Shown: one piece after another, positions 1-64,000 of the stretch
How the letters are laid out: each line of letters starts with the position of its first letter
Position numbering within the stretch: the first letter of the stretch is position 1
Assembly (NCBI GenBank): GCA_964057225.1
Contig: OZ059897.1
Location: 11,346,001 to 11,410,000 of the forward strand
DNA: 64,000 nucleotides
Origin: Auanema rhodensis
Lineage: Eukaryota > Animalia > Nematoda
Direction: 5' to 3'
Program-made: the position numbers and the translations under genes
The notes under the pieces: model-generated
What the model saw: only the letters and a program-made list of their open reading frames with translations
What the model was told of the DNA's origin: nothing
Database searches by the model: none

Positions 1-86
1 AACACGACCTGTGTTAATCATGATTCAAATTCGAGATAACATTTTTCAACAGGATTTTTCGGACTATAGCGATCTATAAATTAACA
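1..86 (-). repeat. 3' LTR (first 86 bp only)
   Basis: Identical to 10363-10448; begins TGTTAA on the minus strand immediately after the PPT. Confidence 0.85.
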
Positions 87-100
87 ATCCTCCCTTTCTG
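87..100 (-). other. Polypurine tract
   Basis: Minus strand CAGAAAGGGAGGAT, directly followed by TGTTAA. Confidence 0.8.
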
Positions 101-855
101 GTGAGGTTTCCCGTGTAATTTTTTTCATGCGTACTGATTATAAATTTAGGATGTTAGAAGCAAAATTTGTCTGAACGAAATCGTAACGCAAAATAAAATA
201 GTCCTGATCGCAAAACAAACTTCATCCACGAAATATAAAGATATAACCGAAGTTATTCTTTCCTTGAAGCCAAAATTAATCCTTAAAAAGGAGAAGGCGT
301 GGGAAATACAAAATAACAATTACTTTAGGTGAATTTGTTCACTAATTCAGCCTAAAGCCCTCATCAAGCTTCAAGGTTGGGTAACAGAGCATTTCAGATG
401 TTATAAGCAAGGATACGAAATTTAAAGGTTCAGACGAAAAACTTTTTGTGAACAAACGGGAAAATAATAATCTCGAAACGTATAATCCTTCTTTAAAAAA
501 AAAAGGATTCCTTGCCTCTGTTCCCATTTAACGTTGTTGGCCCCTCCGTATTGTGTTAAGACATAGAGTAGATGGTATGAGAAAAAGAGAGATGAAAGAG
601 ATTTGAAAATAAATTAACAACACAAACATTAGAGAGAAGGAAGAAAAAAAAATTGTGATAAGTTCGAGGTGGAACCTCCACGTTCCGTTATGCTCCCGCG
701 TCGATCTTACAGACCAATGGAGTCTACAAGATGAGCGTGGTAGTATTCCAGATGTAGCGGTTAAACATGGAGCATAAGGATAAACATAAGACTCGAGAAA
801 GATTGGTTTATTATATCTACGTGATTACAATAAGATACATATAACTAAGTAAAGG

Positions 856-3800
856 TTAAACTAATAGAGAACAGAGAGAGAACGACCGACCATCCATGAT
901 CGTCCCTGAGGCAAAGCTGAAGTGTTGTAATATGGAAAAGGGCGGGTCGTCTTCTCTCAGTCTTGCATTCTCTGACTCTAACCCGCCTGCTACAGCTTCG
1001 TCATATGAATGTAATGCATTGATCTTATGTGCGATTCCGTCATCTGTTTCTCGATTAAATAATTTGAGATTGTCCTTGTGAACGTCTTGGATCTTTCCGA
1101 AAAGGTTTTTGATTTGAACCATGTTTCCCTTCACATTAATAACTTCAAATGGTCCATCATAAGCTTTCCGAAGCTTTTGTCCTGGCTTGTGCATTTTCAC
1201 AGCTAACATAACGCAGTCTCCTTCTTGTATATCTCTTTCGTGAGTGCGTAATCGAGCATCATGTTTCTTTTTTGCTAATTCTTGATGCTTTTCCAAATTT
1301 TCTTGAATGATTGTTTTCTGTTTGCTTCGGATTTTCTCAATATTTTCAATCTCCTTTGAAATTTCCTTTGGTTCAGTTGTTTCGGGGTATAAATCTTTAT
1401 CCAATCTCAAACGGCTTTCTTTCCCGAATAGTACAACGTATGGTGATATTCCTGTGGTTGCATGCGTTGTGGTGTTCAATGCAAAGGTAATTTTTGGCAA
1501 AAACATGTCCCAATCAGTGACATCTTCGTTGAGATAATGTGTGAGTCCTTCTTCTAACGTTCTATGAAGTCTTTCTACTTGTCCATTGGAATTCTTCTGA
1601 TGTGGGAGTGTTGATTCATGTTTGATACCGAGTTTTTCGCACATGTCTTCATATTTCCTTGATAGGAAGTTGGAACCGCGGTCTGTTATTAAGCGGTTCG
1701 GTGGTCCATAGACATATACAAAGTTTCTGAGGAATCTATCAATGACAACTTCACTAACAATTGTTGGTATGGCGATAGTTGTAGCCCATTTGGAGAAAGA
1801 GTCTTGTATTGTGAGGACATAGCTGTTGTTCCTTTTTGATGTTGGGAATGGTCCCATGATATCCATATGTATTCTCTCAAATGGTTTTGTTGGTATGTTA
1901 AATTGACCCATTGGTTGTACGGTCATAGCATGAGGATCTTTCTTTCGTTGTGCACATTTGATGCACTGTTTTACGTATTTTGCTATGTCGTTCTGCATGT
2001 TAGTCCAGGAAAATCTTCGTAATATGGCTTCTTTTGTTTTGTTGATTCCTTGATGCGCCCCGATTGTTGGGTCTTCATGAAATTCTTCAATGATTTTGTT
2101 AATTATATCACTATCCGATGGCAATATTAACGCTGGATGAGGTCTTTTGACGCTTGGTTTTGTGTAGAGTAAGTTGTTTATAACACAATAACGATCATTT
2201 TGAATCATATTTTTCTTCGTTCTGTATTCAATCTCAGCTATTGTTCTCTTGATCCAAGGAGTATTTTGTTGGATTGAGCTGAATTCTGGTAACTTCACAA
2301 CATTTACTTGTTGTGTCTCAATTTTCTCTTTCGAATTCGTCTTTTGTTTCTTGTTCGACCTCTTTGGATCGTTAGCTTCATCTCCAATGTATCTAGAGAG
2401 TGCGTCACAGACTTTGTTTAATCTGCCTTCTCGATATTTGATCTCAATATCGTATTCCTGTATGACCAATTGGAACTTTGCTAGTCTTCCAAATAGGTCT
2501 CTTCTAGTTAGTAAGCTTGTCAATGGGCGATGATCGGTGATGCAAATTGAATGTGATCCAAGTATGTATGTTCGAAACTGTGCTAGAGCGTAAACTAAGC
2601 CTAAGGCTTCTATCTCTATGGGAGCATAGTTACGTTCTGCTTTTACTAATTTCCTACTTGCGAAAGCAATTGGATGTAAGTTCTTGAATGGTTCGTTTGG
2701 ATCTTCGGGCTGCAGTAATACTGCGCCTATGGCGATGTTGCTGCCATCACTTTCAATGATGAAAGTTCGGTCTGATCGTGGTGGTTTCAATACCGGTGCT
2801 TCGATTAGTCGTTCCTTTAGCTTATCTAGTGAACGTTGACATTCGCTAGTCCAATTGAAGTCTGCGTCTAGCTTAGTAAGGTCATACAGCGGACTTGCTA
2901 TATGTGCAAAATCTTTAATAAATTTTCTAAAGAATCCGACCATTCCTAAGAATGCTCTTACTCCTGTGGGTGTTTGAGGAGCAGGGTAATCGCGGATGGC
3001 GGAAACTTTCTGTTGATCGGGCTTAACTCCGTCTCTTCCGACAATGAGTCCGAGAAATTTCACTTCTGGTCTTGCAAATGAACATTTCTTGAGTTTAATC
3101 TTAAATCCTAGTCTTTCTACAGCGAGTAATACTTCTTTGATGTCTTCGAGGTGTTGTTCTGCGCTGTCTGATATGACTAGTAAATCGTCCAAATAGACAA
3201 ATAATCGGCATTTACATTTACTTTGGAGATATCTCACGGCTGTTTGAAAGGTATGTGGCGCACCACATAATCCCATAGGCCCACTATTGGTGGTAAAGGA
3301 TGTGAGTGGTCTATCCTTCTTCGATAATGGTATTTGGAAAAAGCCAGAAACAAGATCAAAATTAGAAAAGTATTGTGATCCAGCCGCTAAGTCAATGATA
3401 TCAGAGATGTTAGGAATCACATATGTTTGTTTTCTTGTAACGTTATTTAAGGCTCGGAAATCCGTAACGAAACGGAATGTTTCGTCTTTTTTCTTAACGA
3501 GAACGACAGGGCTGTTGAACAAAGATGTCGATCGTTCTATTATCCCTTGCTCGAGCATTTCTTGGACTTGTCTTTCTACCTCTTCCTGTTTCCCGAGAGG
3601 TATACGTGAAATTCGTGGCTTTGGCATATCCATATCCGTTCGTAGTGGTATCTTGTGTTCTACTGGTCCTTTGAACAATCCTATCTTTTTATCTTCATTG
3701 AGGAATGCCTTCTTACGTTGACGAATGATGTTTCGTAGTTCGTCTTTTTGTCGTTGCGTAAGATCAGCCTCTTTTAGGTCAAGTTCTTTCATGAAATCAC

Positions 3801-3915
3801 CAGGGAAGTGAGGTAATTTGCCTTCCCAGTCTGCTTCTGGTGGAATATAGTCGTACTGTTGTTCTGTTGAGAAGATTTCATAGTCCGGTATAGATCCTAT
3901 TTCGGCTTCTGCGTG
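856..3915 (-). pseudogene. pol: Pol: reverse transcriptase, RNase H, integrase
   Basis: RT motifs SPVVLVKKKD, DFRALN, FDLVSGFFQI, YLDD. RNase H ESDGS and NYAPIEIEAL. Integrase H..H..CxxC, DIMGP/TDRGSNF/VER and GPF motif. The frame is open upstream of the 3792 ATG to about 3936 but is out of frame with the protease ORF. RT lacks the usual LYEFxxM segment (TTNSG-PMGL). Confidence 0.92.
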
Positions 3916-5549
3916 CCGGCCGGTATTTCTATGAATTCTTTAGAATTGTTCCGGAATTGGATATTGATGGAGTTAACATCGCGAAATGCTGTGTCGTATC
4001 GAGGTGAGAGAGGTGTATTGTCGTTTGGTTTAATCATAGCGATTAAGTCTTCTCCGATTGGGTTCTCTAATTGGACTTGGAAATTAAAAACTTGTCGAGG
4101 AAGTAGACTCCGCGGCTCCAAGGTTATCAAATTAACAGTTTTTGATATCCTGTTAATATCCCCGTTAATTCCGCTAGCCAAAGGTACTACATGATTTCCA
4201 ATTTCCAGTGTTCTTTTGTATGGTCTTAGTTTCATGCCAATGTTTTGACAGTCAAGTGTTTTCATGAAATCTAATCCAACCAACGCTGGCGATGGACAGT
4301 CTTTGTCGTCTGATATGAAGAATGTATGGTCGATTTCGTAACCGGCTATTTCGACGGTTAAGTCGATAGTACCAATGAATACAAATTCTGATCCGTTCGC
4401 TGTTGTTGCTCTTAATGTATTCTTCTTAACAAAGTCATTCAAAGCTAAGTAGTGTAGTGTCGATATTCTTATGTAACTGACGGACGAACCTGAGTCCCAT
4501 AAAGTTAGGATCACTCTATCGTTAACAGTCATCCATAGAAGTGGTAGCGCTTGATCTTTCTTTTTGGAAATCGAGCAAACTAATGGTAGTGCGATTGGTA
4601 TGAATGTGAGCATTGATGGATAGTATTGTTTCATTATGTGTCTTGGAATCGGTTGGTCCGGATGACTAACTAATTCCAAAGTTTCTTCGTATGTTGGTAG
4701 ATCACTGTCGTGATCTTTGAGTGCAATATGCATAACTGGTATGCCTACTGGTTTGAAGAAATAGATCTTTACAATGAAACCTATCACAAAGAGTATGATG
4801 GTAAATAATGTAATTGCACCGATCGTTATTAGTGTTCGCTCAATCGTTCCTGCAATTGTATCGATGAATGACTTCCATGTGCTCTTGGTGAATTCTTGAG
4901 CTTTCGATATGTAGTCGCTACTTTTCTTTAGTACACTGAATGTAGCTGATATCTTTGGATCATTGTGAATTGTGTGAAGAACGTGATTCTGACGAATCGA
5001 TGCTAAACTCGCACCGTAAGCTATGGCTGTGGTCATTAAGTATACACGAGACGATAAATTAGTGTATAAGTGAGCTCCGGTGAATTTTAATGGTGTTATT
5101 TTTTCGTGATGAAGTCCGTCCCACATTGATACAAGATTGACGTCTGCAGTCCCATTAATTCCTTTCCATTCACCTTCGCTAGACCAGATATCTGTTGGTA
5201 CGTGATCACAGCTTATTTCTTTACCATGAGGTAAAAGATCCTTGGATCCGGGTGCTGCAAACAGTAACTGTCCGTCTTGTGTCCAGACTGGGGTTTCGAG
5301 ATAGCATGTGCCATTTACGGTGTGATTGTGATAAATGGTTTTCTCTAGCACTGTAGGGCATACATGTATATGCAAAATTTCATTGCCTACAAACCGTGCG
5401 GCTATATCTTCTCTTCCCAGTATTGTTCGCATTGCGATTGTTGGTTCAATTTGTAGAATTGATTTCCATAATTCCAGATACCGATTTTGTATCTCGCAAA
5501 TCGATTCGTATGATTCTTCAAAATGTTTCTGCAATTCCTCTTGGATCAT
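3897..5549 (-). CDS. Env C-terminal half (gB/class III-like ectodomain, TM anchor, tail) fused to aspartic protease and a possible dUTPase-like linker
   Basis: ICEIQN..LWKSILQIEPT..ILGREDIAARFVG..HVC and GTCYLETPV resemble the gB central helix and crown region. TM TLITIGAITLFTIILFVIGFIV. Protease LWDSGSSVSYI and ALVGLDFM. Confidence 0.82.
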   Translation of the reverse strand: MIQEELQKHFEESYESICEIQNRYLELWKSILQIEPTIAMRTILGREDIAARFVGNEILHIHVCPTVLEKTIYHNHTVNGTCYLETPVWTQDGQLLFAAPGSKDLLPHGKEISCDHVPTDIWSSEGEWKGINGTADVNLVSMWDGLHHEKITPLKFTGAHLYTNLSSRVYLMTTAIAYGASLASIRQNHVLHTIHNDPKISATFSVLKKSSDYISKAQEFTKSTWKSFIDTIAGTIERTLITIGAITLFTIILFVIGFIVKIYFFKPVGIPVMHIALKDHDSDLPTYEETLELVSHPDQPIPRHIMKQYYPSMLTFIPIALPLVCSISKKKDQALPLLWMTVNDRVILTLWDSGSSVSYIRISTLHYLALNDFVKKNTLRATTANGSEFVFIGTIDLTVEIAGYEIDHTFFISDDKDCPSPALVGLDFMKTLDCQNIGMKLRPYKRTLEIGNHVVPLASGINGDINRISKTVNLITLEPRSLLPRQVFNFQVQLENPIGEDLIAMIKPNDNTPLSPRYDTAFRDVNSINIQFRNNSKEFIEIPAGTQKPK

Positions 5550-8500
5550 TGTAGTAGCATACTTACGTTCGATATATTTTGACGAAACTCTTGTACCGAG
5601 TCAATTTTCGTTGCTATGTATCTCGCATTTGCTTCCACTAAATTTGAGGTTTCTACTGATGGTGTTGAGGAAGCTCGGTTTTTTCGAATCAATGTTGGAG
5701 AGGCTTTGGTTGTCTCTTGTATTTTTGGAATCTGTGCGTCTTTGTATATGGCATAGCTTCTTGTTGTTGTTGGCGAACGAGCGGTTGATGTTGTTGTGCG
5801 TGCTGTTGTCGCAGCGGTCGTGTGAGGCGCCGTTGTTGATGGCTGTTGCCTCCATGATGGTGCTCTTGTGGTGGTTGTTGCATTTGTGTGAGGATTGTTC
5901 GTTATTTGCTGCTGTATTGTGGTAACTGATTGGATTGTTCCCTTCTGTTCGATCAAAGGTTGGACTGGTGTCACAACCGCGCCGCTAGCCGCGCCGCCTG
6001 CCGCGACGCTGGATGTCCGCGTTGCGATTTGCCGAAAATTTGTTTCATTTTCCTCTGCCATTAAGATTTGAAGTTGTTCTTGTGTTATCCTACTCGATGT
6101 ATAAGGTGTTTTTACATTATTGAGCAGGGGTAAAAATATTTCCAATAATAATTTCTTTGAAAGATTGCTGGGCTTGATCAGCTTAGGGTGTGGACCGATC
6201 GGTATTCCATAATTATTCTTCCTGTCATAAAATAGTTTATCTGTATTTGGCATGAATTGTCGTGATGCTGGCAATTTTATAAATTTTCTGTCATCAATAA
6301 ATGCTGCAGTTTTATTCCATCGTACTGTTGTGAGGGTTTTTAGTTCTCTTAGTAAATTGATCGTTGCCTTAATGAATTCGCTTTTCTTCTCTTCCTCGTC
6401 AGTTAGTATACGTTTCCTTATTGGTGGCATTTGTATGAACGTTTGTAGGACTTCTTGTCGTGATGGAACTGTCAATCCTTCTTCAATTATAACTGGTGTA
6501 TTGGTTAAATTGAGAGCTATGTTTTCAATTCGTTCGCGATATGAACCTTCTTTCTTCCTTATGATTTCATCGAATTCGATTACTGTCAAACGATCTGATA
6601 TTTGTTCGAGAAGCTGTTCAGATGTTAAGTATGATATTGCTGCCTTTGTAGTAATGGCTAATTCTCTTTGTGCTATATAATATAGCAGAGCTTCTTCTTT
6701 ATCACTGAAATCGTATTGCTTGAGAAAATGTCGAACAGAATGTTCATTTATTTGAATTCTGAAGAAAAATTCGAATTTTTCTTTATGTGATGTTATCCAT
6801 GCCTTTAGAGAGTATGTTGGATCTACTAAACGTCTTCCTTTAATTATAGGAATAATTGAAGTAATACCGGGATTACTCATTAATGGTCTTAGGAAAGTAT
6901 ATGGACAGACGTGAAGCAATACTGTTTCATAATCTTCAACTTCGTTGATCCGATCTTGATCCAGTGGGAAAGAACATCCTTCGGTGACTGCACGTTTTGG
7001 TCTTTTAAACGGCAGCTTTTTGAACTCTCTTTCAATAAGGGTGGTTATATTGTTGTCGTTTGGAAATTTAGGAAGAATGATATAATTTCCTGATGTCGTA
7101 TGGAACGCTGGCTGCCTGAAGCAAGAAGAAATAGGTTTCGGAGTTGGTTTGCTCAAAAGAATAAGTGCCGATTGTGTACTAGGGATTAAAATAGTATCTT
7201 GACTAATGATAGCGTCATATGTATGCATATCGATGTAATTACAACGTGGAGCAGTGGTTTGTGGGTCCCATATTATTATTGATGTACTTGATTCACAATT
7301 ACCATGATGTGCATTGCATCCTTCCGTGTTTAATATTAAGTTTGACAATATTGTATCGTCAGGCATACGGGTCATGACTCCGCGCTCTAATATTAGACGT
7401 GACCGCTCCTCGCACGCGTCGCGGTTGAACGCGCGCGCTGAGTCATAGGAGGGCTCCGGAGTTGCTTGGGTGATACTATCAATGCGTTGCAGTTCTATGT
7501 TATTCCACTTGCGATCGCGGATTGCCTGTCTGCACTCGCGCTCTCCTATAGGCTGTATTCTATTTATTGTTCTGTTCGTATCGCGGAGGAATAGCAGGTC
7601 TCGTACGCATAACTTGTGTACTTCCTCTGAACAACGCCACGCATCCCATTCGTGTGCTGTGTGATTTCTTGTGTACAGATGAACTTCTGTACGTAGCACA
7701 TGGTTTTTCTCTGTTAATCTGCATTTTCTGATTGTTGGTGGCATAAGTAATGCGCCTCCTGTTGCTCTTGTACAGATTTGATATGTAGATGCACAGGGCA
7801 AGAATATTGCTGCTGTTATTGCCATGATAACTGTGAGCGTCAAAGGCGAAAGGGTGACAGAGTTTATTCTTGTTGAGCTTCTATCTCTTCCTCTTGAGTT
7901 GTCTCTTGGATTTTTGAATTGAACTCTTCTTTGTCCGTTGTTGTTATTGAATCTACCTCGTTGGTTGTTATGACGAAAATTATAATTTCTTTGATGCCAA
8001 TCAGAACTCGATTGCCTATTATCTTGTTCGTTATAATTTGTACGGCGATTATTATTAGCGAAAGAACCGTAACGGTTTCGATTATTATTGAAATTAGAAA
8101 AGTTTTTATTTTTTTGATAATTTTGATAATTTTGATTATTTTGATAATTTTGATTGTTTCTTATCATTTGGTTATCGCGTTGATAATTGCGATTAAATGT
8201 TTGGCTATCTCGTCTCTCATCATTACGCGCAAAGGGTGCTAGTGCTTTGTTCACAGCGTTGACCAACATCGATTGCGTGTCTGTTGTTTGGTTCACTATC
8301 GATTCCTCCCAGCGAGCGGCTTCAATCGCTTCTGTGAAGGATTTTGGCTTTGCTCGAATTACAGCTGGTTTTAGAGTATTTTTAAGTCCTCTGAGGAATG
8401 TTGATCTCAGTATTTGATCTTTATGTGGGTCATCAGATGCAAATGCACTCAATGCCATTGTTCTTAATGCTTGGGCGTATGCATCAATTGTCAATTCCCC

Positions 8501-9532
8501 TTGCGTGGTGTTCTGAAGGTTAATAAGTGCAGGGTCTTGGTTATATTCAGGGCAGAGCTTCGATGTTAGTGCTCTAATCAGATCATTCCACGAACCAGTT
8601 GTTTTAAGTTCAGGAACTTGTCTGTAAGCTTCTTCTGCTGCTTCATTTTTGAGAAGCAAAGGAAGAAGTGCTAACCTTTCAGGGATAACAAGGCCAATGG
8701 CATTAGCAAACAAGTTGAATTTACCCGTAAAATCACGGAAGTTACGACTGCCGTCGTAAGTTGGACAGTAAGGCGAAAGTAAGGCTTGCGCGATTGTTGT
8801 TTTCCCTGCCCCAGGTAGTGAGGAAACAGCTTCCGTCATGATGTTATTCGTACGGGTAGATGGTATTTTGATCGTTCTACCTGTTATTGGTGGGGTCTCC
8901 AAAATAGGGGTTGTTTGCGTGGATGGAATAGGTCTATTGGGTGCCTTAGGAAGTGAGTCTGTTGTTGTTAAGATGGGAGTAGAAGTTTGATGAATACTGG
9001 TATTTGGTGCAGGTGGTTGAATTGGTGAGATATTAATGTTAGGGACTGATGAATATCTGCTTTTGCGCTTGGTGTTGAAAGTTTTATCTTTAGGCGAAAG
9101 GTTAAAAAGATCAGTAACAATGTTTCTAAGAGAACTAAGCCCACCCGCGCTAGAAGTTTTTGAAAGTAAAGGGGAATCGGTTGGTTCGGTTAGTGAGAGA
9201 GAGAGAGAAGCGTCGCTGATGTTTTGATTTTTCTTATTTTTATTAGAATTAGAGGAGCGTACCTTTTTAGGAGTGATCGGTGTTTGTTCCTCCACAATGA
9301 TTGATAGTTCTTCTTCTATAGTAGGTACGTAGTCCGGGTCGCCTAGTTGTTCAGTAGGTGAGACAGAATCAGTAGTAGGAATAAGGAAATTATCCGGCTT
9401 CTTGTCGACTTTCTGCTCCTCTTCTAATATAGCGACGTCTTGAGCTCGAGCTCGACTTCTGGTAAAGGGAGCTGAGTCTTGGGAATCGAAATGCGTACTT
9501 ATAGGTACGGCTGAATGGAATCTCTTAGCCAC
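5546..9532 (-). CDS. Gag fused in frame to Env N-terminal half
   Basis: Gag-like core (PTYDGS, LLPLLLK, FLRGL, PKSFTEAIEAA), then an N/R/Q-rich tract. A signal-like segment (LTLTVIMAITAAIFLPCAS), a Cys-rich ectodomain, an RPKR furin-type site and a Thr-rich mucin-like tract follow. Confidence 0.85.
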   Translation of the reverse strand: MAKRFHSAVPISTHFDSQDSAPFTRSRARAQDVAILEEEQKVDKKPDNFLIPTTDSVSPTEQLGDPDYVPTIEEELSIIVEEQTPITPKKVRSSNSNKNKKNQNISDASLSLSLTEPTDSPLLSKTSSAGGLSSLRNIVTDLFNLSPKDKTFNTKRKSRYSSVPNINISPIQPPAPNTSIHQTSTPILTTTDSLPKAPNRPIPSTQTTPILETPPITGRTIKIPSTRTNNIMTEAVSSLPGAGKTTIAQALLSPYCPTYDGSRNFRDFTGKFNLFANAIGLVIPERLALLPLLLKNEAAEEAYRQVPELKTTGSWNDLIRALTSKLCPEYNQDPALINLQNTTQGELTIDAYAQALRTMALSAFASDDPHKDQILRSTFLRGLKNTLKPAVIRAKPKSFTEAIEAARWEESIVNQTTDTQSMLVNAVNKALAPFARNDERRDSQTFNRNYQRDNQMIRNNQNYQNNQNYQNYQKNKNFSNFNNNRNRYGSFANNNRRTNYNEQDNRQSSSDWHQRNYNFRHNNQRGRFNNNNGQRRVQFKNPRDNSRGRDRSSTRINSVTLSPLTLTVIMAITAAIFLPCASTYQICTRATGGALLMPPTIRKCRLTEKNHVLRTEVHLYTRNHTAHEWDAWRCSEEVHKLCVRDLLFLRDTNRTINRIQPIGERECRQAIRDRKWNNIELQRIDSITQATPEPSYDSARAFNRDACEERSRLILERGVMTRMPDDTILSNLILNTEGCNAHHGNCESSTSIIIWDPQTTAPRCNYIDMHTYDAIISQDTILIPSTQSALILLSKPTPKPISSCFRQPAFHTTSGNYIILPKFPNDNNITTLIEREFKKLPFKRPKRAVTEGCSFPLDQDRINEVEDYETVLLHVCPYTFLRPLMSNPGITSIIPIIKGRRLVDPTYSLKAWITSHKEKFEFFFRIQINEHSVRHFLKQYDFSDKEEALLYYIAQRELAITTKAAISYLTSEQLLEQISDRLTVIEFDEIIRKKEGSYRERIENIALNLTNTPVIIEEGLTVPSRQEVLQTFIQMPPIRKRILTDEEEKKSEFIKATINLLRELKTLTTVRWNKTAAFIDDRKFIKLPASRQFMPNTDKLFYDRKNNYGIPIGPHPKLIKPSNLSKKLLLEIFLPLLNNVKTPYTSSRITQEQLQILMAEENETNFRQIATRTSSVAAGGAASGAVVTPVQPLIEQKGTIQSVTTIQQQITNNPHTNATTTTRAPSWRQQPSTTAPHTTAATTARTTTSTARSPTTTRSYAIYKDAQIPKIQETTKASPTLIRKNRASSTPSVETSNLVEANARYIATKIDSVQEFRQNISNVSMLLQ

Positions 9533-9793
9533 CTTGCTAGAACTCTTGGTTTGAAAAAACCTTGAGTGCTTGGTAACGTGTGGGATGTTGAGACGTTAAA
9601 GAATGCTGTGAATAAGGATGAGGATGTAGGCAAAATGAGAAAGGCTTTGGAGAGCGACCGGTGTCGTATCGACAACTTGTGAGAATGAGGTCGATGCCTT
9701 GGCCAATGGCGATGGATCCGCCTTCTACTGTGTGATATCGGGACTCTGGTGCTCTCCGTATTTTCTCTGTAGTTGAAAGTCTGATTCACAAAA

Positions 9794-9808
9794 CATCTGG
9801 GGTGACCA
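9794..9808 (-). other. Putative primer-binding site
   Basis: Minus strand TGGTCACCCCAGATG, 3 nt after the LTR end ...TAACA. The TGG start is typical; the cognate tRNA was not determined. Confidence 0.7.
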
Positions 9809-9811
9809 AGC

Positions 9812-10448
9812 TGTTATTTTACAAAACGTTTAGTGTAATTCGTAATATTCGTTCAATTACAGCACATTTTACTGATTTGTATGCAACCATTTTCCTCATG
9901 CTGACTAAACTTATGTTTTGTTACACTAGTTTCTCGACCATGTGGTGTGTCATCTTGCAACAAAACTTATGGTGTAATTCGTAACATGCTTTTGATAAAA
10001 GAGCAGTTTAACAATAAATGTGCACCAATTTCTCTTTTGTGACCAAAAATAATTTTTGTTTCTTTACAATCTGGTTTTCAAATACATTTGGTGTAGCTCG
10101 CATGTTTCGTTGTAACAAAAGTCATGGGATTCGTAATATTAGTTTTACAAAAGAGCGTTTTGCAATGATGAATGTAGATATTTCGTGATCAGAAATCGAA
10201 TTTTGAAATAAAAGCAGAGTTAAATGGCTAAATATTACAAGAACTAGTATTAAAGTTGGAATAAGGTTCAATGCGTGAGTCTTATGCTTCTGAACAACAA
10301 TAACGGTATGAGGAAGGTGACATTCAGTAAGGGGAGAAAATCCAAACCGATATGCTTTAGCCAACACGACCTGTGTTAATCATGATTCAAATTCGAGATA
10401 ACATTTTTCAACAGGATTTTTCGGACTATAGCGATCTATAAATTAACA
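9812..10448 (-). repeat. 5' LTR, 637 bp, TGTTA...TAACA
   Basis: Terminal inverted pentamers; bounded by the PBS on one side and a PPT copy on the other; shares sequence with 1-86. Confidence 0.85.
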
Positions 10449-11385
10449 ATCCTCCCTTTCTGGTGAGGTTTCCCGTGTAATTTTTTTCATGCGTACTGAT
10501 TATAAATTTAGGATGTTAGAAGCAAAATTTGTCTGAACGAAATCGTAACGCAAAATAAAATAGTCCTGATCGCAAAACAAACTTCATCCACGAAATATAA
10601 AGATATAACCGAAGTTATTCTTTCCTTGAAGCCAAAATTAATCCTTAAAAAGGAGAAGGCGTGGGAAATACAAAATAACAATTACTTTAGGTGAATTTGT
10701 TCACTAATTCAGCCTAAAGCCCTCATCAAGCTTCAAGGTTGGGTAACAGAGCATTTCAGATGTTATAAGCAAGGATACGAAATTTAAAGGTTCAGACGAA
10801 AAACTTTTTGTGAACAAACGGGAAAATAATAATCTCGAAACGTATAATCCTTCTTTAAAAAAAAAGGATTACTTGCCTCTGTTCCCATTTAACGTTGTTG
10901 GCCCCTCCGTATTGTGTTAAGACATAGAGTAGATGGTATGAGAAAAAGAGAGATGAAAGAGATTTGAAAATAAATTAACAACACAAACATTAGAGAGAAG
11001 GAAGAAAAAAAAATTGTGATAAGTTCGAGGTGGAACCTCCACGTTCCGTTATGCTCCCGCGTCGATCTTACAGACCAATGGAGTCTACAAGATGAGCGTG
11101 GTAGTATTCCAGATGTAGCGGTTAAACATGGAGCATAAGGATAAACATAAGACTCGAGAAAGATTGGTTTATTATATCTACGTGATTACAATAAGATACA
11201 TATAACTAAGTAAAGGTTAAACTAATAGAGAACAGAGAGAGAACGACCGACCATCCATGATCGTCCCTGAGGCAAAGCTGAAGTGTTGTAATATGGAAAA
11301 GGGCGGGTCGTCTTCTCTCAGTCTCGCATTCTCTGACTCTAACCCGCCTGCTACAGCTTCGTCATATGAATGTAATGCATTGATC
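10449..11385 (-). repeat. Truncated second copy of the element's internal 3' end (PPT, 3' UTR, last codons of integrase)
   Basis: Near-identical to 87-1024 (I saw two substitutions and one A-run indel). Confidence 0.93.
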
Positions 11386-12157
11386 ATTCGAATGGAACGA
11401 TTGAAAATTATTATAAACAGTTATTACCTTGGTATATGCACTGCTGATGAACTTTATCGCTAAGATTAGGCAATTTTGATGCAGGGATCTCATTGTTAAT
11501 GATTGTTTTAATGATATTTTAATCGTGTGAAAGATGTCTATGTATTTTTGGAAATGTGGAGGTAGATTTTATGTTCTTAATCGGAAGAGATTTCTGGCGT
11601 TTCCAACACTGAGAATCCTTTAAAAATATTCAATATACTTTTTAATCTTCAATTTGTTCATGTTTTGATATTTGTAATGGATTTTATAAATTTCAGAGAC
11701 ATCATGACTGCGAATTGTTAAGCTTTTGTGAGTAAGTTCAAAAGGGCTTGACAAGCTTCCGCATTGAAACAAATGACCCAAATTGAACAAGCAGTTGATC
11801 AAGCCTTGAACCACCTAATGCCACTGATAAAAGCTAAATTCCTGGTCACCTACCATCAATTTGATGAAATTTATTGCCAATTCAATGCAAATTTCTCTCG
11901 CTACATGGAAAAAAATTTCGAATACATTGAAATAGCCGCAGAGTTTTATTTCTCAAACTTCTTTGCTGATAACGCTGAATGCCCAGCCCTCGACATCAGA
12001 TGTGAAAGGAATGGATCAGAGGAAGGTGGAATCCTGGTAAGTTTTTGGTAAAATTTGATATAAAATATAATTGTACAATATTGTCTATAGGGCGGGCTCA
12101 TTTGTCAAGTATTGGGGAATGAAATTCTGATTGGAAAGTACTACGTTGAAGAACATA

Positions 12158-13568
12158 CAGTCCTGTGCGATGAAGGTTGCACACCCACTAGAATCCCCCC
12201 GTATCTTTTGAATCAAACTTCAGAAAATTCGAAAAAAAATATTTTGGGTGTTAAAAACCACTACAAAATCAATAAAAAAATTTTAAAAATTAATTAAACA
12301 AGTTTATTAATATTTAGTTGGATATCCAAAATTATCAATCACTGCTTGAAGTCTTCTGGGCATCGATTCCACGAGTTTCTTCAGCAGATCCGGTGATATC
12401 TCCCTCCAGAGTGTACGGAGGACTCTGAACTTCTCATACTTATCAGAACATGGGTATTTTGAAGATCTTCGTCCAAATTCTCTCCAAAGATGCTCGATGG
12501 GGTTGAGATCCGGAGACTGGCTGGGCCAATTTAGAACGTTCAGCCGGTTCTCTTCCATGAACTTCGTTGTCGATCGAGCCGTGTGCTTGGGATCGTTATC
12601 TTGCTGCAGGATAAATCGATTCCTCGTTCCGAACTTGTTGATGGCGAAAGGCATGAAGGCTTCTTGAAGAATGTGCTGGTAGTCTTCTGCACACATTCTG
12701 CCTTCTACGCGGAATAGTGGCCCAATTTCGGAGTAACAGAAACAACCCCAAACCATGACGTTTCCGCCACCATGCTTGACCGTAGGTCGCATGTATTTGG
12801 GGTTGTACCGCTGATTGGGTGGCCTTCTGACGAATTCAGGTCCGTCATTTCCAAATAAGCAAAATTTGCTTTCATCAGTGAAAATGACGGAAGACCAATC
12901 TTCAGTGGTCCAGTTCAGATGCTCTTGTGCAAACTGAACACGCTTGAGCCTGTTGTTGACCGAAATCAACGGCTTTCGCACAGGAACACGGGCCCGTAAG
13001 TTTCTGGCTAACAGCCTTCTTCTTACGTTGTAGGGATGAAGCATAATGTTAAACATACGTTGAAGATGTTGGCTCAACTGCATGGATGTGATGTCTGGAT
13101 GCTTCTGGACCAGCCTAACCAACAGATTGTCTGGATTGGTCGTGGTTTTTCTTTCTCGTCCTCTCATATCCACTTTGTATGGTTTCTGGGCATCTTTCCA
13201 TACTCTTTGAATGGTACTGGGAGGCATCGACAGCATTTCGCCTATTTTCCGAACGCTTGAGCCCTTCTCCTTCATATTGATTATGATGGATCTTACTTCA
13301 GGAGAAGTTTTCTTGCCTCTAGCCATCTTAAATTTATAAATTTTAGTTTTTTATTATGCAAAACAAGCAAAAATATGAATATTTTAAATATTAAACTTAA
13401 ATTATTTTTAAAAAATTCAGTTTACATCATTTTAACTTCAATTTTAATCGATATGTTGATACTTCAGCCTGAAACCCAAATTAATTTTTTCGAATTTTTT
13501 TTTGTAGTTTGAGGTGGTTTTCTGGGGCCTCTAACATCGGGGTGTGCAACCTTCATCGCACAGGACTG
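12158..13568 (-). mobile_element. Tc1-family DNA transposon (family A), 1411 bp
   Basis: 29-bp perfect TIRs CAGTCCTGTGCGATGAAGGTTGCACACCC; TA on both sides; empty site visible at 23613-23614. Confidence 0.97.
12307..13326 (-). CDS. Tc1 DD34E transposase, intact and intronless
   Basis: FTDESKF, QQDNDPKH and SPDLNPIEHLW, with 34 residues between D and E; N-terminal HTH region. Confidence 0.97.
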   Translation of the reverse strand: MARGKKTSPEVRSIIINMKEKGSSVRKIGEMLSMPPSTIQRVWKDAQKPYKVDMRGRERKTTTNPDNLLVRLVQKHPDITSMQLSQHLQRMFNIMLHPYNVRRRLLARNLRARVPVRKPLISVNNRLKRVQFAQEHLNWTTEDWSSVIFTDESKFCLFGNDGPEFVRRPPNQRYNPKYMRPTVKHGGGNVMVWGCFCYSEIGPLFRVEGRMCAEDYQHILQEAFMPFAINKFGTRNRFILQQDNDPKHTARSTTKFMEENRLNVLNWPSQSPDLNPIEHLWREFGRRSSKYPCSDKYEKFRVLRTLWREISPDLLKKLVESMPRRLQAVIDNFGYPTKY

Positions 13569-14971
13569 TATAGGTTTAGCAAATTGACAACAAGCAGATA
13601 TTCGTAAAATATTTGTTTATAAGTTGTTTGAGTTGATCGGAGTCGGACCTAAGGTTCATTTTATTCCACACAAACACTATAACACTACAAACACGGGAAA
13701 CTGAGCATTGCTGATCTTCAAGTATGATTGTAAGCATTTTATATTATGATCTTTGTATTTTAGATAAAGAGTTGTGTCGATCCTGAAATGGCACACAAAT
13801 ATTTGAACGGGTACAGAAGCTGGAAGACGAGCAAAGAGCTACGGATTCAAGTAGCAAAGAAGTGCATTAAATTGTGGAATCTACCCCATGATTTCAACGA
13901 AGCTAATGAAACGATCTCCAAACAAAAAGAGCTGTTCAAGAAGCATTCTATCATCTGTAAACCAAGTCGAAACTTTGAGAGATATTCTGTAGAAATTAAA
14001 AACGATCTTAATAGTCTGATAGAAAGTTTGAAATATAACAGGTTTCATTTTTTACACTGTATTTGTTACGAAAAATATGTGTGTTATAATGATTACAAAC
14101 ACTAAAGATGCCTAAGTAATATGAATTTGAATATAAATACAAAGCGTCTTTTACATTATACTTTGACCTGATAATGTAAACATAGTAGAGTATGAAATTA
14201 AAATGTTTTTGAGATTGAAAATTATTATAAACAGTTATAACATTGGTATATGCACTGCTGATGCACTTTATTGCTAAGAATAGGTAATTTTGATGCAGGG
14301 ATCTCATTGTTAATGATTTTTTTAATGATACTTTAATCGTGTGAAAGATGTCTATGTATTTTTGGAAATGTGGAGGAAGATTTTATGTTTTTAATCGGAA
14401 GAGATTTCTGGCGTTTCCAACACTGAGAATCCTTTGAAAATATTCAATATACTTTTTAATCTTCAATTTGTTCATATTTTGATATTTGTAATGGATTTTA
14501 TAAATTTCAGAGACATCATGACTGCGAATTGTTAAGCTTTTGTGAGTAAGTTCAAAAGGGCTTGACAAGCTTCCGCATTGAAACAAATGACCCAAATTGA
14601 ACAAGCAGTTGATCAAGCCTTGAACCACCTAATGCCACTGATGAAAGCTAAATTCCTGGTCACCTACCATCAATTTGATGAAATTTATTGCCAATTCAAT
14701 GCAAATTTCTCTCGCTACATGGAAAAAAATTTCGAATACATTGAAATAGCCGCAGAGTTTTATTTCTCAAACTTCTTTGCTGATAACGCTGAATGCCCAG
14801 CCCTCGACATCAGATGTGAAAGGAATGGATCAGAGGAAGGTGGAATCCTGGTAAGTTTTTGGTAAAATTTGATATAAAATATAATTGTACAATATTGTCT
14901 ATAGGGCGGGCTCATTTGTCAAGTATTGGGGAATGAAATTCTGATTGGAAAGTACTACGTTGAAGAACATA

Positions 14972-16382
14972 CAGTCCTGTGCGATGAAGGTTGCACACCC
15001 ACTAGAATCCCCCCGTATCTTTTGAATCAAACTTCAGAAAATTCGAAAAAAAATATTTTGGGTGTTAAAAACCACTACAAAATCAATAAAAAAATTTTAA
15101 AAATTAATTAAACAAGTTTATTAATATTTAGTTGGATATCCAAAATTATCAATCACTGCTTGAAGTCTTCTGGGCATCGATTCCACGAGTTTCTTCAGCA
15201 GATCCGGTGATATCTCCCTCCAGAGTGTACGGAGGACTCTGAACTTCTCATACTTATCAGAACATGGGTATTTTGAAGATCTTCGTCCAAATTCTCTCCA
15301 AAGATGCTCGATGGGGTTGAGATCCGGAGACTGGCTGGGCCAATTTAGAACGTTCAGCCGGTTCTCTTCCATGAACTTCGTTGTCGATCGAGCCGTGTGC
15401 TTGGGATCGTTATCTTGCTGCAGGATAAATCGATTCCTCGTTCCGAACTTGTTGATGGCGAAAGGCATGAAGGCTTCTTGAAGAATGTGCTGGTAGTCTT
15501 CTGCACACATTCTGCCTTCTACGCGGAATAGTGGCCCAATTTCGGAGTAACAGAAACAACCCCAAACCATGACGTTTCCGCCACCATGCTTGACCGTAGG
15601 TCGCATGTATTTGGGGTTGTACCGCTGATTGGGTGGCCTTCTGACGAATTCAGGTCCGTCATTTCCAAATAAGCAAAATTTGCTTTCATCAGTGAAAATG
15701 ACGGAAGACCAATCTTCAGTGGTCCAGTTCAGATGCTCTTGTGCAAACTGAACACGCTTGAGCCTGTTGTTGACCGAAATCAACGGCTTTCGCACAGGAA
15801 CACGGGCCCGTAAGTTTCTGGCTAACAGCCTTCTTCTTACGTTGTAGGGATGAAGCATAATGTTAAACATACGTTGAAGATGTTGGCTCAACTGCATGGA
15901 TGTGATGTCTGGATGCTTCTGGACCAGCCTAACCAACAGATTGTCTGGATTGGTCGTGGTTTTTCTTTCTCGTCCTCTCATATCCACTTTGTATGGTTTC
16001 TGGGCATCTTTCCATACTCTTTGAATGGTACTGGGAGGCATCGACAGCATTTCGCCTATTTTCCGAACGCTTGAGCCCTTCTCCTTCATATTGATTATGA
16101 TGGATCTTACTTCAGGAGAAGTTTTCTTGCCTCTAGCCATCTTAAATTTATAAATTTTAGTTTTTTATTATGCAAAACAAGCAAAAATATGAATATTTTA
16201 AATATTAAACTTAAATTATTTTTAAAAAATTCAGTTTACATCATTTTAACTTCAATTTTAATCGATATGTTGATACTTCAGCCTGAAACCCAAATTAATT
16301 TTTTCGAATTTTTTTTTGTAGTTTGAGGTGGTTTTCTGGGGCCTCTAACATCGGGGTGTGCAACCTTCATCGCACAGGACTG
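14972..16382 (-). mobile_element. Tc1 family A, copy 2
   Basis: Same TIRs and TA flanks. Confidence 0.97.
15121..16140 (-). CDS. Tc1 DD34E transposase
   Basis: 339 aa, identical to copy 1. Confidence 0.97.
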   Translation of the reverse strand: MARGKKTSPEVRSIIINMKEKGSSVRKIGEMLSMPPSTIQRVWKDAQKPYKVDMRGRERKTTTNPDNLLVRLVQKHPDITSMQLSQHLQRMFNIMLHPYNVRRRLLARNLRARVPVRKPLISVNNRLKRVQFAQEHLNWTTEDWSSVIFTDESKFCLFGNDGPEFVRRPPNQRYNPKYMRPTVKHGGGNVMVWGCFCYSEIGPLFRVEGRMCAEDYQHILQEAFMPFAINKFGTRNRFILQQDNDPKHTARSTTKFMEENRLNVLNWPSQSPDLNPIEHLWREFGRRSSKYPCSDKYEKFRVLRTLWREISPDLLKKLVESMPRRLQAVIDNFGYPTKY

Positions 16383-17785
16383 TATAGGTTTAGCAAATTG
16401 ACAACAAGCAGATATTCGTAAAATATTTGTTTATAAGTTGTTTGAGTTGATCGGAGTCGGACCTAAGGTTCATTTTATTCCACACAAACACTATAACACT
16501 ACAAACACGGGAAACTGAGCATTGCTGATCTTCAAGTATGATTGTAAGCATTTTATATTATGATCTTTGTATTTTAGATAAAGAGTTGTGTCGATCCTGA
16601 AATGGCACACAAATATTTGAACGGGTACAGAAGCTGGAAGACGAGCAAAGAGCTACGGATTCAAGTAGCAAAGAAGTGCATTAAATTGTGGAATCTACCC
16701 CATGATTTCAACGAAGCTAATGAAACGATCTCCAAACAAAAAGAGCTGTTCAAGAAGCATTCTATCATCTGTAAACCAAGTCGAAACTTTGAGAGATATT
16801 CTGTAGAAATTAAAAACGATCTTAATAGTCTGATAGAAAGTTTGAAATATAACAGGTTTCATTTTTTACACTGTATTTGTTACGAAAAATATGTGTGTTA
16901 TAATGATTACAAACACTAAAGATGCCTAAGTAATATGAATTTGAATATAAATACAAAGCGTCTTTTACATTATACTTTGACCTGATAATGTAAACATAGT
17001 AGAGTATGAAATTAAAATGTTTTTGAGATTGAAAATTATTATAAACAGTTATAACATTGGTATATGCACTGCTGATGCACTTTATTGCTAAGAATAGGTA
17101 ATTTTGATGCAGGGATCTCATTGTTAATGATTTTTTTAATGATACTTTAATCGTGTGAAAGATGTCTATGTATTTTTGGAAATGTGGAGGAAGATTTTAT
17201 GTTTTTAATCGGAAGAGATTTCTGGCGTTTCCAACACTGAGAATCCTTTGAAAATATTCAATATACTTTTTAATCTTCAATTTGTTCATATTTTGATATT
17301 TGTAATGGATTTTATAAATTTCAGAGACATCATGACTGCGAATTGTTAAGCTTTTGTGAGTAAGTTCAAAAGGGCTTGACAAGCTTCCGCATTGAAACAA
17401 ATGACCCAAATTGAACAAGCAGTTGATCAAGCCTTGAACCACCTAATGCCACTGATGAAAGCTAAATTCCTGGTCACCTACCATCAATTTGATGAAATTT
17501 ATTGCCAATTCAATGCAAATTTCTCTCGCTACATGGAAAAAAATTTCGAATACATTGAAATAGCCGCAGAGTTTTATTTCTCAAACTTCTTTGCTGATAA
17601 CGCTGAATGCCCAGCCCTCGACATCAGATGTGAAAGGAATGGATCAGAGGAAGGTGGAATCCTGGTAAGTTTTTGGTAAAATTTGATATAAAATATAATT
17701 GTACAATATTGTCTATAGGGCGGGCTCATTTGTCAAGTATTGGGGAATGAAATTCTGATTGGAAAGTACTACGTTGAAGAACATA

Positions 17786-19196
17786 CAGTCCTGTGCGATG
17801 AAGGTTGCACACCCACTAGAATCCCCCCGTATCTTTTGAATCAAACTTCAGAAAATTCGAAAAAAAATATTTTGGGTGTTAAAAACCACTACAAAATCAA
17901 TAAAAAAATTTTAAAAATTAATTAAACAAGTTTATTAATATTTAGTTGGATATCCAAAATTATCAATCACTGCTTGAAGTCTTCTGGGCATCGATTCCAC
18001 GAGTTTCTTCAGCAGATCCGGTGATATCTCCCTCCAGAGTGTACGGAGGACTCTGAACTTCTCATACTTATCAGAACATGGGTATTTTGAAGATCTTCGT
18101 CCAAATTCTCTCCAAAGATGCTCGATGGGGTTGAGATCCGGAGACTGGCTGGGCCAATTTAGAACGTTCAGCCGGTTCTCTTCCATGAACTTCGTTGTCG
18201 ATCGAGCCGTGTGCTTGGGATCGTTATCTTGCTGCAGGATAAATCGATTCCTCGTTCCGAACTTGTTGATGGCGAAAGGCATGAAGGCTTCTTGAAGAAT
18301 GTGCTGGTAGTCTTCTGCACACATTCTGCCTTCTACGCGGAATAGTGGCCCAATTTCGGAGTAACAGAAACAACCCCAAACCATGACGTTTCCGCCACCA
18401 TGCTTGACCGTAGGTCGCATGTATTTGGGGTTGTACCGCTGATTGGGTGGCCTTCTGACGAATTCAGGTCCGTCATTTCCAAATAAGCAAAATTTGCTTT
18501 CATCAGTGAAAATGACGGAAGACCAATCTTCAGTGGTCCAGTTCAGATGCTCTTGTGCAAACTGAACACGCTTGAGCCTGTTGTTGACCGAAATCAACGG
18601 CTTTCGCACAGGAACACGGGCCCGTAAGTTTCTGGCTAACAGCCTTCTTCTTACGTTGGAGGGATGAAGCATAATGTTAAACATACGTTGAAGATGTTGG
18701 CTCAACTGCATGGATGTGATGTCTGGATGCTTCTGGACCAGCCTAACCAACAGATTGTCTGGATTGGTCGTGGTTTTTCTTTCTCGTCCTCTCATATCCA
18801 CTTTGTATGGTTTCTGGGCATCTTTCCATACTCTTTGAATGGTACTGGGAGGCATCGACAGCATTTCGCCTATTTTCCGAACGCTTGAGCCCTTCTCCTT
18901 CATATTGATTATGATGGATCTTACTTCAGGAGAAGTTTTCTTGCCTCTAGCCATCTTAAATTTATAAATTTTAGTTTTTTATTATGCAAAACAAGCAAAA
19001 ATATGAATATTTTAAATATTAAACTTAAATTATTTTTAAAAAATTCAGTTTACATCATTTTAACTTCAATTTTAATCGATATGTTGATACTTCAGCCTGA
19101 AACCCAAATTAATTTTTTCGAATTTTTTTTTGTAGTTTGAGGTGGTTTTCTGGGGCCTCTAACATCGGGGTGTGCAACCTTCATCGCACAGGACTG
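17786..19196 (-). mobile_element. Tc1 family A, copy 3
   Basis: Same TIRs and TA flanks. Confidence 0.97.
17935..18954 (-). CDS. Tc1 DD34E transposase
   Basis: 339 aa; HPSNV variant. Confidence 0.97.
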   Translation of the reverse strand: MARGKKTSPEVRSIIINMKEKGSSVRKIGEMLSMPPSTIQRVWKDAQKPYKVDMRGRERKTTTNPDNLLVRLVQKHPDITSMQLSQHLQRMFNIMLHPSNVRRRLLARNLRARVPVRKPLISVNNRLKRVQFAQEHLNWTTEDWSSVIFTDESKFCLFGNDGPEFVRRPPNQRYNPKYMRPTVKHGGGNVMVWGCFCYSEIGPLFRVEGRMCAEDYQHILQEAFMPFAINKFGTRNRFILQQDNDPKHTARSTTKFMEENRLNVLNWPSQSPDLNPIEHLWREFGRRSSKYPCSDKYEKFRVLRTLWREISPDLLKKLVESMPRRLQAVIDNFGYPTKY

Positions 19197-20599
19197 TATA
19201 GGTTTAGCAAATTGACAACAAGCAGATATTCGTAAAATATTTGTTTATAAGTTGTTTGAGTTGATCGGAGTCGGACCTAAGGTTCATTTTATTCCACACA
19301 AACACTATAACACTACAAACACGGGAAACTGAGCATTGCTGATCTTCAAGTATGATTGTAAGCATTTTATATTATGATCTTTGTATTTTAGATAAAGAGT
19401 TGTGTCGATCCTGAAATGGCACACAAATATTTGAACGGGTACAGAAGCTGGAAGACGAGCAAAGAGCTACGGATTCAAGTAGCAAAGAAGTGCATTAAAT
19501 TGTGGAATCTACCCCATGATTTCAACGAAGCTAATGAAACGATCTCCAAACAAAAAGAGCTGTTCAAGAAGCATTCTATCATCTGTAAACCAAGTCGAAA
19601 CTTTGAGAGATATTCTGTAGAAATTAAAAACGATCTTAATAGTCTGATAGAAAGTTTGAAATATAACAGGTTTCATTTTTTACACTGTATTTGTTACGAA
19701 AAATATGTGTGTTATAATGATTACAAACACTAAAGATGCCTAAGTAATATGAATTTGAATATAAATACAAAGCGTCTTTTACATTATACTTTGACCTGAT
19801 AATGTAAACATAGTAGAGTATGAAATTAAAATGTTTTTGAGATTGAAAATTATTATAAACAGTTATAACATTGGTATATGCACTGCTGATGCACTTTATT
19901 GCTAAGAATAGGTAATTTTGATGCAGGGATCTCATTGTTAATGATTTTTTTAATGATACTTTAATCGTGTGAAAGATGTCTATGTATTTTTGGAAATGTG
20001 GAGGAAGATTTTATGTTTTTAATCGGAAGAGATTTCTGGCGTTTCCAACACTGAGAATCCTTTGAAAATATTCAATATACTTTTTAATCTTCAATTTGTT
20101 CATATTTTGATATTTGTAATGGATTTTATAAATTTCAGAGACATCATGACTGCGAATTGTTAAGCTTTTGTGAGTAAGTTCAAAAGGGCTTGACAAGCTT
20201 CCGCATTGAAACAAATGACCCAAATTGAACAAGCAGTTGATCAAGCCTTGAACCACCTAATGCCACTGATGAAAGCTAAATTCCTGGTCACCTACCATCA
20301 ATTTGATGAAATTTATTGCCAATTCAATGCAAATTTCTCTCGCTACATGGAAAAAAATTTCGAATACATTGAAATAGCCGCAGAGTTTTATTTCTCAAAC
20401 TTCTTTGCTGATAACGCTGAATGCCCAGCCCTCGACATCAGATGTGAAAGGAATGGATCAGAGGAAGGTGGAATCCTGGTAAGTTTTTGGTAAAATTTGA
20501 TATAAAATATAATTGTACAATATTGTCTATAGGGCGGGCTCATTTGTCAAGTATTGGGGAATGAAATTCTGATTGGAAAGTACTACGTTGAAGAACATA

Positions 20600-22010
20600 C
20601 AGTCCTGTGCGATGAAGGTTGCACACCCACTAGAATCCCCCCGTATCTTTTGAATCAAACTTCAGAAAATTCGAAAAAAAATATTTTGGGTGTTAAAAAC
20701 CACTACAAAATCAATAAAAAAATTTTAAAAATTAATTAAACAAGTTTATTAATATTTAGTTGGATATCCAAAATTATCAATCACTGCTTGAAGTCTTCTG
20801 GGCATCGATTCCACGAGTTTCTTCAGCAGATCCGGTGATATCTCCCTCCAGAGTGTACGGAGGACTCTGAACTTCTCATACTTATCAGAACATGGGTATT
20901 TTGAAGATCTTCGTCCAAATTCTCTCCAAAGATGCTCGATGGGGTTGAGATCCGGAGACTGGCTGGGCCAATTTAGAACGTTCAGCCGGTTCTCTTCCAT
21001 GAACTTCGTTGTCGATCGAGCCGTGTGCTTGGGATCGTTATCTTGCTGCAGGATAAATCGATTCCTCGTTCCGAACTTGTTGATGGCGAAAGGCATGAAG
21101 GCTTCTTGAAGAATGTGCTGGTAGTCTTCTGCACACATTCTGCCTTCTACGCGGAATAGTGGCCCAATTTCGGAGTAACAGAAACAACCCCAAACCATGA
21201 CGTTTCCGCCACCATGCTTGACCGTAGGTCGCATGTATTTGGGGTTGTACCGCTGATTGGGTGGCCTTCTGACGAATTCAGGTCCGTCATTTCCAAATAA
21301 GCAAAATTTGCTTTCATCAGTGAAAATGACGGAAGACCAATCTTCAGTGGTCCAGTTCAGATGCTCTTGTGCAAACTGAACACGCTTGAGCCTGTTGTTG
21401 ACCGAAATCAACGGCTTTCGCACAGGAACACGGGCCCGTAAGTTTCTGGCTAACAGCCTTCTTCTTACGTTGGAGGGATGAAGCATAATGTTAAACATAC
21501 GTTGAAGATGTTGGCTCAACTGCATGGATGTGATGTCTGGATGCTTCTGGACCAGCCTAACCAACAGATTGTCTGGATTGGTCGTGGTTTTTCTTTCTCG
21601 TCCTCTCATATCCACTTTGTATGGTTTCTGGGCATCTTTCCATACTCTTTGAATGGTACTGGGAGGCATCGACAGCATTTCGCCTATTTTCCGAACGCTT
21701 GAGCCCTTCTCCTTCATATTGATTATGATGGATCTTACTTCAGGAGAAGTTTTCTTGCCTCTAGCCATCTTAAATTTATAAATTTTAGTTTTTTATTATG
21801 CAAAACAAGCAAAAATATGAATATTTTAAATATTAAACTTAAATTATTTTTAAAAAATTCAGTTTACATCATTTTAACTTCAATTTTAATCGATATGTTG
21901 ATACTTCAGCCTGAAACCCAAATTAATTTTTTCGAATTTTTTTTTGTAGTTTGAGGTGGTTTTCTGGGGCCTCTAACATCGGGGTGTGCAACCTTCATCG
22001 CACAGGACTG
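20600..22010 (-). mobile_element. Tc1 family A, copy 4
   Basis: Same TIRs and TA flanks. Confidence 0.97.
20749..21768 (-). CDS. Tc1 DD34E transposase
   Basis: 339 aa; HPSNV variant. Confidence 0.97.
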   Translation of the reverse strand: MARGKKTSPEVRSIIINMKEKGSSVRKIGEMLSMPPSTIQRVWKDAQKPYKVDMRGRERKTTTNPDNLLVRLVQKHPDITSMQLSQHLQRMFNIMLHPSNVRRRLLARNLRARVPVRKPLISVNNRLKRVQFAQEHLNWTTEDWSSVIFTDESKFCLFGNDGPEFVRRPPNQRYNPKYMRPTVKHGGGNVMVWGCFCYSEIGPLFRVEGRMCAEDYQHILQEAFMPFAINKFGTRNRFILQQDNDPKHTARSTTKFMEENRLNVLNWPSQSPDLNPIEHLWREFGRRSSKYPCSDKYEKFRVLRTLWREISPDLLKKLVESMPRRLQAVIDNFGYPTKY

Positions 22011-23160
22011 TATAGGTTTAGCAAATTGACAACAAGCAGATATTCGTAAAATATTTGTTTATAAGTTGTTTGAGTTGATCGGAGTCGGACCTAAGGTTCA
22101 TTTTATTCCACACAAACACTATTCTAGTTTAGCACTTTACATCGGAACCGATGAAGGTAAATCTTGCGAAAAAGTTTTGGTTTCATATAATTCATTTACG
22201 TTCTAGTTCCTAGTTTTCGGCGAGCAGAAACTGAAGGAATTCATGTGAGTAGCAAAGTATACGCTCAAAGGGACTTGCTGCGGCGAGTGCTGTTTCCTAA
22301 GGATCTCCACTCGAAGAATTATGGAATTGATGGTCATGGGAAACTGAGCATTGCTGATCTTCAAGTATGATTGTAAGCATTTTATATTATGATCTTTGTA
22401 ATTTAGATAAAGAGTTGTGTCGATCCTGAAATGGCACACAAATATTTGAACAGGTACAAAAGCTGGAAGAGGAGCAAAGAGCTACGGATTCAAGTAGCAA
22501 AGAAGTGCATTAAATTGTGGAATCTACCCCATGATTTCAACGAAGCTAATGCAGCGATCTCCAAACAAAAAGAGCTGTTCAAGAAGCATTCTATCATCTG
22601 TAAACCAAGTCGAAACTTTGAGAGATATTCTGTAGAAATTAAAAACGATCTTAATAGTCTGATAGAAAGTTTGAAATATAACAGGTTTCATTTTTTACAC
22701 TGTATTTGTTACGAAAAATATGTGTGTTATAATGATTACAAACACTAAAGATGTCTAAGTAATATGAATTTGAATATAAATACAAAGCGTCTTTTACATT
22801 ACACTTTGACCTAATAATGTAAACATAGTAGAGTATGAAATTAAAATGTTTTTGAGATTGAAAATTATTATAACCAGTTATTACCTTGGTATATGCACTG
22901 CTGATGAACTTTATTGCTAAGAATAGGCAATTTTGATGCAGGGATCTCATTGTTAATGATTTTGTTAATGATATTTTAATCGTGTGAAAGATGTCTATGT
23001 ATTTTTGGAAATGTGGAGGAAGATTTTATGTTTTTAATCGGAAGAGATTTCTGGCGTTTCCAACACTGAGAATCCTTTAAAAATATTCAATATACTTTTT
23101 AATCTTCAATTTGTTCATATTTTGATATTTGTAATGGATTTTATAAATTTCAGAGACATC

Positions 23161-24100
23161 ATGACTGCGAATTGTTAAGCTTTTGTGAGTAAGTTCAAAA
23201 GGGCTTGACAAGCTTCCGCATTGAAACAAATGACCCAAATTGAACAAGCAGTTGATCAAGCCTTGAACCACCTAATGCCACTGATGAAAGCTAAATTCCT
23301 GGTCACCTACCATCAATTTGATGAAATTTATTGCCAATTCAATGCAAATTTCTCTCGCTACATGGAAAAAAATTTCGAATACATTGAAATAGCCGCAGAG
23401 TTTTATTTCTCAAACTTCTTTGCTGATAACGCTGAATGCCCAGCCCTCGAAATCAGATGTGAAAGGAATGGATCAGAGGAAGGTGGAATCCTGGTAAGTT
23501 TTCGATAAAATTTGATATAAAATATATTTGTACAATATTGTTTTTAGTGCGGGCTCATTTGTCAAGTATTGCGGAATGAAATTCTGATTGGAAAGTACTA
23601 CGTTAAAGAACATATAGGTTTAGCAAATTGGCAACAAGCAGATATTCGTAAAATATTTGTTTATAAGTTGTTTGAGTTGATCGGAGTCGGACCTAAAGTT
23701 CATTTTATTCCACACAAACACTATTCTAGTTTAGCACTTTACATCGGAAGCGATGAAGGTAAATCTTGCAAAAAAGTTTTGGTTTCTTATAATTCAATTA
23801 CGTTCTAGTTCCTAGTTTTCGGCGAGCAAAAACTGAAGGATATCATGTGAGTAGCAAAGTATACGCTCAAAAAGACTTGCTGCGGCGAGTGCTGTTTCTT
23901 AAAGATCTCCACTCTAAGAATTATGGAATTGATGGTCATGGGAAACTGAGCATTGCTGATTTTCAAGTATGATTGTTAGCATTTTATATTATGATCTTTG
24001 TAATTTAGATAAAGAGTTGTGTCGATCCTGAAATGGCACACAAATATTTGAACGGGTACAGAAGCTGGAAGACGAGCAAAGAGCTACGGATTCAAGTAGC
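23161..24100 (+). pseudogene. Atypical kinase-like gene, copy 5 (no Tc1, 3'-truncated by Maverick sequence)
   Basis: Continuous KYYVKEHIGLANWQQADIRKIFVYKLFELIGVGP; DLHSKNYG..LSIADF; introns at about 23494-23547 and 23759-23807. Confidence 0.6.
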
Positions 24101-24900
24101 AACGATATGAAATACAAAAGTTAATGGAACACATATCGAAGGTTAATTCGATAAGAACGATATGAAATACAAAAGTTAATGGAACACATATCGAAGGTTA
24201 ATTCGATAAGTTCGTTAAAACAGGTGCACTGACCCACACAAAAACCACATGGCAAACGTTTTGTACATTAAAATATGATAAATAAAAACACCACATGAAC
24301 CAAGTTGTCTAATATTTTCAAATTCCATGAAAGAATAGTTTAAAGAAATTTTTTTTTTAAATTTTATATTAGTATATTCTAATATACTAATTCAATAAAA
24401 CACATATCGAAGGTTAATTCGATAGGATTCACAAACAATTGTGTTGTTTCCAATGGAACACATATCGAAGATTAATTCGATAAGATCGTTAAAACAGGTG
24501 CGCTGACCCACACATGTACCACATGGCAAAAGTTTTGTTCATAAAAATATGATAAATAGCTGTACAGCACAAGTACCCATAACGCTAAAGAATACTTACT
24601 ATGCCAAGGGGTCATGGGTATATACTTTTTAGTATCAAAAATGTTAATGGAACACATATCGAATATCAATTCGATAAGATTGGTGAAACAGATACGTTGA
24701 CCTACAATGAACCAAATGGCAAAGCACTTATTCATTAAAGTATAACAAATAGCTGTATAGCATATGCATCAAGATTTCTAATATTCTCAAATTACGTAAA
24801 AAGAAGAGTATATAGAAAAAGTTTTAGTGTGTATATTACTAATATTCTAATACCCTAACTCAAAGAACACATATCGAAGATTAATTCGATAAGATTGTTG
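24101..24900. repeat. Maverick subterminal repeats containing the palindrome TATCGAA-N6-TTCGATA
   Basis: At least six copies of ACACATATCGAAggttaaTTCGATAAG, two of them in a 55-bp tandem. Confidence 0.85.
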
Positions 24901-25030
24901 AAACCGGTACGCTGACCACAACAATACATGCGTATTTATTAACAACGGATTGGCAACTGCCACTGTTGACAGCTGTAATATGATACAATGTTGAGTGTTG
25001 GCAACATTGTTACGTGACAATAAAACAAAA

Positions 25031-28000
25031 AACGCAATAACCACTTCCAATAGTGGTCCCTCGTCATCAAGGGTTATTGAAGTTATCACCTTGGATGACA
25101 GCGATAATGAGTAAGTTATCGTATAATGAAAAAGCATGAAATTTTTTTTTTCAGAGAATGGAATCCCGAGATGCCATCAACTAGTGGGGAACAATTAGGA
25201 GGCGGTTCATCCTTCAACGATATTTGTCAAATGAAAGTACCAGCATTTCCTTTTTTTTAAATGTTACAATTCTTTTCACTCTATATCTTTTATTTGATTA
25301 CTTATCTTGAACAATTTTGAATTTTGCCAGTTATTTTTAAACGAATCATCATACATTTGGAGGCTTTTTGAAAAATAAAATAAAATCTTATCCCAAATCC
25401 ATGCCATAATATCATTTATTAAATTTTTAATCATTAAAATACACTTAAATTTAAATATTTTGATGCTCAAAAACTGACACATTTAAATATTTTGTATTTT
25501 CTAAACCATTTCACTTCATCTCTTTTATTTAATCCCATATTTTAAACAATTTTATAAATCTACTATTATTTAATTTTTATTTATTAAATTTTTAATCATT
25601 AAATTACACTTAAATTTAAATATTTTGATGCGCAAAAGCAGAAACATTTAAATATTTTGTTTTTTCTAAACCATTTCACTCCATCTATTTTAAACAATTT
25701 TATATTTCTACCACTACTTCATAATTTCATTTTTTAAATTTTTAATCATTAAAAAACATTTAAATTTCAATATTGTGATGCTCAAAAACTGAAACATGAA
25801 ACAGATTTATATTTTCTAAGCCATTTCACTTCATCTCTTTTATTTAATCATATATCTTGAACAAATTTAAATTTCTATTACTTTTTCATAATTTCGTTTA
25901 TTAAATTTTTAATCATTAAAAAACATTTAAATTTCAATATTGTGATGCTCAAAAACTTAAACATTTAAATGTTTTATATTTTCTAAACCATTTCACTCAA
26001 AATTTTTTATTTAATCCCATATTTTGAACAATTTTGTAATTCTACTATTATTTAATTTTTATTTATTAAATTTTTAAACATTAAAAAACAAAAAAAAATT
26101 GATGCTCAAAAACTGAAACATTTAAATATTTTGTATTTTTCTAATCGTTTTGATCAATTTATTAAATAGGTGTGGTATTTCTGTAGATTTACCAAATTAT
26201 AATTTAATCCATTTAAACATTATTGCCAGCTGTAATACAAACTATAAGTTTGTAGTATATGCTAGACCGCCTGGACAGCGTATGTACACTATCCAGAAAA
26301 TATTTAATGAAGCGGCTAGCAAATTGGTAACACTAGGTTACCGAAATAATCACTATGATTGTATTACAGCTGGTAGTCGTTCAAAAATTTTTGACGGTTT
26401 TATATGTCAACACTGTAAGTTATCTTACAATACAGTGTTGCATAGATGTAAAGCCAAATGTAAAAAATGCCACACCTATAATTGTAATGCGATGGGGAAT
26501 GTGGTTGAGAGTAGCGTGAGGTGTGATAGTTGTAGAGTTTTGTTTAAAACTCAACAATGCTTCGATAGGCATTTGCGAAAAGCCTGCCGAAAATTCAAGG
26601 TATTTTGTGAAAATTTAAAAAGTTGTACATAATAAGCTTAAATTCAGACTTGTGTGGCGTGTGATCATTATCACATGGTCCGTGCTGATAGACCGCACAA
26701 TTGCAATGAAAAATTTTGCAAAAAGTGCGGTCAGACAACGCCTGAAGAGCACTCTTGTTGTTGGGTTCCACCTAACGACAAGAAGAAGGCTCAACTAAAA
26801 AAGAAGCAAGAAAAGTTCAAGGTTTGTAATTGTTATATTTACAAATGTAATGCTTTCTTGTTTAAGCTCATATTTTATGACTTTGAAACAGTTGTGTTAA
26901 AAAACGGCACAAATGTTCATGAATATGCAGATAAACAATGGCCCAATATGGTTGTGTATAACAAATTTTGTGAAAGTTGTATAGATGCCAATTCCTGTGA
27001 GAAATGCATAACCAAGGAGGGCCAGTTTGGGTACCAACAAGGTGATAGTAAATGGTCTGTAACAGATCGTTTCCTTGATTGGTTACTTAACTTTTCTGAG
27101 AATGATAATGCAATTTTGATTGCGCACAACGGGTCGCGCTTTCACATTCATTTCTTGGTGTCTAGGCTGATGAACCGTGGAATATATCCTGACCCCATTT
27201 TAAATGGGACCAAGATTATTAGCATGGTTGTCAAGCCTTTAAGAGGTCAAAACATTAACCATTTATGTTTTAAAGATAGTTATTTACTAGTGCCTTCACC
27301 CTTATCAGCGTTACCCAAGGCATTTGGTGTACCTGATATGAGTAAAGGACAACTCCCATACCTCTTTAACCACCCAATAAATTATGGCAAAGTGCTACCA
27401 TCCTTGCCACCAAAGCATTACTATTGTACTGCTAGAATGAAAGCAGAAGACCTAGCTTCATTCAATATTTGGTATGAGGAGCGTAATCAAAGTGTGTTTG
27501 ATTTTGATGAGGAGCTTCTGGAATATTGTAGGACAGATGTCCGTATTTTAACCAACTGTATGAAAGTGTACATGAAGTTGGCCACCGCCACCACTGGCTG
27601 GAATCCTGTCATACAATGTATGACATTTGCCAGTTTCTCTTTATTCCAGGCAAGTTTTTCAAAATACAAACATTTTCAAAACTAGTATATTACAGTTGAA
27701 AATGAACCACATTAAAGAGAACCAAGTGGGTATTCTGCCTGAGACTGGTTATTATGCCGGCCAGAAGCATAGTATAATTGCCATAAAATACATAAAATGG
27801 CTAGAACACGGATTAGGCCGCCCATTAATGCATAAGCTTAATGGTGGTGAATTTGTTCTGAGAGTAGATGGCCAACGCTATCTACTTGATGCTTATGACA
27901 GTGTGGCTAATCACGGCTATGAGGTGAGTAATTTGTAATAAATGTAAAAAATGAAAAATTTTGTAGTTTAATGGCTGTATTTATCATGGTTGCCCCCAGT

Positions 28001-29609
28001 GCACCAACAAGACTGCTATTGCACCAGGCAGAAATGGTGAAACAATGGAAGAGGTAACCAATACTTTTTTTTAATCATTTTAAGCTGAAACATTTAGGTT
28101 TATGAAAAAACCATGAAAAGGCTTGAAGCTATTCAAAGCCAGGGCATTAGTGTAACCACTGTGTGGGAACACGAAATTACTGCTCAAATGTCATCAAATG
28201 AGCAAATGGCAAATTTTATGAAGGACACTGAGGTTTTAACTCGATTGGCACCTCGAGATGCCTTCACCGAAATGTGACGTGCTTGCACCCACAAATTTGT
28301 TGTATCCTGTATTAGGAACACGCATAGGCGGTAAATTAATTTTTACAAACTGCCGCACATGTGCAAACAGAGGCAAAAATGTAACATGCCCGCACCAAGA
28401 TGATGAAGACGCTCGAAAGCTGCATCTGACTGTAACGCATGTAGATCTCGAATGTGCCATACAGCGTGGCTACAAAGTGCTTCATGTTTATAAGGTTTGG
28501 CACTGGGATGAATGGCAGCAAGGCGGCCTGTTTAAAGAGTTTGTACAAAAGTACATAAAAATTAAGCAAGAGGCATCGGGCTGGCCTAAGCCAAATATGA
28601 CAGAGGCTAAAAAGGTATGTGTCATGAAAAGTATGGCATTAAATAACATTTTACAGCTAAAATATCTCCAAGAGCACGAGGAGAACACTGGTGTTGCTCT
28701 GGAGAGCAACAAAATTGAAAAGAATGCGGCTATGCGTAGCATTGTCAAACTACAGCTGAATAGGTATGTAAACTTTTAAAAATAAAAATTTACAAATTTG
28801 CTCATAGCGTATGGGGTAAAATGGGTCAAAGACCGGATAAAGCCCAAACCAAGATTATTGGTGTTGAGGATCCTGAAATTGGTAGGATCATAACTGATCC
28901 TGCAAGGGAACTCATGGGCTTCAAAATTGTGGACGATGTGGCGTACTGTACAACAGTGCCAGAAGACTCACACTTGGTACCAGCGCCATTTACAAATGTA
29001 GCCATAGCGGCTTATACAACCGCTCATGCAAGGCTACTATTGTATAAGGCAATGGAGAAAATTGGAAAGAACTTGGTGTATACAGGTAATTTCATACTTT
29101 GTATACAATTTAAACGTACATTATTTAGACACCGATTCTCTAATTTATTTAAAATGCCTCGATCAGCCTGATCCAATTGAGGATATGAAGGGTGAATGGT
29201 TAGGTAAACTAACCTCAGAAATACCCGATGGTTGGTCAATAACCAAATTTGTTTCACCAGCTGCAAAAGTTTATAGTTATGAGCTAGTAAATGCAGCTGG
29301 TTAGGTCAAGTATATCACCAAGGCAAAGGGAGTGGTAAGTATAAAAATATATTATTGAGAAACTTTTTAAAATTACAGACGTTGGACCACACGGCAGCCA
29401 CCGTGGTAAACTATCAAAGTATGGAGCGATTGGTTCGAGGACTCGTGATGGATGGAGAAAAATTGGTTTTAAAAACCGAAACAACGTTATTAAAGAGGCA
29501 GCTTGGTGCCATATCCACGATGGACATGACAAAGAGTACCAAGGTCGTAATGGATAAACTTTGTTATCTAGACGATTTTAGTACTTTACCCTATGGTTAT
29601 TGTGAATGA
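25031..29609 (+). pseudogene. Protein-primed family B DNA polymerase (pPolB), copy 1, multi-intron
   Basis: After splicing: LIFYDFET, AHNGSRF, FKDSY, YCRTDV, YEFNGCIYHGCPQC, KLQLNSVWGK, YTDTDS, KAKG. Motif A is lost by a deletion near 28270; stop at 29302. Confidence 0.93.
25410..26150. repeat. Degenerate AT-rich tandem repeat, unit about 152-166 bp, about 5 copies
   Basis: AAATTTTTAATCATTAAA...GATGCTCAAAAACTG recurs at about 25420, 25585, 25736, 25903 and 26068. Confidence 0.8.
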
Positions 29610-29747
29610 TTTTTAATATATTTGAATTTATAAATTTTATTATTGCGTGTATATTTGTATATGGTTGTATTTATAGATTTTTATGTATAGTTGTATTAAT
29701 AAATTTTATTCTTCTCATCAAATGTTTTAAAGAGTTTATTACATACA

Positions 29748-31083
29748 TTACAAACTGGTATCAATATATGGAGCACGATTGTTGTCAATTGAAAGAATAG
29801 AGTCATATTCTGCATAAACAATAGCATATAAACCCTCTTGCGGCGTTTGTTGACCAAATTCCAATTTCAGGGCCACATTACCTTGTCGTATAACATCAAA
29901 TAACTCGGACGAGTGTACAGTCGGTGAAATATCAAATACAAAAAATGTGAACCCAGCTTTATACATTGCTGGTGTAATACCATTGGATGAATCTGTACGA
30001 CCAAGGCCCAAACCCTCCAACATGTCAATATATGCTGTGGCATAGGAAGAACGCCATTCTAAATTATAAGGGCGGGTAGGTATTACCCGATTGTTGAGCG
30101 AAGTATATATTTTTCAATTCAAACGGTTTAAAGTTGAATGGCGAATGTTTAAAAGTACCATTATAGGCGTGTGCGCCGACAAGACCTACTACAACACGTT
30201 TCGGTGTATGCGATGTGAATAATATGTTATTGGGTGAATCCAAACGGCCTCCTTCTATGAAATAAGATCGCATTTTCACTGACGTCATGGGGTAGTGTAT
30301 TCGTTCCTTTACAAGTTTATCTTCTATAGCCATAGCTAATCCAGCGTTTAGATCAAACTCTTGAATAAGCAAGTGCACATCGTTGATATCTATTTTCAGG
30401 TTTGGAAACTCCTCCTTCATTGCAGCATCCTTGCTTTCATTATTCCATCCAAGTGTGTCAATTAAAAAATTATCACGGTTTGGATATGCAGTTAGCTCCA
30501 TTTTTGAATAGTTTACAAACAGTCGCTCTTGATTAAATAAGTCGATACTGATGGGAGCAGCCATCTCACACAATATGCCATTTTTAACAAGCCCTTGTCG
30601 CGCTCTAAAGCCAGGACTGGCTGCATTATCTATATATCTATCCGCATAATAGCCTGATATGGCAAGTTTGCTCTCTTTAACATCGTTGCTATACATTAGA
30701 ATATTCTCAATATATGTTTTGTAGGCATGATTTACGGTAGAGTCATACACGCTAACATCACCAATTTTTAAATGATACGAGTGTATCAAACTGGCTGCAA
30801 ATTGTTGGCATGGTGCAAAAACAAGGTTGTCTGGTACTGGATCACCGTTTGTGGTTACAATTTTGAATTTTACATTCAACCAACACCTTCTCAGATTAAG
30901 AAATGATTTGGAATTTTGGGCTATAACAAATTCCCATGGTCCTTGAGGAAGAAAAGTATTTTTCAAAAATTTTTCTTGTATAGTACGAGTGGATTCAACA
31001 CCCAATGCCGACGCTGGTATATCACCATAGTTAATATTAGGTAAAAGGGCTTGTGCTGATTTTGAATCTATCAGTTTAGCCAT
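29748..31083 (-). pseudogene. Maverick major capsid protein (double jelly-roll), frameshifted
   Basis: Near-identical to the continuous ORF at 41278-42609; frameshift near 30100. Confidence 0.88.
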
Positions 31084-31516
31084 TTAAATACGATACGACC
31101 GCTCACGAGTTATGCACAGACGCTTATGAGGTTTTGTGGTTTTGCGTCGTCGCCGTTTGCCCAAGCCGGTAAGATCTCGTATAGCTTGCCGGCCGGCTGT
31201 TTTAAGAGTTTCCTTGATATTATCGCCTTTCAGCACCCCATTGACAATTTAATTACCAGTTTTCAGCAACTGTCCGCCAAGAGGTGAATTTACAACTGGA
31301 CTATTGCTTACAGCACTGGATAATGCGTTCCTTCCAGCATTGATGAGATTTTGGGCTATAGGTGATTGAATAATGCGAGGTAAAAACGATGCCAAAGTTG
31401 CCAGTATACCACCCAGGCCATGACCTTTCTGCATACCACGTTGAAACATCATTCCACTTTTGATTCAAAAGTGTTGTCCATTGAATTGAGTTCAAGTCTA
31501 GAAGGAGGTGTGGCAT
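31084..31516 (-). pseudogene. Maverick basic core-like protein
   Basis: QRGMQKGHGLGG motif and KRRRRK tail; frameshift and stop. Confidence 0.75.
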
Positions 31517-31529
31517 ATATATGCATATG

Positions 31530-31870
31530 CGACAACATTTGTATTACAAATACCACATAGCCACCACAAGTGTATTCAATTATACGTTGTGGTTTGCAAG
31601 TATTAATTTTTACCTTTTTATATTTGGCCAGATAATTTTGAATGTACTTGTTCATTTTATATCCCAAGCTACAGAAAAAATAGGCTTGCTTGTTACGGAC
31701 AAAGATGACCTGCCAATGTGTGCCTGGCTTATCATGTGTGTCAGTATTTACGACAAGTGCAAAGTTTTTACGACGCGTTTTGGGTAGGGTATCAGCGCTA
31801 TATACACCGAGGAATAGTTTGCAAATTCTGGGGACAGATTGCAATAGTGATACTATTTCAGACAAATATA
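31530..31870 (-). pseudogene. Adenain-like cysteine protease, truncated
   Basis: FLGVYSAD, VVNTD..PGTHW, Q....TCG; start ATG changed to ATA; C-terminus lost. Confidence 0.85.
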
Positions 31871-31922
31871 TTTTAGTAGAATGATCTAGTGTAACTTTTG
31901 TATTGCGCGCGTGCGGTTCGAT

Positions 31923-32222
31923 ATGCCGCACCTCCTTTTGGATTTAAACTCTATTCAATGGACAACACTTTTAAATTAACAAATGGGTGGCGCCCCATTT
32001 AGCGGAATGATGTTTCAACGTGGAATGCAGAGGGGTCATGGTTTGGGTGGTATTTTGGCAACTTTGGCATCACTTCTACCACGCATCATTCAATCACCTA
32101 TAGCCCAAAATCTCATCAATGCAGGAAGAAACGCCTTATCCAGTGCTGTAAGCAATAGTCCAGTTGTAAATTCACCTCTTGGCGGACAGTTGCTGAAAAC
32201 TGGTAATAAAATTGTTGATGGG
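31923..32222 (+). pseudogene. Core-like protein 5' fragment, cut by the next Maverick terminus
   Basis: Matches 40825-41123, then switches to AGTAGAGAG. Confidence 0.75.
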
Positions 32223-32975
32223 AGTAGAGAGCCATGCCGAATTTACTAACCACGCCCCCAAACAGTTGCTAAAAACATACTTTTGAGGACGTCAGCTGCT
32301 AAAAACATACTTTTGGGGGCGTCAGCTGTCAAAATCATATTTTCGGCGTCAGCTGTCAAAAATATAATTTTCCTCCCGAGGCAGGCTCTCGAGCCTGCAC
32401 ATGGATCAAAGTGCATGATTTTTTTAAAATCTTTTTTAAAATTATTTTTTAATGTATTATTTTAAATGAATTTTTATTATTTATATATTTGTTAATTGTA
32501 TTTGTAAATATTTTTAAAATTATTTCTTTTTAAATGTATTTTTAATATTTATATATGTTTTAAATATTATTATTTAATTATTTCTTTTTAAATATATGTT
32601 TAATAATATTTCTTTTTAAATGTATTTTAATATTTATACATTTTTTAATTGTATCTTTAAAACTGAATAAATTATTTCTCATATATATTGTTTTTTATAT
32701 ATTTAAATATTTTTAAAAAGTAATCAATATGTTCACCGTACCTCTTATGGGTTACTCAATGGAACTCATATCGAAGGTCAATTCGATAAGAAGTACTAAA
32801 TATTTAAACTAAATTTAATGAAACACATATCGAAGGTTAATTCGATAAGATCGTTAAAAGAGGTGCACTACACATGGCAAAAGTTGTGTTCATAAAAATA
32901 TGATAAATAGCTGTACACCATATGTGCCCATAACGCTAAAGAATACTTACTATGCCAAGGGGTCATGAGTATATA
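32223..32975 (+). repeat. Left terminal inverted repeat
   Basis: 32381-32790 is the reverse complement (diverged in the AT tract) of about 46630-46958. Contains 30-bp CAGCTG repeats and the palindrome GCAGGCTC-TC-GAGCCTGC. Confidence 0.8.
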
Positions 32976-33720
32976 CGAATATTTTCAAATTTTTTAACAT
33001 CAAAAATGTTACTTTAAAGTAATTATTGTTGTAGCCCTAATAGTTTATAAATGTTCTGATAGCTAATGTATTTCATAACTATGTTTAAGAATAGAATAAA
33101 TGTTTCGTAATATATTTATTGAACAATAAATTTTCATTTAAAATTAGAACATGTGTTAACATTTTGTAAGAGTTTCTTTTTTACAAAATGTCTGGAAATG
33201 TTGTACTTGTAATCGGATGTGTACAAGTCTGTTTTTCGCAACAATCCTGCGTTTCCTCAGTGGGATCCAACATTTTGAATTAGTGTTTCCTGAAAATAAG
33301 AGTGTACCACAGCTGTTATAATAAGAATATGAATACAATATTAAACGATCCTATTGTAATCTTCCACAATTTTGGATGACAGTTGTTATTGTATAGGGAC
33401 TTGTCACAAATGAGTTGAATTATTGTTAAATATTTGTATTTACGAAGTCGAATGCTGTAACAAGTAATTAATAAGCGGATAGTTTACAGGTTGTTAATCC
33501 GGCAACTGTTGGCGCAATCGGTGTATTTTAGCGCATTTGGCAGCTGTTTGCGCAACAAACTGCTAATTAATGTATAAATGCATATATTTGTTGTAATATA
33601 TAACAAATAGAAAAGCCGCATACAGCAGTCAACTGTTTTGTGAAAGAGGTGGAGTGGGTAGAGCTTTACAACAAAGTTTTTATAAAAGGTGGCAAAATTT
33701 TTTAGACCGAAATTTGCATT

Positions 33721-33845
33721 TCAGCTCCGCCAACAAGTCGACTCTACGATCCAGTTCTGTCAACAAGTCTACTCTCCGATCCAGCTCCGCCACCAAGTTT
33801 TCTCGCCGATCCACCTCTGCCAACAAGTCGACGATCTGATCCAAC
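33721..33845. repeat. 30-bp minisatellite, about 4 copies
   Basis: CAGCTCCGCCAACAAGTCGACTCTACGATC-like units. Confidence 0.75.
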
Positions 33846-33905
33846 GTCAACAGACTGCTGCAAGTTCGTTGTTGTTTAGGAAAAGCCTCCAATTGGGCTA
33901 CAAAC

Positions 33906-34740
33906 ATGAAGCGTTCCGCTCTTGTTGATGTAGAGAATATTGTACCTTCGACACCGGAACCGGATGTACCACGATCACCCACACCAGGACCCAACTTTGC
34001 TGCCACATTCTTTGGTAAGGTTTTATTTTTGTTATCAATTATTTTTTGTTTAGACACACCAAAAAAGCAGGTACAAATCTCAAAGGATAGCTCTCCACAA
34101 CAGCCTGTAGTTATGAGACCAATATGTCTCTGCAAAACTTGTAGGGATACATTGCAAGTCGTAGACGAGTACCACTGTTTCAGCCTCTGTGTCAAGTGTA
34201 GAGCGAGGAATGATGCCTTAGGGCTTTTAAAAGTTTTCCGTCATTATAAACCTGAAAATTCAACAATCAATGTAGGATTATAAAATTATTAATTCTAATT
34301 ATTATTTTTTCTTTTACAGATGCGTTCTTATTCTAGCATGTCATCAACACAATTGTTGAATAATATGGGTTACATTGCCATTTATACTGATGAGTCAACT
34401 GTCAAGTCTTTTGGTTATAAGCAGAATGTGTTCTACTTTAAATTAAGTCAACAGGCGCTCAACTTGAATATGCTTATCCGTTTTGATCCATCGTTTTGAC
34501 TACAACAAGCACAAACTGTTTAATGGACAGTTGGTTGATTTTGTTGTGTTATATTTAAATTTTCTTAGCCGTAACATTTTTTTTCCAGCTCTTGAAGTTT
34601 GAAATTATTCATCAACAGCCGACTCTCAAACCAACTGGTAAGCATTGAAAATTTAAATATTAATCAGTTTATAATTATAGGTTATATCATTGTCTTGGCT
34701 TTTATGTTTTGCTGGTTTTTTATTGTTACAATATGAACGA
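33906..34740 (+). pseudogene. Intron-containing Maverick accessory gene, Pro/Ser-rich N-terminus and CxxC..CxxC region
   Basis: Short GT-AG segments at about 34015-34053, 34272-34319, 34531-34589 and 34638-34680; stops in later exons. Confidence 0.55.
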
Positions 34741-34795
34741 TTGATCAAATAAATCATTTATTATTAATACAATTGTTTACAACAACAGTGAAAAA

Positions 34796-35863
34796 TTATA
34801 CATTTAAATTTTCTGCATCTATCCATTCATTAAAGTTGTCGGGATAGCCACTCCGTTTCACAAATACTTGGCGTTTACCATTTCGTGTACGCTCTTTCAA
34901 AACTTTCTCAATATAGTACTGGTTGCTTTTATTAGTAGCCAACACAAGTTCAGGCTCATAAAATATTCCCTTTATACGTTCACCATTATAATCTACAAGT
35001 TTATACACGGTTGGGTTCCCGGCTACAATCTCATCAATTGTGAATAGTTCCATTGTATATCCAGACTCGTAACTTTTTTCAAAAGTACGCCTGTTCTTGC
35101 TTATGCGAACATTATCACCAATTTTGAATCGGTTGCGAACAGCTGGTGCATATTCTTCAACGAATATATTTGCTGTAACATCTACGGGGCGCATTTTAAT
35201 CGACCGACTATAAGATTTGTTCATTCCTTCGACCAAGTCATCTAGTATATCAATCCATCGATGATTATTCTTGTAATAGAGATATTTCATCATGCGTGTT
35301 TTTAAAGTTCTATTTGCTCGCTCCACCATTGCAGCCTTTTGTGGTGAACTTGTAGATCCGTGCAGTATGGCAAACTTTTTGAATAGTTTTTCACAATGAT
35401 TATTATAAAACTCTGTGCCATTATCAGTAATCAACTGAATTGGTATAAAATTCTTGAATAAACTTTCAAATGCACTAGCAACCTCTATACCACCTTTAGT
35501 TTTCAAAGGCCTAACATTTAACATGCGTGTATAAACATCAATCATGGTCAACATGTAAGCATAGCCGTCGTTTAATTTTTTATATTTTTGCATATCAACC
35601 AAATCTGCTTGCACTGTTAGAAATCGACCACATCCTCTAGTCTTTCTAGTCTGCATACGCATTCTGGTTGGTTTATGCCGTGTAAAAGTTTCAGAATCTT
35701 GCAAAAAATCATCAACTTGTACCTTTGAAATGCCATGTTTTCGTGCTTGCGATAATAAATTCTTGGCTGATGTATATGAAGCTGGATGTTTTATATCGTA
35801 ATAAATGCTCGCCAAAATATCATTTCCATAATCTAATGTAGAACCTTTTACGACCTTGGCCAT
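34796..35863 (-). CDS. Maverick retroviral-like (rve) integrase with C-terminal chromodomain-like region
   Basis: QADLVDM, IDVYTR, TDNGTEF, VERANRTLK; YYIEKVLKER..VFVK..GYP..FNEWI. Confidence 0.93.
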   Translation of the reverse strand: MAKVVKGSTLDYGNDILASIYYDIKHPASYTSAKNLLSQARKHGISKVQVDDFLQDSETFTRHKPTRMRMQTRKTRGCGRFLTVQADLVDMQKYKKLNDGYAYMLTMIDVYTRMLNVRPLKTKGGIEVASAFESLFKNFIPIQLITDNGTEFYNNHCEKLFKKFAILHGSTSSPQKAAMVERANRTLKTRMMKYLYYKNNHRWIDILDDLVEGMNKSYSRSIKMRPVDVTANIFVEEYAPAVRNRFKIGDNVRISKNRRTFEKSYESGYTMELFTIDEIVAGNPTVYKLVDYNGERIKGIFYEPELVLATNKSNQYYIEKVLKERTRNGKRQVFVKRSGYPDNFNEWIDAENLNV

Positions 35864-36536
35864 TCTGTGAGTCTCCTTCTCGTGGTGTGTAATATGATTC
35901 GGCGGCAGTATCAAAAGTTTTTGACCTTTTACTTTTGAGTGTACGAACCGGTGATGGTGAATATCGAATAACAGCTTTACGATGACGAGGCGTTCTAGGT
36001 AATAGAGTAGAGTCCAAGTCTGTAACAGCCGGTTCAGCTCTAGTTACAACGTCAACTGAATCATTGTCAGCCGACTCTCTTCTAGTTTGTTTCTTGTTAG
36101 AACTAGATACGCCTTTACTGGCTAAAAACTTTGACAAGACTGAAAATCCATTGGACTCCGTTTTTGTTTTATCCAATACAAAATCTAAAATTTTTGTAAT
36201 ATTGGTGTTTGGTACAGCCTCATTATTAATCACAAGTTGGTTATTCTTGTTTGTGCGCACCTCTGGAAATTTCTCCCACAAATTGTTATACTTTCTTGGC
36301 AACTTGTATTCTGGCAATAGAGGTGGATCAGCATTTTCCACTTGTACTGATATGGGCGCATCTATACTTTCTCTATAGTTTTTGAGACGAGCAATCAAGT
36401 CTTCGTATAGTTCAGCCTTTTTATAATCGGGTATAGCTTTATTTTCTCGTAAAAGCTTGAGCTCTGCATCAAACTTGTCCATATTAATTGTTTCCTCGTC
36501 GACAGGAATTAGTCGATATTTATGGTTGAGCTTCAT
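35820..36536 (-). CDS. Maverick conserved hypothetical protein (238 aa)
   Basis: FDAELK..IPDYKKAELYEDL pattern, basic tail and QNGQG; lies between ATPase and integrase. Confidence 0.65.
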   Translation of the reverse strand: MKLNHKYRLIPVDEETINMDKFDAELKLLRENKAIPDYKKAELYEDLIARLKNYRESIDAPISVQVENADPPLLPEYKLPRKYNNLWEKFPEVRTNKNNQLVINNEAVPNTNITKILDFVLDKTKTESNGFSVLSKFLASKGVSSSNKKQTRRESADNDSVDVVTRAEPAVTDLDSTLLPRTPRHRKAVIRYSPSPVRTLKSKRSKTFDTAAESYYTPREGDSQNGQGRKRFYIRLWK

Positions 36537-36841
36537 GATTTAAAACCAAAATAGGCAATACCACATGTAACTATGGTTTTCAATTGTTTGTGTGAAAGCG
36601 TTGCCAATAATGATTTAGCCTTTTCCGGTGTGCGTATCAAAGCTATTTGACGTAATAATGAAGATATGGGCAAGAGGGTTTTATATTCCTTGTTAGTTAA
36701 AAGAAAATTATTATTTTTCACAATATTAAATACAATTTCAACAATAATTTCAATTTGTGCAAAAGAAAATGAGGAAACAGAACAAGGAGTTTCGGCGCAA
36801 GAAGACAAAAAGTTGAAATTTGACAAAATACCACCACTCAT
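36533..36841 (-). CDS. Maverick conserved small hypothetical protein (102 aa)
   Basis: IVEIVFNIVKNN..LRQIA; stop overlaps the next start (ATGA). Confidence 0.6.
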   Translation of the reverse strand: MSGGILSNFNFLSSCAETPCSVSSFSFAQIEIIVEIVFNIVKNNNFLLTNKEYKTLLPISSLLRQIALIRTPEKAKSLLATLSHKQLKTIVTCGIAYFGFKS

Positions 36842-36853
36842 TAAACAAGCACT

Positions 36854-37500
36854 TTAATCACTAAACACATTTCTGGCAACATAAACAATAGGGTTCTCCG
36901 CTGTTATATCAGATAGTATACGCTGCTTCTCACTTGTTAAAGGATGATTGTCAATCAGTAAATGACTATAGGGAGTAGACATTGCATCATCATACGCCTC
37001 TAGAGCATTTTTGAAACGTGGCCCAAATAATTGCTGCAGACAATTACGTATTTCTAAAATATCTGAATGACTTTTCATCAGTATTATATATGTACTATTG
37101 ATTCAACTGGTCCTGTCCAGTTGAAATGCCGCTTGCACAAGATTAAACACTGCCAAATTCCAGTGATGTGCCCACACTGTAAAAATGTTGTTGAGTAATT
37201 CCTTTGCTGCTTTATTCGATGAAAAAAAGTTCATCAAATCATCCAGCACTAGTATAGTATTTACTCCCTTTGTTCTTTTATTAAATCAGGATCAGGAGGC
37301 CCTTGAATAATTATTAAACGCTCATCATTTATTGGTACACCTGACGATGATCCACATTGACTGAACCAGAATATTCTATCAATGGGGACGTTGAAAAACT
37401 TTTCAGTATTTTCGCATATGTGCTTTATGAGGGTTGTTTTACCGTATTGGGTTGCCCCTATTACAGTTGTCTGACTGGGTAGTATGAAGCTGAAAACCAT
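36854..37500 (-). pseudogene. Packaging ATPase (A32/FtsK-like)
   Basis: Walker A GATQYGKT, Walker B ILVLDDLM, AHHWN..VFNLVQ, NSTYIILMK, PYSHLLID; one frameshift and one stop. Confidence 0.9.
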
Positions 37501-38187
37501 AATCAACCACTCGTAAATGTACCTAAAATGCAAATGATTTCATTTGCAATAGTGTACACGTATCAAGTGGTGGTTTGTCATGGATGATTTTTACATTACT
37601 CTTCCATCATCAGTTGACTCTGAAAAAAGTAATACATCATCAGTGTTTCTTACCAGATTACCTGAAACACTAAGGCTACGCAATAACAGATATTGCATTG
37701 GGCTGACAGACATAATTTTTCCGTGTTCGATATAAAATGTACAAGAAAATCTTTCTTATACACTACGTTTTTCCAACAGAAAGTTTATTCTACACTTGCC
37801 CAAAGGTAACTATGCAAATGGTGATGAAATAATACGCGGAATCAATGCTGGAAAAGAACAATTTATTGCTAGCAGCACTAAACCTCTTGGAGCTGAGGAA
37901 GAAGCACGTATAAAGGGTTTGATAGATAAAGATGAAGATGTGAAAAAGTGGTATAATAATCGACAAGCTGAGGCTAAACTTGTCAAGGAAATGCTGGCAG
38001 ACGCCACGTTTCGGTTTAACAAAACACTACAACGCATAGAGTTTTAACAAGTAAGCGTCTATTATTGAATGCAACACTCGGTGATGCTCTCGCATATTTT
38101 CTTGACTTTGAGAATAAAATTATCAACAACACGTTAATAGCCAGGCGCCCCATTGAATTTTCAAATAACATTAATACAATGTATATA

Positions 38188-39447
38188 CAGTCATGTGCAA
38201 AAAACCTCGGACAAAAATATCTTAGAGGCCCCAGAAACCCCTTACAAACTACAACAAAATAAAATTTAGTAAAAAATCAATATTTAAGGCTTATGAAGTA
38301 TCAATTTTTCAGAAAATAGGCATCAATCTACTGAAACTAAACAATCAATTTAACGATTGAAATTTTTTAACTTTGGAAGCATGAATAATTAAAATTAAAA
38401 TGCAAAATTCATTTTTTTATTATTTAGATGGCTAAAGGAAAGAAGACTTGTGAGAAGTAAGAGTTATAATCCGTAACTTGAAAAAAAAGGGCTGACAATT
38501 AGAAAAATCAGCGACCTTCTCAGTATTCCAAAAAGTACTGTGCATCAAGTGTTCAAAGATGATGCTCGACCTTATCCAATACAAGGAGAAATGAGAGGAA
38601 GACCCCGGAAAACCACACAAAGACAGGATGAAATGTTAGTTAAACTTGTTACTAAACATCCAGAACTAACGTCCACCGCTCTGAGTCAACATCTTCTGAA
38701 AATGTGCTCTGTACGGCTACACGCGTCAAACGTGAAAAGAAGACTGATAGCCAGAAATTTAAGAGCCAGGATCCCAGCCCGTAAGCCTCTTATCAGTGTG
38801 AAGAACAGGCTAGCCAGAGTGGAGTTCGCCAACGCACATCTGAATTGGACCTTTGAAGACTGGTCCTCCGTCATTTTTACCGATGAAAGCAAGTTTTGCT
38901 TATTCGGAAATAATGGTCCTGCTATGGTTCGTAGGCCTCCCAATACAAGATACAACCCCAAATACTTACGACCCACAGTCAAGTATGGTGGAGGCACAAT
39001 CATGGTTTGGGGTTGCTTCTGCTCTTCTGAAGTAGGACCACTTTTTCGTGTGGAAGGAAGAATGTGTGCCTCGGATTACCAGGATATCTTAAGAGAATGC
39101 CTTCTTCCCTATGCTATTTCCAAATTTAGGACAAGAAATAGGTTTATTCTACAGCAAGATAATGATCCAAAGCACACGGCCCGTTCAACAATTAGTTTCT
39201 TCAAAGATCAACGCCGGATCTCCTGAAGAATCTGATTTTATCCATGCCTAGAAGACTTCAAGCTGTTATTGATAACTTCAGTTATCCAACTAAATATTAA
39301 TAAAGTGTTTTTTTAACATTTTAGTTGTTTTTATTCATAAGTTTGGTTCCATAGATACTTGAAAATGTGTTTTTTCGAAATTGTAGTTTGTTTTCATTAA
39401 CATAGAAGGGTTACAAAATCTTGTCCGAGGTTTTTTGCACATGACTG
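38188..39447 (+). mobile_element. Tc1 family B, 1260 bp, internally deleted
   Basis: 27-bp TIRs CAGTCATGTGCAAAAAACCTCGGACAA, TA flanks. Confidence 0.95.
38428..39300 (+). pseudogene. Tc1 transposase, decayed
   Basis: FTDESKF and QQDNDPKH present; 5' stops; deletion removes SPDLNPIE. Confidence 0.92.
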
Positions 39448-39703
39448 TATATTGTGATATTGTAGAATATTCCATTCTCGGTAATGTGAAAGCTAATTTA
39501 CTTGCATGTTTACCTGTACCACCTCCCACTGAATTTGGTAAAATGATTGCCAAAACATTTAATCCTATTCGTTATGTACCAATCACTAAGCAAACACTCG
39601 ACACCATAGGTATTGAAATTTTAGATGAATTTGGTCGCCCTATGCAATTTAATTATGGTTCAACAGTTGTTACATTACATGTTAAAAATGTGAAATAAAT
39701 GTT

Positions 39704-40090
39704 TTATTCAACAGTTATACAAGACCACATTACGATTTTCGAAGGTTTAAAAGGTAGTTCAGCGCCGTTTTGTTCGATGCGCGGCTCGTGTAGTGAATAT
39801 TCTCGGTTACTATTATGAAGACGCCGAATATGACGCTGACAATTGAATTTTGTTCCATAAGTTTCACTACAATAAAGGCACAAACGTCTACGAACACCAT
39901 CCAAATGTCCATATTTTTGAATAAAGTCAGCATTGCTGATATAACTGTTACATACGGGTTGAATCCCGTCATGTCTTTTCAATACGTGATCACTAAAATG
40001 CTTGGCTGATGAAAATATTCCCTGGCACGTAACACAAAACTTGTTACAAAAAAGTTCCATTAGAGGAAAATGAAAAACGACCACACACAA
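39704..40090 (-). CDS. Small protein with two C2H2 zinc fingers
   Basis: CVTCQGIFSSAKHFSDHVLKRH and CLYCSETYGTKFNCQRHIRRLH; ATG start probably at about 40060. Confidence 0.75.
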   Translation of the reverse strand: MCVVVFHFPLMELFCNKFCVTCQGIFSSAKHFSDHVLKRHDGIQPVCNSYISNADFIQKYGHLDGVRRRLCLYCSETYGTKFNCQRHIRRLHNSNREYSLHEPRIEQNGAELPFKPSKIVMWSCITVE

Positions 40091-40101
40091 TCAACCCACT
40101 T

Positions 40102-40272
40102 TTATATAATGAGCAATAATATGACTAGTGTTGTACAAAAGCCTAGTCCCAGAGATATTCCTTTAATGAATGGCACTGAAATACGTTTCAAAATCTTTTT
40201 GTACAGGGGTGTTGGCACAGATTGTTCCAACGTGTATCTTATACATAATTCACAGTGACAGGGAATATTCAT
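40102..40272 (-). CDS. 56-aa putative tail-anchored membrane protein
   Basis: Hand translation MNIPCHCELCIRYTLEQSVPTPLYKKILKRISVPFIKGISLGLGFCTTLVILLLII; fills the gap between protease and C2H2 gene on the same strand. Confidence 0.45.
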   Translation of the reverse strand: MNIPCHCELCIRYTLEQSVPTPLYKKILKRISVPFIKGISLGLGFCTTLVILLLII

Positions 40273-40318
40273 AACTGACCACCTAATGTAGCAGGTGACG
40301 TTTTAATGGCGAAGTTGA

Positions 40319-40774
40319 TCATATGCTAGATAATTTATAGTCGAATACTTTATGCATAAACGCTTTAATAAAGACATCATCGTTTTGTAATAGTTTAAAA
40401 AATGAACAATTGCTTTCAAATGTATTACCAGCTGACAACATTAGTATTACAAATATTGCATAACCACCACAAGTGTATTCAATTATGCGTTGTGGTTTGC
40501 AAGTATTAACTTTTACATTTTTATATTTGGCCAGATAATGACGAATGTACTTGTTCATTTTATAACCCAAGCTACAGAAAAAGTAGGCTTGATCATTACG
40601 TACAAAGATGACTTGCCAATGTGTGCCCGGTTTATCGTGTGTGTTAGTATTTACAACAAGTGCAAAGTTCTTTCGACGTGTTTTGGGTAGAGTATCGGCG
40701 CTAAACACACCTAGGAATAGTTTTCGAGTGATGCGGACAGATCGCAATAGTGACGCTATTTCAGACGAATACAT
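40319..40774 (-). CDS. Adenain-like cysteine (maturation) protease
   Basis: FLGVFSAD, VVNT..PGTHW, Q....TCGGY, NDD; intact 151 aa. Confidence 0.9.
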   Translation of the reverse strand: MYSSEIASLLRSVRITRKLFLGVFSADTLPKTRRKNFALVVNTNTHDKPGTHWQVIFVRNDQAYFFCSLGYKMNKYIRHYLAKYKNVKVNTCKPQRIIEYTCGGYAIFVILMLSAGNTFESNCSFFKLLQNDDVFIKAFMHKVFDYKLSSI

Positions 40775-40824
40775 TTAGTAAAATGATCTAGTGTTACTTT
40801 TGTATTGCGCACGTGCGGTTCAAT

Positions 40825-41277
40825 ATGCCACACCTCCTTCTAGACTTGAACTCAATTCAATGGACAACACTTTTGAATTAACAAATGGGTGGGGCGCCAT
40901 TTAGTGGAATGATGTTTCAACGTGGTATGCAGAGAGGTCATGGCCTGGGTGGTATACTGGCAACTTTGGCATCGTTTTTACCTCGCATTATTCAATCACC
41001 TATAGCCCAAAATCTCATCAATGCTGGAAGGAATGCATTATCCAGTGCTGTAAGCAATAGTCCAGTTGTAAATTCACCTCTTGGCGGCCAGTTGCTAAAA
41101 ACTAGCAATGAAATTGTTGATGGGGTGCTCAAGGGCGATAATATCAAGCAAACTCTTAAAACAGCCGGCCGGCAGGCTATACGAGATCTTACCGGTTCGG
41201 GCAAGCGGCGACGACGCAAAACCACAAAACCTCATAAACGTCTGTGCATAACTCGTGAGCGGTCGTATCGTATTTAA
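40825..41277 (+). CDS. Basic core-like virion protein
   Basis: MGGA, QRGHGLGG and TGSGKRRRRK (adenain-type glycine sites). Upstream in-frame ATG at 40825 is followed by a stop that reads CAA in the 31516 copy; open from 40885. Confidence 0.72.
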
Positions 41278-42609
41278 ATGGCTAAATTGATAGATTCAAA
41301 ATCAGCACAAGCACTTTTACCTAATATTAATTATAGTGACATACCGGCGTCGGCATTAGGTGTTGAATCCACTCGTACTGTACAAGTTCCTTTAAAAAAT
41401 ACTTTTCTTCCTCAAGGACCATGGGAATTTGTTATAGCCCAAAATTCCAAATCATTTCTTAATCTGAGAAGGTGTTGGTTGAATGTAAAATTCAAAATTG
41501 TAACCACAAACGGCGATCCAGTACCAGACAACCTTGTTTTTGCACCATGCCAACAGTTTGCAGCCAGTTTGATACACTCGTATCATTTAAAAATTGGTGA
41601 TGTTAGCGTGTATGACTCTACCGTAAATCATGCCTACAAAACATATATTAAGAATATTCTAATGTATAGCAACGATGTTAAAGAGAGCAAACTTGCCATA
41701 TCAGGCTATTATGCGGATAGATATCTAGATAATGCAGCCAGTCCTGGATTTAGAGCGCGACAAGGGCTTGTTAAAAATGGCATATTGTGTGAGATGGCTG
41801 CTCCCATCAGTATCGACTCATTCAATCAGGAACGACTGTTTGTAAACTATTCAAAAATGGAGCTAACTGCATATCCAAACCGTGATAATTTCTTAATTGA
41901 CACACTTGGATGGTATAATGAAAGCAAGGATGCTGCAATGAAGGAGGAGTTTCCAAACCTGAAAATAGATGACAATGTACACTTGCTTATTCAAGAGTTT
42001 GATCTAAACGCTGGATTAGCTATGGCTATAGAAGATAAACTTGTAAAGGAACGAATACACTGCCCCATGACGTCAGTGAAAATGCGCTCTTATTTCATAG
42101 AAGGAGGCCGTTGGGATTCACCCAATAACATATTATTCACGTCGCATACACCGAAACGTGTTGTAGTAGGTCTTGTCGGCGCACACGCCTATAATGGTAC
42201 TTTTAAACATTCGCCATTCAACTTTAAACCGTTTGAATTGAAAAATATAAACTTGACGCTCAACAATCGGGTAACACCTACCCGCCCTTATAACTTAGAA
42301 TGGCGTTCTTCCTATGCCACCGCATATATTGACATGTTGGAGGGTTTGGGTCTTGGTCGTACAGATTCATCCAATGGTATTACACCAGCAATGTATAAAG
42401 CTGGTTTCACATTTTTTGTATTTGATATTTCACCGACTGTACACTCGTCCGAGTTATTTGATGTTATACGACAAGGTAATGTGGCCCTGAAATTGGAATT
42501 TGGTCAACAAACGCCGCAAGAGGGTTTATATGCTATTGTTTATGCAAAATATGACTCTATTCTTTCAATTGACAACAATTGTGCTCCATATATTGATACC
42601 AGTTTGTAA
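41278..42609 (+). CDS. Maverick major capsid protein (double jelly-roll), continuous 443 aa
   Basis: GPWEFVI, HAYKTYI, P.RVVVGLV...AYNG....PFNFKPF, G.TFFVFDISP, IVYA.YD; position next to core, protease and pPolB. Confidence 0.9.
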   Translation: MAKLIDSKSAQALLPNINYSDIPASALGVESTRTVQVPLKNTFLPQGPWEFVIAQNSKSFLNLRRCWLNVKFKIVTTNGDPVPDNLVFAPCQQFAASLIHSYHLKIGDVSVYDSTVNHAYKTYIKNILMYSNDVKESKLAISGYYADRYLDNAASPGFRARQGLVKNGILCEMAAPISIDSFNQERLFVNYSKMELTAYPNRDNFLIDTLGWYNESKDAAMKEEFPNLKIDDNVHLLIQEFDLNAGLAMAIEDKLVKERIHCPMTSVKMRSYFIEGGRWDSPNNILFTSHTPKRVVVGLVGAHAYNGTFKHSPFNFKPFELKNINLTLNNRVTPTRPYNLEWRSSYATAYIDMLEGLGLGRTDSSNGITPAMYKAGFTFFVFDISPTVHSSELFDVIRQGNVALKLEFGQQTPQEGLYAIVYAKYDSILSIDNNCAPYIDTSL

Positions 42610-42747
42610 TGTATGTAATAAACTCTTTAAAACATTTGATGAGAAGAATAAAATTTATTAATACAACTATACATAAAAATCTATAAATACAACCATATAC
42701 AAATATACACGCAATAATAAAATTTATAAATTCAAATATATTAAAAA

Positions 42748-45700
42748 TTATTCACAATAACCATAGGGTAAAGTACTAAAATCGTCTAGATAACAAAGTT
42801 TATCCATTACAACCTTGGTACTTTTTGTCATGTCCATCGTGGATATGGAACCAAGCTGCCTCTTTAATAACGTTTTTTTGGTTTTTAAAACCAACTTTTC
42901 TCCATCCATCACGAGTCCTCGAACCAATCGCTCCATACTTTGATAGTTTACCACGGTGGTTGCCGTGTAGTCCAGCGTCTGTAATTTCAAAAATTTCTCA
43001 ATAATATATTTTTATACTTACCACTCCCTTTGCCTTGGTGATATACTTGACCTGACCAGTTGCATTTACTAGCTCATAACTATAAACTTTTGCAGCTGGT
43101 GAAACAAATTTGGTCATTGACCAACCATCGGGTATTTCTGAGGTTAGTTTACCTAACCATTCACCCTTCATATCCTCAATTGGATCAGGCTGATCGAGGC
43201 ATTTTAAATAAATTAGAGAATCGGTGTCTAAATGATGCACGTTTAAATTGTATACAAAGTATAAAATTACCTGTATACACCAAGTTCTTTCCAATTTTTT
43301 CCATTGTCTTATACAATAGTAGCCTTGCATGAATATCATGAACCATACAAGGTTGATATGAGAGGAAGGGAACGAAAAACAACCCAGGGACAAGACAATA
43401 TGATGGTGAGGCTTGTACAACGACATCCTGACATGACGTCATCCGAGTTAAGCCAGCATATTTTTCGAATGTTCAAGATTCAGCTTCATCCCTCAAACGT
43501 AAGAAGAAGATTGATCGCAAGAAATCTAAAAGCTCGTGTACCAGTTCGTAAGCCTCTCATATCAGTTACGAACAGGCTGAAAAAAATTCAATTTGCTCAG
43601 GAGCATTTGAATTGGTCGTATCAAGATTGGTCGTCAGTCATATTTACCGACGAAAGCAAATTTTGCTTATTTGGTAATGACGGACCAGGATTCATCAGAA
43701 GACCTGTGAACCAGCGGTACAACCCCAAGTTTATGAGGCCAACTGTGAAGCATGGAGGAGGAAACGTCATGGTCTGGGGCTGCTTCTGTTCCACCGAAGT
43801 AGGACCCTTATTTTGAATAGAAGGCAGAATGTGTGCAGAGGATTATCAACACATCCTTCAAGAGAGCTTCCTGCCGTTTGCTATCACCAAGTTTGGAACT
43901 AGGAATAGATTCATTCTCCAGCAAGAAAACGATCCGAAGCACACAGCTCGTTCAACAAATAAATTTTTTGATGAACATCGCCTAAATGTTCTGAAATGGC
44001 CAAGTCAATCGCCAGATCTCAACCCGATCGAACATCTTTGGAGAGAACTTGGTCGACGTGCTGCCAAATTCCCTTGTTCAAACAAGGATGAGAAGTTCAG
44101 AGTCTTACGTACTCTATGGAGAGAAATTTCGCCGGAAATTCTGAAGAAGCTCGTGGAATCGATGCCAAGAAGACTTCAAGCTGTGATCGATAATTTTGGG
44201 TACCCCACAAAATATTAATAAACTTGTTATTTATTTTTTTTAAGTTCATTTTTTGATTCTATAGTGTTTTTCAACACTTCTACTATTTTTTTCGATTTTT
44301 TTGTAGTTTGCTTCAAAAGATACAGGGGTTTCTAGTAGGTGTCCGACTTTCATCGCACATGACTGTACCTATTCAGCTGTAGTTTGGCAATGCTACGCAT
44401 GGCCGCATTCTTTTCAATTTTTTTGCTCTCCAGAGCAACACCAGTGTTTTTCTAGTGCTCTTGGAGATATTTTAGCTGTAAAATGTTATTTAATGCCATA
44501 CTTTTCATGAAACATACCTTTTCAGCCTCTGTCATATTTGGCTTAGGCCAGCCCGATGCTTCTTGCTTAATTTTTATGCACTTTTGTACAAAATCCTTGA
44601 ATAGGCCTCCTTGCTGCCATTCATCCCAGTGCCAAACCTCATAAACATGAAGCACTTTGTAGCCACGAGTCGAGTTTACTTTGTAGCCACGAATCGAGTT
44701 ACAACCTCAGTGTCCTTCATAAAATTTGCCATTTGCTCATTTGATGACATTTGAGCAGTAATTTCGTGTTCCCACACAGTGGTTATACTAATGCCCTGGC
44801 TTTGAATAGCTTCAAGCCTTTTCATGGTTTTTTCATAAACCTAAATGTTTCAGCTTAAAATGATTAAAAAAAAAAGTATTGGTTACCTCTTCCATTGTTT
44901 CACCATTTCTGCCTGGTGCAATAGCAGTCTTGTTGGTGCACTGGGGGCAACCATGATAAATACAGCCGTTAAACTACAAAATTTTTTATTTTTTACATTT
45001 AATACAAATTACTCACCTCATAGCCGTGATTAGCCACACTGTCATAAGCATCAAGTAGATAGCGTTGGCTATCTACTCTCACAACAAATTCACCACCATT
45101 AAGCTTATGCATTAATTTGCGGCCTAATCCTTGTTCTAGCCATTTTATGTACTTTATGGCAATTATACTCTGCTTCTGGCCGGCATAATAACCAGTCTCA
45201 GGCAGAATACCCACTTGATTTTCTTTAATGTGGTTCATCTTCAACTGAAACACAATTGTTTTAAACAATGCTTGCATTTTTGAAAACTTGCCTGGAATAA
45301 AGAAAAACTGGCAAATGTCATGTATTGTATGACAGGATTCCAGCCAGTGGTGGCGGTGGCCAACTTCATGTACACTTTCATACAGTTGGTTAAAACACGG
45401 ACATCTGTCCTACAATATTCCAGAAGCTCCTCATCAAAATCAAACACACTTTGATTACGCTCTTCATACCAAATATTGAATGAAGCTAGGTCTTCTGCTT
45501 TCATTCTAGCAGTACAATAGTACTGTTTTAGTGGTAAAGATGGTAACACTTCGCCATAATTTATTGGATGATTAAAGAGGTATGGGAATTGTCCTTAACT
45601 CATATCAGGTACACCAAATGCCTTGGGTAACGCTGATAAGGGTAAAGGCACTAGTAAATAACTATCTTTAAAACATAAATGATTAATGTTTTGTCCTCTT

Positions 45701-46159
45701 AAAGGCTTGACAACCATGCTAATAATCTTGGTCCCATTTATAATGGGGTCAGGATATATTCCACGGTTTATCAGCTTAGACACCAAGAAATGTATGTCAA
45801 AGCGTGAACCATTATGCGCTATCAAAATTGCATTATCATTCTCAACAGAGTTGAGTAACCAATCAAGGAAACGATCTGTTACAGATCATTCACTATCACC
45901 TTGTTGGTACCCAAAATGGCCCTCCTTGGTTGTGCATTTTTCACAGGAATTGGCATCTATACAACTTTCACAAAATTTGTTATACACAACCATTTTGGGC
46001 CATTGTTCATCTGCATATTCATGAACATTTGTGCCGTTTTTTAACACAACTGTTTCAAAGTCATAAAATATGAGCTTAAACAAGGAAGCATTACATTTGT
46101 AAAGATAACAACTACAAACCTTTAACTTTTCTTGCTTCTTTTTTAGCTGAGCCTTCTTA
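42748..46159 (-). pseudogene. pPolB copy 2, multi-intron, Tc1-interrupted and deleted
   Basis: Same exons and introns as copy 1 on the opposite strand; 5' part deleted at 46159. Confidence 0.92.
43332..44365 (+). mobile_element. Tc1 family C, 5'-truncated, transposase with premature stop
   Basis: Transposase similar to family A; 3' TIR ...GTCCGACTTTCATCGCACATGACTG then TA. Confidence 0.93.
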
Positions 46160-46958
46160 CATGTGTGGGTCAGCGCACCTGTTTTAACGATCTTATCGAA
46201 TTAATCTTCGATATGTGTTCCATTGGAAACAACACAATTGTTTGTGAATCCTATCGAATTAACCTTCGATATGTGTTTTATTGAGTTAGTATATTAGAAT
46301 ATACTAATATAAAATTTAAAACAATTTCTTTAAACTATTCTTTCATGTAATTTGAAAATATTAGGCAATTTGGTACATGTGGTGTACAGCTATTTATCAT
46401 ATTTTAATGAACAAAACGTTTGCCATGTGGTTTTTGTGTGGGTCAGCGCACCTGTTTTAACGATCTTATCGAATTAACCTTCGATATGTGTTCCATTAAC
46501 TTTTGTATTTCACATCGTTCTTATCGAATTAACCTTCGATATGTGTTTCATTAACTTTTGTATTTCATATCGTTCTTATCGAATTAACCTTCGATATGTG
46601 TTCCATTAACTTTTGTATTTCATATCGTTCTTATCGAATTAACCTTCGATATGAGTTCCATTGATTTACCCATAAGAGGTACGGTGAACATATTAATTAG
46701 CTTTCATATATATTCAAATTTTATAAATTAAAACAAAAACAATATATATTAAAATGTTTATTCAAATGTATAAATATTGAAAATACATTTAAAAGGAGAT
46801 AATTTTAAAAATATATAAAAATACATTTAAAAAGAAATAATTAAATAATAATATTTAAAACATATATAAATAATAAAAATTCATTTAAAATACATTAAAA
46901 AATAATTTTAAAAAAGATTTTAAAAAAAAATCATGCATTTTGATCCATGCGCAGGCTC
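46160..46958 (-). repeat. Right TIR/subterminal region with 55-bp tandem of the TATCGAA-N6-TTCGATA motif; outer end lost
   Basis: Reverse complement of the left TIR and of 24101-24520; 55-bp period at 46516/46571/46626. Confidence 0.85.
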
Positions 46959-47711
46959 ATCTTGAGTATTCAAGACGCTTTTAGTAAATGGGGAACAACT
47001 TGCCCATTAATAACACAAACGGCTACTGAAATCACAAAAGCGTTTGTAATTAGATTTGTTTTCATATATGGACCACCAATGAGTATGATAACCGATAATG
47101 GTAGTAGCTTTTTGTCATCTGAATTTCAAGCTATGTGTAAACAATTTGGAATTAAACACACTACTACGCTACCATATCATAAAAATGCTAATGGACAAGT
47201 TGAGAGACTTCATAGAACTTTGGAAGAAGCTCTCTCTTCATTCGTGAATGAACAACAAACTAACTGGGATATACACCTACCCAAAGTTATGTTTGTGATC
47301 AATACGTTACCAAACTCATCAACATCTATTAGTCCATATGTTGTATTATTTGGTCGGGATGCAAGACTTCCTATTGACCATCAATTGCCTGGAAATAATC
47401 TTCAAACTGAAGAACCAGCCAATCCTACAGAAGATTTTGTCAATAGATCGCTAATACAAAATGAAAGCACATATAATATAGTAAAAGATAGAATTGAAAC
47501 ATGCAGCCACCCTGTCGGACTCGGACATCAGCGAGGACAACAAAGATCAGGAACAAGGATCACCAGAGCCATACCTTTTGTATGTCACACAACAACAAAG
47601 AAGAATGAACAACAGTACAATACACGAAATAGAACACAAAAAAAAGAAATTCAGGTTAATGACTTAGTTATGAAAAGTGAATTCTACTCGAAACAAACTA
47701 ACATTATTTAG
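46959..47711 (+). pseudogene. Gypsy integrase fragment
   Basis: Clearly homologous to the integrase of the first element but divergent; 5'-truncated. Confidence 0.88.
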
Positions 47712-48827
47712 TTACAGCAGTTCAAAGATCTTTCGTCGTGGTTCAAATAGATAAAGGAAAAAGCAGAAGAGTACACAAGGACTTTGTCAAACCTTATCAA
47801 CGGACAACATTTATTCCGGTTATCACGATTTCTTGCAGGTAGTTTTTTTTTTTTCACAAAATCAATTTGTTGAATTTTTTTTTATTTTGTGCCATTTCTG
47901 ATTGTAACACTTCTTTGTTGTTGATTGATTTTCTCTGAGAAGTCTGCTATTGTTTTACAAGGTTTTGTTTTATTACTCCAATTTTCATTGAGTAGATTTT
48001 TTTCAATATTCTCTTGTGAATCTTGCTATTTGTTATGCTTAATCATTACTTGTATTCACCTTATGGACATTAGTCATACGGGTCAAACGAGTTTTTATTT
48101 TTTTGTACAGAACGGGCTCGACCTATTCTCAGGGTAACACCGTACCTGTACAACTCAAGAAAATGAACGACTATATCACAGTCGAATGGTTTAGAAGCAA
48201 AGCTCTCGTTTGCAAGCATTTCACTACTCAAGTGAATGGAATAGAATCTACTCGATACTACATTTCAAATTCAACAAACTTGAAGAGACAATAGCTAAAC
48301 TTTCAAATCGTATTGTATACATTTTTTTTATCCACTACACCATGATTTTTTTTCCAACATCCAACTATCTTAAAAAGCGAATTAATTTATTTTGTTTTTG
48401 AACGAGGAAGTTCAACTTTTTAAGGTGGGGCGATGTCACATCGGCAAGCACATGGTAAACATGTGCGCGCTATTCAAATAGCGGGAGCCTGAACAAGCCC
48501 CGCCTACAACATGGGACACACATGACACTCTTGCTTCTGGCCTAACCCAGATAGGTTGTCTTATAGTCATGTGAGTCTCATCTCTTTATCATCTATATAT
48601 ATCATCTATATATATCATCTATTTAATACTTTATTATATCTCTTTATATTCTTTCTTAATTTAATTCTTATATTGTACTTTCTTGTTATCTGATAATGAA
48701 TCCTTTTCTCTTTAAGTATTTGTCTTAATAAGGAAATCGGGGCGTTCGGGTCTGCCTACCTAAGGAACAAGGTAGAAGTACATATATCTTCCGACCATGA
48801 GAAGACGGGAAGAAACAATATGTAACG
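46959..48827 (+). mobile_element. 3' fragment of a second Gypsy family (integrase, 3' UTR, PPT, partial LTR)
   Basis: IQDAFSKW, ITDNGSSF, NGQVERLHRTL; PPT-like AAGGTGGGGCGA at 48422-48433 followed by TGTCACA. Confidence 0.82.
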
Positions 48828-50291
48828 CTTTTCCTTCCGAGGCAGGCTCTCGAGCCTGCGCATGGATCAAAATGCATGATTTTTTTAAAATCATTCTTAA
48901 AGTTTTTTTTTAATGTATTTTTAAAATTAATTCTTTTAAATGTACTTTTAAAATTATTTCTTTTTAAATGTATTTTTAAAATTATTTCTTTTTAAATGTA
49001 TTTTTAATATTTACATATGTTTTAAATATTATTATTTAATTATTTTTTTTAATGTATTTTTATATATTTTTAAAATATTATTAAAATTATTTCTTTTTAA
49101 ATCTATTTTCAATATTTATACATTTGAATAAACTTTTTAATATATATTGTTTTAATTTATAAAATTTGAATATAAATTATAAAAGCTAATCAATATGTTC
49201 ACCGTACTTCTTACGGGTTAATCAATGGAACTCATATCGAAGGTTAATTCGATAAGATATATTTTATACAATTATTTTTTAATTTTATTTGTTTACATTG
49301 TTTATAGTTTGTGTTTATTATAGTTTATAACTATTAATTTAACTTTTAAAAAGTTTGTTGTTTTTCTAGGCGAATCATTTTGTTCACCGTACCTCTTATG
49401 GGTAAATCAATGGAACACATATCGAAAGTTAATTCGATAAGAACGACATGAAATACAAAAGTTAATGGAACACATATCGAAGGTTGCACTGACCCACACA
49501 AGAACCACATGGCAAACGTTTTGTTCATTAAAATATGATAAATAGCTGTACACCACATGTACCAATTTGTCTAATATTTTCAAATTACATGAAAGAATAG
49601 TTTAAAGAAATTGTTTTAAATTTTATTTTAGTATATTCTAATATACTAACTCAATAAAACACATATCGAAGGTTAATTCGATAGGATTCACAAACAATTG
49701 TGTTGTTTCCAATGGAAGCACTGACCCACACATGTACCACATGACAAAAGTTTTGTTCATAAAAATATGCTGCTGTACAGCACAAGTACCCATAACGCTA
49801 AAAAGAATACTTACCATGCCAAGGGGTCATGGGTATATACTTTTTAGTATCAAAAATGTTAACGGAACACATATCGAATATTAATTCGATGAGATTGGTG
49901 AAACTGGTACGTTGACCTACAATGAACCAAATGGCAAAGCACTTGTTCATTAAAGTATAACAAATAGCTGTATAGCATATGCATCAAAATTTCTAATATT
50001 CTCAAATTACGTGGAAAAAAGAGTATATAGAAATAGTTTTAGTGTGTATATTACTAATATTCTAATACACTAACTCAATGGAACACATATCGAAGATTAA
50101 TTCAATAAGATTGTTGAAACAGGTGCGCTGACCACAACAACACATGCGTATTTATTAACAACGGATTGGTAACTGTCACTGTTGACAGCTGTAATATGAT
50201 ACAATGTTGAGTGTTGGCAACATTGTTACGTGACAATAAAACAACTGACTGTTCTTGCAATGAAGTGTAATATAAATGTGTAAAATGAAAT

Positions 50292-53200
50292 ATGGATAAC
50301 TATCTCTCAGAGTTTGCATAATTTTATTCTAACAAGATACAATGACTGCTAACAGGTTGTGTTTTTTCCTATCTTTTTTTTTAATTAAAATATTTATTTT
50401 CAAGTATAAGCGTGTATGTGAAGAGTTGGGGTTCGATTATGAGGAAATTTATCAACTCAGGTAATTTAACAATGTTTTTAAAATATACATCTTTGTTTTT
50501 TTTTTAGTAAGCGCATAAAGCTTACCGAGAGTGGTGGTGTTGAGCTCTGTGACCCCGCAATAACCACTTCCAATAGTGGTCCCTCGTCATCAAGGGTTAT
50601 TGAAGTTATCACCTTGAATGACAGCGATAATGAGTAAGTTATCGTATAATGAAAAAGCATGAAATTTTTTTTTTCAGAGAATGGAATCCCGAGATGCCAT
50701 CAACTAGTGGGGAACAATTAGGAGGCGGTTCATCCTTCAACGATATTTGTCAAATAAAGGTACGAGCTTTTAACTTTTTTTTTGCATGTTACAATTCTTT
50801 TCACTCTATATCTTTTATTTGATTACATATCTTGAACAATTTTGAATTCTGCCATCTATTTTTAAACAAATCATCATACATTCGGAGGCTTTCTGAAAAA
50901 TAAAATTAAATCTTATCCCAAATCCATGCCATAATATCATTTATTAAATTTTCAATCATTAAAATACACTTAAATTTAAATATTTTGATGCTCAAAAACT
51001 GACACATTTAAATATTTTGTATTTTCTAAATTATTTCACTCTATCTATTTTATTTAATCCCATATTTTAAGCAATTTTATATTTCTACCACTATTTCATA
51101 ATTTCATTTTTTAAAGTTTTAATCATTAAAAAACATTTAAATTTCAATATTGTGATGCTCAAAAACTGAAACTTGAAATTGATTTATATATTCTAAGCCA
51201 CTTCACTTCATCTCTTTTATCTAATCACATATCTTGAACAAATTTAAATTTCTATCACTTTTTCATAATTTCGTTTATTAAATTTTTAATCATTAAAAAA
51301 CATTTAAATTTCAATATTGTGATGCTCAAAAACTGAAACATTTAAATATTTTGTATTTTCTAAACCATTTCACTTCATCTATTTTATTTATATATACATT
51401 TTAAACAATTTTATAATTCCACTATTATTTAATTTTTATTTATTAAATTTTTAAACATTAAAAAAAAACTTGATGCTCAAAAACTGAATCATTTAAATAT
51501 TTTGTATTTTTCTAATCGTTTTGAAACAAACTAAACATATATTTGAAACCATTTCGATTAAATAAAAAATACGACTATAACAAACAAAGAGACATAATAA
51601 TTATGAGCAAAAAAATTAATTTATATTGGTTGGTTTCTATTTTGATGCCGAACTCAAAATACCTGGCACAATTGAAAACATTGACACTCATTGCCTGGCT
51701 AGAGCAGCAGTTGTGGGAATGTGGAAAGCCGATGAAGAGGCAGCAGAAGATGTTATTGAGAAGCGGAGGATTGAAAATCTTCGTTGCAACTACATCTTGT
51801 TGCCAAATCAACCACATCATATCAATTTATTAAATAGGTGTGGTATTTCTGTACATTTACCAAATTATAATTTGAATCCTTTAAATATTATTGCAAGTTG
51901 TAATACAGACTATAAGTTTGTAGTATACGCTAGACCACCTGGACAGCGTATGTACGCTAATCAGCGTATCTTTAATGAAACGGCTAGCAAAGTGGTAACA
52001 CTAGGCTAGCGAAATAATCATTATGACTTTATTACAACTTGTAGTAGATCACAGCTTTTTGATGGTATTATATGCCAACACTGTAAATTATCTTACAAAA
52101 CAGTGTTGCATAGATGTAAAGCCAAGTGTAAGAAATGCCACACCTTAAAATGTAATTCGATGAAAAATGTGGTTGAAAGTAGCATAAGATGTGATAGTTG
52201 TAGAGTTTTGTTTAAAACTCGTCAATGCTTTGACAGGCATATGAGAAAAACATGTCGAATGTTTAAGGTAATTTAAAAAATATATATAAAATTTTACAAG
52301 ACTAAATTCAGACATGTGAAAATTGTGATCATTATCACAGAGCACATGCTGATAGACCGCACAATTGCAATGAAAAATTTTGCAAAAAGTGTGGGCAAAC
52401 AAAGCCTGAAGATCACTCTTGTTGTTGGGTACCACCTAACGACAAGAAGAAGGATCAGTTAAAAAAGAGGCAAGAAAAATACAAGGTTTGTATTTGACAT
52501 CTTTACAAGTGTAATACTTACTTGTTTAAGATTATATTTTATTTAGATTCTCTTTATTCCAGGCAAGTTTTTTAAAATACAAGCATTTTCAAAACTAGTA
52601 TATTACAGTTGAAAATGAATCATATTAAAGAGAACCAAGTGGGTATTCTGCCTGAGACTGGTTATTATGCCGGTCAAAAGCAGAGTATAAAAGCCATAAA
52701 GTATATAAAATGGCTAGAACAAGGATTGGGCCGCCCATTAATGCATAAGCTTAATGGTGGTGAATTTGCAGTGAGAGTAGATGGCCATCGCTATCTACTC
52801 GATGCTTATGACAGCGTTGCCAATCATGGCTATAAGGTGAGTAATTTGTAATAAATGTAAAAAATGCAAATTTTCGTAGATTAATGGTTGTATTTACCAT
52901 GGTTGCCCCCAGTGCACCAACAAGAGCGCTATAGCACCAGGCAGAAATGGTGAAACAATGGAAGAGGTAATTGTGACATTTTTTTTAATCATTTTAATTT
53001 GAAAAATTTAGGTTTATGATAAAACCATGAAAAGGCTTCAAAAAATTCAAAGCCAAGGCATTAGTGTTACCACAGTGTGGGAGCACGAAATTAAAGCTCA
53101 AATTTCGGCCAATGAAGAAATGGCGAAATTTCTGCGTGAAACAAATGTTGTTACACGCTTGGCACCTAGAGATGCCTTTACCGGTGGCCGCACCCAGACA

Positions 53201-54462
53201 TATAAGCTTTTGGCACAAGCTTCGGATAGATACTCGCTCGAGTATGTGGACTTTCGTTCACTATATCCATATGTCACCGCTTTTGATGCCTATTACCCTG
53301 TAGGTAATCCCAAAGTTATTACTGAGGGTTTCAAAAGCTTTGAGACATGTTGCCCATACAAGGGGCTAGTAAAATGTGACGTGCTTGCACCCACAAATTT
53401 GCTGTACCCTGTATTAGGCACACGTATTGGCGGTAAACTAATTTTTACAAACTGCCGCACTTGTGCAGTCAAAAGTAAAAATGTAACATGTGAGCACCAA
53501 AATGATGTAAATGATAGAAAGCTGCATCTAACTGTGACACATGTTGAGCTTGAGTGTGCCATACAACGTGGCTATAAAGTGCTTCATGTGCATGAGGTGT
53601 GGCACTGGGAAGAATGGCAACAAGGCGGCCTGTTGAAAGAGTTTGTACAAAAGTACATAAAAATTAAACAAGAGGCATCAAGCTGGCCAAAACCAAACAT
53701 GACAGAGGAAGAAAAGGTATGTTTTAATAAAAGTATCACATTAAATAGAATTTTACAGGTAATATATATCCAAGAGCACGAGGAGAACACTGGTGTTGCT
53801 CTGGAGAGCAATAAAATTTAAAAGAATGCTGCCATGCGTAGCATTGCCAAACTGCAGCTAAATAGGTTTGTAAACTTTTTAAAAACAATACATTACAAAT
53901 TTGCTTATAGTGTCTGGGGTAAAATGGGTCAAAGACCTGATAAAGCCCAAACCAAGATTATTGGTGTTGAGGACCCAGAAATTGGTAGGATCATTACTGA
54001 TCCTGCAAGGGAACTCACTGGGTTCAAAATTGTGGATAATGTTGCGTACTGGACAACAGTACCAGAGGATTCACATTTGGCACCACCGCCTTTTACAAAT
54101 GTAGCTATTGCGGCCTATACAACCGCTCATGCAAGGCTACTATTGTATATGTGAAATATGTAACAAAAGCAAAGGGAGTGGTAAGTACGAGCTTTGACTT
54201 TTCAAATAATTTTATAATTTTCAGACATTTTTCGTTGGACCACACGGCAGCGTCAGTGGTAAACTTTGAAAGTATGGAGCGACTGGTTCGCGGACTCGTT
54301 ATGGATGGAGAAAAATTGGTTTTAAAAACCAATACAACCTTGTTAAAGAGGCAACTCGGTGCCATATCCACAATGGATATGAATAAAAGTACTAGAGTTG
54401 TAATGGATAAACTTTGTTATCTACAAGATTATAGTACTTTACCCTACGATTATTGTGTTTAA
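50292..54462 (+). pseudogene. pPolB copy 3 with N-terminal exons, vOTU-like domain and motif A
   Basis: 5' exons ...VIEVITLNDSD..PSTSGEQLGGG; IENIDTHCLARA..NNHYD; DAFTGGRT; YVDFRSLYP. Exonuclease and motif C regions are deleted. Confidence 0.9.
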
Positions 54463-54603
54463 TATATTTGAATTTATAAATTTTTATCATCTTGTATATA
54501 TTTGTATTTATAAAGTTTTATTATTGTACATATATTTATTTTTAAAAATAGTTGTATTAATAAATTTTATTCTTATATCTTTTAAAGAATTTTATTACAT
54601 ACA

Positions 54604-55941
54604 TTACAAACTGGTATCAATATATGGAGCACGATTGTTGTCAATTGAAAGAATAGAGTCATATTCTGCATAAACAATAGCATATAAGCCCTCTTGCGGC
54701 GTTTGTAGACCAAATTCCAATTTCAAGGCTACATAACCTTGCCGTATAACATCAAATAACTCTGACGAATGCACAGTAGGAGAAATATCAAATACAAAAA
54801 ATGTGAAACCAGCTTTATACATTGCTGGTGTAATACCATTGGATGAATCTGTACGACCAAGTCCCAAACCTTCCAGCATGTCAATATATGCTGTGGCATA
54901 GGAAGATCGCCATTCTAGATTTTAAGGACGGGTAGGTATTACCCTATTGTTGAGCGTCAAGTATATATTTTTTAAATCAAACGGTTTAAAGTTGAATGGC
55001 GAATGTTTAAAAGTACCATTATAGGCGTGTGCGCCGACAAGACCTACTACAACACGTTTCGGTGTATGCGACGTGAATAATATGTTATTGGGTGAATCCA
55101 AACGGCCTCCTTCTATGAAATAAGATCGCATTTTCACTGACGTCATGGGGTAGTGTATTCGTTCCTTTACAAGTTTATCTTCTATAGCCATAGCTAATCC
55201 AGCGTTTAGATCAAACTCTTGAATAAGCAAGTGCACATCGTTGATATCTATTTTCAGGTTTGGAAACTCCTCCTTCATTGCAGCATCCTTGCTTTCATTA
55301 TTCCATCCAAGTGTGTCAATTAAAAAATTATCACGGTTTAGATATGCAGTTAGCTCCATTTTTGAATAGTTTACAAACAGTCGTTCCGGATTGAATAAGT
55401 CGATACTGATGGGAGCAGCCATCTCACACAATATGCCATTTTTAACAAGCCCTTGTCGCGCTCTAAATCCAGGACTGGCTGCATTATCTATATATCTATC
55501 CGCATAATAGCCTGATATGGCAAGTTTGCTCTCTTTAACATCGTTGCTATACATTAGAATATTCTCAATATATGTTTTGTAGGCATGATTTACGGTAGAG
55601 TCATACACGCTAACATCACCAATTTTTAAATGATACGAGTGTATCAAACTGGCTGCAAATTGTTGGCATGGTGCAAAAACAAGGTTGTCTGGTACTGGAT
55701 CACCGTTTGTGGTTACAATTTTGAATTTTACATTCAACCAACACCTTCTCAGATTAAGAAATGATTTGGAATTTTGGGCTATAACAAATTCCCATGGTCC
55801 TTGAGGAAGAAAAGTATTTTTCAAAAATTTTTCTTGTACAGTACGAGTGGATTCAACACCCAATGCCGACGCTGGTATATCACCATAGTTAATATTAGGT
55901 AAAAGGGCTTGTGCTGATTTTGAATCTATCAGTTGAGCCAT
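54604..55941 (-). pseudogene. Major capsid protein, frameshifted
   Basis: Copy of the MCP; frameshift near 54922. Confidence 0.88.
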
Positions 55942-56374
55942 TTAAATACGATACGACCGCTCACGAGTTATGCACAGACGCTTATGGGGTTTTGTGGTTT
56001 TGCGTCGTCACCGTTTGCCCAAGCCGGTAAGATCTCGTATAGCTTGCCGGCCGGCTGTTTTAAGAGTTTCCTTGAAATTATCGCCTTTCAGCACCCCATT
56101 GACAATTTCATTACCAGTTTTCAGCAACTGTCCGCCAAGAGGTGAATTTACAACTGGACTATTGCTTACAGCACTGGATAATGCGTTCCTTCCAGCATTG
56201 ATGAGATTTTGGGCTATAGGTGATTGAATAATGCGAGGTAAAAACGATGCCAAAGTTGCCAGTATACCACCCAGGCCATGACCTTTCTGCATACCACGTT
56301 GAAACATCATTCCACTTTTGATTCAAAAGTGTTGTCCATTGAATTGAGTTCAAGTCTAGAAGGAGGTGTGGCAT
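55942..56374 (-). pseudogene. Core-like protein
   Basis: Copy of 31084-31516. Confidence 0.72.
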
Positions 56375-56387
56375 ATATATGCATATG

Positions 56388-56728
56388 CGACAACATTTGT
56401 ATTACAAATACCACATAGCCACCACAAGTGTATTCAATTATACGTTGTGGTTTGCAAGTATTAATTTTTACCTTTTTATATTTGGCCAGATAATTTTGAA
56501 TGTACTTGTTCATTTTATATCCCAAGCTACAGAAAAAATAGGCTTGCTTGTTACGGACAAAGATGACCTGCCAATGTGTGCCTGGCTTATCATGTGTGTC
56601 AGTATTTACGACAAGTGCAAAGTTTTTACGACGCGTTTTGGGTAGGGTATCAGCGCTATATACACCGAGGAATAGTTTGCAAATTCTGGGGACAGATTGC
56701 AATAGTGATACTATTTCAGACAAATATA
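56388..56728 (-). pseudogene. Adenain-like protease, truncated
   Basis: Copy of 31530-31870. Confidence 0.85.
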
Positions 56729-56780
56729 TTTTAGTAGAATGATCTAGTGTAACTTTTGTATTGCGCGCGTGCGGTTCGAT

Positions 56781-57080
56781 ATGCCGCACCTCGTTTTGGA
56801 TTTAAACTCTATTCAATGGACAACACTTTTAAATTAACAAATGGGTGGCGCCCCATTTAGCGGAATGATGTTTCAACGTGGAATGCAGAGGGGTCATGGT
56901 TTGGGTGGTATTTTGGCAACTTTGGCATCACTTCTACCACGCATCATTCAATCACCTATAGCCCAAAATCTCATCAATGCAGGAAGAAACGCCTTATCCA
57001 GTGCTGTAAGCAATAGTCCAGTTGTAAATTCACCTCTTGGCGGACAGTTGCTGAAAACTGGTAATGAAATTGTTGATGGG
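56781..57080 (+). pseudogene. Core-like protein 5' fragment
   Basis: Copy of 31923-32222. Confidence 0.72.
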
Positions 57081-58632
57081 AGTAGAGAGCCATGCCGAAT
57101 TTACTAACCACGCCCCCAAACAGTTGCTAAAAACATACTTTTGAGGGCGTCAGCTGCTAAAAACATACTTTTGGGGGCGTCAGCTGTCAAAATCATATTT
57201 TCGGCGTCAGCTGTCAAAAATATAATTTTCCTCCCGAGGCAGGCTCTCGAGCCTGCACATGGATCAAAGTGCATGATTTTTTTAAAATCTTTTTTAAAAT
57301 TATTTTTTAATGTATTATTTTAAATGAATTTTTATTATTTATATATTTGTTAATTGTATTTGTAAATATTTTTAAAATTATTTCTTTTTAAATGTATTTT
57401 TAATATTTATATATGTTTTAAATATTATTATTTAATTATTTATTTTTAAATATATTTTTAATAATATTTCTTTTTAAATGTATTTTAATATTTATATATT
57501 TTTTAATTGTATCTTTAAAACTGAATAAATTATTTCTCATATATATTGTTTTTTATATATTTAAATATTTTTAAAAAGTAATCAATATGTTCACCGTACC
57601 TCTTATGGGTTACTCAATGGAACTCATATCGAAGGTCAATTCGATAAGAAGTACTAAATATTTAAACTAAATTTAATGAAACACATATCGAAGGTTAATT
57701 CGATAAGATCGTTAAAACAGGTGCACTACACATGGCAAAAGTTGTGTTCATAAAAATATGATAAATAGCTGTACACCATATGTGCCCATAACGCTAAAGA
57801 ATACTTACTATGCCAAGGGGTCATGAGTATATACGAATATTTTCAAATTTTTTAACATCAAAAATGTTACTTTAAAGTAATTATTGTTGTAGCCCTAATA
57901 GTTTATAAATGTTCTGATAGCTAATGTATTTCATAACTATGTTTAAGAATAGAATAAATGTTTCGTAATATATTTATTGAACAATAAATTTTCATTTAAA
58001 ATTAGAACATGTGTTAACATTTTGTAAGAGTTTCTTTTTTACAAAATGTCTGGAAATGTTGTACTTGTAATCGGATGTGTACAAGTCTGTTTTTCGCAAC
58101 AATCCTGCGTTTCCTCAGTGGGATCCAACATTTTGAATTAGTGTTTCCTGAAAATAAGAGTGTACCACAGCTGTTATAATAAGAATATGAATACAATATT
58201 AAACGATCCTATTGTAATCTTCCACAATTTTGGATGACAGTTGTTATTGTATAGGGACTTGTCACAAATGAGTTGAATTATTGTTAAATATTTGTATTTA
58301 CGAAGTCGAATGCTGTAACAAGTAATTAATAAGCGGATAGTTTACAGGTTGTTAATCCGGCAACTGTTGGCGCAATCGGTGTATTTTAGCGCATTTGGCA
58401 GCTGTTTGCGCAACAAACTGCTAATTAATGTATAAATGCATATATTTGTTGTAATATATAACAAATAGAAAAGCCGCATACAGCAGTCAACTGTTTTGTG
58501 AAAGAGGTGGAGTGGGTAGAGCTTTACAACAAAGTTTGTATAAAAGGTGGCAAAATTTTTTAGACCGAAATTTGCATTTCAGCTCCGCCAACAAGTCGAC
58601 TCTACGATCCAGTTCTGTCAACAAGTCTACTC

Positions 58633-59438
58633 TCCGATCCAGCTCCGCCACCAAGTTTTCTCGCCGATCCACCTCTGCCAACAAGTCGACGATCTGATCC
58701 AACGTCAACAGACTGCTGCTAGGACTTTTCTCTACTCTACTTGGACCCTAGACGTAAAAGTTCGTTGTTGTTTAGGAAAAGCCTCCAATTGGGCTACAAA
58801 CATGAAGCGTTCCGCTCTTGTTGATGTAGAGAATATTGTACCTTCGACACCGGAACCGGATGTTCCACGATCACCCACACCAGGACCCAACTTTGCTGCC
58901 ACATTCTTTGGTAAGGTTTTATTTTTGTTATCAATTATTTTTTGTTTAGACACACCAAAAAAGCAGGTACAAATCTCAAAGGATAGCTCTCCACAACAGC
59001 CTGTAGTTATGAGACCAATATGTCTCTGCAAAACTTCCGATCCAGCTCCGCCACCAAGTTTTCTCGCCGATCCACCTCTGCCAACAAGTCGACGATCTGA
59101 TCCAACGTCAACAGACTGCTGCTAGGACTTTTCTCTACTCTACTTGGACCCTAGACGTAAAAGTTCGTTGTTGTTTAGGAAAAGCCTCCAATTGGGCTAC
59201 AAACATGAAGCGTTCCGCTCTTGTTGATGTAGAGAATATTGTACCTTTGACACCGGAACCGGATGTTCCACGATCACCCACACCAGGACCCAACTTTGCT
59301 GCCACATTCTTTGGTAAGGTTTTATTTTTGTTATCAATTATTTTTTGTTTAGACACACCAGAAAAACAGGTACAAATCTCAAAGGATAGCTCTCCACAAC
59401 AGCCTGTAGTTATGAGACCAATATGTCTCTGCAAAACT
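58633..59438 (+). repeat. 403-bp tandem duplication in the accessory gene
   Basis: 58633-59035 is repeated from 59036; absent in the first copy. Confidence 0.9.
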
Positions 59439-60039
59439 TGTAGGGATACATTGCAAGTCGTAGACGAGTACCACTGTTTCAGCCTCTGTGTCAAGTGTAG
59501 AGCGAGGAATGATGCCTTAGGGCTTTTAAAAGTTTTCCGTCATTATAAACCTGAAAATTCAACAATCAATGTAGGATTATAAAATTATTAATTCTAATTG
59601 TTATTTTTTCTTTTACAGATGCGTTCTTATTCTAGCATGTCATCAACGCAATTGTTGAATAATATGGGTTACATTGCCATTTATACTGATGAGTCAACTG
59701 TCAAGTCTTTTGGTTATAAGCAGAATGTGTTCTACTTTAAATTAAGTCAACAGGCGCTCAACTTGAATATGCTTATCCGTTTTGATCCATCGTTTTGACT
59801 ACAACAAGCACAAACTGTTTAATGGACAGTTGGTTGATTTTGTTGTGTTATATTTAAATTTTCTTAGCCGTAACATTTTTTTTCCAGCTCTTGAAGTTTG
59901 AAATTATCCATCAACAGCCGACTCTCAAACCAACTGGTAAGCATTGAAAATTTAAATATTAATCAGTTTATAATTATAGGTTATATCATTGTCTTGGCTT
60001 TTATGTTTTGCTGGTTTTTTATTGTTACAATATGAACGA
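59205..60039 (+). pseudogene. Intron-containing accessory gene, copy 2
   Basis: Copy of 33906-34740. Confidence 0.55.
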
Positions 60040-60094
60040 TTGATCAAATAAATCATTTATTATTAATACAATTGTTTACAACAACAGTGAAAAA

Positions 60095-61162
60095 TTATAC
60101 ATTTAAATTTTCTGCATCTATCCATTCATTAAAGTTGTCGGGATAGCCACTCCGTTTCACAAATACTTGGCGTTTACCATTTCGTGTACGCTCTTTCAAA
60201 ACTTTCTCAATATAGTACTGGTTGCTTTTATTAGTAGCCAACACAAGTTCAGGCTCATAAAATATTCCCTTTATACGTTCACCATTATAATCTACAAGTT
60301 TATACACGGTTGGGTTCCCGGCTACAATCTCATCAATTGTGAATAGTTCCATTGTATATCCAGACTCGTAACTTTTTTCAAAAGTACGCCTGTTCTTGCT
60401 TATGCGAACATTATCACCAATTTTGAATCGGTTGCGAACAGCTGGTGCATATTCTTCAACGAATATATTTGCTGTAACATCTACGGGGCGCATTTTAATC
60501 GACCGATTATAAGATTTGTTCATTCCTTCGACCAAGTCATCTAGTATATCAATCCATCGATGATTATTCTTGTAATAGAGATATTTCATCATGCGTGTTT
60601 TTAAAGTTCTATTTGCTCGCTCCACCATTGCAGCCTTTTGTGGTGAACTTGTAGATCCGTGCAGTATGGCAAACTTTTTGAATAGTTTTTCACAATGATT
60701 ATTATAAAACTCTGTGCCATTATCAGTAATCAACTGAATTGGTATAAAATTCTTGAATAAACTTTCAAATGCACTAGCAACCTCTATACCACCTTTAGTT
60801 TTCAAAGGCCTAACATTTAACATGCGTGTATAAACATCAATCATGGTCAACATGTAAGCATAGCCGTCGTTTAATTTTTTATATTTTTGCATATCAACCA
60901 AATCTGCTTGCACTGTTAGAAATCGACCACATCCTCTAGTCTTTCTAGTCTGCATACGCATTCTGGTTGGTTTATGCCGTGTAAAAGTTTCAGAATCTTG
61001 CAAAAAATCATCAACTTGTACCTTTGAAATGCCATGTTTTCGTGCTTGCGATAATAAATTCTTGGCTGATGTATATGAAGCTGGATGTTTTATATCGTAA
61101 TAAATGCTCGCCAAAATATCATTTCCATAATCTAATGTAGAACCTTTTACGACCTTGGCCAT
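60095..61162 (-). CDS. Maverick integrase with chromodomain-like tail, copy 2
   Basis: One residue differs from copy 1 (SYNRS vs SYSRS). Confidence 0.93.
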   Translation of the reverse strand: MAKVVKGSTLDYGNDILASIYYDIKHPASYTSAKNLLSQARKHGISKVQVDDFLQDSETFTRHKPTRMRMQTRKTRGCGRFLTVQADLVDMQKYKKLNDGYAYMLTMIDVYTRMLNVRPLKTKGGIEVASAFESLFKNFIPIQLITDNGTEFYNNHCEKLFKKFAILHGSTSSPQKAAMVERANRTLKTRMMKYLYYKNNHRWIDILDDLVEGMNKSYNRSIKMRPVDVTANIFVEEYAPAVRNRFKIGDNVRISKNRRTFEKSYESGYTMELFTIDEIVAGNPTVYKLVDYNGERIKGIFYEPELVLATNKSNQYYIEKVLKERTRNGKRQVFVKRSGYPDNFNEWIDAENLNV

Positions 61163-61835
61163 TCTGTGAGTCTCCTTCTCGTGGTGTGTAATATGATTCG
61201 GCGGCAGTATCAAAAGTTTTTGACCTTTTACTTTTGAGTGTACGAACCGGTGATGGTGAATATCGAATAACAGCTTTACGATGACGAGGCGTTCTAGGTA
61301 ATAGAGTAGAGTCCAAGTCTGTAACAGCCGGTTTAGCTCTAGTTACAACGTCAACTGAATCATTGTCAGCCGACTCTCTTCTAGTTTGTTTCTTGTTAGA
61401 ACTAGATACGCCTTTACTGGCTAAAAACTTTGACAAGACTGAAAATCCATTGGACTCCGTTTTTGTTTTATCCAATACAAAATCTAAAATTTTTGTAATA
61501 TTGGTGTTTGGTACAGCCTCATTATTAATCACAAGTTGGTTATTCTTGTTTGTGCGCACCTCTGGAAATTTCTCCCACAAATTGTTATACTTTCTTGGCA
61601 ATTTGTATTCTGGCAATAGAGGTGGATCAGCATTTTCCACTTGTACTGATATGGGCGCATATATACTCTCTCTATAGTTTTTGAGACGAGCAATCAAGTC
61701 TTCGTATAGTTCAGCCTTTTTATAATCGGGTATAGCTTTATTTTCTCGTAAAAGCTTGAGCTCTGCATCAAACATGTCTATATTAATTGTTTCCTTGTCG
61801 ACAGGAATTAGTCAATATTTATGGTTGAGCTTTAT
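61119..61835 (-). pseudogene. Conserved hypothetical protein, copy 2
   Basis: Start ATG changed to ATA and an early stop relative to 35820-36536. Confidence 0.6.
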
Positions 61836-62140
61836 GATTTAAAACCAAAATAGGCAATACCACATGTAACTATGGTTTTCAATTGTTTGTGTGAAAGCGT
61901 TGCCAATAATGATTTAGCCTTTTCCGGTGTGCGTATCAAAGCTATTTGACGTAATAATGAAGATATGGGCAAGAGGGTTTTATATTCCTTGTTGGTTAAA
62001 AGAAAATTATTATTTTTCACAATATTAAATACAATTTCAACAATAATTTAAATTTGTGCAAAAGAAAATGAGGAAACAGAACAAGGAGTTTCGGCGCAAG
62101 AAGACAAAAAGTTGAAATTTGACAGAATACGACCACTCAT
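61832..62140 (-). pseudogene. Small conserved hypothetical protein, copy 2
   Basis: Premature stop relative to 36533-36841. Confidence 0.55.
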
Positions 62141-62152
62141 TAAACAAGCACT

Positions 62153-62799
62153 TTAATCACTAAACACATTTCTGGCAACATGAACAATAGGGTTCTCCGC
62201 TGTTATATCAGATAGTATACGCTGCTTCTCACTTGTTAAAGGATGATTGTCAATCAGTAAATGACTATAGGGAGTAGACATTGCATCATCATACGCCTCT
62301 AGAGCATTTTTGAAACGTGGCCCAAATAATTGCTGCAGACAATTACGTATTTCTAAAATATCTGAATGACTTTTCATCAGTATTATATATGTACTATTGA
62401 TTCAACTGGTCCTGTCCAGTTGAAATGCCGCTTGCACAAGATTAAACACTGCCAAATTCCAGTGATGTGCCCACACTGTAAAAATGTTGTTGAGTAATTC
62501 CTTTGCTGCTTTATTCGATGAAAAAAAGTTCATCAAATCATCCAGCACTAGTATAGTATTTACTCCCTTTGTTCTTTTATTAAATCAGGATCAGGAGGCC
62601 CTTGAATAATTATTAAACGCTCATCATTTATTGGTACACCTGACGATGATCCACATTGACTGAACCAGAATATTCTATCAATGGGGACGTTGAAAAACTT
62701 TTCAGTATTTTCGCATATGTGCTTTATGAGGGTTGTTTTACCGTATTGGGTTGCCCCTATTACAGTTGTCTGACTGGGTAGTATGAAGCTGAAAACCAT
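62153..62799 (-). pseudogene. Packaging ATPase, copy 2
   Basis: Same motifs and lesions as 36854-37500. Confidence 0.9.
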
Positions 62800-62878
62800 A
62801 ATCAACCACTCGTAAATGTACCTAAAATGCAAATGATTTCATTTGTAATAGTGTACACGTATCAAGTGGTGGTTTGTC

Positions 62879-63486
62879 ATGGATGATTTTTACATTACTC
62901 TTCCATCATCAGTTGACTCTGAAAAAAGTAATACATCATCAGTGTTTCTTACCAGATTACCTGAAACACTAAGGCTACGCAATAACAGATATTGCATTGG
63001 GCTGACAGACATAATTTTTCCGTGTTCGATATAAAATGTACAAGAAAATCTTTCTTATACACTACGTTTTTCCAACAGAAAGTTTATTCTACACTTGCCC
63101 AAAGGTAACTATGCAAATGGTGATGAAATAATACGCGGAATCAATGCTGGAAAAGAACAATTTATTGCTAGCAGCACTAAACCTCTTGGAGCTGAGGAAG
63201 AAGCACGTATAAAGGGTTTGATAGATAAAGATGAAGATGTGAAAAAGTGGTATAATAATCGACAAGCTGAGGCTAAACTTGTCAAGGAAATGCTGGCAGA
63301 CGCCACGTTTCGGTTTAACAAAACACTACAACGCATAGAGTTTTAACAAGTAAGCGTCTATTATTGAATGCAACACTCGGTGATGCTCTCGCATATTTTC
63401 TTGACTTTGAGAATAAAATTATCAACAACACGTTAATAGCCAGGCGCCCCATTGAATTTTCAAATAACATTAATACAATGTATATA
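62879..63486 (+). pseudogene. Penton-like minor capsid 5' part, copy 2
   Basis: Copy of 37580-38187. Confidence 0.85.
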
Positions 63487-64000
63487 CAGTCATGTGCAAA
63501 AAACCTCGGACAAAAATATCTTAGAGGCCCCAGAAACCCCTTACAAACTACAACAAAATAAAATTTAGTAAAAAATCAATATTTAAGGCTTATGAAGTAT
63601 CAATTTTTCAGAAAATAGGCATCAATCTACTGAAACTAAACAATCAATTTAACGATTGAAATTTTTTAACTTTGGAAGCATGAATAATTAAAATTAAAAT
63701 GCAAAATTCATTTTTTTATTATTTAGATGGCTAAAGGAAAGAAGACTTGTGAGAAGTAAGAGTTATAATCCGTAACTTGAAAAAAAAGGGCTGACAATTA
63801 GAAAAATCAGCGACCTTCTCAGTATTCCAAAAAGTACTGTGCATCAAGTGTTCAAAGATGATGCTCGACCTTATCCAATACAAGGAGAAATGAGAGGAAG
63901 ACCCCGGAAAACCACACAAAGACAGGATGAAATGTTAGTTAAACTTGTTACTAAACATCCAGAACTAACGTCCACCGCTCTGAGTCAACATCTTCTGAAA
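63487..64000 (+). mobile_element. Tc1 family B, copy 2 (partial, window end)
   Basis: Same TIR and same TA site as 38188. Confidence 0.95.

Follow-up and report, generated by a model that had tools for sequence, protein, structure and literature searches.

We found that a 64,000-nucleotide stretch of Auanema rhodensis DNA (the window) carries, on its minus strand, what is probably a recently inserted, defective copy of a nematode Ty3/gypsy element with the known Gag-Env-protease-Pol order, in which the predicted furin site of a gB-type Env is followed by an additional helical domain and then a mucin-like stalk, and of which the intact relatives likely make one polyprotein. A sequence-only reading of the window had implied that the layout was novel, and this was not upheld, as GAG-ENV-POL elements with only an HSV/gB-type Env are already described for Nematoda, Bryozoa and Platyhelminthes in the covered parts of Chary and Hayashi (eLife 2026, PMC13524379). 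It is the insert, of unmatched predicted fold, that sets this lineage apart.

The element spans three frames uninterrupted by stop codons: 9595-5546 (1349 aa), to which Pfam assigned Gag; 5600-3897 (567 aa), with the Env C-half plus aspartic protease; and 3939-856 (1027 aa), with reverse transcriptase (RT), RNase H and integrase. Both the PR-RT-RH-IN order and a Ty3-type Gag were found, identifying the element as Ty3/gypsy (Metaviridae-like), and the closest solved match of the RT region was Ty3 Gag-Pol (E 4.7e-103). Pfam, hydropathy and motif positions placed Gag, the signal-like segment, the Cys-rich region, RPKR, the S/T-rich tract, the TM, protease and RT-RH-IN where the sequence-only reading had put them. 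Its start at 9532 was not borne out, since there is no Met among the first 252 residues of the open frame; the first Met, at aa 253 (8839), falls in an S/T/P-rich low-complexity N-terminal region (8786-9532) in which a Pfam search gave no match. The Gag capsid-like domain (8279-8644; PF03732, E 2e-6, aa 318-405 of the 9595-5546 frame; PF19259, E 2.7e-4) is followed, at the nucleocapsid position, by an N/Q/R-rich basic region (7862-8275; 38% N+Q, 19% K+R), which has no CCHC knuckle because it contains 0 cysteines. Downstream lie the aspartic protease (4260-4532; WDSG at 4499; PF13975 and PF13650 above cut-off), the reverse transcriptase with RNase H (2452-3498; YLDD at 3195; PF00078, PF17917, PF17919), and an integrase with zinc finger, core and SH3-like parts (1025-2112; PF17921, PF00665).

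The element is flanked by LTR-like repeats. The 5′ repeat (9812-11386) starts with TG at 11386, and the 3′ repeat (1-1024) is a direct repeat of it, truncated on its outer side by the boundary of the window. Positions 10363-11385 and 1-1024 differed by 2 mismatches and 1 gap in 1023 aligned bases, and such near-identity is in keeping with recent insertion. From sequence only, we placed the inner end of the 5′ repeat at the CA at 9813-9812 and a candidate tRNA primer site at 9795-9808, with TGG three bases past the CA. This candidate is absent from the primer sites in the covered parts of the supplements of PMC13524379, a tRNA gene search within the 64-kb window found none, and neither was a polypurine tract found just before 1024. 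In two of four public sequencing runs, a sibling contig extends several hundred bases past 1024 with sequence that the window lacks. The integrase tail and any polypurine tract thus appear to have been lost from the window copy at the repeat junction.

Between Gag and protease, the sequence-only reading had noted some 1,000 aa of glycoprotein-like sequence, and we counted about 1,020 codons from signal to TM. The internal signal-like hydrophobic segment (7787-7843; Kyte-Doolittle 2.05) has its counterpart at residues 160-176 of P0001 (CAI4220937.1), an unnamed, unannotated protein of 1666 aa from Auanema sp. JU1783. The Env N-half (domains I-II region, 6992-7783) has 10 Cys and ends in a furin-like RPKR (7003-6992), which presumably sits in the loop equivalent to that of herpesvirus gB and Monjiviricetes G. 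A Pfam search with this half alone gave no match, and its single-sequence structure model reached a pLDDT of 32. Eight cysteines at aa 655-825, including C-x7-C and C-x6-C, match the Nematoda_C1 pattern by eye over the 15 rows covered, Clat_errantivirus_4 being the nearest among them.

The Env C-half (domain III-V region, 4830-5600) is gB/Monjiviricetes-like. It matched PF24664, the Monjiviricetes fusion protein (E 1.4e-12; 46.9 bits versus a cut-off of 27), and PF00606, the gB ectodomain (E 9.2e-8, under its cut-off). The best PDB sequence matches were herpesvirus gB (E 0.002), and an Atlas feature search gave a 0.84 match to a PF24664 cluster, used as a lead only. Judged by its sequence, Env is of the HSV/gB type, and the Pfam matches together with the gene order common to P0001 confirmed that this Env is a genuine part of the element, positioned between Gag and protease. 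The transmembrane anchor (4773-4829; Kyte-Doolittle 2.66; P0001 1170-1186) is followed by a cytoplasmic tail (4566-4700) that contains the motifs LPTY and YPSML and, ahead of the protease, another stretch of weaker hydrophobicity; the aligned places in the P0001 tail hold PPSY, YPTML and a hydrophobic stretch. We take these PPxY-like and YPxxL-like motifs to be late-domain-like (budding); they are present in the Env tail of both the window copy and P0001, and none was found in the Gag frame.

All eight close homologues (P0001-P0008) came from Auanema sp. JU1783. In P0001, one frame covers the C-terminus of Gag, the signal, Env with its insert, the TM, the protease and the beginning of RT; it is without the Gag N-half and stops early in RT, so that none of the sequences examined showed a single frame extending through integrase. 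Its identity to the three window frames was 46%, 48% and 72% (48% overall), and by part it was 59% for the Env core, N-half included, 39% for the insert and 72% for the RT start. All 16 cysteines of ectodomain and insert are conserved in P0001 (12/12 and 4/4 in the two Env pieces) versus one of three after the TM, and of the 11 sequons that the two Env pieces contain, 6 are kept.

Directly after the furin site lies an insert of ~460 residues, consisting of a predicted helical domain of ~317 aa (6041-6991) and a mucin-like S/T-rich tract (5606-6040; 31% S+T). The domain was modeled as helical with a pLDDT of 74 and a pTM of 0.75; it had no match in Pfam, PDB or BFVD, and the model gave no clear fold match. 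Besides P0001, it has seven further homologues, and all insert homologues were found in Auanema sp. JU1783 envelope genes. A basic R-x-K/R-R site stands directly before the insert in all three relatives that cover the junction (P0001, P0004 and P0006), and the insert is less conserved than the flanking Env. The tract is S/T-rich in P0001 and P0005, and P-rich with only 13% S+T in P0006. This conserved domain after the furin site, which the sequence-only reading did not single out, seems to be the new feature of the element. Cleavage by furin would split Env such that the membrane-anchored subunit begins with the insert, which would form a free head at its N-terminus, borne on an S/T-rich, glycosylated stalk. 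For the head, attachment or receptor binding is the most likely role, held at somewhat less than even confidence; capping or shielding of the prefusion trimer comes next as a lesser possibility, and other roles, or none, follow as the least probable.

Signal and stop-transfer sequences have established topogenic behavior, from which a path for the polyprotein may be proposed. Gag would stay cytosolic, with the internal hydrophobic segment directing Env into the ER lumen; if signal peptidase then cut at this segment, Gag would remain attached to the membrane. At the TM the chain would cross back to the cytosolic side, where protease and Pol would hang from the Env tail, and the late-domain-like motifs in that tail may recruit the budding machinery. 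This proposed two-crossing topology fits the hydropathy, and the flank of the signal-like segment is basic (8 K/R versus 2 acidic residues in the preceding 29 aa), which is what a Gag-cytosolic orientation would need. The two-crossing model could fail at the weaker hydrophobic stretch ahead of the protease, which would put Pol in the lumen if it were membrane-crossing. The element's protease would free Pol at recurring V/I-N-x-V/I/L-like motifs. Matches to V/I-N(or C/S)-x-V/I/L occur at four aligned junctions in the window and P0001 (at the capsid end, immediately upstream of the signal and of the protease, and downstream of the protease), and a fifth lies at the RNase H-integrase boundary of the window. 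Their enrichment is weak (P 0.02-0.17 per ORF), with a pattern defined after seeing the sequences, and we regard them as candidate protease sites.

It is also conceivable, if unlikely, that the layout is as described and that Env makes no infectious extracellular particles, the element budding into the ER, passing from soma to germline in one animal or carrying Env as a slowly decaying passenger. Retroviruses do not make Gag, Env and Pol one-to-one from a single ORF, and a one-to-one output here would be unlike theirs, which favors this reading, as does the statement in the covered parts of PMC13524379 that the means by which gB-type elements enter cells is not known. Against it, at an overall identity of 48%, the 16 cysteines, the basic cleavage site, the 6 of 11 sequons, the signal and the TM all persist, and this conservation argues against decay. 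It does not separate within-animal from between-animal spread.

We then return to the favored reading, in which intact relatives likely make one polyprotein, and to the two places at which the window copy departs from it. The first frame change lies inside Env (ORF overlap 5546-5600), and the second lies between the post-protease region and RT (ORF overlap 3897-3939). The single in-frame Gag-Env-PR of the sequence-only reading therefore stood in part, with the Env N-half in the Gag frame and the C-half in the protease frame, while the frame shifts from one Env half to the other; continuity into Pol was not confirmed either, the protease and RT being read in separate frames. Of the 14 listed public sequencing runs, 11 contained at least half of the words sampled, and sibling contigs from four of the 14, representing three studies, were compared with the window. 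The contigs were ~99.5% identical to it (differing at 19 letters over a 3916-base piece). Multi-base indels relative to the window were found at the second frame change in all four runs and at the first in three of the four, the fourth being without a listed piece there; all four also had multi-base indels inside RT, where the window has a short gap and keeps the frame. Because these multi-base differences are unlike homopolymer slips, both frame changes are likely lesions of the window copy. Frameshifting between gag and pol is common among LTR elements, and the three overlapping ORFs of the window copy would suit programmed changes, by ribosomal frameshift or splicing, that set the Gag:Env:Pol ratio with no single polyprotein. 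However, the first change falls within the ectodomain, P0001 passes both places in one frame (matching the window in three), and sibling contigs from three studies carry indels at both. The programmed reading is thus already largely refuted, and we consider it very improbable.

A one-off nested insertion of Env, or of the insert within Env, into an ordinary gypsy element, to which we give almost no credence, might account for the low GC of the insert as a captured piece (0.347, with GC3 0.26, versus 0.40-0.43 in the flanks), yet it is ruled out by relatives carrying both: the insert is old and shared because it occupies the same place in P0001, P0004, P0005 and P0006 (22-39% identical to that of the window), Env, the absence of which from siblings would by the sequence-only reading have marked such an event, is present in P0001 and three further Auanema fragments, and 36 nematode elements with a gB-type Env are listed in the covered parts of PMC13524379.

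The element likely belongs to a rhabditid lineage of nematode Gag-Env-Pol elements. Tentatively, and as a minority possibility, we propose that a rhabditid clade of these elements built an attachment protein into a class III fusogen, with a helical new-fold domain of ~320 residues, exposed by furin on a mucin stalk, so that a single chain would perform the tasks for which herpesviruses require gD and gH/gL, and with the Env tail, not Gag, bearing the budding motifs and towing Pol into the particle. The covered parts of PMC13524379 describe as unknown how gB-type retroelements enter cells without the partner proteins that herpesviruses have, and a conserved head-on-stalk domain in the fusogen is a candidate for the attachment function. 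The anatomy of a polyprotein crossing the ER membrane twice, moreover, gives testable cleavage and budding predictions for Pol packaging, a subject not addressed in the covered parts of that paper.

Several known systems resemble this element. The NERVs of Sacco et al. 2022 are said to have a continuous gag-env-pro-pol ORF in chromadorean nematodes, with an RT related to metaviruses; the window copy, by comparison, has two breaks, and P0001 is continuous from the Gag C-terminus to the RT start. That work is credited by Chary and Hayashi in the covered parts of PMC13524379, where ENV-POL matches are tabulated for two Auanema assemblies, yet no Auanema element is among the 36. The Nematoda_C1 Ty3/gypsy 'errantiviruses' of that paper, such as Clat_errantivirus_4, share with the window element the gene order, the gB-type Env, the signal and TM and, by eye, the eight-Cys pattern, whereas the window copy is broken; neither a polyprotein or in-frame fusion nor an insert in the ectodomain is mentioned in the parts covered. 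In the covered parts of their sources, Cer1 is without a true Env, and a phlebovirus-type Env is the only one mentioned in a C. elegans silencing paper.

Among other nematode LTR elements, as far as their sources were covered, Atlas virus (10.1101/2021.11.23.469668) has its Env in one polyprotein, as is likely here, and Ascaris Tas has a gB-like Env, as here. The Env of Atlas virus is class II, in contrast to the gB-type Env of the window. Both are belpaoviruses, in which Env comes last, 3′ of integrase, and the RT motif is YVDN; the internal Env and the YLDD at 3195 place the window element outside Belpaoviridae. Herpesvirus gB and the Monjiviricetes (chuvirus-like) G, as class III fusogens, match the window Env by sequence in the central helix region. 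Unlike either, the window Env lies inside a retroelement polyprotein and has about 460 extra residues past the basic site.

Late-domain-like motifs (LPTY/PPSY and YPSML/YPTML) were present in the Env tail of both the window element and its Auanema sp. JU1783 homologue, CAI4220937.1, and those of the window copy, LPTY and YPSML, were located by sequence at 4608-4700 on the minus strand, in positions that align with PPSY and YPTML of the homologue. A motif look-up in the Gag-containing frame found none.

At position 1024, the integrase frame directly entered the 3′ LTR-like repeat at its second base, and this junction lacked a purine tract; siblings, in contigs from two of the four sequencing runs compared, had several hundred extra bases there. 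The inferred 5′ LTR holds three degenerate repeats (9838-10161, repeat search) spaced 139 to 152 bp. Thirteen bases past this LTR-like repeat starts a tandem array (11399-22122) of 2814-bp units with 99% identity, each containing one 346-aa Tc1/Tc3-type transposase ORF and 32-bp inverted arms.

A fragment of a second gypsy integrase (46944-47708, plus strand) showed 53% identity to that of the main element over 143 aa, and a 4.9-kb direct duplication (33775-38701 versus 59036-64000, 98.8% identity) was found in a TE-dense setting. Maverick/Polinton-like fragments, comprising protein-primed polymerase B pieces and an rve integrase with a chromodomain, occurred at four sites (26642-28776, 53012-53818, 34799-36043, and 60098-61342), the last being a near-identical repeat copy. 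A Pfam search gave no match for a 443-aa ORF (41278-42606, plus strand) or its shorter copies (30067-31083 and 54925-55941, both minus strand); by its look, this ORF may encode a Maverick major capsid protein.

Follow-up and report, generated by a model that had tools for sequence, protein, structure and literature searches.

Minimal-size spliceosomal introns in the DNA polymerase gene of a Maverick/Polinton element, probably of a nematode

The DNA polymerase gene (pPolB) of a Maverick/Polinton element, in what is likely a nematode genome, is interrupted by nine short segments. We hold with considerable confidence that these are true spliceosomal introns, and that they were likely gained singly, in the element lineage, long before insertion. 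The window (the whole 64,000-nucleotide stretch of DNA analysed) contains copies of a single element, tandem as well as inverted, in rearranged form, with three copies of the polymerase. The first copy and its introns are the following:

26243..29609, + strand: polymerase copy 1 (Pfam PF03175, E 3e-20 and 7.5e-08; tblastn)
25111..25154, + strand: further upstream intron of copy 1, 44 nt, GT-AG; equivalent to 50634-50677 in copy 3
26600..26647, + strand: intron 1, 48 nt, phase 0, three in-frame stops; the copy 3 version is 44 nt
26822..26866, + strand: intron 2, 45 nt, phase 0, in frame without a stop; here the relative P0013 has a 15-residue insert of unrelated sequence
27650..27695, + strand: intron 3, 46 nt, GC-AG, phase 0; homology of the relatives P0013 and P0015 stops here
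27924..27966, + strand: intron 4, 43 nt, phase 0; missing in a contig of run X13 (loose end)
28054..28097, + strand: intron 5, 44 nt (45 and 46 in the other copies), phase 0; a shorter form is kept in one X13 contig
28615..28656, + strand: intron 6, 42 nt, phase 0, in frame without a stop; missing in a contig of run X12 (loose end)
28764..28807, + strand: intron 7, 44 nt, phase 2, within motif B; an X12 contig omits it exactly
29086..29128, + strand: intron 8, 43 nt, phase 1, within motif C
29335..29378, + strand: intron 9, 44 nt, phase 0; an X12 contig omits it exactly

The coordinates of all nine introns, first given in a preliminary description of the window, are exact. The segments are 42-48 nt long, with AG acceptors throughout and GT donors in eight (GC in intron 3); by these GT/GC-AG ends, which have been kept under selection, they conform to U2-type introns. 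AT content is 78.7% in the introns and 59.3% in the exons, and 44-nt windows taken from the exons reach the lowest intron value in 64 of 2,535 cases. A leave-one-out splice-site matrix, trained on eight introns and used to predict the ninth, recovered 9/9, while the same scoring applied to 100 shuffles of the span made a mean of 1.4 calls and a maximum of five. T occupies acceptor position -5 in 12 of 13 cases, and a branch-point-like motif is present in only one of the nine introns. Phase 0 introns (7/9) are in weak excess (p 0.09), as are exons ending in AG (8/9; p 0.04 against an assumed 55%). Six introns are frame-shifting, and introns 2 and 6 are stop-free multiples of three. As first described, splicing rejoins YE|FNGC, KLQLNS|VWGK (motif B), YTD|TDS (motif C) and KGV|TLD, at introns 4, 7, 8 and 9 respectively. 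Since six introns shift the frame, one contains stops and two split motifs B and C, the polymerase requires splicing. The longest pPolB exon is 261 codons, and polymerase motifs Exo I-III and A-C are seen across the copies taken together.

The two further polymerase copies in the window, and the introns upstream in one of them, are the following:

42750..46185, - strand: polymerase copy 2, with introns 2-6, 8 and 9; a Tc1/Tc3-type insertion at 43341-44367; deletions
50405..54460, + strand: polymerase copy 3, with introns 1-7 and 9 and two upstream; retains motif A; carries stops and internal deletions
50461-50507 and 50634-50677, + strand: copy 3 upstream introns, the second equivalent to 25111-25154 in copy 1

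Recurrence of the intron positions in these copies, as originally claimed, extends to eight of nine in copy 3 and seven of nine in copy 2, and is incomplete because the remaining stretches lie in deletions. The claim that the introns diverge while keeping their splice signals is borne out by the same comparisons: none of 62 terminal intron bases has changed (0/32 and 0/30), whereas changes in the interiors number 54/255 and 19/222. At synonymous sites the two comparisons diverge by 34% and 9% respectively, and the exons, with 657 and 673 codons compared, have dN/dS values of 0.16 and 0.28. Of the eight small indels, seven fall inside introns, which constitute 14% of the aligned bases (p 8e-6), a count that excludes the large deletions separating aligned blocks and a compensating pair of 1-nt indels located upstream of 26243; the differences in intron length from copy to copy are not multiples of three. 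The fixed splice ends, the placement of indels in introns and the low dN/dS together indicate that purifying selection acted on the exons with the introns present. Beyond what was initially described, copy 1 is itself a pseudogene, broken by a 188-nt deletion at 28269/28270 and an in-frame stop at 29302, and carries the further intron at 25111-25154. The 188 nt missing from copy 1 hold motif A in copy 3, and every polymerase copy in the window (3/3) is broken. The upstream open frame of copy 3 ends near a QxGGG motif, resembling the start of two homologues, and is followed by an AT-rich 167-bp array; the upstream intron-bearing exons are likely the 5' part of the polymerase gene.

Alignment to homologous polymerases, proposed in the preliminary description, is collinear across every junction. 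Four long PF03175-type polymerases (about 34%) show tblastn frame changes at the intron sites, and at the junctions marked X the homologues cross with 0-2 residues between the two sides, except for one of four at intron 1. Among 95 homologues of at least 700 aa, with those scoring below 45 or covering one side only left out of the counts, alignments are collinear within 3 aa in 57/75, 27/30, 53/54, 68/71 and 66/70 cases at introns 1-5, and in 60/63, 56/56, 56/59 and 38/39 at introns 6-9. Removal outscored retention for introns 2 and 6 in 4/4 homologues each. Intron 1 scored higher retained than removed in 4/4 distant homologues, which have a longer loop near this site, and joining restores their cysteine spacing; the case for intron 1 therefore lies in its stops and in the 44 nt that it measures in copy 3. 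Sequence around intron 4, which gave no match in Pfam or PDB sequence searches, resembles and may correspond to a VSR nuclease insertion (VSR-type pPolB2 of Jeong et al.). Locus searches of viral and metagenome contigs gave no relative, and a PDB sequence search with the protein P0002 gave nothing useful.

Joints in contigs from sequencing runs provide further, partial support. Fourteen runs are listed for the stretch, none on record as RNA, and contigs of four were compared with 25900-32300. The RNA label of X12 and X13 is a guess; both come from one study, at depths of 2.4-4.2, and their contigs are only about 87-93% like copy 1. Two X12 contigs (probable RNA) omit 44 nt with GT..AG ends, corresponding exactly to introns 7 and 9. 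The first of these contigs has a loose end directly adjoining the exon boundary before intron 6, and a loose end in an X13 contig abuts the exon preceding intron 4, so introns 6 (X12) and 4 (X13) appear likewise absent. The junctions called for earlier are, in these probable RNA contigs, exact at introns 7 and 9 and loose-ended at 4 and 6, but an intron-5-like stretch is retained, the X13 contig lacking intron 4 keeping about 34 letters there. Introns 1, 2 and 8 fall outside contig coverage and intron 3 is ambiguous. None of these joints occurs in the 292 contigs of DNA run X4, which spans intron 9 ungapped, and no contigs of run X14 aligned. Because X4 is not of the X12/X13 organism label, intron-less DNA copies may be a source of the X12/X13 joints.

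Related proteins point to the age of the introns. Among 158 proteins, homology extends to the exon 3 end in 113 and on into exon 4 in 84. P0013 (63% identity) carries a 15-residue insert at the intron 2 site that has 2/15 residues in common with intron 2 of the window read in frame, compared with 164/261 in exon 3, and its homology ends exactly at intron 3. In P0015 (48% identity) the intron 2 insert is lacking and homology likewise ends at intron 3; both proteins continue with valine past exon 3, as expected from a GT donor. Homology of P0016 (43%) is continuous through sites 2-5. An exon 3 tree, built from 26 chosen rows and 246 columns with insect-type proteins as the root, groups the window with P0013 at 98% support and adds P0015 at 83%; a group at 91% adds P0016, P0019, P0020, P0164 and three Caenorhabditis proteins. 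The proposed survey of relatives' intron sites thus finds P0013 apparently with introns 2 and 3 and P0015 with intron 3 only, as read from protein letters rather than DNA, but P0016 uninterrupted; P0016 is possibly transcript-derived and the Caenorhabditis proteins possibly spliced gene models. Such relatives, with introns 2 and 3 or intron 3 alone, make it likely that gain was old and stepwise, and on the simplest reading of these protein sequences intron 3 would have been gained first, then intron 2.

The remainder of the element was annotated as follows:

32223..32900, + strand: left terminus, beginning AGTAGAGAG; part is inverted-similar (77%) to 46568-46914
33700..34740, + strand: non-core gene flanked by terminus and integrase; candidate short introns are 34015-34053, 34272-34319 and 34638-34680
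34796..35862, - strand: rve integrase with chromodomain-like tail, intronless (PF00665, 32.9 bits; cutoff 32.6)
36854..37539, - strand: packaging ATPase-like gene, no intron; frameshift and stop
40319..40774, - strand: adenain-like protease, intronless; second copy at 31449-31943
41278..42609, + strand: major capsid protein, a single 443-codon ORF, double jelly-roll, intronless
29748-31083 and about 54604-55941, - strand: other capsid copies, broken

The order in the element runs from the terminus at 32223 through the non-core gene, integrase, two small ORFs and ATPase-like gene to a likely minor capsid gene, the protease, a small core-like ORF, the major capsid gene and the polymerase. By its pPolB, rve integrase and capsid, it is a Maverick/Polinton. 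The capsid protein aligns end to end with relatives at 43-71%, has an atlas score of 0.98 to clusters in which 15-24% of members carry PF21738, and gives a model (pLDDT 69.5) that matches the PBCV-1 capsid (Foldseek E 7e-16) as well as those of Sputnik and mavirus. The protease match to PF00770 is weak (E 0.0011, just under cutoff) and falls on the second copy (31449-31943); in the ATPase-like gene, a Walker A motif is visible by eye and AAA matches are weak and sub-threshold. No fusogen gene was seen in the element. Mavericks/Polintons are marked by terminal inverted repeats starting with AG and by 6-bp target-site duplications. The left end AGTAGAGAG is found at 32223, with which an X13 contig junction coincides, and at 57081; no matching right end was found in the window, and the element ends are rearranged or interrupted by other insertions. 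Among named sequences, the nearest polymerases belong to Caenorhabditis nigoni, C. brenneri and Globodera pallida, and the nearest capsid belongs to Aphelenchus avenae. T at acceptor position -5 fits the nematode consensus. Its frequency in the acceptors here (12/13) and the nematode relatives of polymerase and capsid make a nematode host likely.

Introns are confined to the polymerase and the one non-core gene, both of which are read from a terminus inward; the other core genes, 6,004 nt in all, show three weak intron candidates, which lie inside open frames and are about as many as chance would give. The contrast first drawn with the literature holds in the accessible passages of the sources, which describe Maverick core genes as intronless. 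The element resembles nematode Mavericks/Polintons in combining pPolB, rve integrase, ATPase, protease and capsid genes, and its non-core gene, with introns and a position between terminus and integrase, resembles their cargo region. However, nematode Maverick core genes are termed intronless in the available text of Widen et al. (bioRxiv 10.1101/2022.07.12.499685), which attributes intron-bearing cargo genes to hosts, whereas the pPolB in the window has 9-11 or more introns. Vertebrate Mavericks have the same core gene set but no introns in 134 intact elements, a result that, in the excerpts available, is stated to agree with Kapitonov and Jurka 2006 (Barreat and Katzourakis, PMC8097293). Core genes of protist endogenous viruses are likewise termed intronless in passages of a survey that used prokaryotic gene callers (PMC10120064). 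Alpha adintovirus PolB is of the PF03175 type, as is the window polymerase, and the passages on it do not mention spliceosomal introns (Starrett et al., PMC8502044). The nearest precedent found in the literature as available is introner insertion in dinoflagellate eupolintoviral proviruses, where spliceosomal-type introns lie inside Polinton-like elements, as in the window (PMC12166617, in part). As described there, those introners are repeated transposon families, mostly post-integration and mostly non-coding, whereas the window introns are unique, old and concentrated in one conserved gene. Full-text literature, to the extent available, did not yield any description of a Polinton polymerase with inherited spliceosomal introns, though subscription papers, Repbase or supplements may mention such. 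Against these intron-free descriptions of core genes, an intron-rich Maverick pPolB is unusual.

The original interpretation, that host-type spliceosomal introns were gained in the element lineage, is supported by the copies, contigs, homologues and relatives, and implies dependence on the host spliceosome. As was also suggested there, the introns may help the element to avoid silencing and may limit its host range. We infer the identity of the host, the order of gain and any benefit of the introns. Host RNA polymerase II would transcribe the polymerase gene from the terminus inward, under a putative promoter, and the host major spliceosome would excise each minimal-size intron by intron definition, the mode for short introns, using a GT/GC donor and a T-rich acceptor with no fixed branch point. 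Intron interiors drift, with selection on splice sites, length and exon codons, and the virion-module genes remain intronless.

As to why introns persist, tolerance of them in a long, low-level, chromosomally expressed gene is explanation enough. A possible addition, which we think less probable, is that introns are kept for host-like expression of the integrated polymerase, virion genes being expressed later and intronless; variants would have the introns shield the gene from silencing aimed at long intronless RNA, or act as a splicing switch. The only hint of this is the distribution of introns, restricted to the two genes reading inward from a terminus, with at least 11 independent gains in the polymerase but none in the other core genes, which total about 6 kb; silencing that senses introns is reported for mammals (PMC8770142). 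Against it, no other gene is as long as the polymerase, and swapping of pPolB between elements is documented in the available part of PMC10748475, so the asymmetry may be history.

That swapping, together with the host derivation of intron-bearing cargo (Widen et al., bioRxiv 10.1101/2022.07.12.499685, available text) and the presence of introns in the polymerase only among core genes, would also fit a polymerase once domesticated by a host, which gained its introns there and was then recaptured by a Maverick. We consider this improbable: the nearest relatives are Maverick-type polymerases, with the intron sites nested stepwise among them, all three polymerase copies adjoin a capsid gene, and the family is many-copy in DNA run X4.

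Recent insertion of introners or other sequences into dead integrated copies is more doubtful still, and an introner origin is largely refuted by the shared positions, dissimilar interiors and selected exons. Introners are published in eupolintoviral proviruses (PMC12166617, in the passages available) and the window copies are broken, but the positions are common to copies 34% apart synonymously, and likely to a relative at 48% identity, and the exons were under purifying selection. Intron interiors show no mutual likeness (best pair equalled in 31/300 shuffles, mean in 17/300), and neither terminal repeats nor extra copies of the introns were found within the window, so no introner is implied; families of similar introns with terminal or direct repeats are absent there. 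Junction duplication is unsupported (junction repeats, p 0.06). Finally, a decayed gene with AT-rich indels arisen by chance, or with in-frame protein loops, a reading to which the stop-free multiples of three at introns 2 and 6 and the better retention of intron 1 would be congenial, can be practically dismissed given the recovery of 9/9 introns against 1.4 by chance, the exact spliced-form contigs and the copy lengths differing by non-multiples of three.

The case for spliceosomal introns gained in the element lineage draws its strength from the spliced-form contigs, the likely stepwise series of gains and the contrast with intronless virion genes. Traceable de novo intron gain is rare, and a nested series (none, intron 3, introns 2 and 3) seems to be preserved here without introners. 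Jeong et al. (PMC10748475) kept pPolB ORFs of at least 900 aa and treated fragmented ORFs as pseudogenes, as the accessible part of that paper describes. Because the criteria of ORF-based surveys, including this threshold and the gene callers of PMC10120064 (each source available in part), assume intronless core genes, an element like that in the window would be dropped or called a pseudogene. Speculatively, a nematode Maverick lineage may have made splicing a host-side replication licence: the polymerase, alone among core genes with more than 10 minimal-size introns, would be made only where the host splices 42-48-nt introns, virion genes would be intron-free, and such lineages could be common yet invisible to ORF-based surveys, and would offer a natural series in which to follow the gain of introns. 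The combination of an intron-rich polymerase with intronless virion genes offers a testable prediction on the expression of integrated Mavericks.

Besides the Maverick copies, the window contains LTR elements and a long tandem array:

1-11385, minus strand: Gypsy-type LTR element
11399-23600: tandem array of near-identical units with a period of 2,814 nt
46944-48830: piece of another LTR element, with an rve integrase and an LTR-like end

The LTRs of the Gypsy-type element, each 1,024 nt in length, are 99.7% alike, and a match to a herpes-gB/chuvirus-like fusion glycoprotein is located between its gag and protease-pol region. Every unit of the tandem array carries a Tc1/Tc3-type transposon (transposase ORF of 347 codons), together with other sequence containing short GT-AG segments. 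The right terminus of the Maverick element is cut by the LTR-element fragment.

Directly 5' of the left terminus of the Maverick element, a fold-back rearrangement is present at 31237-32222, by which a core-like ORF and the protease have been duplicated. Between this terminus and the integrase lies a non-core gene (33700-34740, plus strand) whose 30-nt repeats are Ser/Pro-rich. It also has a cysteine cluster and several short candidate introns, and a Pfam search of this gene returned no match. Its second copy contains a 403-nt tandem duplication (58633-59439). Also within the element, a C2H2 zinc-finger ORF (39704-40090) is bordered by a minor capsid-like gene on one side and the protease on the other.

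The body of the DNA polymerase gene (pPolB) is separated from its likely upstream exons by an AT-rich 167-bp tandem array, observed at 25250-26150 and 50780-51525. Contig depth in the compared DNA sequencing run is very high at the end of this array. The array may represent a long intron of the polymerase gene, or may have replaced exons.
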